A stretch of 64,000 nt of DNA from the IMG/VR virus record IMGVR_UViG_3300031853_000001, positions 64,001-128,000 of that record; one strand, written 5' to 3'. Below the pieces are notes generated by a model. The model had not been told where the DNA came from. It saw nothing but the letters and a program-made list of their open reading frames with translations, and ran no database searches. Made by a program: the position numbers and the translations under genes. The stretch's first letter is position 1, and every line of letters begins with the position of its first letter. This document shows, piece by piece, positions 1 through 64,000 of the stretch. Source of the DNA: a virus. Its lineage: Duplodnaviria > Caudoviricetes.

Positions 1-1
1 A

Positions 2-1063
2 ATGGGAGAAGAAGAAAAAATAGCACTTGACGAATGTCAAATGTGGGGTGAGAAGCTGGATAAACCCTATATATTAAATTATCAAAAATTTGGAGCAATG
101 GTAAAACGCGGTGAAATTTCGGCCGCAATGTTTGATTATGTTGCGTGCGATGAAATTCATAATTTAATTAAATATGTCAGAATAGATGAAGCGAATATAT
201 GGAAAAGAAACCCAGAAAGTGACAGAGAAGTAATTTGTTTATTACTTTCGCACGAATCGCTTTCGTATGTAGCCATAGACACTTTGTTTCATTGGGCTGA
301 GCTACAAGGAGTTTGGTGGTTTGGTTTAACCGCGACCGCGGACAACCTAGAAAAATGGCCTCGTCTTAAAAACTATATAAATGAGATCCAAATTCAAGAG
401 CAATTAATGGCGTATGAAGTATTCCAAAAATATGAATACTCAGACGTTCATGTGCTACTGCGAGCGAACCCAGAAGTTAAACGTTTAATTTTTGTCCCTA
501 CAATAGAACAAGGAGAGCAATTTGCGCGCGAAATTCAAGAAAATACAGGACGTAATGTAATAAACCTATGGTCTCGCAACTCAACCAGAACTATGTCCGC
601 GGGCCAGTTAGACACGGTTGAATATTTAAAGAATAAACATTGCTATCCAGACCATATTGATGACATTATATTAACAGAAGCATACGCCACAGGCTGGAAC
701 CTTATTGATGATAACGTTCAAATTGTAATTGTTCATAGCGGAAATAAAGATATTCAAATTCAATTTCCTGGAAGAAAACGTGGAGATTGGCAAATACAAT
801 ATAATTATAATAGTCAGCTAGCATTAAATGATAAGCGACAAGAACGTTATACAAAAGCAAGAGAACGTATTAGCAATCAAAATTGGATTGTGCCAGATGA
901 ATATTTAAATAGGAAGTTAGGAAAACAAGAGAAAGAAGATTTATTAAAAGCAATGAATTATCCAAAGAAGTGGACTTCATTAAAAAAGGATTTAGCACAA
1001 AACTATAGAATAGAACAAACTGGAACTGGTATTTATTATGGGCATATTATTACCAAGTTATGA
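2..1063 (+). CDS. SF2 (DExH) helicase-like protein, 5'-truncated by window edge
   Basis: Motif II CDEIH, motif III GLTAT, second RecA-like domain (IFVPTIEQGEQFA ... TEAYATGW ... QFPGR). Confidence 0.65.
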   Translation: MGEEEKIALDECQMWGEKLDKPYILNYQKFGAMVKRGEISAAMFDYVACDEIHNLIKYVRIDEANIWKRNPESDREVICLLLSHESLSYVAIDTLFHWAELQGVWWFGLTATADNLEKWPRLKNYINEIQIQEQLMAYEVFQKYEYSDVHVLLRANPEVKRLIFVPTIEQGEQFAREIQENTGRNVINLWSRNSTRTMSAGQLDTVEYLKNKHCYPDHIDDIILTEAYATGWNLIDDNVQIVIVHSGNKDIQIQFPGRKRGDWQIQYNYNSQLALNDKRQERYTKARERISNQNWIVPDEYLNRKLGKQEKEDLLKAMNYPKKWTSLKKDLAQNYRIEQTGTGIYYGHIITKL

Positions 1064-1091
1064 GTGATAACATAGGAAAATAGAAAAAAAA

Positions 1092-1128
1092 TTTATCCGG
1101 GGGTGTCTATATTACACCCCCGGATAAA
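1092..1128. repeat. perfect 15-bp inverted repeat (terminator or cruciform)
   Basis: tttatccgggggtgt-ctatatt-acacccccggataaa directly after the helicase stop. Confidence 0.8.
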
Positions 1129-1569
1129 AATTTTGTCGGTAAAAATTACTACCAGTTAAAAACTTGACTTTTTCTAAATTCCAGAAATATAATTTTTAAT
1201 AGAAATAAATACTTGACTTTGCCTGGAATTTAGGCGCACTACTACCCACTATATACCAAATTTCTCTACCTACCAGAAAACCCTACCTCCCCTCCCAAAA
1301 ATTTACTCCCTTACCTTCTCCCTATACTCCAACTTCCTTTATTTAAAATTACTTATCTTCTCCTTTCTTTACACATCAGATGTACCTGTTATTAAATATT
1401 TAAAATGCTATATTTTTCCCTTTTCTCGCGGCCACAAGAAAACCTTGCGTCCCCCTCTACGTTTGTTAAAAGGTGCTTCGCACCTTTTAACAAACCGCTC
1501 CCCAGGGAGCGAGATTTTTGACTTTTGGTAAAATTTGATGTATAATATAAATAAAGGAAGTGAAAGTAG

Positions 1570-2284
1570 ATGAAAAAGGGTAAGGAATATATTGTTAATC
1601 AATATGATAATTATCAAATTGTTTGGTATAATTATTATTTTGAAAATAGAGAAGAATGCGAAAACTATCAATTAAAAGATAACGAGCGAGTGATTGATGT
1701 AAAATTTGCTGCGGAAGACTATCCAAATTTTAAATGGGTAATGTGCGTGCAAGAAATTCGCACAGTTCAAAAAAATGGGAGGTTTAGTATGAATAATGGT
1801 GAAGAATTAAATAACTTTTTTAATAAGAAAGATGAAAAATTTGATGCAGATTATTGTAATGAGAAGACTCACGAAATTATTGCTGCACACGAAAAAGAAA
1901 CTGTTAGAGAACTGATTTTGTTTGCGGCGAAAAGTGGTTGTTTTCGCACAATTTTACCTAGATGTCATTCTGATACTACGAAATGGTTAACTGAATTGGG
2001 TTTTAAAGTTTATTATCAAGGTCAAACAGAAGTAAGTTGGGAGGATTGAGAATATGTTTAATGCGGCGAAAGCCAATTCGCTTATGAATAAGGCAAAAAA
2101 TAATCAGTTGAACAGTTGGTTTAAATTACAGCAAGAAATTAGAGAACGCGCAATTCGCGGTTTTGACTTTCTTTATTTAACAAATCCAAATTATTTAAAT
2201 TTAACAACTTCGTTACAAGTTAATGGGTATGAAGTTGCTTATGATAAAATTGCGGGATTGTGGTATTGTAGTTGGGCTTATTAA
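1570..2284 (+). other. two small hypothetical CDSs (1570-2049, 2054-2284)
   Basis: ORFs with SD sites downstream of a TTGACT/TATAAT promoter; no recognisable motif. Confidence 0.6.
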
Positions 2285-2529
2285 GATTAAATAAGTGCAA
2301 TTTCATTTTCATCTCTACAATTTTATTTTGATTTTATTTTATAGGTATATGGCCTTTAAACCAACCCCTCTTATATTTGCAATTTCATTTTCATTTCAAT
2401 TTGAAATTTCATTTTAAATTTTCGCGCGAAAATATCCCTTAACATAACCCCAGTTTGCAATTTCATTTTCATTTTAAAACTATTTTCGCGCGAAAATTTT
2501 AATTTTATAAAATCCTATAAACCAACCCC

Positions 2530-2558
2530 TTGACTTTATATTAAAATTATATTATAAT
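2530..2558 (+). promoter_or_regulatory. sigmaA-type promoter (representative of about 20 similar copies)
   Basis: TTGACT-17 nt-TATAAT; similar TTGACTTT..AAAATT..TATAAT motifs near 1519, 6537, 9212, 14793, 16814, 40301, 45509, 47535, 51800, 52349, 55992, 57922. Confidence 0.85.
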
Positions 2559-2588
2559 AAATATAGAAAAGAAAAGGAGTTATTGGTT

Positions 2589-3725
2589 ATGTATTTAACT
2601 AAATTTATGAATGAAAATCTCGATTGGCAGACTAAGCTCGTAGCTGCTCCGTATTTTCTGGAAATTCATTCTGATATTATTGAAGGCGTTGAATATTATA
2701 TTTTGAAATATAATATGATTATGTCTGATATGAGCTTGCCTGAGGTTCAAGAAGCTCGTGGTTCCATCTTTCGCAAGAACGAAGATGGCTATTGGATATG
2801 CGTATGCCATCCGTTTGACAAGTTCTTCAACTATGGAGAATCCCAGTCTGCGGTTAATCGCATTGATTGGTCTACTGCTTCTGTTCAGCAGAAGGTGGAT
2901 GGAAGTCTTATCAAATTTTGGTATGGCAATGATGGTTGGGTGGTCTCTACAAATGGAACAATAGATGCTTACAAAGCAGAGTGCGGCGATACCACCTATG
3001 GCGCGTTGGTAGAGCAGGTTATTGACCGTATTCCTAATTTTTTCAAGATGTTAGACCGCGACTATACTTATATGTTTGAACTAACTTCTCCTTTTAATCG
3101 TATTGTTATACATTATGAAGGGGTTAATTTGTGGTATCTTGGTCGACGCAACATTTCAAATCATATTGAAGACAATGAACCCTTGATGATTAGCGGCATA
3201 CTTCATCCCGAAATATACCTCCATCACTCTCTTTCTGAATGTATTGCGGCCGCACACGAAATGGGCGATGATGAAGAGGGATATGTAGTGTGTGATGCGA
3301 ACTTCAACCGTATTAAAATTAAAGGTGATGAGTATTTACGCCTGCATAAAATGCGTGGCAATGGGCCGCTAAATATCACCCAAGTAATAGAAATGTATCA
3401 GAATGATTCTCTTGATGACTTTATCGCCTACTACCCCGAGTTTAAGTCTTTCGTAGATGAAGTTATTGGACAACTGCGACATTTAATTGATATTGCTGAT
3501 ATTGCTTTTTCTGCTATAATGTCACATTCTCCCGCTACTCGTGCGGATTTCGCACAGTATGCTTGCACTTATATCGGACCGTTAAAGTCTTTCTTGTTCG
3601 CACGACTGGATAACAAGGTTGCAAATGCTACCGAATTTTATAAGGAGATGCGCGCGAAGAGTCTTTCCGCGCACCTTCAAACCATTTTAACTCATAAAGA
3701 AATTGGGATTATGGAGGACGATTAA
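2589..3725 (+). CDS. T4 Rnl1-like RNA ligase
   Basis: KFFNYGE, motif I KVDGSL, FEL, EEGYVV, RIKIK. Confidence 0.9.
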   Translation: MYLTKFMNENLDWQTKLVAAPYFLEIHSDIIEGVEYYILKYNMIMSDMSLPEVQEARGSIFRKNEDGYWICVCHPFDKFFNYGESQSAVNRIDWSTASVQQKVDGSLIKFWYGNDGWVVSTNGTIDAYKAECGDTTYGALVEQVIDRIPNFFKMLDRDYTYMFELTSPFNRIVIHYEGVNLWYLGRRNISNHIEDNEPLMISGILHPEIYLHHSLSECIAAAHEMGDDEEGYVVCDANFNRIKIKGDEYLRLHKMRGNGPLNITQVIEMYQNDSLDDFIAYYPEFKSFVDEVIGQLRHLIDIADIAFSAIMSHSPATRADFAQYACTYIGPLKSFLFARLDNKVANATEFYKEMRAKSLSAHLQTILTHKEIGIMEDD

Positions 3726-3728
3726 AGT

Positions 3729-4389
3729 ATGTATGATTATCTTAAAGAATTAGAACAAGAACATAAAGCAGAACTTCTTCAACTAAAAATGCAATGGGAA
3801 GCTATGAAACTTCAAGTTGAGTCAGAGAAGGATAAAAATCCTAAGATGGGCGAAAAACTTGATGCTTACTTAAATATGCTGAAGAATAGTATTAAAGAAT
3901 TGCTATCGAGTAGCGAAGATTGGGATGAAGATTCATTAGCTGACTATAATTATATTTTTGGTGAAGAGAATGAAGATTAAAGAAAAGTTAATTCACTTTC
4001 TTGGCGGCTTAACCCAAGATGAGCACAATGAAGATGTTAATTCTTTAACTAAGGCACATGAAGTTATTTTAGCTAAACTAAATGAAAAAGAAGAACGGCT
4101 TCAAAGAAACTTAAATGCTCTTGAATGGGCAATAGAAGATAGTCGTATGACTGGCAGGATAAATGTGGTTAGAACTGAAAAGCCTATCCATACTATTAAA
4201 ACAGAAAATATTATTCTTGAAGAAGCCTATGAATTTCATCCAGAAGATGAAATTATTGAGCGCGCGAAACAGTATATAGGCGAACAATTATTTCATACGT
4301 TAATGGAAAGTAAGTTAATTGATTTTAAAATGTCTGATGATTTCGGAAAAAAGAAATTAACTGGAACAATTTATGTGAGGGAACCATAA
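3729..4389 (+). other. two hypothetical coiled-coil CDSs (3729-3980, 3958-4389)
   Basis: translationally coupled ORFs, no motif. Confidence 0.55.
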
Positions 4390-4568
4390 GGAGAAAATTA
4401 TGAAACTTTGGAATAAAATTAATTGTCATTTTGGTAATCATAAATATCATTGGAATGATACTTATGTGACTTTAATTAATGAAGATGTTTGTAGAATTGA
4501 ACAAAATTGTTGTTATTGCGGCTATTGTAATTGTTTTCTAACTCATTATTTTAAGGAAGGAAATGTAG

Positions 4569-5081
4569 ATGAATAAAAATACAAAGAAATTAACTTTTAC
4601 GGCACTTGGTATTGCATTATACGTTCTATTAAGTATGACAATGAAAATCCCGCTAATTGGGCATATTGGTCTTGACCTTGGTTATATTGTTTTCGCAGTT
4701 TATTGCTATCATTTTGGCATTCTCCCCGGAGTAATGGTTGGTGGAATAGGCTGTATTTTAGTATCTTTACTAACTTCTGGTTGGTTTCCTCCTGGATGGC
4801 TACTTGGTAATATTCTAATTGGAATATTTTGCGGCTGGCTTTATAAGCACGAAAACACTAATTATGCTATTATTAGTAATATTGTCGTTACTATTGCGGC
4901 AGTTGCTCTTGGTATTTTAGGCGTTAAGACAATTGTTGAGTGTAGCTTATATAGTATTCCTCTCGCGGTTAAAGTCCCAAAGAGCATAGTTGCTTTTGTT
5001 ACTGACGCCATTGTTATGTGTGCAGGAACCCTACTCGCGCGAAACAAGACTATTACTCATTATCTGGAGGACTTCACTTAA
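4569..5081 (+). CDS. ECF transporter S-component (substrate unknown)
   Basis: 170 aa, 5-6 TM helices, N-terminal TKKLTFTALGIALYVLL...KIP...LDLG pattern typical of S-components. Confidence 0.75.
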   Translation: MNKNTKKLTFTALGIALYVLLSMTMKIPLIGHIGLDLGYIVFAVYCYHFGILPGVMVGGIGCILVSLLTSGWFPPGWLLGNILIGIFCGWLYKHENTNYAIISNIVVTIAAVALGILGVKTIVECSLYSIPLAVKVPKSIVAFVTDAIVMCAGTLLARNKTITHYLEDFT

Positions 5082-5430
5082 TGAATACAGTTGAAGACAT
5101 TATTAACCTAATTTCTCGCCGCGACAATATTTCATATCTTGAAGCAATGAATATTGTGAATGAGTGCATGGAAGAAATGGAAGACGCAGTTATACGTGGG
5201 AATTGGCAAGAAGCAGAAGATATTTTAGCATCTTATTTAGGTCTTGAACCTGATTATCTTGATATTTTAATGACGGAGATGTTTTAATATGGAGATTTTA
5301 AACATTCTAATTCTATTTCTAATTGTATTTTATCTTTCTAAACTCCTAGATTTTGGTATTAAACTGTGGCAGGCTCTACCTATAAAAGAAGAGCCAAGCA
5401 CCCCAATTTACATTACAAAGGAGCTTTAAT

Positions 5431-5679
5431 ATGAGGTTTATTAAAAAGCCAATTGCTATTGAAGCTGTCCAATGGACGGGCAATAATGTAGATGAAATTA
5501 TGAATTTTATGGAAGATAACCCTCCCATATTTGACTATTGGAATAGAATAACTATTCAAACTTTGGAAGGAGAAATGAAAGCTCCTGTTGGAAGTTGGAT
5601 TATTCGCGGCCCGAAGGGTGAATATTATCCTTGCCGACAGGATGTATTTGAGGAAACATATGAACAAATTTCTGAATGA
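5431..5679 (+). CDS. conserved phage protein (KKP-IEAVQW / I-TLEG / G-WII-G-KGE-YPC family)
   Basis: widespread phage motif pattern. Confidence 0.7.
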   Translation: MRFIKKPIAIEAVQWTGNNVDEIMNFMEDNPPIFDYWNRITIQTLEGEMKAPVGSWIIRGPKGEYYPCRQDVFEETYEQISE

Positions 5680-7094
5680 TTTTTCGCGTGAAGAACTTGA
5701 AAATATAATTAAAAATCAAGATTATACTATTAAAGATTTGCAAGAGCGTTTATATAGATTAACTGGTTGTCTTGATTTTGGAGGTTGTGACGGAACAGTG
5801 GGTTCTTGTCATTATTGTTTAGCAGAAGACCCTGAAATGTTTGAAAAATGTTGGCAATTTAAATATAAGAGGATTGATAAAAATGATTGCTCTAAATAGA
5901 AAAATGCCGCAAACTTGTTTTGAGTGCCCTTGTATGCAAACTTTATGTATAGATAAAGAAAATATTCAAAATGTTCAATATCTAATTCGTTATTGTGCGG
6001 CCGCGAAGCAAGAAATGGTTGTTATTGAATGGGATACTTCTGAAAGTATTCCCGATGTTTGGATGAATTGGTCTAAACCAAAGTGGTGCCCTTGGAAAGA
6101 AATTTCTGAAAATAAGAATGAAGAATATGCTTGGCAAATGTCTATGGCTGGTTTAGGAGGTTCTTATGCATAATATAAAATGTCCCAAATGCGGCGAAAG
6201 CTATTATATAGAGCGCTATTCTACTATAACCGCGATGTATTTTCCTCCTGTTTATAAAAATGGAATAAATATTAACCCAGATAGAAATATAACTACAACT
6301 GTATGTGAATGTTTAAATTGTAATAATATTTTTAGTTATCGAGCTAAAGGCGGTGAAATTTTAGATGAATAGTTTTTTAGCTGAATTAGGAAGAGCTTTT
6401 GGAGTTGCTTTACTAATAATTATTTCAATTCCAATAATTTTAATTTGTATTATACTTTTTCCATTTGTTGCTTTAATTGGAATGTTATTTGATATATTAA
6501 ATGATAATTACTAATGCGGCATTGCCGCATTTTTATTTGACTTTTATTTTAATTTCTGTTATAATATTTATGAAAGGAGAATAGATATGATAGCAAAACT
6601 AATTTATAAAGATGATTGCTATTATTGTAGTGAATGTAGAATGAAGCAATCTAAAATTTTAGAACCATATTGTTTCTTTTGCGGTTCAACTTTTTCTAAT
6701 TATGAAGAAGAACTTATTAAAGTTTTTAGCAAAGAAGAAGAGGAGCAATTAAATGGATAAAATGAGTTGTGGCATTATTTATGCCGTGAAATTAAATTCA
6801 GAAGGAAACAGATATAAAAGTATTGCTACTTTTATGTCTAAATATACTGGCACACCTGTTGAATATTATACTAATTCAATATTAGAAACAATACTTTCTA
6901 ACGCAGTTGCTGACTTATTAGAAAATCTAAAACATCCTTCTTCTTTCTGGTATAATTATTGGCGTTGGAAGCAATATCCTTGGAACATGAATGATTTTAA
7001 TGCTATTTGCGCATCTTTAACAGAAATCGCGGTTAAAGATAAAAATGATAATTATATAAATGGCTTTATGCCGCTGGAGGATTGTTATGATTAA
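5588..7094 (+). other. run of small hypothetical CDSs, several Zn-ribbon (CxxC)
   Basis: ORFs 5588-5899, 5841-6173, 6166-6372, 6753-7094 with CxxC pairs and SD sites. Confidence 0.55.
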
Positions 7095-7905
7095 CGTGCA
7101 TGGAGAGCCTGTAGAGTTTAAACATTTTAATGATGGCACATTACGTTTAAACGCTACACCAATTTATTCTTTTGATGGGGTAATTGATATTACTTGGCTT
7201 TATGATAATGATGAAGAAATGACACAACTTTATTTTCTTGTAAATCATTTTCGGCAAAGTTATCAAAGTCCTAGAATAATTTTAAATTTAGCTTATATTC
7301 CAAATGCTAGAATGGATAGAGTTAAAAGTGAAAAAGAATGCTTTACTTTGAAATATTTCTGTCAATTTATAAATGATTTAAATTTTGAAAAAGTTATTGT
7401 ATTTGACCCACATTCTAATGTCGCTACCGCACTTTTAGATAGAGTAGAAATTCATGGGCCTTATTGGTGTATTCATTCTCTTTTAAATACCTATCCTTCT
7501 GCTACTCTTGCTTTTGTGGATGAAGGCGGTTATAAACGCTATAAAGATATGATTGATGACCATTATTTTATTTTTGGTGTTAAAGACCGTGATTGGTCTA
7601 GCCAAAATATTAAGTCAATGCAAATTTTAGGCGCCAAACACATGATTGCAGGCCATGATATTTTAATAGTAGATGATATTGTTTCGCGCGGCAGTTCATT
7701 ATATTTACTTGCTAAGCAGCTAAAAGAGATGGGCGCGGAAAATATTTATGCGTGGATTTCTCATTGTGAAGATACAGTATTACAGCCGCATATTAACGGA
7801 CAATCACTATTAGATGTCCCAAATTTAATTACAAAGATATATACTACAAACAGTATTTATCGCGCAAATAACCCTAAAATTGAAGTTGTTAAAGAATTTA
7901 GATAG
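7087..7905 (+). CDS. ribose-phosphate pyrophosphokinase-like protein (Prs/Adps-like)
   Basis: FNDG, YIPNARMDR, FDPHS, PRPP-binding ILIVDDIVSRGSS; SD ggagg at 7076. Confidence 0.85.
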   Translation: MINVHGEPVEFKHFNDGTLRLNATPIYSFDGVIDITWLYDNDEEMTQLYFLVNHFRQSYQSPRIILNLAYIPNARMDRVKSEKECFTLKYFCQFINDLNFEKVIVFDPHSNVATALLDRVEIHGPYWCIHSLLNTYPSATLAFVDEGGYKRYKDMIDDHYFIFGVKDRDWSSQNIKSMQILGAKHMIAGHDILIVDDIVSRGSSLYLLAKQLKEMGAENIYAWISHCEDTVLQPHINGQSLLDVPNLITKIYTTNSIYRANNPKIEVVKEFR

Positions 7906-7914
7906 GAGAAAATT

Positions 7915-9625
7915 ATGTCATTATTTAAGAAAAAATCCACACCAGCGCTACATCTTTTACTTAGTGAAGAACTTTCTCGCGCGAAAACAAAAGAGCAGCA
8001 TCATTTTTATTATGCTCTTTATGATAATGAGCGCGATTTAGCGCAGAAATGGTGTAATAAAAATAAAGTATATATGGAAGTAGACCATCAAACGAATGGT
8101 AATATTTTCTATAAGTTTATATTCTAATGGCTCAAACAGTTTTTGTTGTAGATTTATATGACAAATTTTCTCTTGACCACATTATTTCTAAACATAGAAT
8201 AAATGGCCGATGGTGGGCTATAAAAGAAGTACATTTAGAATGGGGAATCCCTCAATTATCTAAAATTGAGGATGGAAGTCCTATGCCATTTCGTTTATAT
8301 GAAACTATTGAAGAGGCCGAAGATTATATTAAGAAAATAAAAAGATTTGAAGGAGTTAGTTTTTAATGGATTTAAATGTATTCAAATGGTCTTTTAGACC
8401 CCGCTATTATTTAACTCATCCTTGGAAATGGATAAAAGAATTATTCAATAATATTCGCGCGGCATGGATGCGCGCGACTAAGGGCTATTGTTACTCTGAT
8501 TGTTGGAATTTTAATAGTTACTTTTGCGCGGTTGTTCCTCTTATTTTACGTCATATGGCAGATTATGGGATGGGTTATCCTGGTGGGGAACCATTTGATA
8601 CAAAAGAAAAATGGGAAACTTGGCTCCATGAAATGGCCAATAAAATTGAGCGTTTAGACTATGACGATTGGATGGAAGATTTAAACGAATATAGTAAAGA
8701 TTATGAAAAAACCTTTGAAGATGATTTTTATAAAGAAAAGCATCCAAATGGGCCATTTATAACAACTACTTATGATTCTTCTTTAAGCAAAGAAGAAATT
8801 CGTAAGAAATATTACGAACGTTGTGTAGAAATACATAAAATACGGCCACAAGTATTAGAAGATTTTGGAAAGTCCTTCTTTAAATTTTTTGATTGTCTCT
8901 GGGACTGATTTTATAAAAGAGGGAAAAATAATGTATTTTGGGACTAATATAAAGGAGGTATAATTATGGCACAAGCTTATTCAAGACACGTTTGGAGTTC
9001 TAATGAACTAATTACTGAAGCTAAATTAAATCATATTGAGGAAGGTATAGCTAATGCTGACTCTAAAGCCACGGAACAAATTGCTAGTATTATCGAGAAT
9101 AAAGACTTTATAAATGAAAAAGTTGGAGAAATGATTACTAACTTGGGTTTTTCAGTTAATGCGGAAAATCAAACTTTAAATATAGGAATAACGGGAACTT
9201 AATTTAATAGTTGACTTTTTTCTAAAATTTTGTTATAATAAATATAGAAAAGAGAGAGAGAAGATTTTAATATGTTTAAGTATTGTTATGTTTGCGGGAA
9301 AATTATTCCAAATAATGCTCCCTATTATAAGATTGGTGAGAATAGTTATACTTGTCTAAATAATGAATGTTTTAACTTTTATTACTGGGATAATTTAGCG
9401 ACTAAAATGGTTGATAATAAAAATCATGAGTATGCTATTATCAATCAAAAAGTTTATCAAATTGGTAGTGAGAATGATGAACCACGAGGTTTTGGTGGAC
9501 AATCTTGGACTATTCAATTTAATGATGGAGTTATAATAAATACTAATTCTCTTTGGTATCGAGGAGAATTGCCCGGACGATTGCGACATGATTTTAAGGA
9601 TAACGCAAAATTTATAATGCATTAG
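7915..9625 (+). other. cluster of small hypothetical CDSs (7915-8127, 8127-8366, 8366-8908, 8966-9202, 9272-9625)
   Basis: coupled ORFs; 8966-9202 has the W...ITEAKLNHIEEGI motif seen at N-termini of phage structural proteins. Confidence 0.55.
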
Positions 9626-9732
9626 AAAGGATAAAATTAACTTTGTAATTTTACTACAAAGTTAATTTTTTAAGAAGAAAATATACTTATTTTATTATTT
9701 TACCACTACTATTCTAATGGAGGGAATAGAGA

Positions 9733-9930
9733 ATGAGTATAAAAGAAAAATTGCAATACTTTTCTGACCACGGTATGTCAGTTACATACATAGCGAAAAA
9801 AATGAATATTTCGCCGCCGACGCTTACAAAATGGTTAAATGGTCAAAAGGGTATTACACACAAAAATGAAGAATTACTTTATTCCACTCTAAAAGAAATA
9901 GCGAAAGATTTTTCGTTAATATTGGAGTGA
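9733..9930 (+). CDS. small XRE-type HTH protein
   Basis: GMSVTYIAKKMNISPPTLTKWLNG. Confidence 0.75.
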   Translation: MSIKEKLQYFSDHGMSVTYIAKKMNISPPTLTKWLNGQKGITHKNEELLYSTLKEIAKDFSLILE

Positions 9931-10832
9931 GAACAATGGGAAATCTTATTGATTTAACAGGAAAAAAATTTGGCCGTTTGACAGTTTTAGAACGAGATTT
10001 TTCTAAAGAAAGAGTATATTGGATTTGTAAATGTCAATGTGGAAATTTAAAATCTATTCGTTCAGATAGTTTAAAAAATGGGGCAATTCAATCTTGCGGA
10101 TGTTTATGGAAAGAACGAATAAGAGAAAATAATAACATAGATTTAATAAATCAACAATTTGGGAAATTACTTGTAAAAGAAAAAATTATTATTAATAATA
10201 AAACTAAATGGAGATGTTTGTGTAATTGTGGAAAAGAAGTTTTTGTTTCTACTGGTAATTTAACAAGTGGGCATACTAAAAGTTGTGGATGCTTACAAAA
10301 AGAAATTGTTCATAATAATAATTTTATTGATTTAACTGGTCAAACTTTTGGAAAATTAAAAGTATTAGAATTAACAGGAAAGAAAAATAATCGTACTATG
10401 TGGCGTTGTCAATGTGAATGTGGAAATATTATTGAAACTCGTGGCACCGATTTACGTTATAGAAAAAATAGAAGTTGTGGTTGTGTTGAATCTAAGGGAG
10501 AACAAATTATTACTAATTTATTAATACAAAATAATGTTTCTTTTGTCACCCAAAAAAGATTTGCTACGTGTAGAAATCCAGAAACCAACGCTCAATTAAT
10601 TTTTGATTTTTATATTAATGATTCTTTCTTGTTAGAGTATGATGGTGTTCAGCATTATCAAACATCAAGCGGATGGAATAATGAACAACATTTAAATTAT
10701 ACTAAGTTGCATGATAATATAAAAAATCAATGGTGTTGTGAAAATAATATACCATTAAAAAGAATTCCTTATTGGGAATTAGATAGTATAACAATAGAAA
10801 ATATAATGGATAATACATTTTTAATCACTTGA
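9927..10832 (+). CDS. free-standing homing-endonuclease-like protein (3x DLTGxxFGxL/CxCxCG repeats + Vsr/DUF559-like nuclease)
   Basis: repeated Cys modules, SKGE, FDFYI..LLEYDGVQH, LKRIPYW; paralogue of 31983-32696 and 48146-49105. Confidence 0.8.
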   Translation: MRTMGNLIDLTGKKFGRLTVLERDFSKERVYWICKCQCGNLKSIRSDSLKNGAIQSCGCLWKERIRENNNIDLINQQFGKLLVKEKIIINNKTKWRCLCNCGKEVFVSTGNLTSGHTKSCGCLQKEIVHNNNFIDLTGQTFGKLKVLELTGKKNNRTMWRCQCECGNIIETRGTDLRYRKNRSCGCVESKGEQIITNLLIQNNVSFVTQKRFATCRNPETNAQLIFDFYINDSFLLEYDGVQHYQTSSGWNNEQHLNYTKLHDNIKNQWCCENNIPLKRIPYWELDSITIENIMDNTFLIT

Positions 10833-10888
10833 TTTTTTTTAAAAATTATAGTATAATAAATGTATAAAAAGGAGAAAGGAAAATAAAT

Positions 10889-11770
10889 ATGAGTGATATT
10901 AAGCTTCATTTTTTTGTGGGCATTAGTGCGAGTGGGAAAACGACTAAGGCCTATGAAATGTTTGGTAAAAATTCTGTTATTATAGATTCAGATAATGTTC
11001 GTGCACGAATTTGTCCTGGTGGCGCTACTGACCAGTCTATGAACGCCCGTGTTTTTGAACATATGTATCGTGAAACCTGTGAGTGTCTTTCTCGCGGAGT
11101 TTCTGTTTGCTATGTTGCTACTAATCTATCTGCGAAGCGTCGTATTTCCTTTCTAAAAAATATCCGTAAGCGTTTTCCTGGCCTGGAATGTATCTGCTAC
11201 ATTATTAACACTCCTATTGAAACTTGTTATGCGCGAAACGATAGCCGTTCTCGCACCGTTCCTGATTATGTAATCGGACGCCAGCTTCAGTCTTTTCAAA
11301 TTCCGTGCGAAGCAGAAGGATGGTCGCGGATTGAGGTTGTTGATAACTTTGATAAAAAAGAAGAATATCGTGAAGATACTGTAATGAAGGTTATGAAGTT
11401 TGGCTCCCAACAGAATAAACATCATTCTTTAAGTTTATTTGACCATTGCACTAAGTGCGGCCGCCTTGCTGAAGATATGGGATATGGGGATACTTTGCAG
11501 CAGGCCGCGTATATTCACGATTATGGTAAAATCCATACTGCTGTGCGCTGGCCCGATAAGGATGATGACCTTCATTATCCTAATCATGCACAGGTTGGAG
11601 GTTATCTCGCTTTGAATATGGGTTATTCCCTATATGTCGCACAATTAGTTGGAGCACATATGTATCCCTATGCTTCCGCGCGCGAACAGGAAGTTTGGCG
11701 TGTTCGTTTTGGTGAAAAACTTTGGAATGATGTTCTAAAATTACATAAACTAGATTTGGAGGCCCACTAA
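10889..11770 (+). CDS. polynucleotide kinase (P-loop) fused to HD phosphoesterase (Pnkp-like)
   Basis: GISASGKT, DSDNVR, ATNL...RR, RNDSR; C-terminal H...HDYGK...H...H...D. Confidence 0.85.
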   Translation: MSDIKLHFFVGISASGKTTKAYEMFGKNSVIIDSDNVRARICPGGATDQSMNARVFEHMYRETCECLSRGVSVCYVATNLSAKRRISFLKNIRKRFPGLECICYIINTPIETCYARNDSRSRTVPDYVIGRQLQSFQIPCEAEGWSRIEVVDNFDKKEEYREDTVMKVMKFGSQQNKHHSLSLFDHCTKCGRLAEDMGYGDTLQQAAYIHDYGKIHTAVRWPDKDDDLHYPNHAQVGGYLALNMGYSLYVAQLVGAHMYPYASAREQEVWRVRFGEKLWNDVLKLHKLDLEAH

Positions 11771-11771
11771 T

Positions 11772-13714
11772 ATGAAGTTTATCCCAGAAAATTTTGTATC
11801 TTATGATGAAATCGCAACTGCTAATGAGCAAGGAGTAGCAATTGAAGTGCGTCTTTGCCGCAGTTGCCCACTGTTCCAGCCTGATGGTATTCAAACGGAG
11901 AAGCCAATTATTCACGGCTGGTGTGCTCGTCTTTCTGATGAGGAACTTCCACATTATATTCGCGTAACTACGGAAGATTTTTGCCGAGAAAGTCGTATTA
12001 AAGATGAAGTATTATAATAAGAAAGGGTAAACAATGAGTATGTTGCTTTTTATTATTTTTGTTCTATTATTTATATTACTAGACCAAAATGATAATCATG
12101 GAGGTTTTGTATGATTTATATGATGTTTGTTGGGATTATTTTGCTTACTATTGGGTGTTCTGGGATTATCTTTTGTGATGATGAAGATAAAGATGAAAGT
12201 AATTAGTTCAACTTTTCCTGGCCGAATTGCTATTTGTCCTAGTTGTGGGGCGCTTTTTGGTGATATAAAAGATAGTGATATTTATGGTAAAGATTTATAC
12301 TGCTTAATCTGTAAGCAAAAAATTCCTATTGATTATGATAAAAATTATAATGGAATTATAGAGGAGAAAAAAGATGTTGTATAATCCAAATTATTATAGT
12401 TGGGGGCCAGAAGGATGGCGTTGCCCAGAGTGCGGCCGCGTGTATAGTCCTACAACCCCAATGTGTTTTTATTGTAGTAATAAAGAAGGAACTGTTCTAT
12501 CTACGGGAACTGGCATCAATGATAGTAAATGGTGGGAAGAGTATCTAAAACAATCTCAAACTGGAAAACCAGTTGATGATAATCCTTCTACTACAACCTC
12601 TACTACAAATATAGACCCAAATGCCAAGACAATAACTTGGAATAATATGGGAACTGGCCACATTGAAGTTGGTAAAGATGGTTCTATTATGTGGAAAGGC
12701 CCTGTTCCCGAAATTCATTATCCTTCTACTTTACAAGAATGGTTTGAGGTATTTAATAATGAAGAATGAAAAAGCTATTGAGATTTTAGCCAACATTAGA
12801 GTTCAATCTTTATTAGATAATAAACAAGAAGAAGCAGATGCTTTGTTTTTAGGAATGAGGTATTTGGCTTCAATTACAAATCGTCCATATGTCAAATGTA
12901 AATATTGCGGCAAATGGTATAGAAGGCAAGTTGAAGAGCAGGCTTATGATGAAAATGATATAGTCGTATATTATTGTTATTGTCCTTATTGCGGCGAAGA
13001 GTATGAGTGGAATGAGTGTTATTGGAGGTAAATATGATTATTTCCGCGGCCGTGAGAGCAACTGTGAATGGCGAAAAAGTTATCATACCTTGCCACCGCC
13101 ATTGCGATTTCTTCGAAATTATGAAAGTATTACACTGTCAGTATGATAAGGCAAGCGTAGAACAAGGTTTTATAGACTGGAATGAATTAGAACGAAAAGA
13201 AGAATTTGTTTCGCGCGTGGAAGCTTTTAAACGCGCGCAAATAGCAAATCAAATTCCTAAATGTAAAGAACCAACTGAATTATTTAGCGAAATGCTTTGG
13301 TAAAGGAGAAAATATATTATGTTATTTATTATTTGTTTAATCGTTACTGTTATTTCTATTTTTCTAGCTTTTATGTTTAATAAAAAGGATTGTGATATAG
13401 CCAGTTTAATCGCTGGTATTGTCGCTCTTCCTACCGCTGCAGCGACTATAATAATGTTGTTTGTTCTATTAATTACTTATACCGGTTGTCCAAAAACGGA
13501 AGCACAATGGCAAGAACGTTATGCCTCTTTAAATACTAGAATTGAAAATCATATGTATTATCCTTGGGATCGTGAAGATTTAATTGAAGAAGTCCAAAAG
13601 TGGAATGAAGATTTTGCTGCACAAGAGCGCTCGCACAATGATTTTTGGGTAGGTATTTTTAATCCTGAATCTATTGAGGGTTTAGATAAGATTGATTTAA
13701 CGAGGATTGAGTAA
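11772..13714 (+). other. cluster of small hypothetical, Zn-ribbon and membrane CDSs
   Basis: ORFs 11772-12017, 12127-12384, 12374-12769, 12663-13031, 13016-13303, 13319-13714. Confidence 0.55.
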
Positions 13715-13803
13715 TTTATAGAGAAAGTTTTTAACTTTCTCTATAAAATTATTTTTTTAAGTAGAAAACCCCTTGTTCTTGGGCTAGCGAACCCACAATT
13801 ATA

Positions 13804-14019
13804 ATGGAGGTGAGAGTATTGGATACTCAAAAACTTTTACAACAAGTAAATGAAACTGGAACACCAATTGCTTTTATAGCTAAAAATATAGGAAAAGACC
13901 CATCTACTCTTCATAAGTGGATGCGAGGAACAAGTAAATATCTTGCGACAGAAACGCAAGAAAAACTAATTCAAGAGATAAAAAGAATTAAACAACTTTG
14001 GGAAAATATTGAAATTTAA
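13804..14019 (+). CDS. small XRE-type HTH protein
   Basis: IAKNIGKDPSTLHKWMRG; similar to 9733-9930. Confidence 0.7.
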   Translation: MEVRVLDTQKLLQQVNETGTPIAFIAKNIGKDPSTLHKWMRGTSKYLATETQEKLIQEIKRIKQLWENIEI

Positions 14020-14028
14020 GGTGATAAT

Positions 14029-14199
14029 ATGACATTATTTCCAGTTTTTTCAAGACGAATTGTGTCTGAATTAGAAAAATTAGGTTTCCAAGTGGTTAAT
14101 ATTGCCCCTAATAGAAAATTACCTGGTTTTAAAGTTTATTATTTTGAAGAGACAGTAGAATTAAGAAATGCTGTTCAAAAACTTATCCAGAGAAAATAA
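14029..14199 (+). CDS. 56-aa protein, DUF5659-like (not in ORF track)
   Basis: hand translation MTLFPVFSRRIVSELEKLGF...PNRKLPGFKVYYFEETVEL; SD aaggtg. Confidence 0.55.
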   Translation: MTLFPVFSRRIVSELEKLGFQVVNIAPNRKLPGFKVYYFEETVELRNAVQKLIQRK

Positions 14200-14242
14200 T
14201 TCTCTGACACTATTTAACACATATACAACGGAGTTGATTATT

Positions 14243-14587
14243 ATGGCTAATTATGCTAATCAATTAACTATAAAATTAGAGCTTGATAAAACATTATATC
14301 AAGGCGGTGATAATCGCGGCGAAATGTATACGAAAAAAGTATATTGGAAATATAAAAAAGCCGCAATGAAAAAATTAACCGGCAATGGTTATAAACTTTG
14401 GGATTATTTATATTCTTGGGCAGGTGCTAATTCTTTTGATTTTTCACCAAAGAAAATTACAGATGAAATTGGAATTAGCGATAAAGGAATTCGTCTTGCT
14501 AGACAAGAATTAGAACGTTTTAATTGTTTAAAATTAGAAGAAGGAAAAAATAATATTTATATTTTTACTCCTGACGCAATCCTGTAA
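14243..14587 (+). CDS. winged-helix protein, replication-initiator-like
   Basis: LTGNGYKLWDYL...FSPKKITDEIGISDKGIRLARQEL; followed by iteron-like repeats. Confidence 0.5.
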   Translation: MANYANQLTIKLELDKTLYQGGDNRGEMYTKKVYWKYKKAAMKKLTGNGYKLWDYLYSWAGANSFDFSPKKITDEIGISDKGIRLARQELERFNCLKLEEGKNNIYIFTPDAIL

Positions 14588-14770
14588 TTTTTACCGCATT
14601 CAATACGGTAAAAATTACTAGAGTCTAACAATCAAAATTACCATTACCTTTGGTAATTTTTACTAGAGCATACGGTAATTTTTACCAGAGATTATGGTAA
14701 AAATTATAGGAGTAATATAAATAATATATAAATAATTATATAAATAAAAATAAAAATAAAATAAAAATAT
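14584..14770. repeat. iteron-like GGTAAAAATTAC/GTAATTTTTACC repeats plus AT-only tract
   Basis: five near-identical copies in both orientations (14584, 14606, 14652, 14673, 14696), then about 55 nt of A/T only. Confidence 0.7.
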
Positions 14771-14849
14771 GGCGGCAAGCCGCGAAAAATTCTTGACTTT
14801 TTTCAAAATTTCTGCTATAATTATTATAGAAAGTGAAAAGGAGAAGAGT

Positions 14850-15632
14850 ATGAATAAGCAAGAAATCTTCAATCATTTTTCTACAATAATTGACGAAATG
14901 ATTAACAATTCTCTTTTTTGGTCTACCTATTGGCAGCGTCCCTATGGTTTTGGTGATACCATAGACGGAAGCGATTATGACGAAATGCCTGCGCACATTT
15001 TAGTGTGTAGCGGTGCGACTCGTACTTGCCTTGTCGATGAAGACTACGATTGGGTTGTTAAGTTTGATGTTGAAGAAGATGCTTATGGTAGCGCTTGTGA
15101 GCGCGAAGAACGTATTTATGACGCGGCGAAGGCTTATGCTCTTGACCGCTATTTTGCGGAAGTAGTGTATCTTGGTCGCTATACGCGCGAAATTAACTTC
15201 TATGACATCTGCGACATTGAGCGTTGGTGTGATTTGTTTGATTATGACCCGAAGTATTTTGAACAGGCTTTTATGGAGAATGAGGAAAAGTTTGGGCCTA
15301 TTCGTCCTATTGTAATTTCTGTGCCGCTTTATGCCTATCGTAAGGCTACTGCTTATGATTGCGGGCCTGTTGATGCAGATAGTCGTGCTCGCGCGAAGAA
15401 GATTGCTAGTCCGCTTTATTCTCGCAATATTGCGGTTGCAACTGCTTTCATCCGCGAATTTGGTATGGATGAATATAAGGCTTTTTCTGAATTTGGTCTT
15501 GAATGGGATATTAACGACCTTCATTGTAATAATGTTGGGGAAATTGACGGACATTTTTGTATAATTGATTACTCTGGATACCACGACCCTTATTATGATG
15601 ACGAAGATGAAGATTGGAAGAAAGGAGATTAA
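14850..15632 (+). CDS. protein-kinase-like fold protein
   Basis: SGATR..VVKF, E..IY, catalytic-loop-like DLHCNNVG and IIDY. Confidence 0.55.
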   Translation: MNKQEIFNHFSTIIDEMINNSLFWSTYWQRPYGFGDTIDGSDYDEMPAHILVCSGATRTCLVDEDYDWVVKFDVEEDAYGSACEREERIYDAAKAYALDRYFAEVVYLGRYTREINFYDICDIERWCDLFDYDPKYFEQAFMENEEKFGPIRPIVISVPLYAYRKATAYDCGPVDADSRARAKKIASPLYSRNIAVATAFIREFGMDEYKAFSEFGLEWDINDLHCNNVGEIDGHFCIIDYSGYHDPYYDDEDEDWKKGD

Positions 15633-15640
15633 AAATAATA

Positions 15641-16450
15641 ATGGACCATTCTGATATTGGTGCCCGTATGAAGGCATACGAAAATTGTTATAGACTATAT
15701 CTACCGAAGCGCCAGGCCGTTATTGTCCGTATTGATGGCAAGGCGTTCCACAGCTTTACAAAGGGTTTTAACCGACCATATGATACTGTATTCGCAAAGG
15801 CTATGTGGGAAACCGCAAAGCAGCTTTGTGAAAATATTGGTGGTTGTGTGTTTGGTTATACACAAAGCGACGAAATTTCCCTTGTTCTGGTAGATTATAA
15901 GAATATTAACACCGAGCCTTGGTTTGGCAATAATCTACAAAAAATTGTAAGTATCAGCGCGAGTATGGCTACTTTCTTTTTTAGGCAGAATTTTATAAAC
16001 TCTATTGTAAAGCATGACCATCTTTCTCCAGAAGAGCAAAACGCTCATTTTAAAGCTTATGGAGAAAAAATGGCTGTATTTGATGCTCGTGCGTTTATTC
16101 TTCCACGAGAAGAAGTTTCTAATTATATTTACTGGCGGCAACTAGACTGCGTGCGAAATAGTATTCAACTTGCGGGCCAGACTTACTTCTCGCACAAGCA
16201 ACTTCAAAATAAGAATTGCGACCAGATTCAGGAAATGCTTTGGCAAGAGCACCAAGTAAATTGGTCTAAGTATCCTACTTGGTTTAAGAATGGTGTCGCT
16301 ATTTACAAGCAGCCACGAGAAATTTCTTACGCAAATGAAGATGGTTCCGCCGCGTGCGTAGTGCGAGATAAGTGGACTATTGACCTAGAAATGCCAATGG
16401 TTTCTCAAAATCCTGACTTTATTAATAAGTGGGTTATTTTTAAGGAGTAA
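15641..16450 (+). CDS. tRNA(His) guanylyltransferase Thg1 / TLP 3'-5' polymerase
   Basis: RIDGKAFHSFT, YTQSDEISL, FDAR, WRQLDCVRNSI. Confidence 0.95.
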   Translation: MDHSDIGARMKAYENCYRLYLPKRQAVIVRIDGKAFHSFTKGFNRPYDTVFAKAMWETAKQLCENIGGCVFGYTQSDEISLVLVDYKNINTEPWFGNNLQKIVSISASMATFFFRQNFINSIVKHDHLSPEEQNAHFKAYGEKMAVFDARAFILPREEVSNYIYWRQLDCVRNSIQLAGQTYFSHKQLQNKNCDQIQEMLWQEHQVNWSKYPTWFKNGVAIYKQPREISYANEDGSAACVVRDKWTIDLEMPMVSQNPDFINKWVIFKE

Positions 16451-16452
16451 AT

Positions 16453-16806
16453 ATGGCTGAATATAATAAAGTAATGGAAGAGTATAATCGGATGTGCGAT
16501 TATTATTGCAAAAATTATGGTATTGATGAAGAATGCTCGCTTGAATGCCCTTTAAGCGGGAAAAATAATCCAGATTTAAGATACTATTCTGGATGTGATG
16601 AATTTTTATATAAAGAAGCAGAAAAAGCAGAACAAATAATTATGAAATGGGCGCGCGAACACCCACCAATTTATCCAACTATTGGAGAAGTAGTAGAAGA
16701 AATTTGTCGGCTAATGAACATTCCTCCAAAAACGAATCTTAATACTATTTATGATGAGCATTTAACAGAAGAAGCCGCGGATAGATTTAATATTAAACCC
16801 CGTTAA
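16453..16806 (+). CDS. hypothetical Cys-rich phage protein
   Basis: RMC...C..CPL...W..EHP pattern. Confidence 0.55.
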   Translation: MAEYNKVMEEYNRMCDYYCKNYGIDEECSLECPLSGKNNPDLRYYSGCDEFLYKEAEKAEQIIMKWAREHPPIYPTIGEVVEEICRLMNIPPKTNLNTIYDEHLTEEAADRFNIKPR

Positions 16807-16875
16807 TAAATATTTGACTAACTCCCCAAATTATAGTATAATAAATATGTAAGCAAGGAAAGGGGATATTTTGAA

Positions 16876-17310
16876 GTGAATGAGAGGTTTTTTAAATTCG
16901 CGCGTGAAGCGTCCAAGAAAGCGGATTATTGTGGTGATAATGGAAAAGGCCATGCACCCGCGATAGGCGGCGTTGCAGTTTTGAAAGGCTCTATTGTAGC
17001 AGAAGCTTGGAACACCAATAAAACCTCTCCTCTTCAAGCAAAGTATAATAAGTATCGGTATTATAATCCTTCTCTAAAGGATAAATCTCATTGTGAGACA
17101 GTTCTTTGTCAAAGATTGAGATGGAAATTTGGAGATAATTTAGATTGGTCAAAAATTGATATTTATCTTTATAGGGAATATAAAGATGGTAGACTCGCAA
17201 TGTGTCGTCCTTGTTGTAGTTGCTTGCATATGTTGAAAGAAGAATTTGGTATTAAAAGAATTTTTTATACTACTCCAGATGGTTTTTGTGAAGAAAAATT
17301 TAAATTATGA
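16876..17310 (+). CDS. zinc-dependent cytidine/adenosine deaminase-fold protein
   Basis: PAIGGVAV..G.IV...WN, HCE, RPCCSC, GIKRIFY. Confidence 0.8.
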   Translation: MNERFFKFAREASKKADYCGDNGKGHAPAIGGVAVLKGSIVAEAWNTNKTSPLQAKYNKYRYYNPSLKDKSHCETVLCQRLRWKFGDNLDWSKIDIYLYREYKDGRLAMCRPCCSCLHMLKEEFGIKRIFYTTPDGFCEEKFKL

Positions 17311-17391
17311 AAAAAAATTCTATTTTTTATTGTGTATCAACAGCTATAAATTATTGCCCCATTTGCGGCAGAAAGTTAAAGGATACAGAAA

Positions 17392-18111
17392 ATGTTTGAT
17401 GTAGGTCATGTGTTAGTAGGCTCCCAAAATTATAATTTGGACGGCCCCAATAGCGACAGGGATTATAAAATTCTTATGTGCCCTGATTTAGATGACCTTT
17501 ATTTCCGCAGACGAGCAGAAAAAGGTAATCTTCCAGAGGAATATAAAACTAATAGTGAGCATTATAGCGTAATGGACATTCGCACCTTTAACCAAAATGT
17601 CCTTGATGGCAATGTTAATGCTTTGGAAATGCTTTTTTCTACTGGACAAGCAGACCTTAATGCTAGTTTGTTCCGGTGGATGACATATACACAAAAGCTA
17701 TATCAAGATGGCTATCTTGTAACTGTTTTCCCGCATTTCTTTATGACTATGAACGGTCTTGTATTCAATTCTTTTGACCGTTATGGTGTTAATAGAAAAA
17801 CTGCTTCGCGCGCTCTTTACTTTGGTAATTTTGTAGAGTATATTGTAGCAAATAATTTTAAAATTAGTTGGGATAGTTGGAGAAATGAAATTGTAACAAC
17901 TTCCGCGCGCGGAATGCGTTTTGACAAAACTATTCCACTTCCTACCAGAGTGCAATTTGATGTTCGTTTTGATTGTTTGGAACAAATGTCTTTGGATGCT
18001 GCGGCAGAAGCTAATCATAAATTAACTTATGAACAAGTAAACGCTTTTGAGACAAGGAAAAAGGATTTGTTCAATAAAATGAAAGACTTAGTAGTTCTAC
18101 AACTACTTTAA
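17392..18111 (+). CDS. pol-beta superfamily nucleotidyltransferase
   Basis: VGSQNYNLDGPNSDRDY (GS...DxD), GNVNALEML. Confidence 0.8.
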   Translation: MFDVGHVLVGSQNYNLDGPNSDRDYKILMCPDLDDLYFRRRAEKGNLPEEYKTNSEHYSVMDIRTFNQNVLDGNVNALEMLFSTGQADLNASLFRWMTYTQKLYQDGYLVTVFPHFFMTMNGLVFNSFDRYGVNRKTASRALYFGNFVEYIVANNFKISWDSWRNEIVTTSARGMRFDKTIPLPTRVQFDVRFDCLEQMSLDAAAEANHKLTYEQVNAFETRKKDLFNKMKDLVVLQLL

Positions 18112-18236
18112 TTAAAGGAGATATAAATATATGCTATATAATAAGGAAACAACTTTGGCACTAATTAACTATCGTATCAATCTGCTTCGTGCTCGTGGTG
18201 AGCAGATGAATGAACATCTAATTAATGCACTAATCC

Positions 18237-18755
18237 GTGAAGCAAGAGTCATTGAAAATGAAAAGGAGAATAACTAAAATGAAGTATAAGTTTAATATTC
18301 ATCCAGAAGATTGCCGTTATATTGTAAATGAAGATAAGCGTAAGATTATTTGTCTAATTGAGAATACTGAGAATATGTTCACTGCATTTGCAAGCAATAA
18401 TTTTGATATCCCCTATGATTGTATGGATTCTCTTTGGAGCAACGCAACTCCAAAGCATCTGCATGAAAAGCTTCGTATGCCCAATCGTTTTTGGGGCATT
18501 GCTACTTGCGCAGAAGATGATGAGTGGGATGAGGAGAAAGGTAAGCTACTTGCTTTTACAAAGGCCAAGGATAAGTTAAACAAGAGTTTCTTTAAGCGCG
18601 CGAATCTATATATTAACACATTTGATAAGAGTATTAATGATGCTGTTGATATTCTAAATACTCTTGGAGATAAGCTTACTGCTAATACTAAGCATAGATA
18701 TGCTAAGCTTAATGAGCTACTTGGAGATACTGAAAATGGCGTGTCGGAAAATTAA
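18237..18755 (+). CDS. hypothetical phage protein
   Basis: GIATCAEDDEWDEEKGKLLA motif common in phage proteins. Confidence 0.55.
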   Translation: MKQESLKMKRRITKMKYKFNIHPEDCRYIVNEDKRKIICLIENTENMFTAFASNNFDIPYDCMDSLWSNATPKHLHEKLRMPNRFWGIATCAEDDEWDEEKGKLLAFTKAKDKLNKSFFKRANLYINTFDKSINDAVDILNTLGDKLTANTKHRYAKLNELLGDTENGVSEN

Positions 18756-19308
18756 TGATAGATACGCCAATGAAGGCTATATTATAAAAGAAATCAATTT
18801 AGACGACCTCCCTTGGCAAACAAAAGTAAATCGTAATTTCCCAAAAGATGGAAACCCAAATGAGATTTATAAAATTTTTGAAGAATGTAATATGAATAGT
18901 ATAACTCAACAGGCAATTATGCAACAGTATAATGAGTTATATATTTATAATGAAGCAACACCAGAAGAAAGAGAAATTCTGGCCCCACAAGTTAAAGTTG
19001 TATATTCTTTATTCAATCTTCCCGACATTTATTATCCAAAGTTCTATCCGCTAATGGATGAAAAAGAAGTTTGGTCTTTAAATGAACGCGATTTAAGTGT
19101 TAAACTTGGTTCGCGGCTTCAACAACTTGGAGTTTCTTTCTTTGATTATAAGAAGTTTGTTGACGGTGTAGTTAATTTATGTGAAGAATTTAATCTGCGT
19201 GAAGATGATATTCTTCTAAACCCATCTAATATTGGTTATCATCCAGTATTAGGCTTACGAATAATTGATTATGGTTTGACGAATGATAACCAATTACTTG
19301 ACTTTTAA
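18736..19308 (+). CDS. second kinase-like protein
   Basis: C-terminal DILLNPSNIG...RIIDYG. Confidence 0.45.
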   Translation: MACRKINDRYANEGYIIKEINLDDLPWQTKVNRNFPKDGNPNEIYKIFEECNMNSITQQAIMQQYNELYIYNEATPEEREILAPQVKVVYSLFNLPDIYYPKFYPLMDEKEVWSLNERDLSVKLGSRLQQLGVSFFDYKKFVDGVVNLCEEFNLREDDILLNPSNIGYHPVLGLRIIDYGLTNDNQLLDF

Positions 19309-19684
19309 GACATTTTATGATATAGTGTAATAAAGATAAGGAAACTTATCTTAAAATAAAGAAAACGAGGAAATATATGAAGTATTACGACGAAGAATCT
19401 TATCTAGCTTCTCAAGAACCTGAAACACCAGTAATAGAAGCCGAATTTGGTTGTGGTTTCTGCTGGGATAAGAAAAGAAAGAAGTCTAAGGAACTATTCT
19501 TTTTAGATGCCGCAAACAATATGAGGTTATGTAATTATTGCCCTTCTTGCGGTCGCAAGTATGAAGAAGAGTAAGATTCAATCTTACTCTTTCTTTTTTT
19601 ATAGAGTAGAAGAAAATAGAAAATTATTCAATTTATTTCCATACTTTTCTTATGAAAGATATTTTCTAAATCTCGGAGGTTGTT

Positions 19685-20324
19685 ATGAATAGTCTTAATC
19701 AAATGCCTAATAATGGGATGAATTGGAATACAGGCAACTTTAACGGTTACCCTAATCAAACTCCAAATTATTTTGGAGGGATGAATGCGAACAATTTCCC
19801 TCGTTATAGTATAATTCAAGTTCGCGGCCAGAATGGTGCCGAAGCACTACAAATGGCACCAAACAGTAAAGTATTACTTCTTGACGAAACAGACCCCTTA
19901 ATTTGGTTTGTTCAAACCGATGGAGCGGGTTATAAAACTGTAACTCCATACACTATTTCTCCATACCAACCCGCGCCTCCTGTAGATTTAAATTCTATTG
20001 AACAAAGACTTTCAGCATTGGAGGAAAAGATAAATGCCAAATCCTATAATGGAGCAAATAAACAGCGGAAGCAGGCCAGCAATAGGGCCGATGACGCAGT
20101 TGAATCAACAAATCCAGCCAGCTAAACAAGCCTTACGACAAGCGATGAGTTTGAAAAATCCACAAGCAATGATGAATCAAATGCTAATGAACAATCCTAA
20201 TGTTCAACAAGCAATGAATTTTATAAAACAATCAGGGAATAATCCTGCGGCAGCATTCGTCGCGCTAGCAAAGCAAAAGGGTGTTGACCCACAAGCTTTT
20301 ATGAATGAATTATTGAGTCAGTAA
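19685..20324 (+). other. two N/Q/M-rich hypothetical CDSs (19685-20125, 20034-20324)
   Basis: low-complexity N-termini; first genes of a five-gene module. Confidence 0.6.
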
Positions 20325-20400
20325 TTTAATTACTGACTCTTTTATTATGCTAAAAAGTCCGCTATGCGGATTTTTTATTATATATAAAGAGGTGTCCCCT

Positions 20401-21099
20401 ATGAATGGTAATGAAGGACTATCTGCTTCTGATGTTGCTCTATTAACTGGTAATGGCAATAACGGCTGGGGCATGGATGGAGGTTGGGGTAGCATGATTT
20501 GGCTATTCGCAATTATCGCTCTAATGGGCGGCTGGGGCAACGGTGGTTTTGGTGGCAATGGCTATCATCCACAGTATGCAACCCAAGATTTCGTACAGAA
20601 TGGTTTCAACTTTAATGACTTACAATCTCAGAACCGCGACATTATGACAGCTATTAACAATGGAGTTGCTCAAGCTGTCGCAACAACCAATCAAGCTAAG
20701 TACGACAATATTAATGTTATGAAAGACATTCAAACAGCACTTACAGCTCAAATTGGTGATGTAAAAACCAATCAGATGCAATTACTCGCGAATCAGAACG
20801 ACTGTTGCTGCTCTACCAAGATGCTAATTAACGAAGTTGGCAACAACATTATGTCTGAACTAGCACAGGCTCGTTATGAGAATGCTATGAATACTTCCGC
20901 AATTAATGCTAATACTACAGCACAAACTCAACGTATTATTGACCTTATGACCGGCAATACTATTCAAGACTTACGCGACCAAGTTGGACAATTACAACTA
21001 GCTAATCAATTACAAGGTGTAATGCGTTATCCACAAGGATGGACTTATAACGCTGGTACAAATCCCTTCTGTAATGGTGGCTGCGGTTGCAACATGTAA
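20401..21099 (+). CDS. Gly-rich, coiled-coil, CCC-motif protein
   Basis: GWG..GG.W TM segment, NDCCCSTK, C-terminal GGCGCN. Confidence 0.6.
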   Translation: MNGNEGLSASDVALLTGNGNNGWGMDGGWGSMIWLFAIIALMGGWGNGGFGGNGYHPQYATQDFVQNGFNFNDLQSQNRDIMTAINNGVAQAVATTNQAKYDNINVMKDIQTALTAQIGDVKTNQMQLLANQNDCCCSTKMLINEVGNNIMSELAQARYENAMNTSAINANTTAQTQRIIDLMTGNTIQDLRDQVGQLQLANQLQGVMRYPQGWTYNAGTNPFCNGGCGCNM

Positions 21100-21137
21100 T
21101 TAAACACCGAACACATTCAGTGTGTCTAGTTTAATAT

Positions 21138-21175
21138 GAGAGGCACTTGTTTTCGGGCAAGTGCCTCTTTTTTTT
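21138..21175 (+). terminator. intrinsic terminator
   Basis: gagaggcacttg-ttttcggg-caagtgcctct + T-tract. Confidence 0.85.
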
Positions 21176-21193
21176 ATTATAGGAGGAATTAAA

Positions 21194-21610
21194 ATGATTC
21201 AAGTTTATAGTAATGGTGTTACGGTTGCTGCTGGTAGCACTTATCCATTAAATAATGTTACTTTTTATAAAGGTCAAACCGCGGTTCAAAACGCAGTTGG
21301 TTCTGTCGCATTAGATAGAAAAGGCGTTTATGTTGTACAAGTTGATGGTTTCGGCACTGTTGCCGCGGACGGAGTTTACTCTATTCAGTTAGCTGTAAAT
21401 GGAGTTCCAGTACCACAAGCTGTGAGCACTACAACCGCGGCCGCAAATAGTATTGGTTCTGGTAGTTTTACTACTTTAGTTACTGTTTCTCAAAGTGATT
21501 GTCCTTGTAATTGGACTACTTCTGCGACCAATTTGAGCATTATAAATCCTGAAGGAGCAGGTGACGTAACTGAAGGTCATGTTAATATGATTGTTACTAA
21601 ACTTTGCTAA
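21194..21610 (+). CDS. beta-sandwich protein (BclA C-terminal/C1q-like)
   Basis: G.Y.V.V...IQLAVNGVPVPQA..., ends IVTKL. Confidence 0.5.
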   Translation: MIQVYSNGVTVAAGSTYPLNNVTFYKGQTAVQNAVGSVALDRKGVYVVQVDGFGTVAADGVYSIQLAVNGVPVPQAVSTTTAAANSIGSGSFTTLVTVSQSDCPCNWTTSATNLSIINPEGAGDVTEGHVNMIVTKLC

Positions 21611-21623
21611 GGAGGGATGAGTT

Positions 21624-22475
21624 ATGGCACAAGCAAACCAAGAACTACAAACTCTTTATTCAGAGTTAATCAATAGAATGAAGCAGGGAGTAGAAATGCA
21701 CGAACAGCTCGCTGATTATTATGCTTTTCTAAATCTCCCTGGTTATCAGAAATGCCACGAATATCAGATGCTTTGTGAGTTATTAACTTATCGTAAAGCA
21801 AAAGATATGTATATGAAGGAGTATAATCAGTTAGTTCAGCCTACATATATGGTAAGCGGTATGCTTTCCAATATGACCAATATGGCAAATAATAACAATA
21901 GCGGCAATAATAACAATAATACTCCTAATCAGATGAATACAAATAATATGAACAACAATGGAATGACAAGTATGGCTAATTCTGGTAAGAATTATGCGAA
22001 TAATGTTATTCCTACAAATTGGTATAATTATACTCGCTATGATGTTGATGCAGGAACCAAGCGTTCTGCGGTTAAAGATGGATTTAAGAAGTGGCTAGAA
22101 TATGAGAAAGAAACTCGTCAGTATCTATCTCAAATGGCCCAGCGTTTAGAGCAAATGAATGAGCGTGAGGCCGCACGCAAACTAGACCATCTAATTGAGC
22201 ATGTTGAGAAGGAAATTCAAACTGCGGAAAATAAGATGATGGATTTAGAAAGCACTGGATATGATATGTCTTATATTCTACAGCAGCAGAAACCTCTACA
22301 AGAACACTATGCTGAAAAGATTCGTACAATGAATGATAAGAATCTACAATTCCGCCGTCGCGGCGAAGGCAATTATGCCAATTATAATTTAAGTGATTAT
22401 GATGATGAGGATGAAGAAGAGTTCGCACGTTATGGCCACGACTATCCTCGCTATTATCGCAGATATTATCGTTAA
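21624..22475 (+). CDS. ferritin-like four-helix protein with Asn-rich insert
   Basis: H..LADYY.FL.L.GY.KCHEY...E, W.EYEKET, VEKE. Confidence 0.5.
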   Translation: MAQANQELQTLYSELINRMKQGVEMHEQLADYYAFLNLPGYQKCHEYQMLCELLTYRKAKDMYMKEYNQLVQPTYMVSGMLSNMTNMANNNNSGNNNNNTPNQMNTNNMNNNGMTSMANSGKNYANNVIPTNWYNYTRYDVDAGTKRSAVKDGFKKWLEYEKETRQYLSQMAQRLEQMNEREAARKLDHLIEHVEKEIQTAENKMMDLESTGYDMSYILQQQKPLQEHYAEKIRTMNDKNLQFRRRGEGNYANYNLSDYDDEDEEEFARYGHDYPRYYRRYYR

Positions 22476-22482
22476 AAAGTAG

Positions 22483-25400
22483 GTGATGAAAATGATTAGA
22501 TTAATTCAACGTCGTCTAATCATTCCACGCGGAGATACTGGTTCTTTTTCCATACCAGTTTTAAAAAATAGCACCGATAATATCGCAGTTTTTACTATTT
22601 TTGATGAAGTAACTCATACAAAAATGTTTCAAAAAATGGTTCCAAGTGAAGGCGATGTAATTAACATCGCCTTCACGCATAGCGATACCGTTAATTTAAA
22701 ACCGGGTAAATATGTTTGGGATATTAAATATTATAGTAATCCTGAATATATAGATGATGAACTTGTAAATGGAGAAGAAATAGATTCTTATTATGCGGGA
22801 TTTTCACTACCGGTTTGTGAAATTAGAGAAACTGCGGATAATTATTTGGTTTCGCCGGAAGCCCCAACAGCAACTTTATCTCCACAGCAGTTAGAGATAG
22901 TTACTGGCGCGATACATAGCCTAAATGAAGCAATTAGAAAAACTCAAGAAAATGTTGAACATTATCCTGAAATTAGAAATGAAGTTTGGTATGTTTGGGA
23001 CGCGGAATTAGGCGATTATGTTAGCACTAATGTGCGGGCAAATGGTATTGTTGGTAATGGTATTGCTTCCGCGGTTTTAAATAATGATTATACTTTAACT
23101 TTGAATTTTACTGATGGCACTTCTTTTACTTCTCCAAGTATTCGAGGCCAGAGAGGTAATGGAATTGAGGACATCGTTTTAAATAATGATTTTACTTTAA
23201 CTATTACTTATACTGATGGAGATAGTTATACAACTCCATCTATTAGAGGCTCAGTTGGTGCTACTCCACAATTTAGTATTGGCACAGTGCAGGATGGTGC
23301 AGTTGCCGCCGCGAGTATTACTGGAACTGCGGAAAATCCCGTATTGAATTTGACGTTACCGAACGCGAATGTGCCTACGAGAGTAAGTGAGTTGGAGAAT
23401 GATAGTGGGTATTTGACAGAGCATCAGGATTTGAGTGATTATGTACAGAAGACGGATTATGCAGATGATATTAATGCTGGTTTAATACGTGTAAATAGTA
23501 ATTATGGCCTTACGAATGTTTCTAAACAAGACGTAATTACTGGTGAATCAGTAATATATACAGCAGTTATGGAAGCGACTGCCAATAATATTAAAGAAGG
23601 AACAGATAGATATAGAATAATTTCATCAAGAAGAACCCCTAATGCTACATTTTACGGTTTAGCCAAAGCAGCCGGCGATACAACTCAAAGCCAAAGCTCT
23701 AACGCAGTCGGTACTTATACAAATGAAGCCAAAGCCGCAATTCAAACAATGTTAGATGTCCCTTCCAATGCAGACATTCCAACACAAGTTAGCGAGCTAA
23801 CAAATGATGCAGGCTATCTAACAGCAGAAACCGACCCAACTGTTCCCGCGTGGGCTAAGGCCGCACAAAAGCCTTCATACACAGCGGCGGAAGTTGGCGC
23901 GCCTACTGTTGCAGAAATGAATACTGCAATTGGAACTGCTATTGGCCAAATTAATTCTTTTGATATGGCAGTTGTTCAAACATTGCCAACGCAAGATATT
24001 AGCACACATACTATTTATTTAGTTCCTAAAACTGGGGAAACTAATGATGTATATGACGAATATGTGTATATTGATAATAAATGGGAAATGGTTGGTAATA
24101 CGCAGATTGATTTGAGTAATTATGCGACTAAGAGTGAGATACCGGATACAAGTATTTATGCTACAAAAGCAGATACTGTACTTGATACTACATTGAGTAG
24201 GGGGAGAAAAAAAGATACAACAATTGGTGAGGGTAGCTTCGCGTTTGGTAGTAATGTTGAAGCCAGTGGTGCTAATTCATTTGCTATTGGAAACTATGCG
24301 ACAGCAAAAGGAGAATCGTCATATGCAAGAGGCACTTATGCTAAAGCCTTAGGAAATAATTCATCAGCAGAAGGATCATATATACACGCACTTGCTGCTT
24401 CCTCTCATGCAGAAGGTGGCGCAAGTACCAAAACCATAAAATTTACAGGTGAAGCCAACGCAATCATATATAGTATCAATTCATTTATTCCAGTTGGTTC
24501 AATTGTCTCGAATCCATCTGCTCCTAATGGGACATGTTCACTTGTGATGCGCGTAGAACAAATAGATGATTTATGGTATGTAACATTAGATAATACACTA
24601 AATTCAGAAAGTGCATTAATAGAGCAAAGAAGAACAGTTTATATTGGTGGTGCATTAGAAACCTATTCTCACACCGAAGGTTCGAATTCAATTGCTATTG
24701 GACCAATGCAACATGTTGAGGGAAAAAATAATTACGCAGATATAAATTATGCGCATATTGTTGGTAATGGTTTTACCAGCACTCAACGTTCCAATGCCTA
24801 CGCTCTCGATTGGGACGGTAATGGACACTATGCTGGCGACGTCTATGTTCACGCAAACACAGATTCTAGTGGCGGTACAAAGTTAGCCACAATTGAGGAT
24901 ATACCAGAAGTGCCTGTTACTGATGTTCAAGTTGCTGGTGTGAGCGTACTGAGTGATGGAGTAGCGAATGTGCCGGTGGCGAGCAATAATAACGTCGGCG
25001 TGGTTAAAACGTCTAATCAATATGGTATAGCTAATAATCCTGAAAACGGTTTACTTTTTGTTACAAGCTCGACAAGCCCTTTGGTCAAGGCAGGTACTGA
25101 TGACTATAATCCAATTTCTCCGAAAAAACAGCACGAATCCACCTTCTACGGCCTATCTAAAGTCGCAGGCGTAGACCTAGCAAACGAGACAGTTACTCTT
25201 GGCACCTACCCTGAAACATCTAAAACCGCAATTCGTTCAATGATAGGTGCGGCCAGTACTAATGTAATTGCAGTTCAGGATACTCAACCAACTGATACTG
25301 ATACAAAAATTTGGTTGCCTGAAACTGCGGAAACACCTGTTCAAGTGCCTACTGTTGAAGAAATGAATACGGCATTGAGTGAGAAGGTTGATGATGTGCA

Positions 25401-26385
25401 AGTTAATGGGGTTAGTGTGGTAAGTAATGGGGTGGCAAATGTGCCAGTGGCAACAGTTATAAATTTAGGTGTTGTTAAATCAAGTGCCACTGAAGGCATA
25501 GTTATAGATGCGTCTGGTGTTTTAAAGATTTCCACGCCATCATCAAGTGATTATAAGGCATTGTCAAATAAGAAAGCAATTATTCTTAACGCTGCACATC
25601 ATGCAGTATTTTATGCACTTGCCAAGGCCGCTGGCGACACCACACAGTCTGCGTCCTCAAACCCTGTCGGAACTTATACGGACGATGCCAAGGCGGCCAT
25701 TCAGCAGATGCTGGATGTGCCGTCCAATGACGATATACCTGACGTGCCCGTGCAGGATGTACAGGTCAACGGCGTCTCCGTGTTGGATGCGCAGGGTGTG
25801 GCGAATGTTCCTGTGGCGACATCAAACGGTAATTATGGAGCTGTCAGAATAGATACAAATTATGGAATAGCTAGTTATAATAATAACGGCACACTTATGG
25901 TTGTGCCGTCTAATAGCGAACAGATTAAAACAGGCACTAATGGGTTTCGACCAATCGTAGCTACACGACAGCACGAATCCACCTTCTACGGCTTAGCTAA
26001 GGCTGCTGGTGATATTACCCAATCCGCATCTTCCAATGCAGTTGGCGTCTACACCGACAATGCTAAAGCATCCATTAAATCCATGCTCGGTATTCAAGAT
26101 GGCTCAACTGGCACCGTAGACATTACCGGCGCGACACCTACAATTAACGCAGTTGAAAATACACGTTACGTCTGCGGCGAAGTAACATCGCTATCCTTTA
26201 CTCCTCCTTCAAGCGGCATCAGTATTGTTCGCTTTACATCTGGCAGTACAGTAACAGTACTTACAATTCCGAGTACAGTAAAGTTCCCAGAGTGGTTTGA
26301 TCCAACCGCGCTTGAAACTAATACGATATATGAAATTTGCGTTACGGACGGTACGTTCGGGGCGGTGATGTCATGGGCACTGTAA
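22483..26385 (+). CDS. tail fibre / baseplate-associated protein with internal repeats
   Basis: N-terminal RGDTGSF...PGKYVWDI, YadA-like SFAFG/SHAEG repeats, repeated DVQVxGVSV..GVANVPVA and FYGLAKAAGD modules. Confidence 0.75.
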   Translation: MMKMIRLIQRRLIIPRGDTGSFSIPVLKNSTDNIAVFTIFDEVTHTKMFQKMVPSEGDVINIAFTHSDTVNLKPGKYVWDIKYYSNPEYIDDELVNGEEIDSYYAGFSLPVCEIRETADNYLVSPEAPTATLSPQQLEIVTGAIHSLNEAIRKTQENVEHYPEIRNEVWYVWDAELGDYVSTNVRANGIVGNGIASAVLNNDYTLTLNFTDGTSFTSPSIRGQRGNGIEDIVLNNDFTLTITYTDGDSYTTPSIRGSVGATPQFSIGTVQDGAVAAASITGTAENPVLNLTLPNANVPTRVSELENDSGYLTEHQDLSDYVQKTDYADDINAGLIRVNSNYGLTNVSKQDVITGESVIYTAVMEATANNIKEGTDRYRIISSRRTPNATFYGLAKAAGDTTQSQSSNAVGTYTNEAKAAIQTMLDVPSNADIPTQVSELTNDAGYLTAETDPTVPAWAKAAQKPSYTAAEVGAPTVAEMNTAIGTAIGQINSFDMAVVQTLPTQDISTHTIYLVPKTGETNDVYDEYVYIDNKWEMVGNTQIDLSNYATKSEIPDTSIYATKADTVLDTTLSRGRKKDTTIGEGSFAFGSNVEASGANSFAIGNYATAKGESSYARGTYAKALGNNSSAEGSYIHALAASSHAEGGASTKTIKFTGEANAIIYSINSFIPVGSIVSNPSAPNGTCSLVMRVEQIDDLWYVTLDNTLNSESALIEQRRTVYIGGALETYSHTEGSNSIAIGPMQHVEGKNNYADINYAHIVGNGFTSTQRSNAYALDWDGNGHYAGDVYVHANTDSSGGTKLATIEDIPEVPVTDVQVAGVSVLSDGVANVPVASNNNVGVVKTSNQYGIANNPENGLLFVTSSTSPLVKAGTDDYNPISPKKQHESTFYGLSKVAGVDLANETVTLGTYPETSKTAIRSMIGAASTNVIAVQDTQPTDTDTKIWLPETAETPVQVPTVEEMNTALSEKVDDVQVNGVSVVSNGVANVPVATVINLGVVKSSATEGIVIDASGVLKISTPSSSDYKALSNKKAIILNAAHHAVFYALAKAAGDTTQSASSNPVGTYTDDAKAAIQQMLDVPSNDDIPDVPVQDVQVNGVSVLDAQGVANVPVATSNGNYGAVRIDTNYGIASYNNNGTLMVVPSNSEQIKTGTNGFRPIVATRQHESTFYGLAKAAGDITQSASSNAVGVYTDNAKASIKSMLGIQDGSTGTVDITGATPTINAVENTRYVCGEVTSLSFTPPSSGISIVRFTSGSTVTVLTIPSTVKFPEWFDPTALETNTIYEICVTDGTFGAVMSWAL

Positions 26386-28958
26386 AATATACAGGGCCTA
26401 TGGCATCATTCCATTGCCCTACTAATGCGGAAATTAGAAGTTTGAAGGTTCATTTTAGCCCGAAGCAGTTAGGTAGCGGAGATCCTAGTCCGGAGAATGT
26501 AAGACCGATTGTTGGATGGGATGAGGTGGAAGTCAAGACAGCAGGAAAAAATATAGCGGTTTTACCTATTCCTGCTCATGGATTTGAAACAGGAACGTCT
26601 ATATATAGTGATAGACCCAATGGAACATTTGAAAATCTTCAAAACGGTTTTCGCGCGCAGCCTCCGAGTCAATCTACTGGTGTTTATGCTTTATTTGGAT
26701 ATGTATTTGCTGGAATAACTTATACTATATCATTTAATTCCACTTTTGATTTTAGTAGAATACGTATAGAAGTTAGAGATAATGATAGTTTCAATGAAAC
26801 GGCGACAACAGAAGGAGACGGGAGAAGTTTTTCTACGGGTTGGAAAACATATAATAGTTTTCCGTATACTTTTACGCCAAGCAACAACGGTTATTTATGG
26901 GGCTGTTTCCATCAGAATACAAATCCCACATCAGCTTTTATAGTATCTGATATTCAATTAGAACTCGCTTCTTCTGCACCCTATTATGAGCCCTACCAAG
27001 GTTCCACAACAAATTATGAGTTTGGGGTGTTGGGGAAGAATAAGCTTAATGTTAATGGTTATACTCAGCTTCATTCTGTTTCACTTAACAATAATTATTT
27101 AACAAATACTAATACAGATACTCGTGATAATTTTCAATTGTCCGTGGATGGCTATAATGGTTCAACCAGGTTGGGGCAATTGTTCGGACAAATCAATATA
27201 CCAACCGGTGCTTATTCTAATACCTTTGTACTATCAAACACATATGAAAATATGAATTTAATATACATCAAGCATAATGGAATTACACGCGACATTGGTA
27301 TTAGAATTCCAGTAGACCTCGTTGTCGGACAAACGTATACCATAAGTATGGATGTAACTGGAAACGATCCGACTACAGTTGGCGGCTTATCATTCGGAAA
27401 CATCCAACTCGAACTCGGCTCAACCGCAACAGAATACGAATCCTATGACCCAAATCATACGGTGTATGGTGGGTGGGTTGATTTGATTACGGGGGAAGTT
27501 TGTGAAGAATGGAAATCTATTGCATTAGAATCTTTAAATTGGAGTGGAAGCAGCACTAGGGCCAGGGCTTCTAATTCTATAGACTTGGAAATTCCCAGTT
27601 ATACTGTTGCACCTGATTTTATAGCGGAAAAATATTACGCTGCATCATATTCTACAAATTTGACTAATTATCCATCAGCTATAGCTTTGGGTAGCGGAGG
27701 ATTTATCTGTTATTATGACGGAAAAACTTTGCCTAGCGATAAGATGGTTTATAAGTTGTCAGAGCCAATTATATATAATCTCGCACCCACCCAACTCCAA
27801 ACCTTCCTAGGCCAAAACAACGTCTGGTCTAACGCCGATTATGTTGAAGTCGAATACGACTTGCACGAAACGCAAGATATTCTCGCACGTAAGCAATTCA
27901 TTATTGCAAACCAACCCCACATTATTAAACCCGCGGCCGCGCCTTTACAAAACTTCGTAACGGATGTGGTGGCGCCGTTGAAGGAATGTAAGGTGTATTT
28001 TAGTCCGGTGCAGGAAGGAGAAGGTGACCCGAGTCCGGAGAATGTCAGGGCGATTAGTGGATGGACGGGAGTGGAAATATATAGGACTGGAAAGAATATG
28101 TTGGATACGGCTACGAGTGACGAAATCATTGAAAACTGGCCTCTGGTAAGACCAGCATATCAAAAGAGTATCGAGAAACTTCCAACAAATCTTGATTTTA
28201 CGTTACAAGCCAATGTTACGAAAGATTTGGGACAAAATATATCAAATTGCAGACTTTATATGAATGGCGCTTTAATCAGTGGCAAGTTCATAAATACTGC
28301 AACGCCTCTCGGAGTTCACACCGTAACCAATAAACCGGATGCCGATGGTGCATTTACAATTTCTCATAATTATTTAGGTTTTGATAGTTACGGCGCAACA
28401 TTTAACAACATGCAACTTGAACTTGGCACTACCGCCACCGATTACGAACCCTACTCAGGCACAACCCTCCCAATCGACTGGACAACCGAAGCAGGAACGA
28501 TTTATGGTGGGTATGTTGATTTGGTGACGGGGGAAGTTTGGAAAGCTTGGGACATTATTGATCTTGGGACTTGTACTTGGGTACAATATAATAATAATCC
28601 TTCTATATTTTATACACGTAATTTAAATAATTTAAAAGAACATTCTGACCAATATACTGTATTATGTACAGCTTATCCATATGAGCAACAAAAATATGTT
28701 ACAGCCACGAATGATAAAACTATAAATGATTCGCAACAATTAAATTTGGGTAATGTTGCAATTCGTGACACTAATTATACTAATTCTACTCCTGCAGAAT
28801 TTAAAGAAGCAATGAATGGAATTATATGTGCTTATAAACTTGCTACGCCGATTCTTATTACTACTCTCACTCCCACCCAACTCAAAACCCTCCGCGGCAC
28901 CAACAACATCTGGTCATCAGCAAGCGGAGACATCCAAGTAAAATACTGGTCACACTAA
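26373..28958 (+). CDS. tail fibre/receptor-binding protein with tandem CBM-like modules
   Basis: 2x FSPxQxGxGDPSPENVR, 3x QLELGxxATxYExY, GKN motifs. Confidence 0.7.
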   Translation: MGTVKYTGPMASFHCPTNAEIRSLKVHFSPKQLGSGDPSPENVRPIVGWDEVEVKTAGKNIAVLPIPAHGFETGTSIYSDRPNGTFENLQNGFRAQPPSQSTGVYALFGYVFAGITYTISFNSTFDFSRIRIEVRDNDSFNETATTEGDGRSFSTGWKTYNSFPYTFTPSNNGYLWGCFHQNTNPTSAFIVSDIQLELASSAPYYEPYQGSTTNYEFGVLGKNKLNVNGYTQLHSVSLNNNYLTNTNTDTRDNFQLSVDGYNGSTRLGQLFGQINIPTGAYSNTFVLSNTYENMNLIYIKHNGITRDIGIRIPVDLVVGQTYTISMDVTGNDPTTVGGLSFGNIQLELGSTATEYESYDPNHTVYGGWVDLITGEVCEEWKSIALESLNWSGSSTRARASNSIDLEIPSYTVAPDFIAEKYYAASYSTNLTNYPSAIALGSGGFICYYDGKTLPSDKMVYKLSEPIIYNLAPTQLQTFLGQNNVWSNADYVEVEYDLHETQDILARKQFIIANQPHIIKPAAAPLQNFVTDVVAPLKECKVYFSPVQEGEGDPSPENVRAISGWTGVEIYRTGKNMLDTATSDEIIENWPLVRPAYQKSIEKLPTNLDFTLQANVTKDLGQNISNCRLYMNGALISGKFINTATPLGVHTVTNKPDADGAFTISHNYLGFDSYGATFNNMQLELGTTATDYEPYSGTTLPIDWTTEAGTIYGGYVDLVTGEVWKAWDIIDLGTCTWVQYNNNPSIFYTRNLNNLKEHSDQYTVLCTAYPYEQQKYVTATNDKTINDSQQLNLGNVAIRDTNYTNSTPAEFKEAMNGIICAYKLATPILITTLTPTQLKTLRGTNNIWSSASGDIQVKYWSH

Positions 28959-28973
28959 AAGGAGGTGGCATAA

Positions 28974-30789
28974 ATGCCAGTAACAATTTACCCAACAACT
29001 TTAAAATATAAAACAACCAACGGCACTTTTGAAAGCGCCACCGCCATTAAAGGTGATAGCGGTGCAGCAATCACAGTTCAAGTAGAAGGTAGCACACCAA
29101 CTATTGTGTGTGAAGATAACCATAGATATATTTGTGGGGAAGTTTTGAGTTTAAATATTACACTTCCCGATAGTGGTATTGTAGATGTAGTGTTTGAGTC
29201 TGGTAGTACCCCGACTGTGCTGACCGTCACCCCGCCGACAGGGCAGACGGTCAAGTGGGCGAATGGGTTTGACTCGACGAGCTTGGAGGCCGATACAACA
29301 TATGAAATCAACATAATGGATGGTCTGGGGGTGGCTGGAATATGGAATTGATGGACATTAGAAGAAGATTGATGATGGGAATGGGTGAAAATATTGCAAA
29401 CGCACTACGCAGATTAAATATAGCTTATAATTTGACGTTTGAACCAGGTTATGTTGCCAGCAACGGTAATATAAGTCCTGCTTCGGGCACAAACAAAGAA
29501 GTTGTTTCTGATTACATCGAAAATCGTTTTTTAACGGATGAAAGATATATTACTGTTGTCGAATATGTCGGGAACACCACAGGGGTATCTACTGGTGGTT
29601 GGATGGGAATTGGTACGTATGATGATGCAAAAGTATTTAGAAATCGAACCGGGCCATCGGCAGTATTAAATATTCAAATTGGCGAAAATGGATATACGAT
29701 ATTCAATCCTTTTACTCTAACTTACAGCGATGGGTATTGCCGCATATCTTATCGATCTTATGGAAAATCGAATATTTACATTATACCAGCTATCCGATTG
29801 ATGACTGAGGTGTTTAATCCAAATAATATAAGCGGATACACAATATAAAAAGAATAATACTATGTTTAGACAGATTTATATTGTTACTGCTTTTCAAATC
29901 GTAGCCTCTAACACTCACTCGAAGAGTATATAAATTTTTTCTTCTCTTACAAATATAAATATTTTTTCTATTATAAACCCACCTCTATAAAGAATCAATA
30001 TAGTCTTTTTAAAGGCTATAAAAAAGGAGGAAATCATTATGAATCAATATTATATCATAGAAATCCAACAATACGCAAATGGCGAATATGGCCATCAAGT
30101 CCACTTCGCTTATGATGAAGACGCTTCTAAGGCTCGCCTTAAAGCCGAATCCAAATACCACGAAGTTCTCGCGGCAGCCGCTATTTCTGAACTTCAATCC
30201 CACGCCGCCACTCTCTTAACCGCAGATGGCCGCGTAATTATGAACCAATGCTATAAACACACAATTGCTACTCCTGAACCAGAGCAAGAAGTGATTGAAG
30301 ATGAACCAGAAGCTTGATTGGAATTATGAACGTTATCGTACTCGGGATTTACTTCTCGAGTACGATAAAGCAATTATGCCGCCACGCCCTCGCGTGGCTG
30401 GCCTTAGTAATATATATAGTTGGGGCTCTACAATTCCATCAGATGCAGATACTTTAGATTTTCCAATCCCACATCAAAAAGATGTTTCAATTATATATCC
30501 TTGGGAAAATTTACCTATATCAGTATTAACACGGCAATTATACACCATAGCCGAAAAAAGTGGTTTTAGTGGAACAGAGAAAGATTTTGAAGAAAGTTTT
30601 GGAACTTTCTTACAAAATAAACAAATTATCTATGCCAATTACATTGATTTCCCAGTAGTAGGAGAATTAGATAAATTGTATTTTGATTTAGAAGAAAAAA
30701 TCTTATATTACTGGGACCAAGACTACTATCCAATTAACGCTTTGTTAATTGAAAATACTATTCTTGACAATGGAAATGCAGAGGAATAA
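28974..30789 (+). other. four small structural-module CDSs (28974-29351, 29342-29848, 30039-30317, 30295-30789)
   Basis: 28974-29351 repeats the C-terminus of 22483-26385 (N.RY.CGEV.SL...P.SGI..V.F.SGST.TVLT). Confidence 0.6.
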
Positions 30790-30932
30790 GGTGATTTTAT
30801 GGAAGAAATTATTATTTACGAAGAAGAGTTAGAAATTCCCGAAGATTGGGTTTCAAATACAATTTTAGAAAGAGACGGAAAAGGAAATATTATAGAACTT
30901 TTAATACCTGATGATATAGAGGAGGAATAAAT

Positions 30933-33519
30933 ATGTTAGCTACTATTAAATTAGAGAGCAAAGGAGATTTAGTTAAAGTCGCTCAATATTTAATTGGATA
31001 TGCCGAAAGAAAACAAGCAACAAGTATTTATGACCAACTCTTTGCTAATGCTGTTGTAGAATGGCAATCTCGACATAGTTTAGTTACTGATGGTATTATT
31101 GGGGCAAAAAGTTGGGAAATTCTCGCGGCCGAAACACCAACTTGTTCTACTAGTAAAAACAGAACAAGTGCTTATACATGTGCTATTCAATTATTAATAG
31201 GTGGTCTTACAGTAGATGGTGTTTATGGTACAAACACTAAAAAGGCAATTGCCGCATTCCAAAGTGCTTCTGGCTTAAAAGCGGACGGTATTTGCGGCCC
31301 AAAAACTTGGGCGGCTTTAATTACTGGAAATTCTAATGCTACTCCCGTGGGCGCAAGCCAAACTACTAATGGTAAGATATTAAATAATTGCGTAAAATTC
31401 TTACAATGGGATAGTAAGTGGAAAAATGTTAAATATTCTACTCATACTTCTTCTCAAACTATTGGTAATTCAGGATGCGGCCCAACTTCTATGGCAATGA
31501 TACTTGCTACTTGGGAAAATAGTAAAATTACTCCTGTTGAATGCTGTGAAGAAGCCCTTAAAAATGGTTATAGAACTTATAACAGTGGAACAGCTTGGGG
31601 TTATTTTAAATATGTTTTCAAAAATCACGAATGTTTTTCAAAATATGTTGAAACAAGTAGTGTTTCCACTCTTACCGCCGCATTGCGAGAAGGGGCTCTT
31701 GCGGTTTGTAGTATGAATTCAAACGATAATCATTTTTGGACAAGTAGTGGTTGTGTATAAAATGGCCTCTACTATAAAACACACGGTGAACCTGTAAATG
31801 CAGGGTGTCGCATAAGCGGCTAACGGTGAAACCTAAGTCTGAAAAGATATGGCAATACCGTGCCAAGCCTTAATTACAAGGAAGGTGTAAAGACTATTCC
31901 GTAAGGAAGTACACGACTGGTGAAATTCCAGCGTGGAAGTGCCGTGCTTTATTTTAACACAACTTTTAAGGAGAAAAAAAATATGGGAAGAAAATATATA
32001 GATTATACGGGGAAAATAATAAATAATGTTTACATTAAAGAAGTAGACCAAAATAGCGGTGGAGCAGGAAAACATAAGAGATGGATTTGTATTTGCCCTT
32101 ATTGTAAAAAAGAATTTTCTGCCCAATCTAATCATATTAAAGATAAAATTTTATATTCTTGTAAAGATTGTCGAAATAGATATGGTTTTAATGATTTATC
32201 TGGACAAACTTTTGGTCTATTATATGTAAAAGAACGAATATACGAACTTAAAAATGGAACTAAATATTTGTGTAATTGTAAATGTGGGAAAACTTGTATT
32301 GTAGACGGGAGATATTTGACATATGGCTCTATAAAAAGTTGTGGTTGTTTAAAGTCTTCTTATGAAATTTTAATTAAAAATATTCTTACTAAAAATAAAA
32401 TTGCTTTTGAAAAAGAAAAAACTTTTGATAATTGTAAAGATATTAATGCTTTGCGATTTGATTTTTATATTCCTCAATTAAATCTCTTAATAGAGATGCA
32501 AGGAGAACAGCATTTCAAAGCAGTTTCTTTCTGGGGAGGAGAAGAAGGGTTAAAGAAAAGACAACAACATGATGAATTAAAAAGGCAGTTTTGTAAGAAT
32601 AATAATTATAAACTTCTTGAAATTAAATATAATGAAGATATTGAACAAAAAATAAATGAAGAGATAGTCTGGCCGCTGCGAAAGCAGACGGATTAAGCAT
32701 TTTATTGTCGCACGTGGATGCGATGACACTTATATTTACGCTAATGACCCAAATAAGAGTGAAACTCCACGTAAACAGGCCGCGAATAAATTCCAGTCTT
32801 GTATGAAGCAAGCTTTTATTTTCTGGCCAATTATAAAAAAAAATGAGCCAACCCCAATTAAAAATGAACCTACCACAGTAACTAAAAATGAAAACTGGTT
32901 TGATATAAATCCAGAGGGTAAAATTATTGATATTTCTAAGTGGCAAGGAAACATTAACTTTGAGAAATTAAAAAAAGAAGTTGGATTAGTAATTGTCCGC
33001 GCTTCTTGTGGTTCCGATAAAGATATTAAATTTGATGAATACGCGCAAGCAATGATTAAAAATAGAATTCCTTTTGGAGTATATTGTTATTCTTATGCAG
33101 GCACAATAGAAAAAGCGAAGGACGAAGCTAAGAAATTAGTAGTTTATTCTGGAAATTATCCTTTATTTTATATAATGGACGCTGAAGAACAAAAAATTAC
33201 TACTGAAGCTATTAAAGCTTTTGCGCAAGAACTTCGCGCGAATACAAATAAGAAAATTGGGTGTTATGTAGCCCATCATAGATATAATCAATATAAATAT
33301 TCTACTCTACGAGATTTATTTGACATTACTTGGATACCTTGTTATGGCTCTAATAACGGAACAATAGCTGGTTCAAAAAAACCATCTTACGAATGTGATT
33401 TATGGCAATATACCAGCACAGGCAAGATTTCCGGAATTAATGGCAATGTAGATATGAATATTACTATGAAAGAAAATAGAGATTTAAAATGGTTTTTAAC
33501 CAATGAGATAATTGGCTGA
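30933..33519 (+). CDS. intron-split endolysin: 2x PG-binding + C39-like peptidase + GH25 muramidase; exons 30933-31751 and 32698-33519 (546 aa spliced)
   Basis: DGIIGAKSW/DGICGPKTW, GCGPTSMAM; splicing joins WTSSG to HFIVARG..NDP in frame with IDISKWQG...WQYTS.G...G.VD.N. Confidence 0.9.
31752..32697 (+). mobile_element. group I intron
   Basis: exon ends in U (31751); IGS aaaatggcctctact pairs agtagtggt (P1) and exon-2 catttt (P10); P7 agactat/atagtct; P9 ctgc-gaaa-gcag; omega-G at 32697. Confidence 0.92.
31983..32696 (+). CDS. intron-encoded homing endonuclease (Cys repeats + Vsr/DUF559-like)
   Basis: DLSGQTFG, CNCKCG, LRFDFYIP..LIEMQGEQH; ORF runs through P7'/P9. Confidence 0.85.
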   Translation: MGRKYIDYTGKIINNVYIKEVDQNSGGAGKHKRWICICPYCKKEFSAQSNHIKDKILYSCKDCRNRYGFNDLSGQTFGLLYVKERIYELKNGTKYLCNCKCGKTCIVDGRYLTYGSIKSCGCLKSSYEILIKNILTKNKIAFEKEKTFDNCKDINALRFDFYIPQLNLLIEMQGEQHFKAVSFWGGEEGLKKRQQHDELKRQFCKNNNYKLLEIKYNEDIEQKINEEIVWPLRKQTD

Positions 33520-33542
33520 AATGATGCCAAGTAGGTGATTTT

Positions 33543-34073
33543 ATGGCGACGAATACCATAAAAACGAGAATTCAGTTGAAAAATGATACTGAGGCTAATT
33601 GGAATAAAGCTATAAATTTTATTCCGCTAAAGGGTGAGACTATCATTTATACAGCTGATAGTACTCACCCTTTTTCTCGTTTAAAAGTTGGTGATGGTAC
33701 GACTCCTGTAATTGATTTACCCTTTATTGATTCAAATTCTGTTAATGGAATTAATATACAAGCAAAAACTTTAGAAGAATGGAATAGTAAGAAAAATTAC
33801 ATTCCTGCCGCGGGACAACTAATGGTTTATTTAAATTATAGAACAATTAAAAAAGATGAAGAAACTGAAGTTGGAGTAGCAGGATTAAAAATTGGTGATG
33901 GGAGTAGTTATTTAATTGATTTACCATTTCTAGGAGAAATGGAAGAGTCTTTTTATGAACATTTAACTAATACCACTATTCACATTACTGAAAAAGAAAG
34001 ACAATTTTGGAATAATAAAATAAACTGTGAAGACTTCATTACGGAAGAAACTTTATTTTTAAACCGTAATTAA
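33543..34073 (+). CDS. tail protein with Mtd/hyaluronidase-N-like repeats
   Basis: RIQLKNDTEANW...PLKGE...LKVGDG; second copy LKIGDG..DLPF. Confidence 0.7.
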   Translation: MATNTIKTRIQLKNDTEANWNKAINFIPLKGETIIYTADSTHPFSRLKVGDGTTPVIDLPFIDSNSVNGINIQAKTLEEWNSKKNYIPAAGQLMVYLNYRTIKKDEETEVGVAGLKIGDGSSYLIDLPFLGEMEESFYEHLTNTTIHITEKERQFWNNKINCEDFITEETLFLNRN

Positions 34074-34090
34074 AAAAGGAAGGGATTATT

Positions 34091-35146
34091 ATGGCAGATA
34101 TTAGTAAAATAACTTTACCTTCTGGTACTACTTATGACATAAAAGACGCAGTAGCTCGTAGTCAAATTGAAGCCCTAACTGGCGGTGACGCTGTTATCTT
34201 TATTGGAGTTTCTTCTGTAGAATTAACAGACGGTGGAAATGAAACTCCCAAAGTTAATGGAGAAAATAAAACTCCCGCGGCTGGACAGTTATTTTTCTAC
34301 GGCACTCAAGAGTTCATTTATGGGCCAGATAATAAATGGCACGCATTAGGTTCTTTAGATACTTTGGGCGATTTAGCTTATAAAAATAGTGCATCAGGTA
34401 CTTATAATACTGTTAGTGCAGTTTCGGTAACAACCAAAACAACTGCAAATAAAACAGCAACGGTCGCGCCAGCAGCTTCTGGTACAGCAACTTATACTCC
34501 AGATGGTTCTATTTCTGGAATTACTTGGGCAGGTTCCTCTACTACATCCACGGGTAAGTTTACTCCGGCTGGAACAGTAACTACTTCAAATAAAACCTTT
34601 TCTGTCACTGGCTCAGCAGTACCAGCAAGTGGAACCGCAAATTATACTCCTGCTGGTAGCGTTAGCGCCCCAACAATTTCAGTCGCAACTGCGGGTTCGA
34701 CAACAACTATTAAAAATCCTACAAGTAGTACCGTAGTAAAAACAGTTGTTGCTGCAGCTCCAGATGCAACTGCGCCCGCAAACGCAATTACTTATTATTC
34801 TGTAGCCAATGAAACTTTAAGTTTATATCAATTAGGATATACAACTGGTGCTTCTATTACCACAAGTAATGTTACAGTTAAAACTGGTGATGCGGCTTAT
34901 TCAGCTTCTGCACCAACTTTCACTGGAACAGGTACTATGTTAACTACAGCTACAATTAAAGAACCAACCGGAGCTTTTGCTGGTACTGAGGGGAATGTAT
35001 CTGTAACGGGTACTCCAAATGGAAGTATTACAAATCAAGGAACATTTTCTGGAACAGGAGTTCGTTTAGTAACTGGTAATATTGCAGTTCCAGATACATA
35101 TACTGCAACTATTACTTCTGGTACAGAAACAGTTACAGTTTCTTAA
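34091..35146 (+). CDS. Thr/Gly-rich virion structural protein
   Basis: ISKITLPSGTTYDIKD, LGDLAYK, repeated YTPxGSV / FTGTG. Confidence 0.6.
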   Translation: MADISKITLPSGTTYDIKDAVARSQIEALTGGDAVIFIGVSSVELTDGGNETPKVNGENKTPAAGQLFFYGTQEFIYGPDNKWHALGSLDTLGDLAYKNSASGTYNTVSAVSVTTKTTANKTATVAPAASGTATYTPDGSISGITWAGSSTTSTGKFTPAGTVTTSNKTFSVTGSAVPASGTANYTPAGSVSAPTISVATAGSTTTIKNPTSSTVVKTVVAAAPDATAPANAITYYSVANETLSLYQLGYTTGASITTSNVTVKTGDAAYSASAPTFTGTGTMLTTATIKEPTGAFAGTEGNVSVTGTPNGSITNQGTFSGTGVRLVTGNIAVPDTYTATITSGTETVTVS

Positions 35147-35157
35147 TAAAGGAGGAA

Positions 35158-37485
35158 ATGGATATGGCAAATGGTGGTATTATAAATAAAATAAAATTAG
35201 TAGACAAGACCTATAACCTACAAGATGCAGAAGCTTTGCACGTAGGAACTACAGTAACCATACCACAAGGTGGTACTGGCGCGACTACTGCCGCGGTTGC
35301 GAGGGCTAATTTAGAAATTACGCCTGTAAATATTGGGGCTTATGGTGATTATCTTGGTAGTTCTATCACTGATGTGAATGATAAGGATTTAATTGGGTAT
35401 GCTTTCGTACAAAAGAAAAATTGTGCGAATTTACCTGATGCAGAAGATGCTAATACTTTTATTTTTGTAATATTCTCAAAAAATATTCAAATGGCAATAC
35501 CGTATAATTCAAATGGTTCACCTCGTATGTATATACGCTTTAATACTAATTCAAATACTTGGTATCCTTGGAGAGCAATTGGAGATATTGGAGTAGACAA
35601 TATTATTCCAATAGAAAGTGGTGGAACTGGAGCTAGTAGTGCGGCGGCAGCAAGAATAAATTTAGGAATTACTGCGGAAAATCTTAATGCTTTACCATTA
35701 ACTGGTGGAACTTTAACTGGAAATTTAAATATAAAAAGAAATGCTACTCAAGCTTCATTATGGTTTTATAACAAAGATTCTGAGACAGTTGCAGGAGGAA
35801 TTTCTAAAACAATTGATAGCAATGGTGATAATAGAATAGTATTTTCAGTTAGAAATGAAGAGTCAGAGGCAAACGAAGTATATTATTTACCACCATCAGA
35901 TATAATAACTACTGCTAAAGGTTATAATATTTTAACTACTAAAAACCCCGTAACTATAGCACAAGGAGGCACTGGAGCTACAACAGCTTCTCAAGCTCTG
36001 CAAAATCTAGACGCATTTGGAGCTAGTTCATCTAAAGTTTCAACAGATGCTGATATTTTTACATATGGAGCATCATTCTTAAATGCAGATGATGTAGCAA
36101 ATTTGCCAAATAATAGCTCAATAGACTCAAAATATTTTTTAACTACTTTTATGGGTAATTTACAGCGTGCGGAAGTCTTTGGAGACGTTGGAGTAAGAAA
36201 AGTATATGAAAGATATTATTCAAATTCTAAATGGTATCCTTGGGTCCGCACAGGAGTGCGAAATGCGGCAAGATTTATTCAGATTGACCAGGCTTCTAAA
36301 TCAACTATATATAATGAATTTCATTATATGGACATTGGAGAAACAGCTATAATTGAATGGAGCGCAGACCCGGATGTTTCTAAAATATTAACTGTTAATA
36401 ATATGACAGCGCAATCTTTTGAAGGAATTATATATAAAATTTCTGAAGGAGATTATGATTTCTTCGGTAATTTTGGCGCAGGTAATAGAATTGGAGCTTG
36501 GCGAATTACAGGGTTAACTTCTTCTGGTTTTAATCTTGCTTTAATAGGAGATTTCCATCTTTATGTCCCACTAATTAACGGAGTAATTCCAGTTTCTGTT
36601 GGTGGTACTGGAGCTACAAGTGCTTCAGAAGCAAGAACTAATTTAAATATTACTCCCGCGAATATTGGTGCCCTAGCTTTAGACGGGACAAACACTATGA
36701 GCGGCAATTTAAAGATTAAAGTTGATAATCCACATATTAGTCTTTATAAATCAGACCAAGCTTCTTATGTGGCATCATTTTATAGTACCGCAGATGCAAA
36801 TGGAGGTAATAAATTGTCTGTTGCTATAAGAAAAGATGGTAGCCAGGCTGAAATATACTCCTTACCTATACCAGATGCGCATACTGGTTCAGTAGACTAT
36901 CAAATACTTACTTCCAAAAAATTAAATATTACAGATGTTAATGATACCGTACTTTATACTTTTGGTTATTATGGAGGAGCTTCTGTATCGAATCTTCCAA
37001 ATAATACTAGTACGTTTGGTCTTCTTGGTCTTGGTCCTATCCAAATTGCTTATCCCTATGGAGCCTCAGCTTCTGATGTTAATGGAAATATTCACGACCA
37101 AGGTCCAAGACATTTATATATACGTTCTTATATAAATAATAGATGGTATCCATGGAGTACTTTTGATGCAGTATCTTATATTAGACTTGTTGGGGAAAAT
37201 ATAACCGCAGATGGAATAATGGAACAACTTCAAACTTTAACTATGGGAGAAGTAGCAAATATTTATATAGATGCTTATTCTTGTAAAATACTTACTAGTC
37301 AAAAGGTTAATATTTCTGGGTATGGAACTGTTATGAGAGGTTCTTCATTCCAAAATGGTAATTTTTATTTTGATATTGTCACAAATAGTGGTTCGCAAAG
37401 ATTTGCTTGGACTGTTGATAATCTTTCTAATGGAAAAACTTTTTCCGTTGGTAACGTTTATAACTATACTGGTACAGTAGTATAA
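35158..37485 (+). CDS. tail fibre with GGTGAT repeats and knob-like domains
   Basis: 4x GGTGA(T/S)xAxxAxxNL, 3x Y.R...WYPW. Confidence 0.75.
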   Translation: MDMANGGIINKIKLVDKTYNLQDAEALHVGTTVTIPQGGTGATTAAVARANLEITPVNIGAYGDYLGSSITDVNDKDLIGYAFVQKKNCANLPDAEDANTFIFVIFSKNIQMAIPYNSNGSPRMYIRFNTNSNTWYPWRAIGDIGVDNIIPIESGGTGASSAAAARINLGITAENLNALPLTGGTLTGNLNIKRNATQASLWFYNKDSETVAGGISKTIDSNGDNRIVFSVRNEESEANEVYYLPPSDIITTAKGYNILTTKNPVTIAQGGTGATTASQALQNLDAFGASSSKVSTDADIFTYGASFLNADDVANLPNNSSIDSKYFLTTFMGNLQRAEVFGDVGVRKVYERYYSNSKWYPWVRTGVRNAARFIQIDQASKSTIYNEFHYMDIGETAIIEWSADPDVSKILTVNNMTAQSFEGIIYKISEGDYDFFGNFGAGNRIGAWRITGLTSSGFNLALIGDFHLYVPLINGVIPVSVGGTGATSASEARTNLNITPANIGALALDGTNTMSGNLKIKVDNPHISLYKSDQASYVASFYSTADANGGNKLSVAIRKDGSQAEIYSLPIPDAHTGSVDYQILTSKKLNITDVNDTVLYTFGYYGGASVSNLPNNTSTFGLLGLGPIQIAYPYGASASDVNGNIHDQGPRHLYIRSYINNRWYPWSTFDAVSYIRLVGENITADGIMEQLQTLTMGEVANIYIDAYSCKILTSQKVNISGYGTVMRGSSFQNGNFYFDIVTNSGSQRFAWTVDNLSNGKTFSVGNVYNYTGTVV

Positions 37486-37498
37486 GAAGGTGATATAA

Positions 37499-39892
37499 AT
37501 GGCACACATAATGACAAAACGCGGTTCTCAAGATAATATTATTACTTATGAGCATTATTGCGATACTATTGCAGACCGTGAAAATATAAATCCAAATGAA
37601 ATTACTCTAGGTTCTGTTTGTATTGTAGTGGAAGGAGAAAGCGGAGAACTTGAAGTTTATATTGCTAATAGCAATAAAGAATGGAAAGAAATCTAAAGGA
37701 GGAAACTTATGGATATTTTAGATATTATAATAGCCAAAAAGAAATCCTTTACAGGAGAAACGGAAAAATTGGTTCGTCAAGCTAATGAAGCTATGGCAAA
37801 AGCTAATGAAATTGCCGCTAAAGTAGACGATGCCTCAGACGCACTTGCGGCAGCGCAAGAAGCGCAAGACGCGGCCGAAGCCGTAAATATTCGTGCGCAA
37901 GAAATTGCTACTGATTTAGAGAATATGAAAGAAGAAGTAACTTCCGCTGCGAATGAAGTTGTAGATGAAAAACTTGCTACTGCTACAGCAGAACTTCAAT
38001 CTGCTATTGATGAAGCCGTTACAGAAGTTACTGTAGAAGATGATAATAATTCTTCTTATAAAAGTAAGAACGCAAAAGTTCGTAAAAAGGGTATATTAAG
38101 TTCATTTAAGATTATGAAAAATTATACCTCAACTGGTTCTAATGAAGATGGGGCAATGACTCAAAAAGCCATTACCAATGCCCTGAATAGCCAGAAAACT
38201 GAATTAGAAAATAAGATTAAAAACATTAAGCCAAGTGGAAGTGGCTCTGGTAATATTTCTGGTAATATTTCTGCCGCGGACGAAGGTTCTATTGTATCTA
38301 TTGATGAAAATGGTAACATCCAACCAAGTTCTATTACAGAAGCAGACGTAATTCTTACTCAAATTGTTACTGGGACTTATAGAAATGATAATATTGTTGG
38401 GTTAGAATTAGATTATGCTAATAAAACTTATACTCGTTTACAGGCGGCCGCTGGTTTAACTGCGGGCGCAGACTTTGATAAATTTATTTTCTATGGCGGC
38501 CGCAGACGTTGTGCCGTAGATGCTAGTGGTAATATTGAATATTTCTTAACTGGTGAGGAAGATTCCTCTACTTTAGGAAATAAACGAATAATGGTTTATC
38601 AACCTGCTTTCTATTATTTGCGCGTGCCACTATCTGTTTCTAATACTGGAAATGGTTATAAAATTAACAAAGAACATTTATATTTGTCCGCGCAAAAATA
38701 TGCTGGTTTTACACTTCATCCATTATTCAGAGATGAAAATGGTAATGCTTTGCGCTATATTTTAATACCAGCTTTTGAAAGTGGCACCTATAGAGTAAAT
38801 TCTGGAACTTATAACTTAGATGATGCACAAAATGTAGATTTAGAAAATGACTGCTTAGTTTCGGTTATAAATACAAAACCAATTAGTGGAGTAACTCAAG
38901 AGTTTACAGCTAACGCCGCAAAACATATGTGTGAAAATAACGGTGAAGGTTGGAAGATGACAAATCTAGCATTTGAATCTGCAAATCAGATGTTAATGAT
39001 GGTTGAGTATGGCAGCCCAAATCTACAAAATGCTTTTAATGTGGGTATTACTCAACTTTCTAGCACAGCAAACATCAATTTTTCTTGTAATACTGGCTCT
39101 ACTTTAGTATTAAATAATGCCTCTGGCCAAGCGCTATCTACAACTAATATTCGTGAAAATAAAACCAACACTTATACTGCTGCTGGCCAATGTGCTATTT
39201 CTTATCGAGGTTTTGAAAATCCATATGGAAATATGTGGCGTTTTATTGACGATGTTTCAGTTGTAAATAATATTGTTACCTATAAAGATGAAATAATTGA
39301 TTTCAAAATTGCTACGACCGAAAATTGGATAAACACTTTTGGCTTTGATAGAAATCACGATTGGGTATATTTACCAATTGAAGTTAGTTCTAATGCCAAT
39401 AGTAATTTCCCAGTAGGAGATTACTATTACCCACCAATTTCTGCAAATGTTGCTTACACAGGTATTGTCGGTGGTTATTCCGCTTCAGGAACTAATGCTG
39501 GTATTTTCTATTATGCTTTCAATATTGAAAAAGATACTTTCCACTATCAGCACGATACCGCTCGTGTAATGTATATTCCAACTCCAAATTCTGTAGTTGA
39601 TAATAATAACTATAACTTATGGTACGGGGTGGTTTAAATGAAAATTTATGAACATACCTATTCTATGAATAGACCACAAGAAATTGAGACCACTTCAAAA
39701 AAAGTATTTGTTGCTTCTAATATTGAAGAAGTAACTCTTGAAGTAGAAGAAAAAAATATAAATTGTTTTTCTTACACTCTTGCTGAATATGATAAAGATG
39801 AATATCTTGATATACTATTCAAGCAGCAAACTGATATTGCCGCGTTGCAGGAAGAACTTCAGGCCGCAAAAATCTTATTGGGGGTAGAGTAA
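37499..39892 (+). other. structural CDSs 37499-37696, 37709-39637 (tail protein), 39638-39892
   Basis: 642-aa protein has GAMTQKAIT, MVYQPAFYY, GFTLHPLF, YRGFENPYGN.W motifs of phage tail proteins. Confidence 0.6.
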
Positions 39893-39893
39893 T

Positions 39894-40304
39894 ATGGGGA
39901 ATTTAGTTGATTTAGCAATTAAACTTCGTCCATATATTGAAAAAGCTGCCGCAAATTTAGATGATACAGACGCGCTTGAAGCAGTTCAATTGTTTCCTAA
40001 ATGGGAGCCCAATATTCAATATGAGAAAGACGATAGAGTAAGATATGAAAATATCTTATATCGTTGTCTACAACCCCACAATTCTCAAGAATCTTGGACT
40101 CCACTCGCGGCCGCCAGTCTTTGGGCGAAAGTTTTAATTCCAGATGAAAATGTTATTCCTGAATGGGAGCAACCTTCTAGCACAAATGGTTATCAAATTG
40201 GTGATAAAGTAATGTTTGAAGGTAAAGTATATGAATGTCAAATTGCCAATAATGTTTGGTCTCCATCGGCGTATCCCGCAGGATGGAAAGAAATAAATAT
40301 TTGA
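39894..40304 (+). CDS. CBM5/12 (chitin-binding-like) tandem-domain protein
   Basis: W....Y..DDRVRY...LY.CLQ.H.SQ..W.P and Y.IGDKV.F.GKVY.C...NNVW.P..YPAGW. Confidence 0.75.
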   Translation: MGNLVDLAIKLRPYIEKAAANLDDTDALEAVQLFPKWEPNIQYEKDDRVRYENILYRCLQPHNSQESWTPLAAASLWAKVLIPDENVIPEWEQPSSTNGYQIGDKVMFEGKVYECQIANNVWSPSAYPAGWKEINI

Positions 40305-40394
40305 CTTCTATATAATTTTATGTTATAATAAATATGTCAAGAGGGAGAGAGGAATCTCTCTTGACATATTAAAATTATAAGGAGAGGAACTTAT

Positions 40395-40736
40395 ATGAAG
40401 TTTTATAGTGATGTAACACAGCGTTTTTATGACACAGAAAAGGCTTGTCTAGAAGCCGAATTTAAGGTAAAGGAAGAACAGAATCGTCAAAAGATTCTAA
40501 GGGAAAAGGCTGAGCGTGAAGCTAAGGAAAAGCAAGAGAAGCTCGCGGCTGAGCGTAAGGTTCGCGCGAATGAGGTTGAAGAGGCTCGTAAGGCTATGGT
40601 CGCGGCTCAGTCAAAGTATCGTGAAGTGCTTGAAGCCTTCGTGCGCGATTACAAGACTTACCATCTTTCTCTAAATGGCGAAGATGCGAAGGGTCTAATT
40701 CCAACTCTATTCGATAATTTCTTCAGTATCTTTTAA
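40395..40736 (+). CDS. coiled-coil hypothetical protein
   Basis: KFYS.....FYDTEK.C..AE; own promoter at 40301. Confidence 0.6.
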   Translation: MKFYSDVTQRFYDTEKACLEAEFKVKEEQNRQKILREKAEREAKEKQEKLAAERKVRANEVEEARKAMVAAQSKYREVLEAFVRDYKTYHLSLNGEDAKGLIPTLFDNFFSIF

Positions 40737-40765
40737 TTGACTTTAAGTAAAAATTCTGGTATAAT
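40737..40765 (+). promoter_or_regulatory. sigmaA-type promoter of first tRNA cluster
   Basis: TTGACT-17-TATAAT. Confidence 0.85.
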
Positions 40766-40941
40766 ATTTATGTAAGGTTGAGGGAGAGATAATAAAGTTC
40801 GAACATAAAACTCTCTGCTCTATAAGGAAAGTGGGGCCTTAAACCTTATATCAATTCCCGCTGGGCACGAGCAACAGCGTCGTTGAAACGTAAGCCGGTG
40901 CATCGACTTACGTAGGTAGGTACGTGAACCCTACCAAATTC

Positions 40942-41017
40942 GCCGTCATAACTCAATTGGTAGAGTAGCACATTAGTAATGTGCAGGTTTTCAGTTCAAG
41001 TCTGAATGGCGGCTCCA
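40942..41017 (+). tRNA. tRNA-Thr(AGT)
   Basis: full cloverleaf, gcaca-ttagtaa-tgtgc, CCA. Confidence 0.9.
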
Positions 41018-41020
41018 TAT

Positions 41021-41098
41021 CGAGCAGTAGCACAGTTGGTCTAGTGCAGGGTGCTGATAACGCCAAGATCGAAAGTTCAAATCTTTCCTGCTCGACCA
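41021..41098 (+). tRNA. tRNA-Ile(GAT)
   Basis: cgagcag/ctgctcg, loop ctgataa, CCA. Confidence 0.9.
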
Positions 41099-41342
41099 GA
41101 AGCCGCGAGGATGACTGGGAGACGGCATTAAGAGGAGTCATGACCTCATCTCTTTCCCGAGTGTATAACTAGCCTTCAGCTCGATAAATATTGGTGGCTA
41201 GTCGCGACGGGTAGCGTAACAGACGTGAGCATTCGGACATACGCTCGGAAACCACATTCAAGAGATGCAGCATTATTGAGTGAAGGTCTGAAAACGGGGA
41301 AGATTGATATTGGTGCAATCCCTTTCTATCCGACAAATATAA

Positions 41343-41416
41343 TGGGGACTAACCTAATGGTAGGGTATTCGGCTCTGACCCGAAGTGTGATAGTTCAATT
41401 CTATCGTCCCCAGCCA
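41343..41416 (+). tRNA. tRNA-Gln(CTG)
   Basis: tggggac/gtcccca, ttcgg-ctctgac-ccgaa, CCA. Confidence 0.9.
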
Positions 41417-41419
41417 TAT

Positions 41420-41497
41420 GGCTTGGTAACTTATGCGGTCTGTAGTGCTGGTCTGAAAAACCAGAGGGTGATAGTTCGACTCTATCCCAAGCCACCA
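41420..41497 (+). tRNA. tRNA-Phe(GAA)
   Basis: ggcttgg/ccaagcc, ctggt-ctgaaaa-accag, CCA. Confidence 0.9.
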
Positions 41498-41579
41498 ATA
41501 CGCATAGTCGCACTATGCAAGGCTACAGTTCCTAACCTTGGCTTCTAAAACCTGCGAGGATAGCGGCCGAAAGAACTGA

Positions 41580-41682
41580 TAGGCACAAACAGCAATTTTC
41601 TTTATTTAAGTATTGAGAAATTGTAGTATGTTGAACGGTCAAATATTAGAAACCATAGCTATTAAGCAAAACGAGTGCCTAG
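41580..41682 (+). ncRNA. ACAGCAA-scaffold RNA #1
   Basis: taggcac-aaACAGCAA...gtgccta-g; cargo AU-rich hairpins. Confidence 0.7.
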
Positions 41683-41729
41683 AAATAAAGTTGATACTTA
41701 ATCGGTTTCTTTTATTTGACTAATGTTAT

Positions 41730-41805
41730 GCCGGTATAGCGCAGAGTATAGAGCATCAAACTTCTAATTTGAGGGTCGAAGGTTAGAATCCTTCTACCGG
41801 CGCCA
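41730..41805 (+). tRNA. tRNA-Arg(TCT)
   Basis: gccggta/taccggc, tcaaa-cttctaa-tttga, CCA. Confidence 0.9.
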
Positions 41806-41806
41806 C

Positions 41807-41897
41807 GCGGGTTTACTCAAGTCTGGGTTAAGAGGTCTGATTCGAAATCAGATAGGATGTAAAAGTCGCAAGGGTTCAAATCCCTTAGCCCGCGCCA
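41807..41897 (+). tRNA. tRNA-Ser(CGA)
   Basis: tctga-ttcgaaa-tcaga, long variable arm, G73, CCA. Confidence 0.9.
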
Positions 41898-41903
41898 TTT
41901 ATA

Positions 41904-42031
41904 TAGTCGCTCACAGCAATCGTTCTTTATAGAACATATGGGTTCGAATCCCATACCACGCACCAAATCGCGTAGTTAGCCAAATGGTTTAGGCAGATGT
42001 CTAACAAACATCCTTCTATTAAAGCGACTAG
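41904..42031 (+). ncRNA. ACAGCAA-scaffold RNA #2 with circularly permuted tRNA (anticodon AAC, Val)
   Basis: tagtcgct-cACAGCAA...agcgacta-g enclosing T arm, 3' acceptor, ACCA, linker, 5' acceptor, D arm, anticodon arm. Confidence 0.85.
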
Positions 42032-42036
42032 TATTT

Positions 42037-42111
42037 GCCCCGTTAGCTTAACGGATAGAGCATACGGCTACGGCCCGTGAGATGTGGGTCCAATTCCTAC
42101 ACGGGGTGCCA
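42037..42111 (+). tRNA. tRNA-Arg(ACG)
   Basis: gccccgt/acggggt, loop ctacggc, CCA. Confidence 0.9.
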
Positions 42112-42294
42112 CCACTAACAATTTTGGTCTTGTAAAGATAGGGCTATGGCTTTGTTTTAGTTAATTGTTAGTTAAGAAAGACTAAAACAAGACATAATAA
42201 CTAGAATAGTTATAAAAATGTCGCGCCTTACTCAGGAAAAAGAGTCGCCCGCCGCAGGGGTGTCCTAGGTGAAATAAAATACTGCGGACTTTAT

Positions 42295-42381
42295 GGGTGA
42301 GTATGCCTAGTGGCGAGGGCATCTGGCTGTAGACCAGACACGTTAGAAACACCGTGGGTTCAACTCCTACCTCACCCACCA
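42295..42381 (+). tRNA. tRNA-Tyr(GTA)
   Basis: tctgg-ctgtaga-ccaga, long variable arm, CCA. Confidence 0.9.
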
Positions 42382-42385
42382 ATAT

Positions 42386-42464
42386 GGACCGATAGCAGAA
42401 TTGGCATATGCACTGGTTTAAGGTACCAGGTTAAGTGTGGGTTCAAATCCCACTCGGTCTACCA
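42386..42464 (+). tRNA. tRNA-Leu(AAG), short variable region
   Basis: ctggt-ttaaggt-accag, CCA. Confidence 0.85.
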
Positions 42465-42468
42465 AATT

Positions 42469-42540
42469 GCCGTATTAGTTCAACGGTAGAATAATAGATT
42501 CGTAATCTAGATGCTTGTTCAAATCAAGTATGCGGCTCCA
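42469..42540 (+). tRNA. tRNA-Thr(CGT)
   Basis: gccgtat/atgcggc, loop ttcgtaa, very short variable loop, CCA. Confidence 0.8.
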
Positions 42541-42575
42541 CAACCGCATACTTATTTTTTTATAAGGAGGAAATT

Positions 42576-45512
42576 ATGAAAAACAAAATATTTGCATTAC
42601 TTATGATACTAATAATCTTTATTTCTTCGGTAAGTTTCGCGGAAACTCAATTAGAAAGCTATACAAATATTTCTCCTGAAGATGATGAAAACCATTTAGT
42701 ATATACCGAAGTGTGGGAATATTATGTTCAACCAGACGGAACTTTAAGCTCCGGCAAACCAAGAGAGGATTTATCGACTTCAGAACTTGAACCACATAAT
42801 TTCAATGATGAGGGCATTTGTATAGATTGCAATTATGAAAAGGATGTTGTATTTGAAGCAGAAGTAGAAATGTCAAAAACTTTAGGTATTGTTGATATTT
42901 CTCAAACTGTTTCTGTTTATAATTATTTTTATGATAGAGCTACTAAAAAATATAGCGTTCCAATGCAAACTGAAGTCACCCAAAATGGTATAGATTCTTG
43001 GGTACGAGTTAAATTAGATGCCTATAGAACCGTGCGTTCAACAGGTGAGCGCGCGGAAATTAGTTGGGATTTAGCAGATGTTGGTATTTTAGATAGTGAA
43101 GGTAATTTAGTTGCTGAAGGTATTTCTGATTATGTAATTATAGGTGATTACTTATATTATACTAAAATACTTCCAAAAGACTATACTCTTTACATAAGTT
43201 ACTATGGTCGTTTTGCTAATTATCAAGAATTATATAGTAGTTCTTATGTAGGAACTACTCCTAGTTCTGATGCTGTCCAAGGTGAAAACTTTTATCCTGA
43301 TTTTTCTACTGATGACCCTTGGAACAATATAGATATTGAAGCCCGTGAAAAAGACCAAGTTGAGAACAAAAGTAGTTTTGATTTAAAAGTTTTACAAGGT
43401 GAAGGTTTCGCAGATATTTCAGCCGCGGTTACTAACGAAAATGATGAAGAGAATACTAATAGATATATTCTTCCTGGAGATGAATTGAATTTATCTACTG
43501 AATTGAAGATAAATGGGGAAGAAGGGTATGTGTATGATATAATTCAAAAAATTAATTTCGGTATTGAAATGACGCAACTTTTTAATTCTATTGTAGAAAA
43601 CTTTCAAGTTTTCTTGTCTGTAGATAATCAAGATTACACAGATGTAACATCTAGTGAAATGATTGAAGGAAAAGTTTCTTTAGGTAATTATATTAAAGAC
43701 CAGGTGTTAAATTTAATTTATAAAATAAAATTATCTACTTCACTTAATAATATATTTGAAAGTGAGCCTTTTAGTGTTTTAGTAAATTATAAAGCGAAAA
43801 TCGTGGCCACACCTACCCCAAGTCCTAGTCCAACTCCATCGCCAACACCAACTCCATCACCAACTCCATCACCATCACCAACTCCATCACCAACTTTATC
43901 ACCAACTCCATCGTTATCGCCAACGCCATTCATATCACCAACTCCATCATCAACGCCAACTCTATCGCCATCACCAACGCCAACATCAACTCCAATGCCA
44001 ACATCAACTCCAACATCAACTCCAATGTTAACGCCAACCTCAACTCCTACAATTAAACCTACTGAAACGCCAACACCTACACCTACTCCAACTATAACAC
44101 CTACTCTTACGCCGACAGTCACACCTACAATTACTCCTACTGTGACGCCTACTGTTACTGTTACTCCAACAGTTACTGTTACTCCAATAATTATTGTTAC
44201 TCCAACAGTTACACCAAGTTCAACCCCAGTTATAGTTCCTACAGTTACTCCAACAGCTACTCCTACCCCAACAATAATTGTAACCTCTACGCCAACTATA
44301 ACTCCTACGCCAACAGTAACTATTAAACCTACAATTACTCCAAATGTAACTATAACCCCCACCGTAATAATTACAGAGAAACCTACTGATAAGCCAACAG
44401 TAGAACCAACTCCTACTTTGACTGTTACGCCAACTAAAACTCCCACTCCTATTCCAACTTTAATACCTACTAAAACTCCTGTTCCAACAGAAGAACCTAC
44501 TGCAACACCTATACCAACACCTACTTCAACAAGTATACCTACTGCTACTCCTACTGTTGTAATTACTCCAAGTCCAACGCCAATAATTACTCCTACTCCA
44601 ATAATAACAGCAAGTCCTACGCTAACACCAACTATAAAACCTACTCTTACTCCAAGCCCTATACCAATTATAACACCTACACCTACTCTAACAATTTCTC
44701 CAACATCAACGCCTACTTTAACTCCAATTCCAACAGAAAAACCAACGGAGGAACCTACGCGTGAACCAACAGAAAAGCCTACAGCAACATCAACACCCAC
44801 TCCAGTTCCAGCAAACCCAACTCCAACAACAGAACCCAGTTCCACGCCAACTATTACCATCACTCCAACAGTTGAGCCCACCACAGTTCCTACCATACAA
44901 CCAACTGATACACCAGTTGTCACAGTTACCCCTGAAAAACCTAGTAAGTCTCCAAGACCTACTCCCGCACCTACCGAAACAATAAAACCTACTTCAACTC
45001 CACAAATTACTAATATACCTACATTGGAACCTAAATCTACGGAGAAACAGACAAATGAACCTACAATTATACCCATATCAACAGTTAAGCCTACAACAAC
45101 TCCAAGTATCACACTAACTATTGACTCTACAAGAACTCCTATGCCAACGGAAATACTTCCCGCTGACACACCTGTCTCTATTACTCCAAGACCAACACGA
45201 ATCCCACAATCAACAGAAAATTTAATACCTACTCCAAGTCCTACTCCATTAATTACTTATTCACCAGAATATATAGAAGAAATTATAAAAAATATAACTC
45301 CTACGACTCCACAATCTTCATTTTATCAAAAAGTTAGTCAAATGACAGAAACGGAATTAGAAGATTTAATTGAGTTGTTTGATTATAATACGCCTTTATA
45401 TGGAGATTTATTACAGACAGGAGACGATATTCCTCTATATATTCCAATTTCAATTTTAATAGGACTAATGTGTATAGTTGTTTATATAATTTCAAAGAAA
45501 CGTAATCCTTGA
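42576..45512 (+). CDS. secreted Pro/Thr-rich (mucin-like) surface protein with sortase-type anchor
   Basis: signal peptide, acidic N-terminal domain, about 480 aa of TP/SP repeats, C-terminal LQTGD + TM + KKR. Confidence 0.85.
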   Translation: MKNKIFALLMILIIFISSVSFAETQLESYTNISPEDDENHLVYTEVWEYYVQPDGTLSSGKPREDLSTSELEPHNFNDEGICIDCNYEKDVVFEAEVEMSKTLGIVDISQTVSVYNYFYDRATKKYSVPMQTEVTQNGIDSWVRVKLDAYRTVRSTGERAEISWDLADVGILDSEGNLVAEGISDYVIIGDYLYYTKILPKDYTLYISYYGRFANYQELYSSSYVGTTPSSDAVQGENFYPDFSTDDPWNNIDIEAREKDQVENKSSFDLKVLQGEGFADISAAVTNENDEENTNRYILPGDELNLSTELKINGEEGYVYDIIQKINFGIEMTQLFNSIVENFQVFLSVDNQDYTDVTSSEMIEGKVSLGNYIKDQVLNLIYKIKLSTSLNNIFESEPFSVLVNYKAKIVATPTPSPSPTPSPTPTPSPTPSPSPTPSPTLSPTPSLSPTPFISPTPSSTPTLSPSPTPTSTPMPTSTPTSTPMLTPTSTPTIKPTETPTPTPTPTITPTLTPTVTPTITPTVTPTVTVTPTVTVTPIIIVTPTVTPSSTPVIVPTVTPTATPTPTIIVTSTPTITPTPTVTIKPTITPNVTITPTVIITEKPTDKPTVEPTPTLTVTPTKTPTPIPTLIPTKTPVPTEEPTATPIPTPTSTSIPTATPTVVITPSPTPIITPTPIITASPTLTPTIKPTLTPSPIPIITPTPTLTISPTSTPTLTPIPTEKPTEEPTREPTEKPTATSTPTPVPANPTPTTEPSSTPTITITPTVEPTTVPTIQPTDTPVVTVTPEKPSKSPRPTPAPTETIKPTSTPQITNIPTLEPKSTEKQTNEPTIIPISTVKPTTTPSITLTIDSTRTPMPTEILPADTPVSITPRPTRIPQSTENLIPTPSPTPLITYSPEYIEEIIKNITPTTPQSSFYQKVSQMTETELEDLIELFDYNTPLYGDLLQTGDDIPLYIPISILIGLMCIVVYIISKKRNP

Positions 45513-45564
45513 CTTTTTATAAAAATTTTGTTATAATATTTATGTAAGGTAAGGAAATAAAAAA

Positions 45565-45634
45565 GGGGTAGCGTTAAATAACGAGATGAAGATATTTTAT
45601 ATCGGCCCAATTTAATTCTTATAAAGGTGGTCTT
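45565..45634 (+). promoter_or_regulatory. HEG-leader pseudoknot motif, copy A
   Basis: ggg-GTAGC-hairpin-GAGATGAA-GATA tttta TATC-GG-ccc; loop complementary to ataaag at SD. Confidence 0.6.
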
Positions 45635-46273
45635 ATGAATGGATATATTTATAAAATAATTAATAAAACCAATCAAAAAATATATATTGGTAAAACTTTA
45701 TATTCTATTGAAAAAAGATTTAAAGAGCATTTAAAAGATAGCAACAGAACAGAATATCAAGATAGACCACTATATAAAGCTATAAAAAAATATGGCGCAG
45801 AAAATTTTTCAATAGAATTAGTAGAAATAGCTCCAGTAGAAATATTATCAGAACGAGAAATTTATTGGATAAAATATTATAATAGTTATCATTATGGTTA
45901 TAATGCAACACAAGGTGGAGAAGGTAAATCATTATATGATTACAATTCTATTGTAGAACAATATAAACAAGGAAAACTTATAAAAACATTAGCAGAAGAT
46001 TTTGATTGCGATCCTAGTGTAATTAAAAAAGCTATTAAAAATTCTGGAATAGATACTCATATAAATGAAATTAAATCTAAACAAATTAAAATAAGTGCGT
46101 ATGATATAAAAAATCATCAATTAGTCCAAGAATTTTCTTCTCATAAAGAAGTAGGACAATGGCTTTTTGAAAATGGTTATACTCAATCTCAAAATTGGGA
46201 TAATATTTCTGCATCAATAGGCAGAGTAAAAAATGGTTTACGTCAATCTGCTTATGGATTTAATTGGAAATAA
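45635..46273 (+). CDS. GIY-YIG homing endonuclease with NUMOD1-like C-terminus
   Basis: GYIYKI.N..N.KIYIGKT, R...H, EREIYWI, GYN.T.GG, SAYGFNW. Confidence 0.9.
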   Translation: MNGYIYKIINKTNQKIYIGKTLYSIEKRFKEHLKDSNRTEYQDRPLYKAIKKYGAENFSIELVEIAPVEILSEREIYWIKYYNSYHYGYNATQGGEGKSLYDYNSIVEQYKQGKLIKTLAEDFDCDPSVIKKAIKNSGIDTHINEIKSKQIKISAYDIKNHQLVQEFSSHKEVGQWLFENGYTQSQNWDNISASIGRVKNGLRQSAYGFNWK

Positions 46274-46348
46274 AAGAGAATAAGATAATTAGTAGTCGGG
46301 CAGTCTCCAAAACTGCTAGTCCTGGAGCAAAGCCAGGTTCTCCTGCCA
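46274..46348 (+). tRNA. tRNA-Trp(CCA)
   Basis: gcagt-ctccaaa-actgc, T arm cctgg/ccagg, G73, CCA; weak acceptor and D stems. Confidence 0.75.
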
Positions 46349-46349
46349 T

Positions 46350-46772
46350 TTGGTTCCTCCTGTAAAAATCCTCTTGTTCGCGACAAGAAAAAGGAGTGGC
46401 TGGGGCTAACAATATAAGTAAAGTAGAACTTATATTGCGTGTTCGCCATTAAAGAACGCTGGGAGTTCTCTTACCCCATAAGGTAGTCCGGAATACACAT
46501 AAGATTCGCTCGGTTTCCTAACCAACCGTAAGTCAATAAGATAAATTAGGCGGAAGTCCGCTTCGTTAATGTGGGCCACGAATCCGTGCGTGAATAATAG
46601 GCGGTGAGGTGCCCGATAGGCGTGTCAACCAATAGTAGAAAGAGGCACAAATATTTTGGAGAACGCACAACGCGAGTGCGAACTTTTTATGTTATTCTCG
46701 CGGCGAAATCAAATGGCGGCTCGGATGGATTGAGGCCCGGAAGATGCCAATACGAGAAGAAACCGCGAGATT
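46350..46772 (+). ncRNA. unassigned structured non-coding region
   Basis: GC-richer than flanks, multiple hairpins (e.g. tctcgcgg/ccgcgaga), no credible ORF. Confidence 0.45.
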
Positions 46773-46775
46773 TAA

Positions 46776-46851
46776 TGGAAGGTACCAAAGCGGTTATTGG
46801 GCTGGTCTTATAAACCAGTTGCCGCGGGTTCGATTCCCGCCCTTCCAACCA
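46776..46851 (+). tRNA. tRNA-Ile(TAT)
   Basis: tggaagg/ccttcca, ctggt-cttataa-accag, CCA. Confidence 0.88.
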
Positions 46852-46854
46852 TAT

Positions 46855-46929
46855 GGGGCCGTAGTGTAAAGAACACGCTCGGAAAGCAAGGGCCGAGAAA
46901 ACAAAGGGCAGTACCGCGAGGCTCCACCA
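46855..46929 (+). pseudogene. tRNA-Ala-like RNA with aberrant anticodon loop and T arm
   Basis: ggggcc/ggctcc-ACCA with G3.U70; 10-nt loop aaagcaaggg; T stem mostly unpaired. Confidence 0.55.
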
Positions 46930-47385
46930 TTTAAAGGAGAATACAATGAATAAATACAAATTTGGTCGCATTACTTTTGGGACTATTCTTACAGTAGTAA
47001 TGTTTAGTAACGGTTTTGGAATTAATACTTGGCAATTTTGGGTAGTTTATATTTCTGCTTGGATGATGGTTTTTATGACCTATTTGGAGGATTTTAACGG
47101 ATGATTTATTTTAATATATTTTTAGCCGCACTAAATCTTTTTTGTTTCTATGTTTGCCAAGATAATTTAATATATATTCGTGGATTAAATTTAGCATGTT
47201 GTTTATTATCTAGTTTATGTGCCATTGTTAAAGCCACTGAGAGGAACGTATAATGTTTTTAAAAATTTATTTATACTTAGATATTTTATTTACAATATGG
47301 GCTCTTCCAATTCTTATTATGTATTGTTTTATTCCAAACAAAAGTATTACAGAAGGGTTGAGAGAATGGTTTACTGAGTATTAAT

Positions 47386-47460
47386 GCGTTCGTGGGAGAA
47401 TGGTTTATCCGGAAGTCTGCAAAACTTCATATGCCAGTTCAATTCTGGCCGAACGCTCCA
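47386..47460 (+). tRNA. tRNA-Cys(GCA)
   Basis: gaagt-ctgcaaa-acttc, U73, CCA. Confidence 0.92.
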
Positions 47461-47504
47461 TTTATTATAAATTATAGTAATTCAATTTTAAAATACCTAC
47501 CTCT

Positions 47505-47529
47505 AACGCACGGGAAACCGTGCGTTTTT
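47505..47529 (+). terminator. intrinsic terminator
   Basis: aacgcacgg-gaaa-ccgtgcgtt-ttt. Confidence 0.85.
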
Positions 47530-47586
47530 CTATTTGACTTAATAGAAAATTTATGATATAATAATTTTAGAAAGGAGGAAGATAAA

Positions 47587-48048
47587 ATGACACTTGATGA
47601 ATGTAAGTTAAAAACTATTGAACATATTAATCGTGTTCAATTCTATTTACGTTTTTTTATAGATAGATTAACTGATAAAGGAACTCATCATGATGAAAGT
47701 AAATTAGGTGATATTGAAGCACCTATTTTTGCAAAACATACTGAAAATTTAAGTAATATAAAATTTGGCTCTTCTGAATATAATGAAGAACTAAAACAAT
47801 TAAAAGTAGCTTTAGAACATCATTATAAATATAATCGCCATCATCCAGAATATTTTGGTGAAAACGGAATTAATGGAATGGATTTGACAGATATTCTTGA
47901 AATGCTCGCTGATTGGATGGCAAGTACAGAAAGAACTCAAAATGGAGACATTTTTGAATCTATTGAAATTAATGCTAAACGCTTTAATATAGATAATCAA
48001 TTAAAGCAGATATTAATAAATACTGCTAAACTACTAATTAATAAATAA
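47587..48048 (+). CDS. HD-like protein (DUF5662-like)
   Basis: HDESK, HHY..NRHHPE, M.L.D.LEM.ADW. Confidence 0.7.
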   Translation: MTLDECKLKTIEHINRVQFYLRFFIDRLTDKGTHHDESKLGDIEAPIFAKHTENLSNIKFGSSEYNEELKQLKVALEHHYKYNRHHPEYFGENGINGMDLTDILEMLADWMASTERTQNGDIFESIEINAKRFNIDNQLKQILINTAKLLINK

Positions 48049-48145
48049 AATAAGAGGGAGCAATAAATTGGCCATTTATTGAGATAACGATGCCTTAATC
48101 ATTGAGCTCTTATTCATATAAATATCATTATTAAGGAGTGATAAC
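48049..48145 (+). promoter_or_regulatory. HEG-leader pseudoknot motif, copy B
   Basis: aataagag-GGAGC-hairpin-GAGATAAC-GATG ccttaat CATT-gag-ctcttatt; loop pairs attaagg (SD). Confidence 0.7.
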
Positions 48146-49105
48146 ATGTCAAAATTTATTGATTTAACTGGACAGCAATTTGGAAGATGGTTAGTAAAAG
48201 AGAAATCTAGTAAAAAAACTTCTTATGGACAATATTGGATATGTGAATGCCAATGTGAAAAAAGAACTATCAAGGAAATTTGTGGGCGGTCTTTAAAACA
48301 GGGAGAATCTACAAATTGCGGTTGTTTAAAATATAAACATAAAATAGATTTAACGGGTAAAAAATTTGATTATTTATTATGCTTAAAACCTGGAGAAAGT
48401 ATTAAAAGAAATGATGGACGCTCTAAATCAACTTGGATTTGCAAATGTGATTGTGGTAAGATAATAACAATTCAAACAGAAAGCTTACGAAGTGGTCGAG
48501 CTCATAGTTGTGGTTGTAAAAATGCCGATCTTAGACGAGAAGATTTAACTGGCCAACGTTTTGGTAAACTAATAGCCATTAAGCCCGATTCTTCTCATTA
48601 TACATCTGGTGGGAATGCTTTATCTCGATGGGTTTGTCAATGTGACTGTGGTAATACTATTAGTGTAATAACGCAAGCTTTAAAAAGCGGAAATACTCAA
48701 TCTTGTGGTTGTTTAAATTCTAAAGGTGAAAGCCGTATTAAACAATGGTTATTAAAAAATAATATTATTTTTAAAGCTCAATATATTAATAAAGAAATGA
48801 AATATAATAATGGTAGTTATCCACGTTTTGATTTTGCTATTTTTAATGAGAAAAATAAATTACAATTTTTAATTGAGTATCAAGGCGATATTCATTATAT
48901 CTCTCATAAAAGTGGCTGGAATACTCCAGAAGCTCTGGAAAAAAGACAAAAATATGACGAAGAAAAACGTAATTTATGCAAAACTTTTCATATAAATTTA
49001 ATTGAAATTCCTTATTGGGAATTTGATAATATAGAAAACATTTTAAATCAACTGGTAAAACAGTATAAAATTAATACAGCAAAAATTATGGAAGAGCATG
49101 AGTAA
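48146..49105 (+). CDS. homing-endonuclease-like protein (3x Cys repeats + Vsr/DUF559-like)
   Basis: DLTG..FG, CxCxCG, SKGE, RFDFAI..LIEYQGDIH. Confidence 0.8.
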   Translation: MSKFIDLTGQQFGRWLVKEKSSKKTSYGQYWICECQCEKRTIKEICGRSLKQGESTNCGCLKYKHKIDLTGKKFDYLLCLKPGESIKRNDGRSKSTWICKCDCGKIITIQTESLRSGRAHSCGCKNADLRREDLTGQRFGKLIAIKPDSSHYTSGGNALSRWVCQCDCGNTISVITQALKSGNTQSCGCLNSKGESRIKQWLLKNNIIFKAQYINKEMKYNNGSYPRFDFAIFNEKNKLQFLIEYQGDIHYISHKSGWNTPEALEKRQKYDEEKRNLCKTFHINLIEIPYWEFDNIENILNQLVKQYKINTAKIMEEHE

Positions 49106-49114
49106 GGAGAAAAT

Positions 49115-50060
49115 ATGATTACGAATAACGGGGAAATTATTGAAGTAATTCCAGATTTAGAAACCCCAGAAGAAATTGCTAGAAGTTTTTTTCTTGACAG
49201 AGATATTAAACTTGTAGAAAATAAGATTGAAGATTTGAAGCAAGTTCTACTTTCTTTAACTCACAATAATGATAGATTACAGCGTCAATTTAATGAACTA
49301 TATGAAGAAAAATGGGCCGATACTACACTTCAAAATATGAAGAAAGAGTTAGAACAAGTAAAGCAAAATATGTATCGTGGTTTTCCTATTACTGAAGCGG
49401 AAGAAAAGAAAATTAATAATTGGATTTTAAAGCACGATGAAGAAATTCATAATAATCCTAATCATTATCATGGTGTTTCTGGTGGAGGTTATGAATACTC
49501 TTTTCACCCTACTGGTTTAGGCACGATTGGTTATTGTATCTGTGGTATTTGTAAAAGTAAAGCCATCCGTGAAGCTGGTGAAAAATGGTGGGAACATTTA
49601 AAAAATAATAACGGATATATTGAATTTGGAGATTTTGGATAATGAATATTTTTAAAAAAAGAAACGCACAAAACTACCTTCTCCCACCAGAAAAAGAGGA
49701 AAAAATAAAAAATTTACTAGATTCAGCACCTAGATTGCTTTGGCCGCACCCAAATGATGACGTAGAATTTATAATCCCTTTATTTAATGCAGAAAAGCAT
49801 TACAAACATTTAAAAAAGATTATATGGAAAAATAGTAGGAGGTAATTATGGGGGATGAATATAAATATACCTATAAAGAACAAGCCGAACATTTTAAAAA
49901 ATTAGTTCATCAATTAGAAAAAGAAATTAAAGAATTAAATAAAGAAAATGATGAATTACATATAATTATTAATGATTTAAAAGATAAAATTACATATCAT
50001 TGTAATCCTGAAGATACTTATAGAGAAGATTTTACTTTTAATCATTTGACTTTTAATTAA
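49115..50060 (+). other. three hypothetical CDSs (49115-49642, 49642-49845, 49848-50060)
   Basis: coupled ORFs; first has GGGY.YSF.PTGLG. Confidence 0.55.
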
Positions 50061-50136
50061 AATTCTGCTATAATAATATTGTAAAAAAGAAAAGCCCTAG
50101 TCCAGGGCTGACCAAATGAAAAGGAGATTTAAAATT

Positions 50137-51756
50137 ATGACTAATTTCAATCAGGTAGTTTCTAATTTTGTTGCTTCTCAGAATTCTTACCCTGTTCGTA
50201 AGAATATTAGCAAGGCTCACGCTTCTTCCTTTATCAATGCGATGAAGCAAGAGGATAACTTCAAGTATACCGAAAATGGTGCGGTAGCCAAGAAGTCTAC
50301 TATGTCCAAGCTATACGACCTATTTGCACTTGGCGGCTCCTATCGTTCTCGCACCGAGAGCGATTGTATCGTTCTTTTTAAGAACGCATATCAGGAGAAC
50401 CCTGCCTATGCTCTAAAGTGCCTATGGTATCTTCGTGATATTCTTGAGGGTCAGGGTGAGCGTCGTTTCTTCCGTGTTTGCTTAAAGTGGCTTGCTACCT
50501 ACGACAAGCAGGCTGTACTACGCAACCTTGATACCATTGCCCGTGATGGTTTCGGCCGCTGGGATGATCTGTTTGTCCTATTTGACACTCCTTGCGAGGA
50601 TGCTGTTATGAAGCTGATTGAAAATCAGCTAGTTAGCGACCTAAAGGCGTATCAGGCCGGTGCCGCAGTATCTCTACTTGGCAAGTGGATTCCTTCCGAG
50701 AACTCCTCTTCTGCCAAGACTAAGCATAATGCTCGTCGCATTATTGCTGCTCTTCACGTATCTCCTCGTGAGTATCGTAAGACTCTATCTGCTCTGCGTG
50801 AGCGTATCCACGTTGTAGAGCGTCTTATGTCCCAGAACCGTTGGGACGAGATTGATTTCTCTCATCTACCTTCTCGTGCTGGCCTGATCTATCGCAAGGC
50901 TTTCGAGCGTCGCGATATGATTCAGCAGAAGTATCGTGAGTTCGCGAAGGATACTTCTACCAAGGTAAATGCTGGTAAGCTATATCCTTACGACGTTGTG
51001 CGTGAGGCACAGAAGGTTATGCACTGTGATTCCTACTGGAATTATGGTTCTCGCGAACCTCGCCTAGACGACACCCAGCGTCTAATGGTTAATAAGTATT
51101 GGGATAACCTACGTAATGTTTTCCCTGCGGGTGAAAACTTTAACGCTATGGTTGTTTGCGATACTTCTAGCTCTATGCTAAATGGAGCAAGCAATACTGC
51201 TTCTCCTATGCAGGTTGCGGTATCTCTGGCAATGTATGCCGCAGAGCGTGCCAACGGTCCTTTCAAGAACCATTATATCAGTTTCAGCCGTCAGGCTCGT
51301 CTGGTAGAGGTTTTTGGTGCGGACTTCTGCGACAAGGTATCTCGTATCATCCGCTCCAATGTGTGCGAGAATACCAATCTTGAAAGTGTTTTCGACCTAG
51401 TGCTAAATACTGCTATGCAGTATCGCCTACCTCGTAACGCTATGCCTAAGACTCTTGTAGTCGTGTCCGATATGGAAGTAGATCGTTCTGCGGGTATTTC
51501 CAGTCATAAGGAAACCTTTATGGAGTCTATGCGTCGTAAGTGGGCTCAGAAGTGCGGCAACCGCTATGAGTTCCCTGACGTAGTGTTCTGGAATGTGTCT
51601 GCTCGCAACGATACTTTCCTAGACGATCCTAAGAGTGGCATTACTTACGTGTCTGGCTGCAGTCCTGTACTGTTTGAGCAGATTCTGTCTGGTAAGACGT
51701 CTATTGACCTTATGCTAGACAAGCTTAACGCTCCTCGCTACAAAGACATCTACTAA
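50137..51756 (+). CDS. DUF2828-family protein (TROVE/Ro60-like helical domain + vWA)
   Basis: TENGA...ST...DLF, LRD...GQGER, GRWDDL, SL..KW.P, MIDAS-like DTSSSM, TNL..VF, SDME, FWNV, VSG.SP; own promoter (50046) and terminator. Confidence 0.85.
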   Translation: MTNFNQVVSNFVASQNSYPVRKNISKAHASSFINAMKQEDNFKYTENGAVAKKSTMSKLYDLFALGGSYRSRTESDCIVLFKNAYQENPAYALKCLWYLRDILEGQGERRFFRVCLKWLATYDKQAVLRNLDTIARDGFGRWDDLFVLFDTPCEDAVMKLIENQLVSDLKAYQAGAAVSLLGKWIPSENSSSAKTKHNARRIIAALHVSPREYRKTLSALRERIHVVERLMSQNRWDEIDFSHLPSRAGLIYRKAFERRDMIQQKYREFAKDTSTKVNAGKLYPYDVVREAQKVMHCDSYWNYGSREPRLDDTQRLMVNKYWDNLRNVFPAGENFNAMVVCDTSSSMLNGASNTASPMQVAVSLAMYAAERANGPFKNHYISFSRQARLVEVFGADFCDKVSRIIRSNVCENTNLESVFDLVLNTAMQYRLPRNAMPKTLVVVSDMEVDRSAGISSHKETFMESMRRKWAQKCGNRYEFPDVVFWNVSARNDTFLDDPKSGITYVSGCSPVLFEQILSGKTSIDLMLDKLNAPRYKDIY

Positions 51757-51772
51757 GGTTAAGTATAAATTT

Positions 51773-51798
51773 GAGATGGAGAAATCCATCTCTTTTTT
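51773..51798 (+). terminator. intrinsic terminator
   Basis: gagatgga-gaaa-tccatctc-tttttt. Confidence 0.85.
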
Positions 51799-51851
51799 AT
51801 TTGACTTATTATAAAAATTTTGATATAATATTTATAGAAAGGATGAGGAAA

Positions 51852-52208
51852 ATGAACTATTACATTTATTTGGATGATGTGCGCGAAGATGATACTTGGT
51901 TTCGACAGCATTTGAATACCGAGCATTGGATTCCTTGTGTTGTTCGTTCTTATGAGGAAGTAATTCATATTCTTGACCATATGCAAGATTATATGGACAA
52001 GGATGAAGTGCTTATTCTCGACCTTGATCACGACCTTGGCGAAACTGAAGATGGTTACAATGAACTCGCGCACACAGGATATGATGTTTGTAAGTGGATG
52101 ATAGAAAATCATTTCCCTGCCTGCTATTTTCACATTCATAGCATGAACGCTAGTGGTTCTGCGAATATGCGACAACTTCTTACTCACTATGGCTATAAGG
52201 AGATTTAA
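51852..52208 (+). CDS. cyclic-phosphate-processing receiver-domain protein
   Basis: YLDDVR, LDLDHDLG, TGYDV.KW, IHSMN..G..NM. Confidence 0.8.
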   Translation: MNYYIYLDDVREDDTWFRQHLNTEHWIPCVVRSYEEVIHILDHMQDYMDKDEVLILDLDHDLGETEDGYNELAHTGYDVCKWMIENHFPACYFHIHSMNASGSANMRQLLTHYGYKEI

Positions 52209-52667
52209 TATGCTTTTAGATGAAAATAATGATAAAGAAAAGCTTTATAAAATTATTGATTTTCTAATAGAACAAATTAAAAATCTGCAAAGAACTAATT
52301 CTGAAATAAATGAACTTTTGAAAGAATCAATTTTTAGAAAATAATTTCTTGACTTTCTCCAAAAATTCTGATATAATTATTATAGTAAAAGGAAAGGAGA
52401 ATAACATAGTGGAAAAGTACAGACCTATTTATAGAGATATTCACGATTGGGCAATTTTGGACGAACGAACTATTCATGATTTTTCTGAAAACGAAACTCC
52501 TATTCACGTGGTAGAAGTTCTTATTGGAACTCTTCATTATGAGCATATAGATTTTAATCAGCATTATACTGAACATCGCACTCCTATTATTCGTTGGCTA
52601 ACTCGTAATGAATATGATTATCTTTGCGCGAATGAAGGCACCGTAATTTGGTAAGAAAGGATTAAAT

Positions 52668-53318
52668 ATGCGTAAGTACGAAAAAATTGAAACTCTATTT
52701 GCCCGCGATATGGAAGGCACTAAAAAGCTAATGCCGGGTATTTTTCGTGACCCGACTATTGAGTTTCTTCAGTATTGTGATTGGGTATGGACTGAGAAGA
52801 TAGACGGCACTAATATCCGCGTGTATTGGGATGGCCATAAGGTTACTTTTAGTGGCCGTACCGATAACGCAGTTATTCCCGCAGAACTTATCACTCGTCT
52901 AAATGAACTTTTTAGCGGTGAGACTAATGCTCAAATTTTTGAGCAGGCTTTTGGCGATAAGGAAGTTATTCTATTCGGTGAGGGCTATGGTCGTAAAATT
53001 CAGAAGGGCGGTGGCAAGTATATTGCCGATGGCGTTGATTTTATTCTATTTGACGTTCTAATTGGTGAGAATTATCAAGAACGTGAATGGGTTGAAAGCA
53101 CCGCCAAGATGTTTGGTATTAAGGTCGTCCCAATTGTGGGTGGCGGTTCGCTTGAAGACGCTGTAAATTATGTTAAGAAGCACCCTAATTCGATAATTGC
53201 GGAAGATGTACGAGAAATGGAAGGTATTGTATGTAGACCCGCTGTTGAGCTACGTGACCGTCGTGGTAATCGTATTATTGTAAAAATTAAGTGGGAAGAT
53301 ATAAAGGAGCTTATTTAA
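52668..53318 (+). CDS. Rnl2-like RNA ligase
   Basis: motif I EKIDGTN, LFGEGYG, FDV, EGIV, KIK. Confidence 0.85.
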   Translation: MRKYEKIETLFARDMEGTKKLMPGIFRDPTIEFLQYCDWVWTEKIDGTNIRVYWDGHKVTFSGRTDNAVIPAELITRLNELFSGETNAQIFEQAFGDKEVILFGEGYGRKIQKGGGKYIADGVDFILFDVLIGENYQEREWVESTAKMFGIKVVPIVGGGSLEDAVNYVKKHPNSIIAEDVREMEGIVCRPAVELRDRRGNRIIVKIKWEDIKELI

Positions 53319-53530
53319 TATGAATGGATTTTATAAAGTAAAAGTTAATAATTATGGAGAAAAACCCGAAGAATGGTCTGGTGTTGTTGTGGGTAACGAT
53401 GAAGGTGACCTTATGAACAAGGTTATGAAATATTATGGTCACGATAATGTAGAACAAATAAGCTTTTGGTTTGGAGAATTTTATGATAATGATGTCGTAG
53501 AATTTGACGATTTTAAGGATTGTCCATTAT

Positions 53531-53559
53531 TTGACTTTCACTAAAAATTTTGATATAAT
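53531..53559 (+). promoter_or_regulatory. sigmaA-type promoter of tRNA-Met/ncRNA unit
   Basis: TTGACT-17-TATAAT. Confidence 0.85.
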
Positions 53560-53590
53560 ATTTATACAAGGTGAGGGAACTCACCAATAA

Positions 53591-53663
53591 TGCGGAGTGG
53601 CCAAGTAGTTAAGGCAATTGGCTCATACCCAATAGATCAAGAGTGCAAATCTCTTCTCCGCAA
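53591..53663 (+). tRNA. tRNA-Met(CAT), CCA not encoded
   Basis: tgcggag/ctccgca, attgg-ctcatac-ccaat. Confidence 0.85.
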
Positions 53664-54640
53664 CTCAGCGCAAAAGGAGAGCAAGCTGTTACTCCGAGTG
53701 AACTTATCGGCGCTATATAAATAGGAAAAACCAATTAAATACAGTATTTTAAATGAAGTAATAACTGCCATAGAAGTCATGACCTATGATAGAAGACACT
53801 TCATTTAAAGCAACCGGTTGATTTGCGCAATTAAGTCGTTAGAAGCGACTAGAGGGAGAGACCCTGACTAATAAGCAAGTCCATTCTATGAAATGGTAAT
53901 GTCGAAAACCAATTAGTGTAAAGTAGCATACCTTACCAATAATAAGGAGAATCAGCGTAGCGAACTGAATTGGCGTACTGGAATTTGTTGTCCAGAGTAG
54001 GCATAAATCGAGCAGCAATGCGGTAATACCCGTGCACAGGTAGCTAAATTACCCTGGCTCACCAATTATTTTAGAAGATAAGACTTGAGCTTATCTCTGG
54101 CTATGAAGCGAGTGCCGTGCCGCAGATGCGGTGCTTAGTGGAGCCTATGTGGGTTTAGCGTGTCAACCACAATGCGGATAGGTATTAACCGAAAGAAAAC
54201 ACGCTTTAATGGCGCTTTATCCCAAGCCTTTTCGCGGCGGCGCTATAAGTACCAAAAGGTATTATTTAATACTGAGCGTGAAACTAAGAGGGAACTGAAG
54301 GCTGTGCCAAGGTGAAAGGCTAACAGTCCGAGTGATGACCGTTGAAGCCATTCGGTGCATAGTGGTGCCGTTAAAGCGATGGATGCATACATCGTCCACT
54401 TCATTTAATGACTTGATGCTTATCAAGCTAGAACTATCGAGGACGTGTGCGGTGGGAATGTTTGAGATTAGATGTAGATAGTTTAAGTATAGACTTGCGG
54501 TGCAAGCCTAATCAACTGGCGTTCCGCGGCCAGAATACTTTGCGGGCTTTATTGATTCGGGAGGAAGTGTCCGTAGATGAACTTCTCGGAGTAATCGCCA
54601 TAATCGAATCAGCCGTGCGGCTGGCATAATGCCGCAATAT
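53664..54640 (+). ncRNA. about 1-kb structured non-coding region with embedded tRNA-like domains
   Basis: no credible ORF; many hairpins; cloverleaf-like 53907-53975 (loop ccaataa) and ACCA-ending unit 54010-54064. Confidence 0.55.
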
Positions 54641-54760
54641 GGCACCGTAGTGCAAAGGTAAGCACGCCGGCCTTTGTGAGATAGGGTAAAGTGCAGTTCA
54701 ACTCTGCCGTCTCGCACCACAAGCCGGTGATGCTGGGTTCAAGTCCCGCCGGTGCTTCCA
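54641..54760 (+). tRNA. tRNA-Glu(TTC) interrupted by 44-nt mini-tRNA insert (54676-54719)
   Basis: removing the insert gives ccggc-cttt|caa-gccgg; CCA. Confidence 0.85.
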
Positions 54761-54763
54761 AGC

Positions 54764-54856
54764 AAAGAAAAGAGAAGCATAAATCTGATCAATTTATGAG
54801 ATAATGATGCCCTAACATCAAGTCTTTTCTTTAATAAATATTATTAGGGTGATATT
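54764..54856 (+). promoter_or_regulatory. HEG-leader pseudoknot motif, copy C
   Basis: aaagaaaaga-GAAGC-hairpin-GAGATAAT-GATG ccctaa CATC-aag-tcttttcttt; loop pairs ttaggg. Confidence 0.7.
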
Positions 54857-55498
54857 ATGAGTAGAAAATTAAGCCAACAACAATTTGAAGAAAGAGTATA
54901 TAAGACATTTGGAGATAAATATTCTGTAGTAAGTGAATATTTAGGTCAAAGAAAACCTATAACTTTACATTGTAATATACACAATATTGATTTTACAGCT
55001 ACTGCTGAATGTTTCATGAGACAAGCTAATGACACTCGCTCAAGTTGTCCAGAATGTACTGCAGAAAAACGAAGACAAGAAAATAATTCTGTAAAATGTG
55101 AATGTGCTTATTGTCATAAAATTTTTTATTTGTCTCAATCTAAAGCTAATAATTCTAAAAGTGGATTACATTTTTGTTGTAGAGAACATAAAGATTTAGC
55201 TCAAAGAATAGATAGCGGTGAACAATTCGATATAATGCGCCCGCCTCATTATAATGCAATAAAAAATGATACAGGAACAATTGGGACATATCGTATTTTA
55301 GCTTTTAGAAATTATCCCCATAAGTGCGCTGTTTGTAATTGGGACGAAGATGAAGATATATTACAAGTTCATCATATAGATGAAAATAGACAAAATAATT
55401 CTTTAACCAATTTAATTATTTTATGTCCTAATTGTCACGCAAAAATAACTTATGGGAAATATAAATTAATTGATCGAAAACAAATTATATTAAAATAA
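54857..55498 (+). CDS. HNH endonuclease
   Basis: CAVC...LQVHHIDENRQNN...NL..LCPNCH. Confidence 0.9.
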   Translation: MSRKLSQQQFEERVYKTFGDKYSVVSEYLGQRKPITLHCNIHNIDFTATAECFMRQANDTRSSCPECTAEKRRQENNSVKCECAYCHKIFYLSQSKANNSKSGLHFCCREHKDLAQRIDSGEQFDIMRPPHYNAIKNDTGTIGTYRILAFRNYPHKCAVCNWDEDEDILQVHHIDENRQNNSLTNLIILCPNCHAKITYGKYKLIDRKQIILK

Positions 55499-55511
55499 AA
55501 TTAAATAGGAG

Positions 55512-55995
55512 TTGTTGTATATGGCAATCCACGATAGAGCTTATACTCGTACAAAAAGTTGGACTAAGGCACTTCGTAAATACCACATTGATAGAGATAT
55601 TTCCGCAGGTAAATGGTGGCCTATGTACAATAATCTCCATCAATATGCTGATAATAAAATTCATTGTTCCTGTCCAATGTGTAGTGCTAAAACCAACAAC
55701 AAAAAGCGCAATGGGCCTCGTGGATGGGAACCTTCAAAAAATTGGTCTATTTCAGATCAAAAGAAAATTAATAGTATGGAAAGTCAAGTTGAGGAATTAA
55801 ATGATAACTTGGAATAATTTTAAATGTGATTTTCCGTATCATCGTATAGATAATTTTGGCGATTATAGTGAAATGTGGTGCGGACGATTAGAAAAATATA
55901 TTTCTAATTGTAATGATTGCCCATTTAACCAAAAAGAAAAAGAGATGCGTGAAGACCCCAATAATTATCAAAAATGGCTAAAATTACATAATTGA
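55512..55995 (+). other. two small Cys-containing hypothetical CDSs (55512-55817, 55801-55995)
   Basis: coupled ORFs; HCSCPMC motif. Confidence 0.55.
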
Positions 55996-56325
55996 CTTTT
56001 TCTAAAAATTATAGTATAATATATATAGTTAAGGGAAAGGAGATAAATTATTTATGAATTATCTGGATGATTTTCTTGTTGGCCCGCAGAGCGATGAATA
56101 TGATTGGTATTATGAAAATGAAATTCCTGATCCAGAATGGGACAGGAGATGTCGAGGATTGGATAAACTAATACTTGACAAGTAATAAAAATTATGTTAT
56201 AATATTTATAGAAACAAGGAAAGGATGATAATTGTGCGCTTTACGACTCGCAAGTCTCGTACTGTGTTTTCTTCTTCTTGGAGTCGCCGCAAGCAGGCAG
56301 AGATGCTTGATGAGTGGCAGATTTA

Positions 56326-56870
56326 AACGCCAGATTAGTTCAGCAAATTGCGGCCAATATTAATGGCGTTACCGCATTCCTTACTTATAGTTTGGAAGTA
56401 CAAAGGTTTTGAGTAATTGAACCGGTTAAATCAATGCTTGGCGCCGGGTCCACCCTACTGGGCTCGTAAACAAATCGCGGCCAATGGTGAGAAGCGCCAC
56501 CGCTATAAAGGAATGCCCCACGACGGGTTTCGTAAGTTATGTTGAAAGATATATACTAGCTTGGAATAAGCACACGCAAGAGTTGCTATAATGCGCAACA
56601 GAAAAATCCTTTATAATAGGTTAACCTACGGTCGGATGGGAGACGATAAACCCCTTTCAAGCAGTCTCTTTGGCGGTTGGACTTAAAATAAACCACCTAG
56701 GTCAGCAGGACTGATAACTATATATTATAGAAGCAATCTCTTTTATAATATATAGAAAACGCAGCCATAATCCTGTCGTTGCGGCGAACAACGATAAAAA
56801 TCGCTAGTAGCCCAGATACTTACTTAAAGGGTTTTCGCCGCGTTAATCTTGGTATCGGATTGCGGTTGTA
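56326..56870 (+). ncRNA. unassigned structured non-coding region
   Basis: long-range closing stems such as gcattcctt/aaggaatgc and gggttt/aaaccc; no ORF. Confidence 0.45.
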
Positions 56871-56871
56871 T

Positions 56872-57006
56872 CCACGCGTGGTGCAAATGGCGAGACACAG
56901 CGGACTTACGTAGGCCCAGTGGCTTGTTGGAGAGCAACACTCCTTCCTACGACCAAAATCCGCGACGCAAGATACATTGCTGGTTCAAATCCAGTCGCGT
57001 GGACCA
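56872..57006 (+). tRNA. tRNA-Leu(TAA) interrupted by 47-nt mini-tRNA insert (56909-56955)
   Basis: removing the insert gives gcgga-ctta|aaa-tccgc; long variable region, CCA. Confidence 0.87.
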
Positions 57007-57009
57007 TAT

Positions 57010-57086
57010 GAGTTTGTAACCGAATTGGCATAGGTACTTGGCTCAAACCCAAGGTTTTGTGGGTTCGACTCCCACCAAACTCACCA
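57010..57086 (+). tRNA. tRNA-Leu(CAA), short variable region
   Basis: cttgg-ctcaaac-ccaag, CCA. Confidence 0.88.
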
Positions 57087-57154
57087 AAATTTATATTTCG
57101 AGTGCGAATTATAATAATTTGAATTCGATGTTATTACTTATCTAATGTAAGGAG

Positions 57155-57925
57155 GTGGTTAATATGCCACTAAAATATAAATTAGAAGAAGTATTAACAG
57201 AAAATTCTCCTGTTACTAGAAAAGTTTTAAAAGATTATTTAGCAAAATATAATGTTTTAGAATATAAATGTGCAATATGCGATAACAGAGGAGAATGGAA
57301 TGGAGTTTCTTTAACATTACAAATAGACCATATTAATGGTATAAGAGATGATAATAGAAAAGAAAATCTTCGTTGGCTATGCCCGAATTGTCATTCTCAA
57401 ACTGATACTTTTACTGGGAAAAATAAAACTAAAAAAGAAGTTGTTAATTTTACAGTAGAAGAAGCTATTAAAGCATTACAACAAACTGAAAATGTAAATC
57501 AAGCAACCAAATTAATCGGCTGTGCGCAAGGTGGAGCAAATTGGATTAGAGTAAATGATATTAAAAAAAAGTATGGAATTATTCAATCTGGGGATTTAAA
57601 GAAAGAAGAAAAACAAAAGTTTAAAGAAAATCATATTAATGCGAAACCAATTAACTCTATTAAATTATGTAAAAAATGCGGCCGTCCGTTATCGACAAAA
57701 GATGCTGAATACTGTCAAACTTGTATACACGAATTTCAACGAAAATGTGAATGGCCTTCTCGCGAAGAACTTAAAAAATTAATTCGCTCTACACCTTTTT
57801 TACAAATAGGTAAAAAATATAATGTAAGCGATAATGCTGTAAGAAAATGGTGCTTAAATTATGGTTTGCCATCTAAAAAGATGGAAATAAAAGCAATTTC
57901 AGATGAAGATTGGAATAATATTTGA
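57155..57925 (+). CDS. HNH endonuclease with C-terminal HTH
   Basis: CAIC...LQIDHING...DNRKENLRWLCPNCHSQT; VSDNAVRKW. Confidence 0.9.
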   Translation: MVNMPLKYKLEEVLTENSPVTRKVLKDYLAKYNVLEYKCAICDNRGEWNGVSLTLQIDHINGIRDDNRKENLRWLCPNCHSQTDTFTGKNKTKKEVVNFTVEEAIKALQQTENVNQATKLIGCAQGGANWIRVNDIKKKYGIIQSGDLKKEEKQKFKENHINAKPINSIKLCKKCGRPLSTKDAEYCQTCIHEFQRKCEWPSREELKKLIRSTPFLQIGKKYNVSDNAVRKWCLNYGLPSKKMEIKAISDEDWNNI

Positions 57926-58185
57926 CTTTCTTTTAAAATTATAGTATAATAATTATAGTAAAGAGAAAGGATTTATATGAAAGCAAAGTGTAAATGCAGT
58001 TGTATTTGGGACTATTCTTGTAATGATATTAAAGTTGAACCTGACGGTCACGATGTTGTAGTTACTTTATATTGCCCTAATTGTGGGCATCAGCTTTTTG
58101 CTTATAGCCCTAATGACCTAATAGAAAAAGTATCTCCTTCTTATGTTGATACTCATTGTTTTTCAAAATACACTTGGAATAATAC

Positions 58186-58214
58186 TTGACTTTTAGCAGA
58201 AAATCTGCTATAAT
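58186..58214 (+). promoter_or_regulatory. sigmaA-type promoter directly feeding scaffold RNAs #3/#4
   Basis: TTGACT-17-TATAAT, 12 nt upstream of the first stem. Confidence 0.85.
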
Positions 58215-58226
58215 AAATATGTAAGA

Positions 58227-58297
58227 ACGACGGTAGCAGCAGTTTTAATAATAAATATTTTTAATGTAAAAATCCTTATTAGCAAAAATTCCGTCGT
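58227..58297 (+). ncRNA. ACAGCAA-scaffold RNA #3 (variant GCAGCAG)
   Basis: acgacgg-taGCAGCAG...ccgtcgt. Confidence 0.55.
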
Positions 58298-58311
58298 GCT
58301 GATTGAAATTA

Positions 58312-58379
58312 AGGCGGACACAGCAAATAACTATTTAAGCAATAATCTTTTAAATTATGTAGCTAAAATAACCGCCTAG
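58312..58379 (+). ncRNA. ACAGCAA-scaffold RNA #4 carrying a Lys(UUU) anticodon stem-loop
   Basis: aggcgg-acACAGCAA...ataat-cttttaa-attat...ccgcct-ag. Confidence 0.75.
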
Positions 58380-58386
58380 AATTTAT

Positions 58387-58464
58387 GTGCCCGTGGCGCA
58401 ACTTGGCAGACGCGCTACACTTAGGATGTAGATTTTCAGAGTTCAAATCTCTGCGGGCGCACCA
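58387..58464 (+). tRNA. tRNA-Leu(TAG), short variable region
   Basis: ctaca-cttagga-tgtag, CCA. Confidence 0.88.
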
Positions 58465-59117
58465 GTCACTCCTCGCTAATGCGACAAGTCGCGTTAACAT
58501 TTGTTTGTTAGCTACTGTTGGAAAACGCGACTTTAAAATACAAAGAAGCAACAGTAAATAGCTCAAACCGTATGTTGAGACTATCGTAACTATCACATTC
58601 TAGGAGTCCTGACTCGTTATTGGACTTAATACTCAACGGAGTTGGCGCCCAAACAAATCCTAGAATGTATATGGTATCAAGTGAAGAGCCTTCTCGTGGC
58701 GATACTGATTTCGACTAATCTTCACAAAATATTAAAGCGTGCTTTTCCTTGCTGTACACTTGTTGAAAAGCCAAATGTTCCCGTATGAGAATACGCAGGT
58801 TATACCTGTATATTGAAATCCCATAAGACGTCACAAAGGAATGGATAGAAATTACAATGGGCCATTCAGAAAGTAGAACACTTTAATATTTGACTTTTTC
58901 TGAAAATTCTGGTATAATAATTACAGAAACAAGGAAAGGACAAAATAATGAAGATACTTGTTGTAAATAAAGATGAGAAAATACAATTAATTCATCTCCT
59001 AAAACAAGAAATACGCAAACCTGGTTGTCCTTATGAATTACTTACTATTTTAGAAAAACTTAGTCCTGGAGACTATGAATATCTTTTTACAACTATGAAA
59101 TAAAAGAAAGGAAGTAG

Positions 59118-59693
59118 ATACTCCATTTAATAAAATGGTTGAACCAAGTGAAGAAGAGTTAACCACTCTGCTTGGGCTATCTAAATAACAGCCATACGAT
59201 TTAGCGGGATACTACTAAATCGCGGCCACGAAATCAGTAATGATTAGTGATAAGGAGAAACTCTTAATGTTAAGGATAGGCGCTTGGTTATTCGCTAACA
59301 AAAACTTGGCTCCTTGCGGCGTCGTAATAGAAAGCAGATTGAGCAGATTTGCCGAACCCAGAAAAGACTTTAAGGTGGCAGTTAAAGGGACTCTGGGAAA
59401 GCCATAAGACGTTTGGTGTCGTTGAAACCTAGAAATAGGATATAAGCAAGGTTCACAGATAAAGTAGCCTAAAACGACAATGATTCTAATAAGTAATTTA
59501 ATTAGAATAATGTGCTGAATGGTTTAGGTGAAATTTGGGAGTAATCAGTCTCCCCGTTGCTAGCCAAAAGGCAGGATGAAGAAGTTAAAGGGTCGCTACC
59601 TTTGGCTCAGCCTTCATCTTCAACGTGGTTGAATATGTTAGAAGGATAATACAAGTACGGCGAAGGTCGCAACGGTTTTATTAAATGGGGTAT
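59118..59693 (+). ncRNA. 576-nt large structured RNA, ROOL-like
   Basis: 23-bp terminal stem atactccatttaataaaatggtt/aacggttttattaaatggggtat; size and tRNA-cluster context fit ROOL; family not verified. Confidence 0.6.
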
Positions 59694-59700
59694 TTGCCCT

Positions 59701-59795
59701 AGACTTTAAGGTAGCATTGGAGTAATTAACCAATGAGACAAAGATGCTCCTACATCGGCTTAAAGTTTAAAATATAATCATAGGAGTGATTTAAT
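59701..59795 (+). promoter_or_regulatory. HEG-leader pseudoknot motif, copy D
   Basis: agactttaag-GTAGC-hairpin-GAGACAAA-GATG ctccta CATC-GG-cttaaagttt; loop pairs taggag (SD). Confidence 0.72.
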
Positions 59796-60356
59796 ATGCC
59801 AAGGAAAATTGATTTAACAGGAAAAATTTTTGGAATCATACAGGTAGATTCGCCAGCACCAAGTCAATCTGGTAAAACGTATTGGAATTGTCATTGTACA
59901 ATTTGTAATACTAAAAAAGTAATTCAAGGTTGCGCCTTAAAAAATGGTTCTATTAAAACTTGCGGTTGTGGTTGTTCTTTTCATAAACAAAATACTTCAA
60001 AAATTTGTGAAATTTGTGGAAAAGAATTTATTCCAATAAAATTTGGCGGTGCTAGAAAATATTGTTATGAATGTTCTCCGCAAGAAGGCTCAGAAACAGA
60101 TAAGCGCACAGTTATAAGACGAGCTTTAAAAAAGATGCTAGTTGATTATAAAGGTGGAAAATGTGAACGATGTGGATATAATAAATGTTTACGCGCATTA
60201 GAATTTCATCATTTAAATCCGTCTGAAAAAGATTTTGGAATTTCTGGATGTATAACTAAAAATGTAGAAGAATTAAAAAATGAAGTTAATAAATGTATTT
60301 TAGTTTGTTCTAATTGTCACGCGGAAATTCATGAAGAATTAGACGAGGCCCGTTAG
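59796..60356 (+). CDS. HNH endonuclease
   Basis: GGKCERCGY....ALEFHH..P..K.F...KC.LVCSNCH.E.H; stop lies inside tRNA-Asn. Confidence 0.9.
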   Translation: MPRKIDLTGKIFGIIQVDSPAPSQSGKTYWNCHCTICNTKKVIQGCALKNGSIKTCGCGCSFHKQNTSKICEICGKEFIPIKFGGARKYCYECSPQEGSETDKRTVIRRALKKMLVDYKGGKCERCGYNKCLRALEFHHLNPSEKDFGISGCITKNVEELKNEVNKCILVCSNCHAEIHEELDEAR

Positions 60357-60423
60357 TCCAGTTGGCAGAACGATAGACTGTTAATCTATGTCAGCGCTGG
60401 TTCAAGTCCAGCACGGGCCGCCA
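60347..60423 (+). tRNA. tRNA-Asn(GTT)
   Basis: ataga-ctgttaa-tctat, G73, CCA. Confidence 0.9.
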
Positions 60424-60703
60424 TAGTCACATAGAGGACTTATTCTCTATGCTTGCTCAACGTCCCACTTATGTGAACGCGCGAAGTCACATAAGAGAGT
60501 CAACCCTTCCGAAGTACGAAGGAACCCCTAAAATGGTCTGTGGGGATAAGCGGTGTCATGAACCGCCTAATGTAGCTGGCAAAGAGCATAGGTTCGTTAG
60601 GCTCCTAAGAAAAGCCTATCACCATCACGATAGCAAATAAGTGAATAAACGGATACGCGGTTAGCTGACCTTAAAGCTATTCTAATCTAGAGGAGAATAA
60701 AAT

Positions 60704-61243
60704 ATGAGTGACGTAAGACTAAAAATTTTACCTCCATGGACAGTAACAATTCGTAAGTTTGAGGCACTATTTGACGGTGACCCACAAATTGCTTGTAATT
60801 GTAATTTCTCAGGTTCTAATCCTTCTATTGTACTAGCTTGTAATAATGGTGATAAGGTTGCTGCTCTACAGCAGATTCTTCCTTCTGAAGTTGGCTTTGG
60901 CAATATTAAGCTAAAGGTCGCGGTTGATGGTGTTCCTTCTAATCGTACTTTCAAGAGTAAGGTTGAACTATTTGACACGGCTTTCAAGGGGAATCCAGCA
61001 TACGCTTATTCTGCATGTCCTGCTGAGGAAGGTTATCAGTGGATTGGGACTACTTATGTTGTATTTAATAACTGTGTAGTGCAGTTCGCGGCGGACAATC
61101 TAAATGATTGCCATGGTATTATTAGCACCCTATATGAAACTATCGCAAGCGAACTTCTAACTGGCCCCGCTACTGATGGTGTATTTTATAATACAAATGT
61201 AGAACGTGCTGGGCTTGGTCTTTCGCTAGGAGAATGGCCATAA
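60704..61243 (+). CDS. conserved hypothetical phage protein
   Basis: LPPW...LF..DP, L.P....FGN, F.GNP, YVVF...VVQF..DNL.D..G..STLY..IA. Confidence 0.65.
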   Translation: MSDVRLKILPPWTVTIRKFEALFDGDPQIACNCNFSGSNPSIVLACNNGDKVAALQQILPSEVGFGNIKLKVAVDGVPSNRTFKSKVELFDTAFKGNPAYAYSACPAEEGYQWIGTTYVVFNNCVVQFAADNLNDCHGIISTLYETIASELLTGPATDGVFYNTNVERAGLGLSLGEWP

Positions 61244-61464
61244 AAGATAAGTTCACTGGGCTCTTCTAAAGTCCAGTACCAAAGCCGAATGTCACATAAA
61301 GTTAACGACGGTGCGGTATGAAAAGACCACGCTGTAGTGGCACGGGCAGAGCTAATCCGGCAAGGAAAGCGGCGGTTAAAGTGAAATCGCGACGCGGAAA
61401 GAGAAAGAATAACAACCAGTGATGGGTCGAAAGACGTCTTATCAGTTTTCTCGGTCACTTTTAT

Positions 61465-61538
61465 AGTCCGTTAGTTTAACAGTAAAATATAACCCTGTCA
61501 CGGTTAAGTTACGAGGGCAGCACTCGTACGGACTGCCA
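61465..61538 (+). tRNA. tRNA-Asp(GTC)
   Basis: taacc-ctgtcac-ggtta, G73, CCA; atypical T loop ggcagca. Confidence 0.85.
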
Positions 61539-61657
61539 TAGACTCAAACAGCAATATTTTACTTGCATGTGGGGCCGGAAGTATTGGTTTAACTCCAGTT
61601 CTCTCCACCACATGGAGAGATAGTGTAACGATAGCACGCCGTATAGTATGAGTCTAG
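61539..61657 (+). ncRNA. ACAGCAA-scaffold RNA #5 with circularly permuted tRNA (GTG, His-like)
   Basis: tagactc-aaACAGCAA...gagtcta-g enclosing gc-atgtggg-gccgg, T arm, tctctcc-ACCA, linker, ggagaga, D arm, ccg. Confidence 0.82.
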
Positions 61658-61662
61658 TATAT

Positions 61663-62215
61663 CGGGTTGTAGCGCAGTTTGGTAGCGCGCCTCGCTTGGG
61701 AAAAGCGATTTGTGCTTAATTATTATGTTAGACATTACTCAACAAAAAGGAACGATTACAGAATTACGATGTATTTTAGATTTAACTAATTTGGGAATAC
61801 GATGTTTAGTTCCTGTAGATGAAAGTTCTAAATATGATGTAGTAGCAGATTTAAATGGTACTTTTATTAGAATTCAATGTAAAACAGCTTGTTGGGCTAA
61901 AGATACCGTTCAAGAAAAAGTAGCCTTTGAAATAGATACTTGTCGAAGTACAACAAATACTAAAACTACTACTCATTATAAGTATTCTGCTAATGAAATT
62001 GATTATTTTTATACATGGTTTGAAGGACAAGGTTACTTAGTCTCCATTAAAGAAGCAAAAGGTTTAACTTTTAGATGGCGATATGAATATCCTTCTACCA
62101 ATCAAAAACAAGGTATTCATATCGCAGAATTATATAAGACTGAGGAGGTTTTAAAAGCACTCTAAAATTTTCCTGGACGAGGAGGCCGCAGGTTCAAATC
62201 CTGCCTGCCCGACCA
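61663..62215 (+). tRNA. tRNA-Pro(TGG) split by an ORF-bearing insert (about 61699-62174)
   Basis: 5' half cgggttg..cctcg-cttg; 3' half gga-cgagg..ctgcccg-ACCA; rejoined loop cttggga. Confidence 0.88.
61725..62165 (+). CDS. PD-(D/E)XK endonuclease inside the tRNA-Pro insert (I-Ssp6803I-like family)
   Basis: KGTITE, P....YDVV.D..G.FIRIQCKT, Y...EIDYF. Confidence 0.85.
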   Translation: MLDITQQKGTITELRCILDLTNLGIRCLVPVDESSKYDVVADLNGTFIRIQCKTACWAKDTVQEKVAFEIDTCRSTTNTKTTTHYKYSANEIDYFYTWFEGQGYLVSIKEAKGLTFRWRYEYPSTNQKQGIHIAELYKTEEVLKAL

Positions 62216-62326
62216 TAATCAACTGGGTTTGAAGGTTATCCCATTTGAAAAACCTTCCCCTTTCTTTCTTGACTTTTTCTAAAAATTTTGATATAATAAA
62301 TATATCAAAGGAAAGGAAATAAAAAG

Positions 62327-62554
62327 ATGGATAAGAAAGAACTTTCTACTAATGCGGCAAAAGCAGAATTTGTAAAGTCTATTCATAATTGGCTTATGCG
62401 AACTTTAGAGCAAAACAATAAATCTGAATATAAAGATTGTTTTACTGTTGAAGGTTCTAGTATTATGTGCCAACTGCCGCAAGACTACTTTAATTCATGT
62501 AGTATTCCAGCGAACACTAAGATTGAAATGAAGTTTATTTCTAAGAAATCATAA
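62327..62554 (+). CDS. hypothetical protein
   Basis: promoter 62269-62297, SD gaaagga. Confidence 0.6.
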   Translation: MDKKELSTNAAKAEFVKSIHNWLMRTLEQNNKSEYKDCFTVEGSSIMCQLPQDYFNSCSIPANTKIEMKFISKKS

Positions 62555-62558
62555 CTAA

Positions 62559-62651
62559 TAAGCCTTTACTGCAATTACTTAAATGGTTAAATTATTTTGC
62601 TTGAATACAAAATGAGAGAAGGTTCGAGCCCTTCACAATTAAAAGGCTTAG
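62559..62651 (+). ncRNA. ACAGCAA-scaffold RNA #6 (ACTGCAA) with acceptor-less tRNA body
   Basis: taagccttt-ACTGCAA...aaaggctta-g; D-loop aaatggttaa, attttg-cttgaata-caaaat, gaagg-ttcgagc-ccttc. Confidence 0.75.
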
Positions 62652-62666
62652 CAAAGTTAGAAACTA

Positions 62667-62733
62667 AAGGCACAAGCAGCAACAAGACGTTTTAATAATT
62701 TGATAGTGGATTAAATTTATTGAGTGTGCCTTG
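62667..62733 (+). ncRNA. ACAGCAA-scaffold RNA #7 (GCAGCAA)
   Basis: aaggcaca-aGCAGCAA...tgtgcctt-g; inner hairpin loop tagtgga. Confidence 0.65.
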
Positions 62734-62741
62734 ATTATTAA

Positions 62742-62818
62742 GTCGGTTTAGCTTAGCTGGTTAAAGCACTCGCCTTGTAAGCGAGAGACCTTCGGTCCGA
62801 ATCCGAAAACCGGCTCCA
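62742..62818 (+). tRNA. tRNA-Thr(TGT)
   Basis: ctcgc-cttgtaa-gcgag, CCA. Confidence 0.9.
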
Positions 62819-62839
62819 TCTAAAAGAAGGAGTATTAAA

Positions 62840-63286
62840 ATGGGACTTTTTAATCGGTCTAAAAAAGAGCCTACAAAACAATATATTCCACCTGAGCAGC
62901 CTAAAAAATGCGAGCATAAATTTCAAGATTTTCCTTGGTATATAGAAGGAGAAGAAAATGAAGGTAATGTATATGGTTGTAACTCTTGGTATCATCTAGT
63001 AATTAAAGAACCTTATGTTTGTATTTATTGTGGCGAAAGATATGATAAAATATTGTGGGAAATAAGACGATATGGCTCTCATAAAGAAGCAATGCAGGCT
63101 CTAGATGATGTTAATGAAAAATTTAAAGACCGAATAAGACATCGCGCAGAAATTGAAGATATGATAAATGATATGCAATTAGTCGATCCTCAATATTTAC
63201 AATATTATCATATGCTTCAGGGAACAAAAGACCCATCTACTTCTCGATTATATGAGCAAGAAATTAAACCAAAATTAAAAACTTAA
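62840..63286 (+). CDS. hypothetical protein (CxH...CxxC)
   Basis: SD aggag, CEHKF...YVCIYCG. Confidence 0.6.
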   Translation: MGLFNRSKKEPTKQYIPPEQPKKCEHKFQDFPWYIEGEENEGNVYGCNSWYHLVIKEPYVCIYCGERYDKILWEIRRYGSHKEAMQALDDVNEKFKDRIRHRAEIEDMINDMQLVDPQYLQYYHMLQGTKDPSTSRLYEQEIKPKLKT

Positions 63287-63289
63287 TTT

Positions 63290-63409
63290 TATGCGGTCAC
63301 AGCAATTTTAGATTTAATCTAAGTGTCATCGGTTCGATTCCGATTATTCCAGCCATTTAATTTGGAGTGTAGCTCAATTGGTAGAGCATTAGAATTATAA
63401 ACCGCATAG
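63290..63409 (+). ncRNA. ACAGCAA-scaffold RNA #8 with circularly permuted tRNA (Lys/Asn-like)
   Basis: tatgcggt-cACAGCAA...accgcata-g enclosing tctaa, T arm, tattcca-GCCA, linker, tggagtg, D arm, ttaga. Confidence 0.85.
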
Positions 63410-63420
63410 TACGATATTTA

Positions 63421-63487
63421 AGACGCTTACAGCAATTTAATACAGTCGCACACATAAATAATTACATGACTAAGTAATAGAGCGTCG
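63421..63487 (+). ncRNA. ACAGCAA-scaffold RNA #9
   Basis: gacgct-tACAGCAA...agcgtc. Confidence 0.65.
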
Positions 63488-63509
63488 CGTTTTTATTTGA
63501 GGAATTAAA

Positions 63510-63944
63510 ATGAAGTTATATACATCTTATTTCGCGCAATTAAGGAATTTTCCACCAAATCTTGTTGGGCTTTCAACTGCAATTTGGAATCCCAAATGGT
63601 TGAATCCTGGCCGCGATAAAAATGGAGCAATTTGGTTAGATATTCCGCCACTTAAACCTGGGAAGGAGTGCGATGGATTATGTAATGGGAAGTGTGCTCC
63701 AAAACATCCTAATGATTGTGATTTTCTTAAAGTATATCGTAAGCAACTTGATAGGATAGATTTTAAGATGTTTATTGAACATTTAGAAACTCTTGCTAAA
63801 ACTATTCAACTTGGCGAAAATTTAGACGAAGTTAATTTTGCCTTTCTTGTTTATGAAAAGTATGATAATCCTTGTAGTGAACGCGCAATAATTCAACAAT
63901 GGTTTAAGGATAATGGAATGGAGATTGAAGAATGGAAGAAATAA
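63510..63944 (+). CDS. DUF488-like protein
   Basis: KLYTSYFA, PKW, L.P, Y.KQL, L.YEK....CSER..I..W. Confidence 0.55.
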   Translation: MKLYTSYFAQLRNFPPNLVGLSTAIWNPKWLNPGRDKNGAIWLDIPPLKPGKECDGLCNGKCAPKHPNDCDFLKVYRKQLDRIDFKMFIEHLETLAKTIQLGENLDEVNFAFLVYEKYDNPCSERAIIQQWFKDNGMEIEEWKK

Positions 63945-64000
63945 ATAATTATGATTGGCTTCATTATATTCCACAGGGTTGGAAAGAAATTGGCCGACAA

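What the first reader, a model, noticed from the sequence alone, without database searches (positions are those of the whole stretch)
41904..42031. Circularly permuted tRNA (AAC) opened in the variable arm
Seen order: T arm (atggg-ttcgaat-cccat), 3' acceptor accacgc, ACCA, 4-nt linker, 5' acceptor gcgtagt, D arm, intact anticodon arm gatgt-ctaacaa-acatc. The helix tagaa/ttcta replaces the variable arm and connects to the scaffold. Cutting the linker would give a two-piece tRNA with free CCA, like two-piece tmRNA. Permuted tRNA genes are established in some algae and archaea; I know of none in phages.
Basis: partly seen in the sequence, partly recalled or inferred. Interest (0 to 1): 0.85.

Follow-up and report, generated by a model that had tools for sequence, protein, structure and literature searches.

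The report
Inside-out tRNA mimic on Y-like RNA
This phage RNA gene really is a complete tRNA written inside-out, but it is most likely one of a family of small partner RNAs for a Ro60-shaped phage protein rather than a working tRNA gene, an arrangement related to bacterial Y RNAs and not yet described in print.

Summary
At 41904-42031 the order is T arm, 3' acceptor strand, ACCA, 4-nt linker, 5' acceptor strand, D arm, anticodon arm. ARAGORN calls the rotated sequence tRNA-Val(AAC); 0 of 5000 controls gave a tRNA call.

It is not a stand-alone permuted tRNA gene.
- An 8-bp helix followed by ACAGCAA closes it. The same "handle" closes six other small RNAs in this phage's tRNA island.
- In 144 loci of other phages and bacteria chosen for a DUF2828/vWA gene, strict handles number 122 on that gene's strand and 0 on the other.
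- The AlphaFold model of this phage's DUF2828/vWA protein matches Ro60/Rsr over its full length.

Ten orthologues of this element keep every helix: 97.5% of cells are paired and 17 of 28 pairs show compensatory changes. Their anticodons differ (six triplets). Eight of the ten have a short acceptor loop without CCA, including a close relative with the same AAC anticodon.

Best reading: a Y-RNA-like (YrlA-like) tRNA mimic. In this phage RNase P might nick it, as happens to M. smegmatis YrlA. A decoding two-piece tRNA is not excluded (about 10%).

Earlier notes of this scan describe the same handle family on other DNA. I tested the main points independently.

The parts
41903..41911 (+). Unpaired A (41903) plus the 5' strand of the 8-bp closing helix (41904-41911), the first half of the 'handle'
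   Evidence: Pairs with 42023-42030. The outermost pair changes T-A to A-T in the related phage G001. In ten orthologues, 3 of the 7 pairs of the outer handle helix change on both sides. The base before the helix is A in 108 of 117 distinct handles.
41912..41920 (+). Single-stranded box CACAGCAAU, the family-defining ACAGCAA motif
   Evidence: Invariant in all ten orthologues except one G for A. The same box follows the closing helix in six other RNAs of this window and in 117 distinct handles in all.
41922..41935 (+). Local hairpin in the position of a class II variable arm.
   Evidence: Chosen by the MFE fold and by RNAalifold, with both-sided changes in 3 of 5 pairs. Joining 42013 to 41921 gives an 89-nt class II tRNA that ARAGORN accepts.
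41938..41954 (+). T arm with a canonical TTCGAAT loop
   Evidence: (partial Rfam tRNA match to model positions 46-63). Two of 5 pairs covary and all cells are paired.
41955..41976 (+). Acceptor stem closed on itself: 3' strand 41955-61, ACCA 41962-65, linker AATC 41966-69, 5' strand 41970-76
   Evidence: Six of 7 pairs change on both sides among the orthologues. ACCA plus linker is present only here and in G001. The close relative L014 has a perfect 7-bp stem closed by a 3-nt loop.
41977..41995 (+). U8-A9, D arm (3-bp stem, loop with GG) and position 26
   Evidence: The third pair of the stem flips between G-C and C-G in 4 of 10 orthologues.
41996..42012 (+). Complete anticodon arm with a 7-nt loop; anticodon AAC at 42003-42005
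   Evidence: Four of 5 stem pairs covary. The triplet differs among orthologues (AAC, AAT, GAT, TAA, GTT, GAA), while the flanking CT and AA of the loop are kept.
42013..42031 (+). Tail (42013-42022), 3' strand of the closing helix (42023-42030) and trailing unpaired G (42031)
   Evidence: The base after the helix is G in 101 of 117 distinct handles.
50116..51756 (+). Gene for the presumed protein partner: DUF2828 + DUF7788 (vWA), 546 aa, Ro60-shaped
   Evidence: Pfam PF11443 and PF25043. PHROG 850 'RNA-binding protein', E 3e-120. AlphaFold model with pLDDT 80.9 and pTM 0.80. The top 12 Foldseek PDB matches are all Ro60/Rsr/TROVE, E down to 4e-9, TM up to 0.55.
52668..53318 (+). RNA ligase gene next to the Ro60-like gene (context for an RNA-repair role)
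   Evidence: PHROG 548 'RNA ligase', E 1.4e-23.

Best explanation
The element is a small non-coding RNA of about 127-139 nt. It is probably released from the tRNA-island transcript when the flanking tRNA-Ser (ends 41897) and tRNA-Arg (starts 42037) are matured. It has two modules.

(1) A 'handle': an 8-bp closing helix flanked by an unpaired A and G, followed by single-stranded ACAGCAA. This is the conserved signature of a large RNA family. It is most likely the docking site for the phage's Ro60-shaped DUF2828/vWA protein.

(2) A 'cargo': a complete class II tRNA fold written inside-out. It is entered between the anticodon arm and the variable arm, and the acceptor stem is closed by a loop.

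By analogy with YrlA-type Y RNAs, the tRNA mimic would present a tRNA surface on a Ro-like particle. That surface could engage RNase P, the CCA-adding enzyme, modification enzymes, or nucleases and ligases that act on tRNA, for tRNA quality control or repair during infection. In this phage and one close relative the acceptor loop holds ACCA plus a 4-nt linker. RNase P could therefore nick it 5' of G41970 and leave two pieces held together by the acceptor stem and the handle. That is possible here but is not a conserved property of the orthologues.

Shown here: the fold, its covariation, the shared handle, the strand-specific company of the handle with DUF2828 genes, and the Ro60 fold of the protein.
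Inferred: binding of the RNA to that protein, nicking by RNase P, and the cellular role.
For: - Rotated sequence: it is called a full tRNA; controls gave none.
- Orthologues: ten were found with a covariance model at 88-142 bits. In them 97.5% of cells are paired, 17 of 28 pairs change on both sides, 0 of 500 shuffles reach this, and slid controls give 34-47% paired.
- Handle in this genome: strict handles number 5 on the + strand and 0 on the - strand, plus two variants (F, G), all in the tRNA island.
- Handle elsewhere: strict handles number 97 versus 0 by strand in 64 viral loci chosen by the DUF2828 gene, and 25 versus 0 in 80 loci from bacterial genome bins.
- Cultured phages: four of four examined have handle RNAs within about 2.7 kb of the DUF2828 gene on its strand. 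These are a Felixounavirus, Listeria P100plus, Bacillus PK-3 and mycobacteriophage Enceladus. No tRNA gene is annotated in the 13.4-kb stretch of Enceladus that I examined.
- Partner protein: its model matches Ro60/Rsr. The phage has no canonical TROVE gene.
- Sibling element F (63291-63407): its tRNA-like part matches Rfam YrlA (E 4e-4, 30 bits, below the family's threshold).
- Against a decoding role: there are six anticodon triplets, and eight of ten orthologues have a short acceptor loop without CCA, including L014 with the same AAC.
- Precedent: YrlA RNAs mimic tRNA, and M. smegmatis YrlA is cut by RNase P and gains CCA (PMC4201824).
Against: - No binding data exist for any DUF2828 protein.
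- Here the gene lies 8.1 kb from the RNA, and co-orientation could partly reflect one-directional transcription of tRNA islands.
- The handle does not resemble the published Ro-binding motifs (GGUCCGA; GNCGAA with a following G).
- This element gives no Rfam YrlA match even at E 10.
- The covariation counts were made on an alignment fitted to the model.
- The encoded ACCA, the full anticodon loop, and an A34 anticodon matching the phage's commonest Val codon (GTT, 28.5 per 1000) look more like a real tRNA than a mimic needs to.
Confidence: 0.7

Rival explanations
1. It is a working two-piece tRNA. RNase P cuts before G41970 and exonucleases trim the linker back to CCA. The two halves stay paired, are aminoacylated, and decode GUU (AUU in phage G001) on the ribosome. 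The handle projects where a class II variable arm is tolerated.
For: All tRNA arms and the conserved D- and T-loop bases are present, with A73 and an encoded CCA. ARAGORN finds no tRNA-Val gene in the phage. The phage's ordinary tRNAs also use A34 (Thr AGT, Leu AAG). GTT and ATT are its commonest Val and Ile codons. All three acceptor-hairpin cargoes in this genome (B, D, F) have NCCA plus a linker. RNase P cutting of a loop-closed tRNA mimic is documented for M. smegmatis YrlA (PMC4201824).
Against: The close relative L014 keeps the same AAC anticodon but closes a perfect acceptor stem with a 3-nt loop, and eight of ten orthologues lack CCA. The anticodon changes among relatives while the body stays class II-like, which does not fit valine identity. 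The same handle carries cargoes with no tRNA features.
Confidence: 0.1
2. It is a decoy or sponge for enzymes that target tRNA, such as host anticodon nucleases or other tRNA-directed defences. It would act on its own, with the handle serving only to stabilise or process the RNA.
For: The anticodon loop keeps tRNA-like flanks while the triplet varies between phages. The element sits in a tRNA island with an RNA ligase gene. Phage tRNAs and RNA repair genes are widely read as counter-measures to tRNA cleavage (PMC7824862).
Against: This does not explain why the handle follows the DUF2828 gene, including in a stretch of a temperate mycobacteriophage with no annotated tRNA gene. It also does not explain why many handle RNAs carry no anticodon-like loop.
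Confidence: 0.12
3. It is a permuted tRNA gene of the algal or archaeal type. The ends paired in the outer helix are cut and ligated into a circle, and the linker is then removed to give a normal linear tRNA.
For: The gene order is the same (3' half, linker, 5' half), the ends pair in a helix, and the phage has an RNA ligase.
Against: There is no bulge-helix-bulge motif. Neither the splicing endonuclease (PF01974) nor RtcB is encoded in the phage. The outer helix with ACAGCAA is shared with non-tRNA cargoes. The acceptor loops lack CCA and are short in most orthologues.
Confidence: 0.03
4. It is a decaying relic of a rearranged tRNA gene with no function.
For: tRNA islands of this phage are full of mobile inserts and homing endonucleases.
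Against: All six helices are kept by compensatory changes across phages whose DUF2828 proteins are only 46-50% identical.
Confidence: 0.03

Closest known systems
YrlA-type Y RNAs of bacteria and mycobacteriophages, bound by Ro60/Rsr (Chen et al. 2014, PMC4201824; Rfam RF02553)
   Same: A small RNA whose ends pair in a stem next to a short conserved single-stranded motif. It carries a tRNA-like module with T arm, D arm and a loop-closed acceptor stem, and it is encoded on the same strand as a Ro60-type gene. M. smegmatis YrlA has a 7-bp acceptor stem, is cut by RNase P and ends in CCA.
   Different: The motif is ACAGCAA, not GNCGAA with a following G. The partner is a DUF2828/DUF7788 protein that matches Ro60 only by fold, not by the TROVE profile. 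The cargo here keeps a whole anticodon arm and a variable arm. The fold is entered at position 44/45, not through the anticodon stem. CCA is encoded rather than added. There is no Rfam match for this element.
Circularly permuted tRNA genes of Cyanidioschyzon merolae and other algae, and of Thermofilum pendens (from my own knowledge: Soma et al. 2007; Chan et al. 2011)
   Same: The 3' half lies upstream of the 5' half, joined by a short linker, and the rotated sequence is a full cloverleaf.
   Different: Those genes are processed through a bulge-helix-bulge cut and a circular intermediate by the splicing endonuclease and ligase, and their anticodons are conserved working ones. None of these features is found here.
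Two-piece tmRNA from permuted ssrA genes (from my own knowledge)
   Same: A permuted gene order in which the CCA-ending acceptor piece comes first, with the pieces held together by base pairing.
   Different: tmRNA has no anticodon arm and carries a tag reading frame. ARAGORN, which searches for tmRNA, reports none in the window.
Class I RNAs of dictyostelid amoebae (Kjellin et al. 2021, PMC7919456)
   Same: RNAs of about 60 nt with a short stem joining the 5' and 3' ends, an 11-nt conserved unpaired motif right after the 5' strand, and a variable remainder. The paper's conserved letters (T, C, C, A, A at positions 3, 6, 9, 10, 11) fit a motif ending in ACAGCAA. The motif as I recall it is from memory only; the text held does not print it.
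   Different: They are eukaryotic, no tRNA-like cargo is described, the partner proteins reported are different, and any link to DUF2828 is untested.

Membership tests
Circularly permuted tRNA gene (algal/archaeal type) | 3' half upstream of 5' half, joined by a short linker; the rotated sequence is a canonical cloverleaf | tested here: met
Circularly permuted tRNA gene (algal/archaeal type) | Precursor ends form a bulge-helix-bulge motif processed by the tRNA splicing endonuclease and a ligase through a circular intermediate | tested here: not met
   The outer helix is a plain 8-bp stem with an 18-nt/4-nt internal loop. No PF01974 or RtcB gene is in the phage.
Circularly permuted tRNA gene (algal/archaeal type) | A decoding gene: anticodon and a free or freeable CCA end conserved among orthologues | tested here: not met
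   Six triplets among ten orthologues. Eight of ten acceptor loops are 3-6 nt without CCA.
Circularly permuted tRNA gene (algal/archaeal type) | The mature product is aminoacylated and used in translation | not testable with these tools
   Needs charging assays
YrlA-type Y RNA (Rfam RF02553) | tRNA-like module with T arm, D arm and loop-closed acceptor stem inside a stem that joins the RNA ends | tested here: met
YrlA-type Y RNA (Rfam RF02553) | Score at or above the family's gathering threshold (69 bits) | tested here: not met
   No YrlA match to this element at E up to 10. Sibling F scores 30.4 bits.
YrlA-type Y RNA (Rfam RF02553) | 5' Ro-binding motif GNCGAA(N)G or GGUCCGA | tested here: not met
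   ACAGCAA stands in that place (motif definition from PMC4201824)
YrlA-type Y RNA (Rfam RF02553) | Encoded near a Ro60 (TROVE) gene, on the same strand | tested here: inconclusive
   Same strand, 8.1 kb from a gene whose product has the Ro60 fold but does not match the TROVE profile. In other phages the distance is about 0.1-2.7 kb.
YrlA-type Y RNA (Rfam RF02553) | Bound by the Ro60 orthologue in cells | not testable with these tools
   Needs immunoprecipitation
ACAGCAA-handle RNAs (operational family, apparently unpublished) | A 6-10 bp closing helix starting (W)AGRC and ending GYCU(W), flanked by an unpaired A and G | tested here: met
   8 bp, flanked by A41903 and G42031. Position 4 is T instead of R, with its partner changed to match.
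ACAGCAA-handle RNAs (operational family, apparently unpublished) | ACAGCAA(W) one to three bases after the 5' strand | tested here: met
   41912-41920
ACAGCAA-handle RNAs (operational family, apparently unpublished) | Same strand as, and in the neighbourhood of, a DUF2828/vWA gene | tested here: met
Two-piece tmRNA | tRNA-like domain without an anticodon arm, plus a tag reading frame | tested here: not met
   An intact anticodon arm is present. ARAGORN reports no tmRNA.

The most novel reading that the evidence does not exclude
In this phage lineage RNase P opens the ACCA-linker loop. The result is a chargeable two-piece class II tRNA that stays tethered through its handle to a Ro60-like ring. 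It would then be either a real decoder of the phage's commonest valine codon, or a charged tRNA held on a repair particle.
Probability: 0.1. Interest if true: 0.9.

Novelty: new variant of a known kind. Interest (0 to 1): 0.62.

Why it matters
Ro60 and Y RNAs form a conserved RNA-surveillance particle whose bacterial and phage versions are poorly understood. This case shows a second, apparently unpublished kind of Ro-like particle. Its RNAs share a simple handle, and one of them carries an entire tRNA, anticodon arm and encoded CCA included. The partner gene occurs in about 700 cultured phage genomes. In all four that I examined, handle RNAs lie beside it: a Felix O1-like coliphage, Listeria P100plus, Bacillus PK-3 and a mycobacteriophage. 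The idea can therefore be tested at the bench at once. It also warns annotators that gaps in phage tRNA arrays can hide structured RNAs that tRNA finders miss.

Tried and rejected
No expression or end data could be obtained.
- Rfam: neither the gathering nor the E-value threshold gives a family for this element.
- GenBank phages: a nucleotide search found only the neighbouring tRNA-Arg.
- PDB by sequence: a search with the DUF2828 protein found nothing; only the fold search did.
- Handle scan: my first scan (any 6-bp helix) was too permissive, with 527 versus 381 hits by strand. I replaced it with stricter end rules.
- MAFFT alignment: it misplaced gaps in the anticodon stem, so pairs were counted on the model-guided alignment instead.
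- Literature: searches for 'permuted tRNA' with phage, for DUF2828, and for the motif string gave nothing relevant.
- Origin of the cargo: comparison of rotated orthologues with 867 tRNAs gave only weak, mostly Leu/Ser (class II) nearest matches. An origin from tRNA-Leu is not shown.
- Rejected readings: tmRNA, the algal-type processing route and a relic.

Full report
**What is there.** The window is bases 64001-128000 of a 180,932-bp uncultured phage record with 34% G+C, judged complete. The finding lies in a 139-nt gap between tRNA-Ser (ends 41897) and tRNA-Arg (starts 42037), inside a long array of plus-strand tRNA genes. In order along the strand come the T arm, the 3' acceptor strand, ACCA, a 4-nt linker, the 5' acceptor strand, U8-A9, a D arm with a 3-bp stem, and a full anticodon arm with a 7-nt loop (anticodon AAC). 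An 8-bp helix (41904-11 with 42023-30) closes the whole. The strand folds well below shuffled controls (z = -4.25); so does the opposite strand, so fold energy alone does not identify the coding strand.

ARAGORN sees nothing here in the native order. It calls the rotated sequence tRNA-Val(aac) with every arm, whichever loop is used to join the halves. None of 2000 shuffles and none of 3000 random genome windows rotated the same way gives a tRNA call.

**Where the fold is opened.** A local hairpin (41922-26 with 41931-35) competes for the same bases and lies exactly where a class II tRNA has its long variable arm. Joining 42013 directly to 41921 gives an 89-nt class II tRNA that ARAGORN accepts. 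The single-sequence fold and RNAalifold on ten orthologues both choose the local hairpin, with both-sided changes in 3 of its 5 pairs. By eye, the cross helix also stays possible in most or all of the ten orthologues, though only weakly in L050, so an alternative pairing cannot be dismissed. The more likely break is between the anticodon arm and an intact variable arm.

**The scaffold is a family signature.** A scan of the whole genome for T arm plus acceptor hairpin plus CCA found two more such elements: D (61539-61656) and F (63291-63407). All three begin with a helix strand followed by ACAGCAA. A search for that box found seven elements on the plus strand of the tRNA island: A 41580-41681, this one (B), C 58312-58377, D, E 62667-62732, F, and G 63422-63486. 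Several carry no tRNA-like part. Under strict end rules the genome has 5 handles on the plus strand and none on the minus strand. The tRNA-like part of F matches Rfam YrlA at E 4e-4 (30 bits, below the threshold of 69). This element gives no YrlA match.

**The likely protein partner.** ORF 50116-51756, on the same strand, carries DUF2828 and DUF7788 (a vWA domain). It belongs to PHROG 850, 'RNA-binding protein'. An RNA ligase gene follows at 52668-53318. I built a 26-sequence alignment from related phages and an AlphaFold model from it, with pLDDT 80.9 and pTM 0.80. Its 12 best PDB matches are all Ro60, Rsr or TROVE structures aligned over the full length, with E down to 4e-9 and TM up to 0.55. 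They include the Ro60 of Thermus phage phiLo. The phage has no protein matching the TROVE profile, no RtcB and no tRNA splicing endonuclease.

**Do handle and gene travel together?**
- In 64 viral loci retrieved with the protein, strict handles number 97 on the gene's strand and 0 on the other. They occur in 41 of the 64 loci and comprise 78 distinct sequences.
- In 80 loci from bacterial genome bins the count is 25 to 0. These include three tandem handle RNAs about 1.1 kb downstream of the gene in a Mycolicibacterium genome.
- The protein has relatives in 698 cultured phage records. I examined four, and all four have handle RNAs within about 2.7 kb of the gene on its strand. They are Escherichia phage nataliec (Felixounavirus), Listeria phage P100plus, Bacillus phage PK-3 and Mycobacterium phage Enceladus.
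- The 13.4-kb stretch of Enceladus that I examined has no annotated tRNA gene. There the link is to the gene, not to a tRNA array.
- Over 117 distinct handles, the base before the helix is A in 108 and the base after it is G in 101.

**Orthologues of this element.** A covariance model built from six copies found ten distinct orthologues at 88-142 bits, well separated from other family members at 56 bits or less. On the model-guided alignment:
- 97.5% of cells form standard pairs.
- 17 of 28 pairs change on both sides.
- No shuffle of 500 reaches any measure, and sliding the partners drops pairing to 34-47%.
- The acceptor stem changes on both sides in 6 of 7 pairs, and the anticodon stem in 4 of 5.

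The caveat is that the alignment was fitted to this structure. RNAalifold, predicting on its own, returns the same helices.

Two things are not conserved.
- The anticodon triplet is AAC here and in L014, AAT in G001, GAT in L039, L044 and L054, TAA in L040 and L050, GTT in L081 and GAA in L095. The loop's flanking bases are kept.
- ACCA plus a linker is present only here and in the 94%-identical G001. L014, whose Ro-like protein is 89% identical, keeps AAC but closes a perfect 7-bp acceptor stem with a 3-nt loop. The others have 3-6 nt loops without CCA.

Across all acceptor-hairpin cargoes of the family, roughly a third have NCCA directly after the stem. That is far above chance but not universal.

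**Mechanism.** The best-supported reading is a Y-RNA-like particle RNA: the handle docks the Ro60-shaped protein, and the cargo displays a tRNA surface.

Published work on YrlA gives the precedent (PMC4201824). Those RNAs carry T and D arms and a closed acceptor stem, and tRNA enzymes modify them. M. smegmatis YrlA, the one with a 7-bp acceptor stem, is cut by RNase P in vitro and in vivo and gains CCA, and both halves remain with Rsr. Jumbo-phage surveys already note TROVE proteins with 'a tRNA-like partner' as part of RNA repair sets (PMC7824862).

In this phage the 7-bp stem, G+1 and ACCA make an RNase P nick at 41969/41970 plausible. I put it near 50%.

A decoding role is less likely, because the sealed L014 orthologue and the drifting anticodon show that the conserved function does not need a free CCA or a fixed codon. 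Some features still fit a tRNA:
- The phage has no ordinary tRNA-Val gene.
- It uses A34 in other tRNAs.
- GTT is its commonest valine codon.

I keep about 10% for a working two-piece tRNA.

**Novelty.** The concept of a tRNA-mimicking Y RNA in bacteria and phages is published. I found no paper on three things:
- the ACAGCAA handle;
- its DUF2828 partner;
- a cargo that is a whole class II tRNA with anticodon arm and encoded CCA, entered at position 44/45.

Earlier notes of this scan describe the same handle family on other genomes, including a permuted tRNA-Leu(TAA) mimic. I had reached the same reading before consulting them, and I tested its main points myself.

Noticed in passing
window 41580-41681, 58312-58377, 61539-61656, 62667-62732, 63291-63407, 63422-63486: Six sibling RNAs with the same closing helix plus ACAGCAA box. 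D and F carry T arm, 7-bp acceptor hairpin with NCCA and linker, and D arm, but no anticodon arm. A, C, E and G carry cargo that is not tRNA-like.
   Followed up: partly
L153:8078-8911 (Escherichia phage nataliec), L152:5658-5924 (Listeria phage P100plus), L154:7458-7746 (Mycobacterium phage Enceladus), L155:3355-5935 (Bacillus phage PK-3): Unannotated handle RNAs lie in tandem beside the DUF2828 / 'Ro-like' / 'vWFA' gene of cultured, widely used phages. Two of them (nataliec 8787-8911, PK-3 3662-3788) carry a cargo with a T arm, acceptor hairpin and D arm.
   Followed up: partly
L134:6563-6838 (Mycolicibacterium sp. S2-37): Three tandem handle RNAs about 1.1 kb downstream of a DUF2828 gene on a 1.5-Mb bacterial scaffold. 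The third has a permuted tRNA-like cargo.
   Followed up: no
window 59120-59688 and 54098-54209: A full-length ROOL RNA (315 bits) and a drum RNA (70.8 bits) lie in the same tRNA island.
   Followed up: no
window 40942-41017 and 42386-42464: Ordinary phage tRNAs with A34 anticodons (Thr AGT, Leu AAG) in addition to Arg ACG. This is unusual for bacterial systems and matches the phage's commonest ACT and CTT codons.
   Followed up: no
window 42469-42537, 54641-54757, 61465-61535: tRNA matches found by Rfam but missed by ARAGORN. The one at 54641-54757 is 117 nt long, so it holds an insert. Earlier notes of the scan read it as a tRNA-shaped intron.
   Followed up: no
L051:894-1020, L050:5238-5365, L052:6286-6420: A different cargo layout in related phages. 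An anticodon-like hairpin lies upstream of the T arm, and the fold is opened after the D arm, again with NCCA in the acceptor loop. One has a CTA (amber-reading) triplet.
   Followed up: no
L024:2997-3086, L028:4038-4128, L037:2340-2431, L053:5100-5192, L070:3304-3395: Handle RNAs in which the closing helix takes the place of the acceptor stem and the ACAGCAA box replaces the D arm, followed by an anticodon-like hairpin and a T arm. The triplet varies (GTA, GTT, GCG, GCA) between close relatives.
   Followed up: no

Follow-up and report, generated by a model that had tools for sequence, protein, structure and literature searches.

What is the function of a short structured RNA found ahead of four homing endonuclease genes, from several unrelated families, in a single phage genome? 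The window, a 64,000-nt stretch of the 181-kb genome of an uncultured rumen phage (Caudoviricetes), carries on its plus strand a GIY-YIG homing endonuclease gene (45635..46273; PF01541, 3.6e-9; PHROG 7168/314, 'homing endonuclease'), a DUF2726-type one (48146..49105; PF10881, 1.2e-5; PHROG 374/9084/7140, 'homing endonuclease'), an HNH gene with DUF723 and HNH domains (54857..55498; PF01844, 1.1e-6) and a second HNH-type gene (59796..60356; PHROG 2255 'HNH endonuclease', 3.9e-27; PHROG 3106; weak PF01844, 17–22 bits). These assignments agree with the earlier gene calls at all four sites.

The earlier note had described a common anatomy before these genes, P1 – GNAG – (C-P2-G) – AGAYRAN – P3 (GAUR-loop-YAUY) – (R)RG – P1', and all four sites share it, three as strong copies and one in degenerate form. 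The core word GAGAYRANGATR occurs five times in the window, against 0.26 expected, and four of the five are the leader sites. The fifth, at 26776, was rejected as a leader copy: on inspection it has no AGC, P3 or P1 context, and our covariance model R2 did not match it. R2 was trained on 15 copies from other phage contigs together with copies 2–4 of the window, copy 1 being left out; over the 181-kb genome, at E ≤ 1, it gave no matches beyond the four sites.

All copies lie on the plus strand. Copy 2 (48049..48114; R2 63.4 bits) begins one base past the stop codon of a DUF5662 gene and consists of P1 (48049-56/48107-14), J12 GGAG, P2 (48061-81) with the palindrome UGGCCA, J23 AGAUAAC, P3 (48089-48103) with the loop CCUUAAU (48093-99), and J31 GAG. 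It is followed by a fourth hairpin, P4 (48123..48143; 7-bp stem 48123-29/48137-43), whose loop AUUAAGG (48130-36) is complementary to the P3 loop at every base; the Shine–Dalgarno (SD) sequence AAGGAGUGAU is divided between the P4 loop and its 3' strand, and the ATG stands at 48146. Copy 3 (54764..54832; 79.5 bits) begins 4 nt past the CCA end of a tRNA (54641-54760) and comprises P1 (54764-73/54823-32), J12 GAAG, P2 (54778-98) with the palindrome UGAUCA, J23 AGAUAAU, P3 (54806-19) with the loop CCCUAA (54810-15), and J31 AAG; its P4 (54837..54856; 7-bp stem 54837-43/54850-56, loop UUAGGG 54844-49) abuts the ATG at 54857, and the predicted MFE structure contains both this junction and P4. Copy 4 (59700..59769; 78.8 bits; same MFE fold, z-score -2.6) begins 12 nt past the end of a ROOL RNA (59120-59688), in an island that holds both ROOL and drum RNAs beside the leaders. 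Its parts are P1 (59700-10/59759-69), J12 GUAG, P2 (59715-35) with the loop AG-UAAUUA-A, J23 AGACAAA, P3 (59743-56) with the loop CUCCUA (59747-52), J31 GG and P4 (59776..59791; 5-bp stem 59776-80/59787-91, loop UAGGAG 59781-86), with the ATG at 59796. The degenerate copy 1 (45565..45608; 32.4 bits, E 4e-6 in the genome) has a P1 of only 3 bp (45565-67/45606-08), J12 GUAG, P2 (45572-83), J23 AGAUGAA, P3 (45591-45603), J31 GG and no clear P4; an early-type promoter, TTGACT-N17-TATAAT (45509-45537), stands just 5' of it. That each loop is complementary to the SD region of its own gene, as had been claimed, is true of the whole loop and without mismatch in three copies (CCUUAAU/AUUAAGG, CCCUAA/UUAGGG and CUCCUA/UAGGAG), whereas in copy 1 the loop UUUUA pairs with UAAAG (45622-26) only through G-U.

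The covariance model retrieved 43 distinct copies from uncultured phage contigs of rumen and gut, TAG-recoded phages being among the carriers. One strict pattern found none in 185,579 prokaryote genomes, and blastn alone found none in GenBank phages. Rfam 15 gave no match at the gathering score at the four sites and none at E ≤ 10 over 14.6 kb, and 121-nt pieces returned only chance snoRNA and CRE rows of 6–16 bits. The int-alpA motif (RF02996), another small candidate RNA associated with phages and of unknown function, had no matches at E ≤ 10 in the whole genome or the 121-nt pieces, and its model matches no leader copy; the comparison with known families thus leaves the leader absent from Rfam 15, int-alpA included. 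HEARO, ROOL and drum are also structured RNAs adjoining a nuclease gene, but none matches the leader. HEARO (HNH endonuclease-associated RNA and ORF, now IsrB omega RNA) is a guide RNA for its nuclease, whereas the genes behind the leader belong to unrelated nuclease families and the leader pairs with the ribosome-binding site of its own gene.

Behind the copies in other contigs stand genes for HNH, GIY-YIG plus NUMOD, DUF2726, DUF7487 and other PHROG endonucleases, with a glycosyltransferase as the one exception, so that the proposed specificity for homing endonuclease genes of several unrelated families holds for nearly all downstream genes. Genome-wide, among all ATG ORFs of at least 60 aa, the loop/loop arrangement with a P4 flank of at least 5 precedes only four genes, all of them homing endonucleases. 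Nuclease genes as a class do not need the leader, since six further nuclease genes or domains of the genome, one of them a GIY-YIG domain within a longer frame only, are without it.

Across the family, the whole P3 loop has a perfect Watson–Crick complement downstream, sought within 45 nt of the covariance-model match, in 40 of 45 non-redundant instances comprising 24 different loops. In these 40 the complement sits 5–12 nt before the ATG. Loops matched to the leaders of other instances gave 79 hits in 1838 (4%), and shuffled loops 4.8%. The SD partner of P3 is the apical loop of P4, which lies ~13–25 nt past the junction and holds the 5' half of the SD in its loop, the 3' half being buried in the 3' strand of the stem. 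The complement is directly flanked by a 4–8-bp stem in 34 of the 40 (at least 4 bp in 35), against mostly 0–2 bp in slid controls, and the P4 stems covary (UAUUUCU/AGAAAUA, UAUAC/GUAUA and AUCC/GGAU, for example). Both loops are 6–7 nt long and every base has its complement in the partner loop. These full-loop complements and P4 stems bear out the sequestration of the SD by the leader that the earlier note had put forward. The pseudoknot it described stands as a loop/SD pairing, but is better understood as an intramolecular kissing-loop complex of P3 with P4. Pairing is poor in copy 1 and a few other instances. Both the P4 hairpin at the SD partner and the palindromic loop of P2 had been overlooked.

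Fully complementary loop–loop complexes are formed by ColE1 RNA I/RNA II and TAR/TAR*, in which, as here, two hairpins with loops of 6–7 nt pair through all loop bases; in the leader, by contrast, both hairpins belong to one molecule on a junction scaffold and the target loop is the ribosome-binding site. By nearest-neighbour calculation the kissing helix has a modest energy (-4 to -8.6 kcal/mol), weaker than the SD/anti-SD duplex (~-10 to -12), and the lock may therefore do no more than attenuate translation.

Over the first ~70 nt of the message, P1, P2 and P3 fold into a three-way junction whose connecting letters hardly vary: G-N-A-G, then the C-G pair that closes P2, A-G-A-U-A-A-N and (A)-A/G-G. 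Over the 43 sequences, G11, A13, G14, the C15-G55 pair, A56, G57, A62 and G81 are almost invariant while helices and loops vary freely, a conservation that is partly ascertainment because most copies were found by patterns with the junction letters fixed; these letters are also kept in copies found by the model alone. In the alignment of the 43, which is fitted to the model, 89% of pairing cells are paired (64% when shuffled), both sides change in 20 of 21 pairs, and no shuffle reached the observed covariation score. The RNA is conserved and covarying, as had been proposed. A near-invariant junction among freely varying helices and loops is typical of a binding pocket or tertiary core, and the junction could bind a small molecule or a phage or host protein that sets the docking of P3 with P4, making the leader an on/off device and not a constitutive brake. 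We regard this as unlikely. A fifth, divergent copy in the genome, before a GIY-YIG gene at genome position 173,378, keeps the architecture with other junction letters (UAG, UGAUAA, U), which argues against a strict ligand pocket. We saw no conserved pairing that would compete with P3, P4 or P1, the check covering one candidate (J23 with the linker) by eye in three copies; the genes are selfish nucleases, the leader shows no association with metabolic genes, and no Rfam riboswitch matches. Among self-cleaving ribozymes (hammerhead, twister, pistol, hatchet and others), no Rfam family matches, and by inspection the junction strands misfit the hammerhead core. With no metabolic genes, no ribozyme family match and a divergent fifth copy, the riboswitch-like, protein-binding or self-cleaving module suggested earlier is unsupported.

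We consider it about 75% probable that the leader is a portable cis-acting translational brake of free-standing homing endonuclease genes, and probably also a 5' stabiliser. The P3 loop would pair with all bases of the P4 loop, and the resulting intramolecular kissing complex would lock the ribosome-binding site. Because of this lock the nucleases would be translated at a low level only, despite heavily transcribed tRNA/ncRNA arrays or strong early promoters. P1 would be the first element of the mature message, directly following the CCA of a tRNA, the end of ROOL, a stop codon or the start point of a promoter, and would probably guard the message against 5' decay. The contigs of the only RNA run leave the leaders uncovered.

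Leader and nuclease gene behave as one unit. In a 184-kb relative the tRNA (99%) and the downstream gene (80%) are both present, with neither leader nor nuclease between them, in line with the proposal that the two travel, appearing and disappearing together. Of the five instances that lack a full loop complement, four (L186, L304, L258:1530 and L138:3592) are not followed by an ORF and the fifth is the degenerate copy 1; the relatives L158 and L179 behave like the four. This bears on whether the element serves mainly RNA processing or stability, as a 5' structure marking the site where tRNA or ROOL is cut from the message, or as an xrRNA-like block to 5'-to-3' exonucleases, with SD pairing secondary. 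The position of P1 would suit such a role, as it starts 1–6 nt past the encoded tRNA CCA in many copies, 12 nt past ROOL, or at about the start site of an early promoter. Flaviviral xrRNAs combine a three-way junction with loop pairing downstream, which the leader resembles. The strongest covariation, however, is the loop/SD match, and its loss with the ORF indicates that translation is the selected target; for a self-cleaving version of this reading, no known ribozyme family gives a match. As its main function we find processing or stability very unlikely, although processing and translation roles are not exclusive.

RBS-sequestering structures control I-TevI, I-TevII, I-TevIII, segB and Aeh1 mobE in T-even phages (Edgell, Gibb and Belfort 2010, PMC2988022). 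There, too, a cis RNA hides the SD of a selfish nuclease gene within a foreign transcription unit, presumably limiting nuclease translation, and the leader likewise has its sequestered SD upstream of a homing endonuclease ORF. The T-even hairpins are, however, simple and gene-specific; they enclose a late promoter and have no sequence in common, whereas the leader is a conserved family of 43 distinct copies that combines a three-way junction with a kissing lock and a palindromic loop, any internal promoter being hypothetical. A temporal switch on the T-even pattern, with the lock acting on long early or tRNA-array transcripts and a later promoter between P1' and P4 giving a short translatable message without P3, would follow the mechanism established for I-TevI, segB and mobE (PMC2988022). 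Some linkers do contain -10-like words, such as TATAAATA at 48117-24 and TATAAT at 59773-78. We nevertheless judge it distinctly unlikely, as the linker is 3–6 nt in several copies, too short for a promoter, no promoter word is common to the copies, and P4 by itself still buries half of the SD.

The apical loop of P2 carries a perfect palindrome of at least 6 nt in 30 of 36 distinct hairpins, against 15% in shuffles. Seven hexamers occur (UAAUUA, UAGCUA, UGAUCA, UCAUGA, UCGCGA, UGGCCA and AGGCCU), and compensatory double changes link them on otherwise identical stems, as in UCAUGA/UCGCGA and UAAUUA/UCAUGA. HIV-1 SL1/DIS dimerises through kissing loops, and its palindrome differs by compensatory pairs between DIS subtypes. 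The P2 loop resembles it in being typically 9 nt long (2 nt, a 6-nt palindrome and 1 nt, often A) and in its compensatory palindrome changes; it differs in belonging to a phage mRNA and not a viral genome, in that many palindromes are AU-rich and weak, and in that the dimer is predicted. A self-complementary loop hexamer kept through compensatory changes suggests a DIS-like homodimer, in which two leaders would probably pair tip to tip. Free-duplex energies are -0.4 kcal/mol for UAAUUA, the commonest palindrome, and -5 to -9 for the rest. Dimerisation may depend on Mg2+, on stacking or on a protein, or the UAAUUA copies may not dimerise.

Palindromes and conserved words could also be read as DNA sites for protein binding, recombination or nuclease recognition in cassette exchange. 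The palindromic hexamers resemble restriction-type sites, and the post-ROOL leader, identical in two other contigs and differing by 1–3 bases in two more, has three different nucleases behind it. Such a role is highly improbable, as the covariation of P1, P2, P3 and P4 includes G-U pairs and is strand-specific, a single DNA-binding protein could not recognise seven different palindromes, and loop/SD complementarity is meaningless in duplex DNA.

Beyond the translational brake, we offer tentatively the idea that each nuclease paralogue has a private P2 palindrome as an 'address', and that a tip-to-tip homodimer senses the level of its own message or recruits a double-strand-specific factor (RNase III or a Rop-like protein), tightening or releasing the lock. 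If true, the self-recognising leader would be a case of dosage-sensing translational control through mRNA dimerisation, of which we know no description in bacterial or phage mRNAs. The leader makes mRNA self-dimerisation, as a possible form of gene control in prokaryotes, open to test.

Homing endonucleases must be made in amounts that let them spread yet are too small to harm the phage. To our knowledge, the controls of homing endonucleases known until now are one-off hairpins in T-even phages. The leader is a conserved, portable RNA module common to at least four unrelated nuclease families in many uncultured rumen and gut phages, and represents a new family of structured RNAs whose covariation is very clean. 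It would be a compact natural design of a programmable ribosome-binding-site lock, re-targeted by changing the P3 loop and the SD loop together, and is of practical use as a marker when free-standing homing endonuclease cassettes are annotated in phage metagenomes.

The leader described in the earlier note, a three-way-junction RNA (helices P1, P2 and P3; strands J12, J23 and J31) ahead of homing endonuclease genes, is present at all four sites, each on the (+) strand (copies 1 to 4: 45565–45608, 48049–48114, 54764–54832 and 59700–59769). The refined consensus is P1 - G-N-A-G - [C P2 G] - A-G-A-Y-R-A-N - P3 (GAUR, loop of 5–7 nt, YAUY) - (R)RG - P1'. When only copy 3 was used to build a covariance model, copies 2 and 4 were retrieved at E ~1e-7, with a weak match to copy 1. 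The model R2, trained on copies 2–4 of the window and 15 sequences from other phages (18 in all), scores copies 3, 4, 2 and 1 at 79.5, 78.8, 63.4 and 32.4 bits and has no further match in the whole genome at E ≤ 1. The core word occurs five times in the window against 0.26 expected; the fifth occurrence (26776) was rejected as a copy by inspection and is not matched by R2. Copy 1 is degenerate, with a P1 of 3 bp, the loop UUUUA and pairing of the Shine-Dalgarno (SD) flank only through a G-U. Pairing between J23 and the linker was considered as an alternative conformer; present in copies 2 and 3 and missing from copy 4, it is not conserved.

Relatives were retrieved from IMG/VR through pattern scans, each using one J12 word, with candidates then judged by model. 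With GUAGC, 17 of 21 stretches were real, and the words GAAGC and GGAGC yielded further copies. A metagenome scan added 13 contigs with the leader, and whole-record model searches gave extra copies selected by no pattern. A core-only pattern, GAGAYAANGATG-N5-8-CATC, was abandoned: it returned at least 119 stretches in IMG/VR, and the model accepted one of the 80 tested. The total stands at 48 matches, representing 43 distinct sequences, in which 89% of helix cells pair against 64% in shuffles. Changes on both sides were found in 20 of the 21 helix pairs, while slid controls fall to 28–45%, which bears out the proposal of a covarying RNA. The junction letters are nearly invariant among copies; ascertainment explains part of this, and copies found only by the model retain the letters too.

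Megablast with a 3.8-kb query detected no near-identical match among GenBank phages, and blastn (11-nt words) with a 97-nt leader against 50,697 GenBank phage records gave only chance matches of 22–32 nt, a null that is no proof of absence, given how poorly blastn detects motifs of this kind. In 185,579 prokaryote genomes, pattern scanning retrieved 98 stretches, and none of the 80 tested by model was a real leader: 74 yielded nothing at E ≤ 0.01 and the other six reached only 23–27 bits. On inspection, two of these six and two suspect yak-MAG contigs proved false. Nor does the leader match any Rfam 15 family, whether at the four sites at gathering score, over 14.6 kb at E ≤ 10 or, at the most permissive filter settings, on 121-nt pieces, so the novelty check raised in the earlier note favours a new motif. 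The int-alpA family (RF02996) was discarded as a relative, since its model has no genome match at E ≤ 10. The full-text literature searched contains no description of a homing-endonuclease RNA motif, three-way junction or kissing loop of this kind, and endonucleases are unmentioned in the 224-motif paper.

The phage uses a long SD, GGAGGUGAU. Within 45 nt of the model match, 40 of 45 non-redundant instances, which carry 24 distinct P3 loops, contain a perfect Watson-Crick complement of the entire P3 loop, compared with 4.3% when loops are matched to the leaders of other instances and 4.8% for shuffled loops. In those 40, the complement lies 13–25 nt past the junction (mean 19.4) and 5–12 nt ahead of the ATG. 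It is directly flanked by a 4–8-bp stem in 34 of the 40 (by at least 4 bp in 35), slid controls mostly giving 0–2 bp. This makes the SD site the apical loop of P4, a fourth hairpin whose stems covary and whose 3' strand is the remainder of the SD. The two loops could thus form a fully complementary intramolecular loop-loop (kissing) complex. The loop/SD complementarity of the earlier note was upheld, and its pseudoknot is more aptly called a kissing complex: judged from sequence, the P3 loop meets the P4 loop and not a single strand. Where the kissing helix lies with respect to GGAG varies among copies (UAGGAG, AUUAAGG, GAAAGG, UAUUGG), and the selected feature would therefore be complementarity itself. 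For the same reason, column-wise pair counts from R3, a model of the junction plus P4, would mislead; R3 recovered the copies but aligned P4 by the AGGAG word, and loop-loop pairing was instead counted by searching each instance for its complement, alongside controls. Five instances lack a full complement; four of them (L186, L304, L258:1530 and L138:3592) also lack an ORF downstream of the leader, and the fifth is the degenerate copy 1. The relatives L158 and L179 likewise lack both a full complement and an ORF.

The P2 apical loop contains a perfect palindrome of at least 6 nt in 30 of 36 distinct hairpins, compared with 15% in shuffles. The usual loop has 9 nt, built 2 + 6 + 1, and hexamers include UAAUUA, UAGCUA, UGAUCA, UCAUGA, UCGCGA, UGGCCA and AGGCCU. 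The HIV-1 DIS loop has the same layout. Hexamers on identical P2 stems differ by paired substitutions, and the central two positions covary though unable to pair within one loop; because of this, the palindrome is suggested to be a contact for pairing between two leader molecules. UAAUUA, one of the two commonest hexamers, would form a free duplex of only −0.4 kcal/mol. Palindromes within one genome usually differ, but a 'private code', in which they would differ more often than by chance, was rejected, as two of ~20 within-contig pairs were identical against ~4–5 expected, which is not significant (hand tally).

The four downstream genes encode nucleases, as had been claimed (GIY-YIG, DUF2726-type, HNH and HNH). 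Elsewhere, leaders precede HNH, HNH_3+NUMOD4, GIY-YIG+NUMOD1, DUF2726-type, DUF7487 and other PHROG endonucleases. The lone non-nuclease is a family-2 glycosyltransferase (L140:1272–2339), where the leader loop CCAUAA matches UUAUGG ahead of the start. Many leader-bearing phage contigs use TAG as a sense codon, and GIY-YIG frames there grow from 15–60 aa to ~220–280 aa once TAG is read as Gln. At the TAG-sense loci from IMG/VR and metagenomes (L248, L291, L133, L217, L137, L244, L154, L162, L174 and L163), GIY-YIG and HNH frames measure 9–109 aa under table 11 versus 168–281 aa with TAG as Gln. TAG stands in L162 and L163 at the position of CAA (Gln) in the related L174 gene, and in L154 where the IGQT word normally has its Gln. 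The phage of the window itself follows the standard code.

A custom genome scan asked, for every ATG ORF of at least 60 aa, whether a hairpin loop is complementary over its full length to a G-rich word immediately ahead of the start codon. When a P4 flank of at least 5 was required, four hits remained: copies 2, 3 and 4, and a GIY-YIG gene at genome 173,378. That gene is preceded by a fifth, divergent leader (genome 173,282–173,377), which keeps P1, has the P2 loop UAGCUA and matches GGAGUUGAA with the 9-nt loop of P3; the letters of its junction deviate (UAG, UGAUAA, U). The genome's other nuclease genes have other solutions in place of the leader: a plain long RBS hairpin at genome 157.8 kb, other hairpins at window 57165, and, for a DUF2726-type homing endonuclease (PHROG 374/9084; window 9937–10832), a start overlapping the end of the upstream ORF. 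The neighbours of this last gene are other protein-coding genes. Another has an intron-like context: at L350 (G000:C1:150,250–150,700; ~150.5 kb), ~200 nt of structured-looking sequence precede a GIY-YIG gene and interrupt a frame that contains the TOPRIM-like word DADA, probably as a group I intron that carries its own endonuclease, with a simple RBS hairpin.

The source record, of which the window is bases 64,001–128,000, is an IMG/VR virus of 180,932 bp, rated complete, and the DNA runs containing the phage are bovine gut or rumen metagenomes. Positions 40–63 kb of the window form a tRNA/ncRNA island with 17–21 tRNA genes, a drum RNA (54098–54209) and a ROOL RNA (59120–59688). A Ro60/TROVE-like 'RNA-binding protein' (DUF2828 + DUF7788 + VWA, PHROG 850) and two RNA ligases are encoded in or near the island (window 50116–51756 and 52668–53318, also 2583–3725) and may together serve RNA repair or RNA quality control. 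A long tRNA of 117–120 nt (54641–54760; Rfam tRNA match 54641–54757), for which ARAGORN makes no call, adjoins leader 3 upstream; L005 and L168 have the same long form ahead of the leader.

A 184-kb relative shares both flanks of the leader 3 site, with 99% identity for the tRNA and 80% for the downstream gene, and between them lie neither leader nor nuclease, only another tRNA and ~250 nt. This stretch (L455:1610–1950; G001:C1:112,227–112,567), behind the extra tRNA, has no ORF and a structured look, and may be another ncRNA. At L168, the copy-3 leader is identical and the HNH gene different. Two other contigs have the post-ROOL leader unchanged and two more have it with 1–3 base differences; across these contigs, three different nucleases follow it. 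Leader and ORF therefore behave as a cassette, with ORFs swapped behind an unchanging leader.

In many copies, P1 starts 1–6 nt past the encoded CCA end of a tRNA; in others, it starts 12 nt past ROOL or one base past a stop codon. An early-type promoter, TTGACT-N17-TATAAT, lies just ahead of P1 at L154, L156 and the 173-kb copy, and copy 1 begins ~20 nt beyond the likely transcription start site. These positions would therefore make the leader fold the 5'-terminal part of the mature message, a location that would fit protection from 5'-end-dependent decay. The promoter block is itself repeated with conserved flanks (window 55990–56020 and 45509–45537; genome 173,253–173,281), with dozens of copies in related ~180-kb phages (three records); two leaders begin just behind such a block. 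The single RNA run has contigs over ROOL and some genes and none over leaders, and is uninformative on leader expression, 5' ends or processing.

This analysis found no evidence for a ligand, self-cleavage or an internal promoter; for the last, no word is common to the copies and linkers are often too short. The junction would act as a scaffold positioning the P3 loop on the P4 loop. Calculated kissing-helix energies are −4 to −8.6 kcal/mol versus ~−10 to −12 for SD/anti-SD, which would make attenuation of translation more likely than a full block. The favoured reading is that the leader is probably a strong but leaky translational brake on nucleases riding heavily transcribed units, which would extend the T-even precedent (PMC2988022).

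Follow-up and report, generated by a model that had tools for sequence, protein, structure and literature searches.

To our knowledge, only self-splicing tRNA introns are thought to be present in bacteria and their viruses, protein-dependent tRNA splicing being a hallmark of archaea and eukaryotes. Group I introns, self-splicing ribozymes of 200 nt or more, occupy tRNA-Leu(UAA) in cyanobacteria, plastids and some phages. In phage T4, anticodon-loop damage inflicted by PrrC is healed by Pnkp and sealed by Rnl1; the lesion is a single phosphodiester break with cyclic-phosphate and 5'-OH ends. tRNA-like RNAs embedded in longer transcripts, as in mitochondrial tRNA punctuation and MALAT1 mascRNA, are excised by RNase P and RNase Z, and the acceptor/T half of a tRNA suffices for both enzymes. 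Full-text literature searches returned no paper on introns delimited by tRNA ends or on splicing by RNase P and a ligase, and only Devoto 2019 came close. That study described 'enigmatic' tRNA introns in Lak megaphages, 79-114 nt long and located in anticodon loops, with a tRNA-like module that 'may itself encode a tRNA', and proposed no mechanism (Devoto et al. 2019, Nat Microbiol, PMC6784885; Fig. 4, Table S6). As we read the Table S6 sequences, these introns carry a conserved 25-30-nt hairpin leader (ending in about AUUAAA) before the tRNA-like part and have no NCCA end (PMC6784885). Because the leader precedes the tRNA-like part, the Lak 5' splice site is not base 1 of the inner tRNA, and these introns would not be removable by an RNase P cut alone.

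The window analysed here is a stretch of 64,000 nt from a 180,932-bp phage genome, and in it a plus-strand tRNA-Glu(UUC) gene (54641-54760) is split by a 44-nt insert between anticodon positions 35 and 36 (Table 1). The original prediction, made from the letters alone, of a complete cloverleaf with a 44-nt insert in its anticodon loop is upheld by two tools: Rfam RF00005 matches 54641-54757 with 44.8 bits (E 2.6e-07; gathering cut-off 29 bits), 47 nt replacing three model positions in the anticodon loop, and ARAGORN reports a tRNA gene at 54641-54760 containing a 44-nt intron when introns are permitted. The name that ARAGORN gives the gene, Val(cac), was rejected; its boundary lies two bases off, and intact syntenic orthologs in related phages give Glu. 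The four intact genes (L003 5939-6013, L007 3053-3127, L013 11920-11994 and L008 6922-6997) all have the loop CTTTCAA, and since no other removal yields this loop the insert is 54676-54719. BLAST homology to the intact genes of L003 and L013 breaks exactly at 54675. Without the insert, CTTT and CAA meet in a canonical 7-nt anticodon loop with U33 and a purine at 37, identical to that of the four orthologs; the uninterrupted alleles, a comparison proposed beforehand, thus confirm the boundaries and the predicted division of the loop between nt 35 and 36. The split gene is the sole Glu(UUC) gene found in the genome. A default ARAGORN run missed both it and the split tRNA-Leu described below; because standard tRNA finders overlook such genes, the tRNA repertoires of phages are under-counted, and so are suppressor tRNAs that switch the code.

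Table 1. Split tRNA genes, inserts and candidate partner genes in the window
Feature	Position	Strand	Basis or remark
Rnl1-like RNA ligase, 380 aa	2583..3725	+	PF09511, 58-59 bits; T4 Rnl1 2c5u residues 29-281, E 3.6e-15
Polynucleotide kinase (AAA_33) fused to HD domain (Pnk-HD)	10889..11770	+	Candidate RNA end-healing enzyme
Rnl2-family RNA ligase, 216 aa, nucleotidyltransferase domain only	52668..53318	+	PF09414, 66.7 bits; T4 Rnl2 1s68/2hvq, E 4e-07
tRNA-Glu(UUC) 5' exon	54641..54675	+	tRNA positions 1-35, ends in loop bases CTTT; Rfam, ARAGORN -i, homology break
Glu mini-intron	54676..54719	+	tRNA-shaped, 44 nt; geometry table, MFE fold, shuffles
tRNA-Glu(UUC) 3' exon	54720..54760	+	Positions 36-76, begins CAA, CCA encoded
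Free-standing HNH endonuclease gene, 213 aa	54857..55498	+	Pfam HNH 29.1 bits, DUF723; PHROG HNH families; 97 nt past tRNA-Glu
tRNA-Leu(UAA) 5' exon	56872..56908	+	ARAGORN -i; 93.5% to intact Leu(taa) L013 14369-14399
Leu mini-intron	56909..56955	+	47 nt, same design, sequence unrelated to Glu insert
tRNA-Leu(UAA) 3' exon	56956..57006	+	ARAGORN -i; alignment to relatives
Free-standing HNH endonuclease gene, 256 aa	57155..57925	+	Pfam HNH_3 28.6 bits; phrog_10822, E 5e-38; after Leu(UAA)-Leu(CAA) pair

The insert has the shape of the top half of a tRNA. Its acceptor stem, GTGAGAT/GTCTCGC (54676-54682 / 54709-54715), pairs at all seven positions, two of them G-U; a 9-nt linker (54683-54691) leads to the T stem TGCAG/CTGCC (54692-54696 / 54704-54708; 4 of 5 paired), which encloses the T loop TTCAACT (54697-54703), and the tail ACCA (54716-54719) completes the unit. 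A geometry table thus recovers the 7-bp acceptor stem, the T arm and the terminal ACCA that had been predicted, the T stem consisting of the predicted gcag/ctgc plus a T.C mismatch. The terminal stem is retained in the MFE fold, with the tail free. Among 500,000 shuffled versions of the insert a single one fits the geometry, which excludes a chance origin, and when the full 180,932-bp genome was scanned with a descriptor, short-linker matches appeared at the Glu and Leu inserts only. Features of an RNase P substrate are present in the sequence (a 7+5 bp stack, a 7-nt loop and ACCA), and the T loop departs from TTCRA in some members of the insert family described below.

An intron of a known type (group I or II, a small self-cleaving ribozyme, or an archaeal/eukaryal bulge-helix-bulge intron) is highly improbable at this locus. 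A group I intron does occupy the tRNA-Leu(UAA) loop of a relative (L010 17418-17723, RF00028, 50.6 bits), and it served as a positive control; 44 nt is far below a group I/II core, and the insert matches neither RF00028 nor any other Rfam family, in keeping with the prediction that it is too short for either class. Rfam searches of the bare 44-mer at E up to 10 returned no family, not even the tRNA model, and ribozyme and intron families gave no match on the insert or across 52000-58000 (E up to 1). The bulge-helix-bulge that the original prediction had also failed to see is indeed lacking: in the fold the insert helix stacks immediately above the anticodon stem, CUU(U) and (A)CCACAA remain single-stranded, and there are no 3-nt bulges flanking a 4-bp helix. 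Searches of the genome for a tRNA splicing endonuclease (tRNA_int_endo, PF01974), RtcB, a Lactamase_B_2 nuclease and a CCA-adding enzyme found none, and the tRNAs are bacterial-style with encoded CCA.

Copies of the Glu insert are also present in L005, L017 and L010/L018, and related IMG/VR phages contain five more distinct inserts, located in tRNA-Asn, tRNA-Ile (two), tRNA-Thr and tRNA-Leu. Together with the two in the window they make seven inserts of unrelated sequence and common geometry: a 7-bp acceptor, a linker of 9-41 nt, and a T arm (5+7+5) that abuts the 3' strand of the acceptor, followed by a 4-nt tail. All seven begin with the first base of the inner acceptor stem and finish with this tail, which is NCCA in six and ACTA in one (L021 15851-15895). 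They interrupt the loop at 32/33, 34/35 or 35/36; because the position varies and the flanking bases are unconserved, recognition must read the insert and not the host tRNA. Pairs were counted by a fixed-geometry script, as a MAFFT alignment of the inserts right-aligned their 3' parts but misplaced the 5' acceptor strands. In the acceptor, 48 of 49 cells are paired across the seven inserts, compared with a mean of 26.5 and a maximum of 36 when strands are exchanged between inserts; the corresponding values for the T stem are 31 of 35, 19.4 and 25. The pair equivalent to tRNA G53-C61 is invariant, and the loop retains a C-A dinucleotide whose C corresponds to tRNA C56. Decay of the insert in relatives without conservation of structure was looked for, and the stems instead covary across them. 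The tRNA-like structure is kept by compensatory changes in seven unrelated sequences. The insert is a genuine intron-like element, in line with the intron class first proposed, and belongs to a recurring class; it is not a decayed insertion.

Two further candidates in G001 were kept out of these statistics, their T arm/acceptor register being unfixable by eye or by RNAfold (L021 10952-11101, 'Lys?', tail GCCA; L021 5761-5902, 'Gln?', tail GCAA), as was a 27-nt 'intron' in the same phage (L021 5648-5757), which is probably a false call. The ARAGORN names Thr, Arg, Ala and Gln for split genes of relatives were rejected on the strength of synteny, intact orthologs and the agreement of the two Ile inserts. 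An apparent preference for U34 among host tRNAs is indistinguishable from the base rate (9 of 25 tRNAs in the genome), and Asn(GUU) is an exception to it.

Where boundaries could be fixed without reference to structure, they coincide with inner base 1 and the last base of the tail. This is the case for Glu, for Asn in G002, where synteny fixes the boundary, and for Ile, where two different inserts lie in near-identical exons that yield the same anticodon only with base-1-to-tail boundaries. The host genes also vary in a compensatory manner: the Glu anticodon stem changes from C-G to T-A between the window and the L005/L017 alleles, and acceptor pair 3:70 of tRNA-Ile changes from T-A to A-T between G005 and G003. 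The interrupted tRNA alleles remain under tRNA constraint.

One relative carries what may be an early stage in the history of these inserts. Its tRNA-Ile (G005) holds a nested, complete tRNA(CUA) (L010 3401-3476; RF00005, 47.8 bits) called by two programs, and the inserts as a whole form a series from this complete tRNA through a degenerate 74-nt form to minihelices of 44-50 nt, in which the acceptor/T half survives. An alternative reading is that the inner mini-tRNA is itself the functional product, released as a small CCA-ended RNA (for example a decoy or cofactor or, in G005, a suppressor tRNA(CUA)), and that the outer tRNA is a scaffold for its expression and processing whose halves are not rejoined. 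The inner structure is under selection, the G005 element is a complete tRNA with anticodon CUA, excision without rejoining is known for mascRNA and mitochondrial punctuation, and the phage has other tRNA-derived oddities as well as a gene for a TROVE/DUF2828-like RNA-binding protein (50116-51756). We nevertheless consider this improbable, as in every case a canonical 7-nt loop, U33 and A37 included, results from exact removal, along with an anticodon that is otherwise absent from the phage set (Glu UUC, Leu UAA), as no free-standing mini-tRNA was found in the genome scan, and as the 9-15-nt linkers have no sequence in common among inserts that would hint at a shared role of the released RNA.

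The second split tRNA of the window, Leu(UAA), follows the same plan. Its insert pairs at 6 of 7 acceptor positions (CGTAGGC/TCCTACG), has the T arm TGGAG-AGCAACA-CTCCT and ends in ACCA; its boundary is ambiguous by one A (34/35 or 35/36). ARAGORN's name for the gene, Leu(caa), was rejected, synteny and intact orthologs indicating another anticodon. The site is empty in L013, and identical copies of the insert are found in L008/L016 and L015/L019. Relative to L008, the insert in the window is identical at 47 of 47 positions, yet the exons have diverged outside the anticodon arm.

A third tRNA gene in the window, Pro(UGG) (61663-62215), is split by a 476-nt insert that has no tRNA-like shape and contains an endonuclease ORF; it reflects either a more general splicing activity in the phage or the tolerance of insertions in dispensable phage tRNA genes. 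On another reading the Glu gene is dead: selfish DNA entered a dispensable phage tRNA gene, stays in the transcript and does no more than persist there. In favour of this, many phage tRNAs can be dispensed with, relatives hold intact alleles, an endonuclease ORF interrupts tRNA-Pro and no splicing apparatus is recognisable there, and HNH genes are dense in the tRNA region. Against this stand the compensatory changes that keep both the outer tRNA stems and the inner stems paired across diverged phages, and the boundaries, which always fall at mature-tRNA ends; a DNA parasite needs no RNA fold, NCCA tail or G53-C61 pair. A dead gene is, in our judgement, distinctly doubtful.

At the DNA level, by comparison of the phage sequences, the insert family is probably mobile. 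An island of 98% identity to L010 spans 54514-54855 of the window, and its flanks are only about 72% identical. The HNH gene just past tRNA-Glu is a candidate homing partner, that which follows the split Leu has an ortholog in L019 after the same split Leu, and HNH genes are dense in the tRNA region of the window. A distant blastn search of window 54000-55000 against 50,697 phage records gave no match, and no cultured phage with the element was identified. A mobile selfish element accounts better for the presence/absence polymorphism, the identity islands and the neighbouring HNH genes than does the anticodon-masked precursor escaping anticodon nucleases that had been offered as a second possibility; the latter found no support, as the tRNA, once spliced, would be no less exposed than others.

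The phage encodes the two RNA ligases and the polynucleotide kinase on which the prediction relied, identified by PF09511, PF09414 and AAA_33-HD matches. Both ligases are candidate sealing enzymes; the Rnl2-like gene lies 1.3 kb upstream of the split tRNA-Glu. Homologues of the Rnl1-like ligase and Pnk-HD are both present in G001 and G003, and as the full-length G003 homologue of the Rnl1-like ligase was recovered by a protein search after a family search had missed it, splicing without Rnl1 is no longer proposed for that phage. Since L003 and L007, relatives with intact tRNAs in the region examined, also carry ligase and kinase genes, the presence of these enzymes does not discriminate.

The exact ends of the inserts suggest excision by ordinary tRNA-trimming enzymes and rejoining by a phage RNA ligase. 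What each insert retains would be only those parts of a tRNA that end-processing enzymes read: a 7-bp acceptor stacked on a 5-bp T stem, a 7-nt loop, a discriminator base and CCA. All of the RNA-level steps, like homing, are inferred as follows. The pre-tRNA would fold with the mini-tRNA atop the anticodon stem; host RNase P would cut 5' of inner base 1, leaving exon 1 with a 3'-OH; a 3'-end endonuclease, either of the RNase Z/BN type cutting after CCA or an unknown enzyme, would cut past the 4-nt tail, leaving exon 2 with a 5'-phosphate; and an ATP-dependent RNA ligase of the phage (the Rnl2-like enzyme encoded by the tRNA cluster, or the Rnl1-like one) would join the exons to give the loop CUUUCAA, with the predicted junction ...GGCCUUU|CAAGCCGG... 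in tRNA-Glu. The insert DNA would be mobile and largely selfish, spreading by gene conversion with help from neighbouring free-standing HNH endonucleases. Structure, family, exact boundaries, covariation, presence/absence polymorphism and enzyme genes are observed, and we give about an even chance to the reading that the insert belongs to a family of tRNA-derived, protein-dependent introns removed by RNase P, a 3'-end endonuclease and phage ligase and spread with the aid of HNH enzymes.

The enzyme for the 3' cut is the weakest step of this proposed route. Most bacterial 3'-end pathways for CCA-encoded precursors trim exonucleolytically, and CCA inhibits RNase Z in Bacillus; exonucleolytic trimming would destroy exon 2. 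The ACTA tail of L021 15851-15895 argues against strict CCA dependence, and for an RNase Z blind to tails other than CCA the cut would fall one to three bases early. A further explanation, which we regard as unlikely, is that a dedicated, unrecognised endonuclease of phage or host reads the end of the helix, cleaving at the helix's first base and again 4 nt beyond its last one, after which Pnk-HD heals and the Rnl1-like ligase seals, as in T4 repair. A tail that remains 4 nt long even as ACTA fits such a ruler better than it fits recognition of CCA; the phage has a full set of genes for healing and sealing (Pnk-HD and the two ligases), with Pnk-HD and the Rnl1-like ligase conserved in G001 and G003; the non-tRNA-like Pro insert and the leader-bearing Lak introns would also need an activity other than RNase P; and many ORFs in the genome have no family match. 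No candidate nuclease was identified, however, and a ruler leaves unexplained the T arm, G53-C61, the 7+5 bp stack, the NCCA tails and the one full-tRNA member, which are exactly the determinants of RNase P and RNase Z.

Stated as a general proposal, excision by RNase P and a 3'-end endonuclease followed by ligation would constitute a third route of tRNA splicing in phages, one in which the intron is a tRNA or mini-tRNA and a T4-type ligase joins the halves, and which arose from whole tRNAs nested in anticodon loops that were reduced to a minimal RNase P/Z module and spread with HNH aid; we hold this broader proposal to be possible, at somewhat short of an even chance. If the insert is indeed excised by RNase P and a 3'-end nuclease, and the tRNA resealed by a T4-type ligase, splicing here would follow a novel and highly economical principle in which nothing but the top-half shape of a tRNA serves as signal. 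Phage RNA ligases, so far known only for repair, would also gain a housekeeping role. The series from full nested tRNA to 44-nt minihelix would amount to a natural deletion analysis of what processing enzymes need, and the design could act as a compact, programmable module for RNA excision and ligation.

As in archaeal and eukaryal tRNA introns, the proposed mini-introns are short, lie at or close to the anticodon loop (in archaea, non-canonical positions are used as well) and, on our proposal, depend on proteins; unlike those introns, which rely on a splicing endonuclease plus RtcB or Trl1, they have no bulge-helix-bulge, the phage genome has no gene for the endonuclease or RtcB, and the context is one of phage and bacterium. 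The Leu insert shares its host tRNA and loop with the group I intron of tRNA-Leu(UAA), and both kinds of element are mobile, the mini-introns probably so, and often accompanied by homing endonucleases, which beside the mini-introns are candidates; the mini-introns, however, lack a catalytic core and match no Rfam family. The parallel to T4 repair lies in a tRNA broken in its anticodon loop and in phage-encoded homologues of the ligase and kinase; here, in contrast, two programmed cuts would drop 44 nt, and if RNase P and RNase Z make them, the ends would already be 3'-OH and 5'-phosphate and need no healing. In mitochondrial punctuation and mascRNA, as proposed here, a tRNA shape within a longer transcript sets both cut sites through its acceptor/T arm, and a similar way of working is plausible; the flanks there stay unjoined, whereas here they are tRNA halves that need ligation in the anticodon loop. 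The Lak introns resemble the inserts in being short and non-self-splicing, without an Rfam match, identical across cohorts and polymorphic for presence and absence (PMC6784885). Of the Lak layout itself the Glu insert shares only the presence of a tRNA-like module. Unlike them, the Glu insert has no leader, ends in ACCA and spans exactly base 1 to CCA; the family here consists mostly of 44-50-nt minihelices, and the phage that carries it is an unrelated one of 181 kb.

The original prediction read 54641-54760 as a tRNA-Glu gene split in its anticodon loop by a CCA-ending mini-tRNA, and this reading was confirmed: 54641-54757 matched the Rfam tRNA model (44.8 bits) with three loop positions replaced by 47 nt, the geometry of the insert was reproduced by 1 of 500,000 shuffles of its sequence, and the design is repeated elsewhere. 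A default ARAGORN run did not call the gene; with introns allowed, it reported 54641-54760 with a 44-nt intron, parsed as Val(cac) with a shifted boundary. That parse was ruled out by intact syntenic Glu genes with the loop CTTTCAA in L003, L007, L013 and L008 (loci in related IMG/VR phage records, retrieved via the neighboring ligase gene), where the tRNA series runs Met-Glu-(Ala)-Leu(taa)-Leu(caa)-Leu(tag)-Asn. The predicted boundaries, which restore a Glu(UUC) loop, are right because only removal of the 44-nt insert yields CTTTCAA; BLAST homology to L003 and L013 covers the 5' exon and ends at 54675.

A second gene, Leu(UAA), is split by an insert of unrelated sequence and the same design, with a 6/7-bp terminal stem, the T arm TGGAG-AGCAACA-CTCCT and the tail ACCA. 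L013 provides its empty site (56878-56908 align with 14369-14399, and 56955-56999 with 14399-14444). Both split genes are the sole genes for their tRNAs in the source record, a single IMG/VR entry of 180,932 bp, rated complete by CheckV, for a tailed phage (matches to tail and tail-fibre PHROGs) with ~25 tRNA genes almost all inside the window, which covers record positions 64001-128000. Relatives contributed five further distinct inserts (see table). All seven share one template: a 7-bp acceptor and a 9-41-nt linker, then a T arm (5-bp stem, 7-nt loop) that adjoins the 3' strand of the acceptor, and finally a tail of 4 nt. Acceptor cells were paired in 48 of 49 cases, compared to 26.5 on average and at most 36 with 3' strands exchanged among inserts (n=7), and T-stem cells in 31 of 35, compared to 19.4 (maximum 25) with strands exchanged (n=7). 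Two to four kinds of pair occur at each acceptor position, and all inserts have G-C as the final T-stem pair, like G53-C61 of tRNAs. A whole-genome descriptor scan gave short-linker matches at the two inserts alone and no free-standing mini-tRNA.

Features of the window and tRNA-shaped inserts of related phages (window positions unless a locus is named)
Feature	Location	Remarks
Rnl1-like ligase	2583-3725	PF09511; matches T4 Rnl1 residues 29-281
Paralogue of 48146-49105 gene	9927-10832	tblastn
Kinase-HD protein (Pnk-HD)	10889-11770	
Thg1-like 3'-5' polymerase (tRNA 5'-end repair type)	15614-16450	PF04446, 111 bits; phrog_4717, E 1.5e-86
GIY-YIG endonuclease, free-standing	45635-46273	
HNH-type endonuclease, free-standing	48146-49105	PHROG HNH/homing endonuclease families; Pfam: DUF2726 alone
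VWA-like protein, 546 aa	50116-51756	DUF2828, DUF7788, VWA-like region; phrog_850 'RNA-binding protein', E 3e-120
~50-nt repeat copies	52349-52398, 53528-53579, 55992-56041, 56172-56225, 57916-57971, 58884-58940	
Rnl2-family ligase	52668-53318	1.3 kb upstream of tRNA-Glu
Glu insert, 44 nt	54676-54719	GTGAGAT / 9-nt linker / TGCAG-TTCAACT-CTGCC / GTCTCGC / ACCA
Split Leu(UAA)	56872-57006	2 kb downstream of tRNA-Glu; 47-nt insert at 56909-56955
Second HNH endonuclease	57155-57925	after Leu pair
Split Pro(UGG)	61663-62215	476-nt insert in anticodon loop; boundary ambiguous within GGG
Asn(GUU) insert, 50 nt	G002, L023 1570-1619	loop 34|35
Ile(UAU) insert, 76 nt	G005, L010 3401-3476	loop 34|35
Ile(UAU) insert, 74 nt	G003, L019 4550-4623	loop 34|35
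Thr(UGU) insert, 45 nt	G001, L021 15851-15895	loop 35|36; tail ACTA
Leu(UAA) insert, 49 nt	G001, L021 17135-17183	loop 32|33

Boundaries were fixed without recourse to structure in three cases: Glu by the intact orthologous loops, Asn by synteny with Asn(gtt) of the window, L003 and L010, and Ile by two very different inserts in near-identical exons (phage genomes G005 and G003), which yield a shared anticodon only if each is taken to run from helix base 1 through the tail. ARAGORN parses of these two Ile genes were discordant (Thr for one, Arg for the other) and were rejected. In each of the three cases, the insert begins at inner base 1 and its last base is the A of NCCA (discriminator base plus CCA); judged from sequence, the boundaries of the inserts are tRNA ends. 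Host-loop position and flanking bases vary among inserts, and recognition must therefore depend on the element itself.

The Ile insert of G005 (IMGVR_UViG_3300033463_004585) is a complete cloverleaf (RF00005, 47.8 bits) with the anticodon loop GUCUAGC (CUA); ARAGORN also calls this nested tRNA, a candidate amber suppressor, with the label 'Pyl'. Separate, free-standing tRNA(CUA) genes are present in L008 and L011/L012. The G003 insert is a degenerate counterpart (22 bits), in which the acceptor stem is kept by compensatory changes (GATGAAG/CTTCATC vs CACGAAG/CTTCGTG) along with the loop TTCAAAT and ACCA. The D and anticodon arms are wholly gone from the 44-50-nt inserts, while every insert retains the acceptor/T half, which is what RNase P and RNase Z need, and the tail.

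Comparison of alleles indicates that the interrupted host genes are still constrained. The anticodon stem of split Glu differs between the window and L005/L017 by one compensatory exchange (C-G to T-A), split Ile changes T3-A70 to A3-T70 between G005 and G003, and Leu(UAA) of the window has a perfect acceptor stem unlike in sequence to the intact L013 allele. Rival readings are that a split gene is simply dead or that its true product is the inner RNA; against both stand the exact restoration of canonical loops by removal and covariation in two layers.

The further proposal of a spliced intron class is supported in part: it agrees with the tRNA-end boundaries, the covariation and the encoded ligases; its RNA-level steps we infer. 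Most likely, the precursor would fold with the mini-tRNA stacked above the anticodon stem (fold prediction), RNase P would cut at inner base 1, an endonuclease would cut after the tail, and a phage ligase would seal 3'-OH to 5'-P. This route is favored because the retained parts are RNase P/Z determinants and the boundaries are tRNA ends; the absence of ribozyme or bulge-helix-bulge (BHB) machinery also counts for it. The 3' cut is where it is weakest. CCA inhibits the RNase Z of Bacillus, cleavage after CCA is known to us from just some RNase Z/BN enzymes (Thermotoga, E. coli RNase BN), and exonucleolytic trimming of the tail would destroy exon 2. In addition, the ACTA tail of the G001 Thr insert suggests a 4-nt ruler rather than a reading of CCA. 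Because of this tail and the problematic RNase Z cut, a serious rival is that a dedicated nuclease, not RNase P/Z, cuts the insert and heal-and-seal repair joins the exons.

Besides two ligases and Pnk-HD, the phage encodes a Thg1-like polymerase, which extends an unusually rich tRNA repair set; family searches of the genome found no tRNA splicing endonuclease, RtcB, Lactamase_B_2 nuclease or CCA-adding enzyme. Rnl1 and Pnk-HD homologues occur in the complete, insert-bearing genomes G001 and G003 (the G003 Rnl1 was missed by the family-based search). The ligase/kinase kit is also found in phages whose examined tRNAs are intact, and is therefore compatible with splicing, not diagnostic. The VWA-like protein is TROVE/Ro60-like, adjoins the ligase and tRNA cluster, and may act on the phage's tRNA-derived RNAs.

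The inserts also appear to move. The window, G003 and L008 share the Leu insert without a difference (47/47), despite exons in L008 that have diverged outside the anticodon arm. Likewise, 54514-54855 (Glu gene, insert and short flanks) is 98% identical to L010, compared to ~72% for the neighboring ligase gene, and this island stops two bases short of a gene for an HNH endonuclease (54857-55498). The split Glu of L010 and split Asn of L013 likewise have HNH genes as neighbors. Presence alternates: in the window the split genes are Glu and Leu and the intact one is Ile, in G003 they are Leu and Ile, with Glu intact. The pattern is that of a homing element with co-conversion tracts, possibly linked to HNH genes, which are common across tRNA regions. 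Three further homing-type endonuclease genes lie in and around the tRNA region (see table).

The window holds other RNAs: Thr(CGU) (42469-42540, Rfam 52.0 bits) and Asp(GUC) (61465-61538, 45.8 bits), both overlooked by default ARAGORN, the latter with an unusual T loop, GGCAGCA, identical to that of the G001 Leu mini-intron; a full-length ROOL RNA within the tRNA region (59120-59688, RF03087, 315 bits); and a drum RNA (54098-54209, RF02958, 70.8 bits) 430 nt upstream of tRNA-Glu. The intervening 54210-54640, with few ORFs, relatively GC-rich and 80-98% identical in relatives (98% to L019 at 54548-54610), may encode a further structured RNA or act as a signal for processing. A ~50-nt intergenic repeat, found by BLAST self and cross matches in many copies through the tRNA region of the window and all relatives, probably serves as a promoter/terminator or in recombination.

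Inserts of other kinds occur as well. Pro(UGG) is a third split tRNA of the window, and an ORF of 151 aa (61710-62165) that encodes a PD-(D/E)XK endonuclease (PF11645, 73 bits) fills nearly all of its insert; closed by GGAAAA/TTTTCC, the insert matches neither group I introns nor any other Rfam family and lacks a tRNA-like arm. Pro alleles are intact in G001-G003, and the split gene is either dead or a sign of more general splicing activity. The L010 ortholog of split Leu(UAA) (17364-17789) instead carries a 349-nt group I intron after CTT (34|35; RF00028, 50.6 bits at 17418-17723), and thus two intron classes occur in the same loop of related phages.

A literature search turned up no account of splicing by RNase P and a ligase and, as published relatives of the inserts, only the 'enigmatic' tRNA introns of Lak megaphages, for which no mechanism was proposed (PMC6784885). 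The Lak sequences (Table S6, PMC6784885) resemble the present inserts in having a tRNA-like module, but differ in a conserved hairpin leader before it and in lacking an NCCA tail; they are thus related in kind, with a different layout.

Follow-up and report, generated by a model that had tools for sequence, protein, structure and literature searches.

The tRNA genes of Lak megaphages contain 'enigmatic introns' that are identical across cohorts and present or absent between genomes, one of which is itself a tRNA (Devoto et al. 2019, Nat Microbiol, PMC6784885). Those given in Table S6 of that work are 79–114 nt long, with a 5' hairpin and a tRNA-like module ending in ..CA (PMC6784885). A 2026 survey reported tRNA introns in 262 jumbo phages and noted that they 'could encode another tRNA' (PMC13037316). 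No other descriptions of such introns were found in the literature searched, and neither of these two papers contains an end rule running from the first stem base to the CCA, an analysis of covariation, or a mechanism. To our knowledge, neither bacteria nor their viruses have yielded a demonstrated case of a short tRNA intron that is spliced by proteins. In the tRNA repair system of phage T4, cleavage by PrrC is followed by the action of Pnk and Rnl1, the ligase closing the nick in the anticodon loop of a tRNA whose two halves are kept in place by the tRNA body. In collaborative homing, as in the psbA gene of cyanophages, an ORF-less intron lies beside a free-standing homing endonuclease gene.

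The locus described here is within a window of 64,000 nucleotides, bases 64001–128000 of a virus record of 180,932 bp and 34.5% GC that is complete according to CheckV. No close relative is present among deposited phage genomes, the only match being the neighbouring Leu(CAA) tRNA, to T5-like phages at about 82% identity. About 25 tRNA genes of the window form an island, which also contains several homing-type endonuclease genes, an RNA-repair-like gene set, and the following RNAs:

54098–54209, drum RNA, within the tRNA island.
59120–59688, ROOL RNA, within the tRNA island.

Spacing between most of the tRNAs is 1–4 nt, and nearly all have an encoded CCA. Two tRNAs with an unusual A34 in the anticodon, Thr(AGU) and Leu(AAG), are found in the region made up of 40942–41017, 42386–42464, and 42469–42540, and a further tRNA of this 40942–42540 set, Thr(CGU)-like by its loop UUCGUAA, is detected by Rfam only. 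A 978-aa ORF without a Pfam match (42576–45512) covers an extreme GC skew (−0.62 at 44001–45000).

The sole Glu and the sole Leu(UAA) tRNA genes of the genome are both split. Codon usage in the phage is led by GAA, at 59 per 1000, and TTA accounts for 52% of Leu codons. The insert in the Leu gene is a tRNA-shaped intervening sequence, conserved and probably mobile, in a tRNA-Leu(UAA) gene that has been maintained. The limits of the two exons are based on ARAGORN with introns and on alignment to uninterrupted orthologues, and the gene is laid out as follows:

56872–56908, + strand, exon 1 of tRNA-Leu(UAA): acceptor 5' strand CCACGCG, D arm with G18-G19, anticodon stem GCGGA, and loop CUUA.
56909–56955, + strand, 47-nt mini-tRNA insert, supported by the 47-column gap against orthologues, the canonical parse, and covariation in the family.
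56956–57006, + strand, exon 2 of tRNA-Leu(UAA): AAA, UCCGC, long variable arm, T arm GCUGG-UUCAAAU-CCAGU, CGCGUGG, and ACCA.

With introns allowed, ARAGORN finds a single tRNA at exactly 56872–57006 with an intron of 47 nt. The gene is called neither by ARAGORN without introns nor by Rfam, the gathering search included. Twelve related viral loci were fetched using the Rnl2-like ligase as a handle, and across the related loci the tRNAs are in the syntenic order Met, Glu, (Ala), Leu(UAA), Leu(CAA), Leu(UAG), Asn. Uninterrupted syntenic Leu(UAA) genes in L001, L003, L005, and L011 have the loop CTTAAAA and align with a gap of exactly 47 columns. The host gene is therefore Leu(UAA) and the insert is exactly 47 nt. 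Removal of the insert leaves the loop CUUAAAA, the same as in these orthologues, in a cloverleaf with a long variable arm. The register chosen by ARAGORN (33/34, anticodon CAA) was rejected on the basis of the orthologue loop and of the Leu(CAA) gene that is already present 3 nt downstream (57010–57086). Due to the run of A residues there are two registers that give UAA, 34/35 and 35/36, and only with 35/36 does the insert start at its first paired base and end with ACCA. A first-pass annotation of the window had described a 47-nt insert at 56909–56955 with a terminal stem, a T-like hairpin, and ACCA, had stated that its excision gives a perfect Leu(UAA) loop, and had warned that the A run lets the boundary slide; all of these held.

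Variants of the interrupted gene were sought by a gapped pattern search of metagenome contigs. This gave 35 hits, roughly two thirds of which are unrelated sequence, and yielded nine more interrupted Leu(UAA) genes. The exact 22-mer of the insert is found in only 2 viral contigs. Recognisable cloverleaves are formed by the ten interrupted Leu alleles, despite exon identities of 52–62% at the lowest, and no decay was seen. When the L011 allele is compared to the exons in the window, six of the seven acceptor pairs differ, each with a compensating change, which means that the interrupted gene has been kept as a tRNA. If the splicing model presented below is true, gene finders would miss functional phage tRNAs, in this case the readers of the commonest Glu codon and the main Leu codon.

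The same search pattern matched a non-tRNA repeat, CAGCGGACTTA...ACAAACAAGT-AAAATCCGC, in L022, L030, L036, L039, L041, L042, L044, and L052. Several copies of this element are present in contigs with related record names and it appears to be an unrelated repeat family. Leu(UAA) genes in two other metagenomes (L025:1960–2105 and L048:6618–6763, both − strand) have a 52-nt insert at the same loop site. These inserts have two hairpins and no CCA tail, the copies differ by paired changes, and they are of a different kind.

Upstream of tRNA-Leu(UAA) is a block at 55818–56871 that is free of ORFs and strongly structured (z = −3.8 for 56590–56871). An 11-mer within a hairpin loop there, GGACTTAAAAT at 56679–56689, is identical to the sequence predicted for tRNA-Leu(UAA) across its spliced junction and anticodon loop. 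The block was considered as a tRNA remnant and this was rejected, the 11-mer GGACTTAAAAT being all that it has in common with the spliced tRNA. Approximately 56560–56778 is missing from a sister genome (L018).

The insert reads CGUAGG C CCAGUGGCUUGU U GGAG AGCAACA CUCC U U CCUACG ACCA, and has these parts:

56909–56914, + strand, 5' strand of the acceptor-like stem, CGUAGG, paired with 56946–56951 by folding.
56929–56943, + strand, T-arm-like hairpin GGAG-AGCAACA-CUCC, supported by covariation, with an RGCARCA loop as in the Asp-like gene at 61465–61538.
56946–56951, + strand, 3' strand of the acceptor-like stem, CCUACG, supported by folding and covariation.
56952–56955, + strand, tail ACCA (discriminator plus CCA), invariant in 10 of 10 alleles.

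The geometry is that of an acceptor stem of 7 positions, a linker of 12 nt, and a 5/7/5 T arm that abuts the acceptor 3' strand to make a 7+5 stack, followed by ACCA. In this parse six of the seven acceptor pairs and four of the five T-stem pairs are formed. The two mismatches are at the junction, 7:66 (C.U) and 49:65 (U.U), and the T loop AGCAACA is without the canonical U54-U55. Among 2,000,000 47-mers drawn at random from the window, a minimum of 6/7 acceptor pairs with 4/5 T-stem pairs in this geometry occurred in 0.17%, and in 0.004% together with an NCCA end. The Asp(GUC)-like tRNA gene at 61465–61538 (Rfam 45.8 bits, not called by ARAGORN) has the T loop GGCAGCA rather than UUCRANY, and the T-like loops of the inserts (AGCAACA, AGCAGCA, GGCAGCA) are of the same type. 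A search for hairpins with RGCARCA loops gave 6 hits, 2 of them relevant, so that this is not a motif spread across the genome.

The changes in the stems of the ten alleles are all double and compensatory, and none breaks a stem. Pair 4:40 is changed from A-U to G-C in L027, L043, and L049, and pair 22:34 from G-C to A-U in L029 and L035. Other changes in the insert family are in the T-like loop or the linker. Overall, 90% of the paired cells are paired and 5 pairs are changed on both sides, a result matched by 0 of 500 shuffles and by no slid control. RNAfold prefers an inner hairpin (AGUGGCUU/GAGC..CACU); this was rejected, as G22A with C34U in L029 and L035 keeps only GGAG/CUCC. The compensatory changes in both stems show that the minihelix fold of the Leu insert is under selection.

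No Rfam family matches the insert at E values of up to 10 (54500–57100 searched), and the tRNA model RF00005 has no hit on 56909–56955 itself. A group I intron was rejected on this result and on the length of 47 nt, and a ribozyme or other known RNA family was rejected on the absence of an Rfam match. An archaeal-type bulge-helix-bulge was also rejected, the junction being an asymmetric internal loop with 4 nt on the 5' side and 7 nt on the 3' side. The mini-tRNA shape proposed in the first-pass annotation thus held, backed by the compensatory changes in both stems, as did its statement that this is not the classical group I intron.

A selected fold might mean that the pieces are themselves the products, with a free CCA-ended minihelix, tRNA halves, or both acting without ligation as decoys for host anticodon nucleases, CCA-adding enzymes, or synthetases. 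The structural selection on the minihelix and the retention of its CCA are in keeping with this, as are the RNA-repair-like gene set and the many tRNA-like fragments of the phage. However, it leaves unexplained the canonical loop formed on removal of the insert and the full tRNA structure of the exons. In addition, a loose scan for free-standing minihelices elsewhere in the genome gave hits at about the level of shuffled sequence, only real tRNAs and the Glu insert standing out. This explanation is considered very unlikely, and an intervening sequence in a maintained tRNA gene remains the preferred reading.

CCA is encoded by 20 of the 21 tRNA genes in this genome, and a CCA tail alone could possibly be an inherited habit. 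All ten Leu inserts end in ACCA, and five of the host tRNAs (L020, L029, L035, L046, and L050) do not encode a CCA. Because these five still carry ACCA-ended inserts, the tail is likely to be functional within the insert. From sequence alone, plausible roles may be the binding of the RCCA end by RNase P and the fixing of the 3' cut. In many bacterial species, RNase Z cannot act on a precursor whose CCA is encoded. The RNase Z of T. maritima is known to cut immediately past an encoded CCA, as happens at some RNase E sites and in part with other RNase Z enzymes (PMC7479834).

Identity within the insert family is 87–100% (mean 95%), while that of the surrounding exons is 52–99%, with a mean of 69% without the 19 nt forced by the search pattern and 75% with them. 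The unpaired linker of 12 nt has a single change across the family. It is unlikely that a tRNA-sized unit would evolve several times more slowly than its host tRNA, and recent horizontal spread of the Leu insert is therefore the simpler and likely reading, inferred from the sequences. At the DNA level, the insert would be a small, recently spreading element, probably riding on homing endonucleases encoded beside tRNA genes. Two such genes are downstream of the split Glu and Leu tRNAs of the window:

54857–55498, + strand, HNH endonuclease gene (Pfam HNH), 97 nt downstream of the interrupted tRNA-Glu.
57155–57925, + strand, HNH endonuclease gene (Pfam HNH, HNH_3), just 3' of the Leu(UAA)-Leu(CAA) pair, with homologues beside interrupted tRNAs in L008, L011, L035, L038, and L053.

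Genes for HNH, GIY-YIG, or PD-(D/E)XK endonucleases are within approximately 1.1 kb of about 10 of the 19 interrupted tRNAs examined. They are of the HNH type in the window (twice), L008 (twice), L011, L035, L038, and L053, of the GIY-YIG type in L046, and of the PD-(D/E)XK type in L020; none was found near the interrupted tRNAs of L006, L027, L029, L043, L049, and L050. The association is no more than suggestive, such genes being frequent across these islands and there being no background rate. The HNH genes are possible drivers of insert spread, a role that is inferred. Collaborative homing can also be envisaged, in which the insert would destroy the target of the endonuclease in the tRNA gene; both cleavage of the target and immunity are inferred.

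These observations raise the alternative of a selfish insert without splicing, in which an element spread by endonucleases inactivates a dispensable tRNA gene and no working tRNA is made, or, in a variant, protects the DNA of the gene from the endonuclease. In its favour are the conservation of the insert, far above that of the gene around it, and the nearby endonuclease genes. Phage tRNAs are often dispensable. The tRNA-Pro of the same island is also broken by an endonuclease ORF. Against this, the ten diverged host alleles keep intact cloverleaves with compensated stems and no decay, and each of eight independent inserts, once removed, gives a perfect 7-nt loop. There is no reason for a non-functional insert to have compensatory stem changes or an ACCA tail, and the codons read by the split genes are the commonest Glu codon and the main Leu codon. 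The selfish insert is therefore seen as unlikely, and a mobile insert in a tRNA gene that remains functional is preferred to it.

The Leu insert is not the only one of its kind. Within the window the tRNA-Glu gene has its own, and others are present in related loci:

54641–54760, + strand, tRNA-Glu(UUC) with a 44-nt mini-tRNA insert at 54676–54719, supported by Rfam and orthologues.
L011:16184–16233, 50-nt insert at position 34/35 in Asn(GUU), identified by synteny and G73.
L013:5135–5183, 49-nt insert at position 32/33 in another Leu(UAA).
L013:3851–3895, 45-nt insert in Thr(UGU), tail ACUA.
L009, 69-nt insert in Gln and 75-nt insert in Lys, cloverleaf-like, tails GCAA and GCCA.
L008:3401–3476, complete tRNA with anticodon CUA and ACCA, at position 34/35 in an Ile(UAU)-like tRNA, Rfam 47.8 bits over 3401–3473.

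In the Rfam alignment of tRNA-Glu (44.8 bits) a block of 47 nt replaces three loop positions, which is 44 extra nt. Glu(UUC) orthologues have the loop CTTTCAA, and L008 carries the same Glu insert with the tail GCCA. In L053 a sequence-unrelated insert of 47 nt is found at the same Leu site, with perfect 7+5 geometry and ACCA. There are six sequence-unrelated insert families with one geometry, 7 / linker 9–15 / 5-7-5 / 7 / 4-nt tail. In every insert, removal from the first stem base to the fourth base past the stem restores a 7-nt loop, with U kept at position 33 and a purine at 37. Of 8 insert families, 6 have an NCCA tail; in the relatives, two inserts have the tails ACUA and GCAA. Between the anticodon stem of the host and the stem of the insert, the internal loop divides as 1/10, 3/8, or 4/7, so that there is no constant bulge-helix-bulge geometry. 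The inserts form a size series, from the complete nested tRNA(CUA) of L008 through the degenerate cloverleaves of L009 to the minihelices, in which the D and anticodon arms are lost and the acceptor/T-arm part and tail are always retained. It is the acceptor/T-arm part that RNase P and RNase Z recognise, minihelices being substrates.

The first-pass annotation had taken the Glu and Leu inserts to share the anticodon position 35/36 and had argued for a selected structural rule rather than chance or duplication. The Glu counterpart is real, and the selected rule held, given the six unrelated families with one architecture. The common position failed as a rule, since inserts in the relatives are also at 32/33 (L013 Leu) and 34/35 (L011, L008). 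With families at 32/33, 34/35, or 35/36, the excision rule is likely to be set by the ends of the insert itself and not by position 35/36, although this is inferred from sequence alone. The locus and its relatives thus give a simple rule that can be tested, the intron running from the first tRNA-like stem base to a 4-nt tail that is mostly CCA.

The tRNA(CUA) nested in L008:3366–3518 is of the amber suppressor type, and tRNA(CUA) genes are also found in L006, L009, and L010. L013 has few long ORFs under code 11, a hint of TAG recoding in part of the clade. A third split tRNA of the window, tRNA-Pro(UGG) at 61663–62215, has its halves approximately 476 nt apart, and the gap is almost wholly taken up by a PD-(D/E)XK (PF11645) endonuclease ORF (61710–62165). 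This insert has a closing stem, GGAAAA/UUUUCC, without a T arm and without CCA, and its register is ambiguous due to a repeated UGGA. The sequence left over is too short to hold a group I core, so that it may be a dead gene or possibly the sign of a more general protein-based splicing route.

Among the genes of the island is a candidate for the joining of the exons, 3.5 kb upstream of tRNA-Leu(UAA):

52668–53318, + strand, Rnl2-like RNA ligase gene (Pfam RNA_ligase PF09414, E 4e-18).

The product of 216 aa has an Rnl2-type nucleotidyltransferase domain, no C-terminal Rnl2 domain, and no recognisable tRNA-binding domain. The nearest solved structure is T4 Rnl2 (E 4e-7; PDB 1s68 and 2hvq, E about 1e-6 over residues 38–168). 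By domain and similarity it is an Rnl2-type RNA ligase; its activity is inferred, and so is the sealing role for which it is a candidate. T4 Rnl2 seals nicks in duplex RNA, and the repair of loops in T4 is carried out by Rnl1. The same ligase is also present in L001 and L005, in which the fetched regions show no interrupted tRNA. Adjoining it are genes for a protein with a cREC cyclic-phosphate-processing domain and a DUF2828/DUF7788/vWA protein; the RNA-repair-like set as a whole, at 47587–53318, is made up of DUF5662, DUF2828/DUF7788/vWA, the cREC protein, and the ligase. A weak match to YrlA (Y RNA-like) is found at 63320–63393 (30.4 bits, cut-off 69). The complete phage genome encodes no EndA (PF01974), RtcB, CCA-adding enzyme head domain, or Lactamase_B_2 (metallo-beta-lactamase RNase Z), control genomes having returned the expected hits in each of these searches.

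What is shown for this locus is its gene layout, fold, conservation pattern, and gene content. There are no RNA data, and each step at the RNA level in what follows is inferred. The insert would fold as an acceptor/T-arm minihelix with an ACCA tail, the minimal shape for tRNA end-processing enzymes. Cleavage by host RNase P would fall at the insert's first base, so that exon 1 would end in a 3'-OH. An endonuclease would then cut directly past the CCA to give exon 2 a 5'-phosphate; this could be RNase E or an enzyme of the RNase Z/BN type, the phage host and its enzymes not having been identified. The exons would be held together by acceptor, D, and T contacts within the host tRNA, and the nick in the anticodon loop would be sealed by the ATP-dependent Rnl2-like ligase (52668–53318), much as the T4 ligase acts on a nicked tRNA. 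Cleavage by RNase P or RNase Z gives 3'-OH and 5'-P ends. Such ends suit an ATP-dependent ligase without end healing, hence the proposed pathway, every step of which is inferred. The predicted forms are an unspliced RNA of 135 nt and a ligated tRNA-Leu of 88 nt, with a junction of GGACUUA joined to AAAUCCGC.

Excision by tRNA end-processing enzymes followed by sealing with the phage ligase is the most likely of the mechanisms considered, with the evidence for it evenly balanced. The tRNA-Pro insert, having neither T arm nor CCA, shows that this route cannot explain every insert in the genome. Also against it are the ligase being Rnl2-like and not Rnl1-like, the ACUA and GCAA tails, the stem mismatches, and the presence of the ligase in uninterrupted relatives. 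Splicing could instead be by an unknown dedicated nuclease, a different ligase, or both, without RNase P or RNase Z, the activity coming from an uncharacterised phage protein or from a host enzyme able to read the closing helix and short 3' tail. In support, the tRNA-Pro insert and those ending in ACUA or GCAA would need to be removed too, many ORFs of the island have no Pfam match, and the cREC protein is encoded beside the ligase. However, neither the exact tRNA top half with its canonical 7+5 stack and NCCA nor the complete tRNA in the same place is explained in this way, and no EndA or RtcB is encoded. An unknown nuclease is therefore thought unlikely in comparison with the end-processing route.

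A bolder reading of the end-processing route is that it is a third route of tRNA splicing, in bacteria and phages, in which the intron is itself a tRNA or the top half of one. The 5' cut would be made by RNase P, the cut after the CCA by an RNase Z- or RNase E-type enzyme, and the seal by an Rnl2-like ligase, with introns that are mobile via homing endonucleases. The evidence falls a little short of favouring this. It does name concrete enzyme candidates, these being RNase P, a nuclease cutting past the CCA, and the phage ligase at 52668–53318. If true, the enzymes of tRNA processing would double as a splicing machine, with a bearing on ideas of the origin of tRNA from minihelices.

Each of the known systems shares some features with the phage inserts. 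The cyanobacterial and plastid group I intron interrupts the anticodon loop of the same tRNA species, Leu(UAA), yet is hundreds of nt long with a ribozyme core (P3–P9), where the phage insert has 47 nt. The protein-spliced introns of archaea and eukaryotes are likewise short, located in the anticodon loop, and not self-splicing, being removed by an endonuclease (EndA/Sen) and a ligase (RtcB or Trl1). Their position, however, is usually 37/38 and is set by a bulge-helix-bulge, a motif of two 3-nt bulges around a 4-bp helix that is cleaved by EndA and does not fit this locus, whereas the cuts in the phage genes are set by the helix of the insert itself at variable loop positions. Their ends are a cyclic phosphate and a 5'-OH, while 3'-OH and 5'-P ends are expected, by inference, for the phage inserts. 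T4 repair differs in that it deals with damage rather than an insert encoded in the gene, needs end healing, and uses Rnl1, where the ligase here is Rnl2-like. The cyanophage psbA system resembles the phage inserts in having an ORF-less insert near an endonuclease, found in only some relatives and better conserved than the sequence on either side, but that insert is a self-splicing group I intron.

The introns of Lak and other jumbo phages are the closest. The Lak introns differ in their length of 79–114 nt, in an extra 5' hairpin, and in ends of ..CA or ..CTA rather than NCCA, and they are not simply one tRNA-shaped unit. The phages themselves also differ, those of the Lak group being approximately 540 kb, infecting Prevotella, and using code 15, while this phage is 181 kb and has long ORFs under code 11. 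In common are short, non-group-I inserts in the anticodon region that are present or absent among relatives and near-identical across samples. The Thr TGT intron of Lak is a tRNA by Rfam, and the other introns hold an acceptor/T-arm module according to the reading of Table S6 made here. If the end-processing route is true, the introns of the Lak and jumbo phages would be explained by it.
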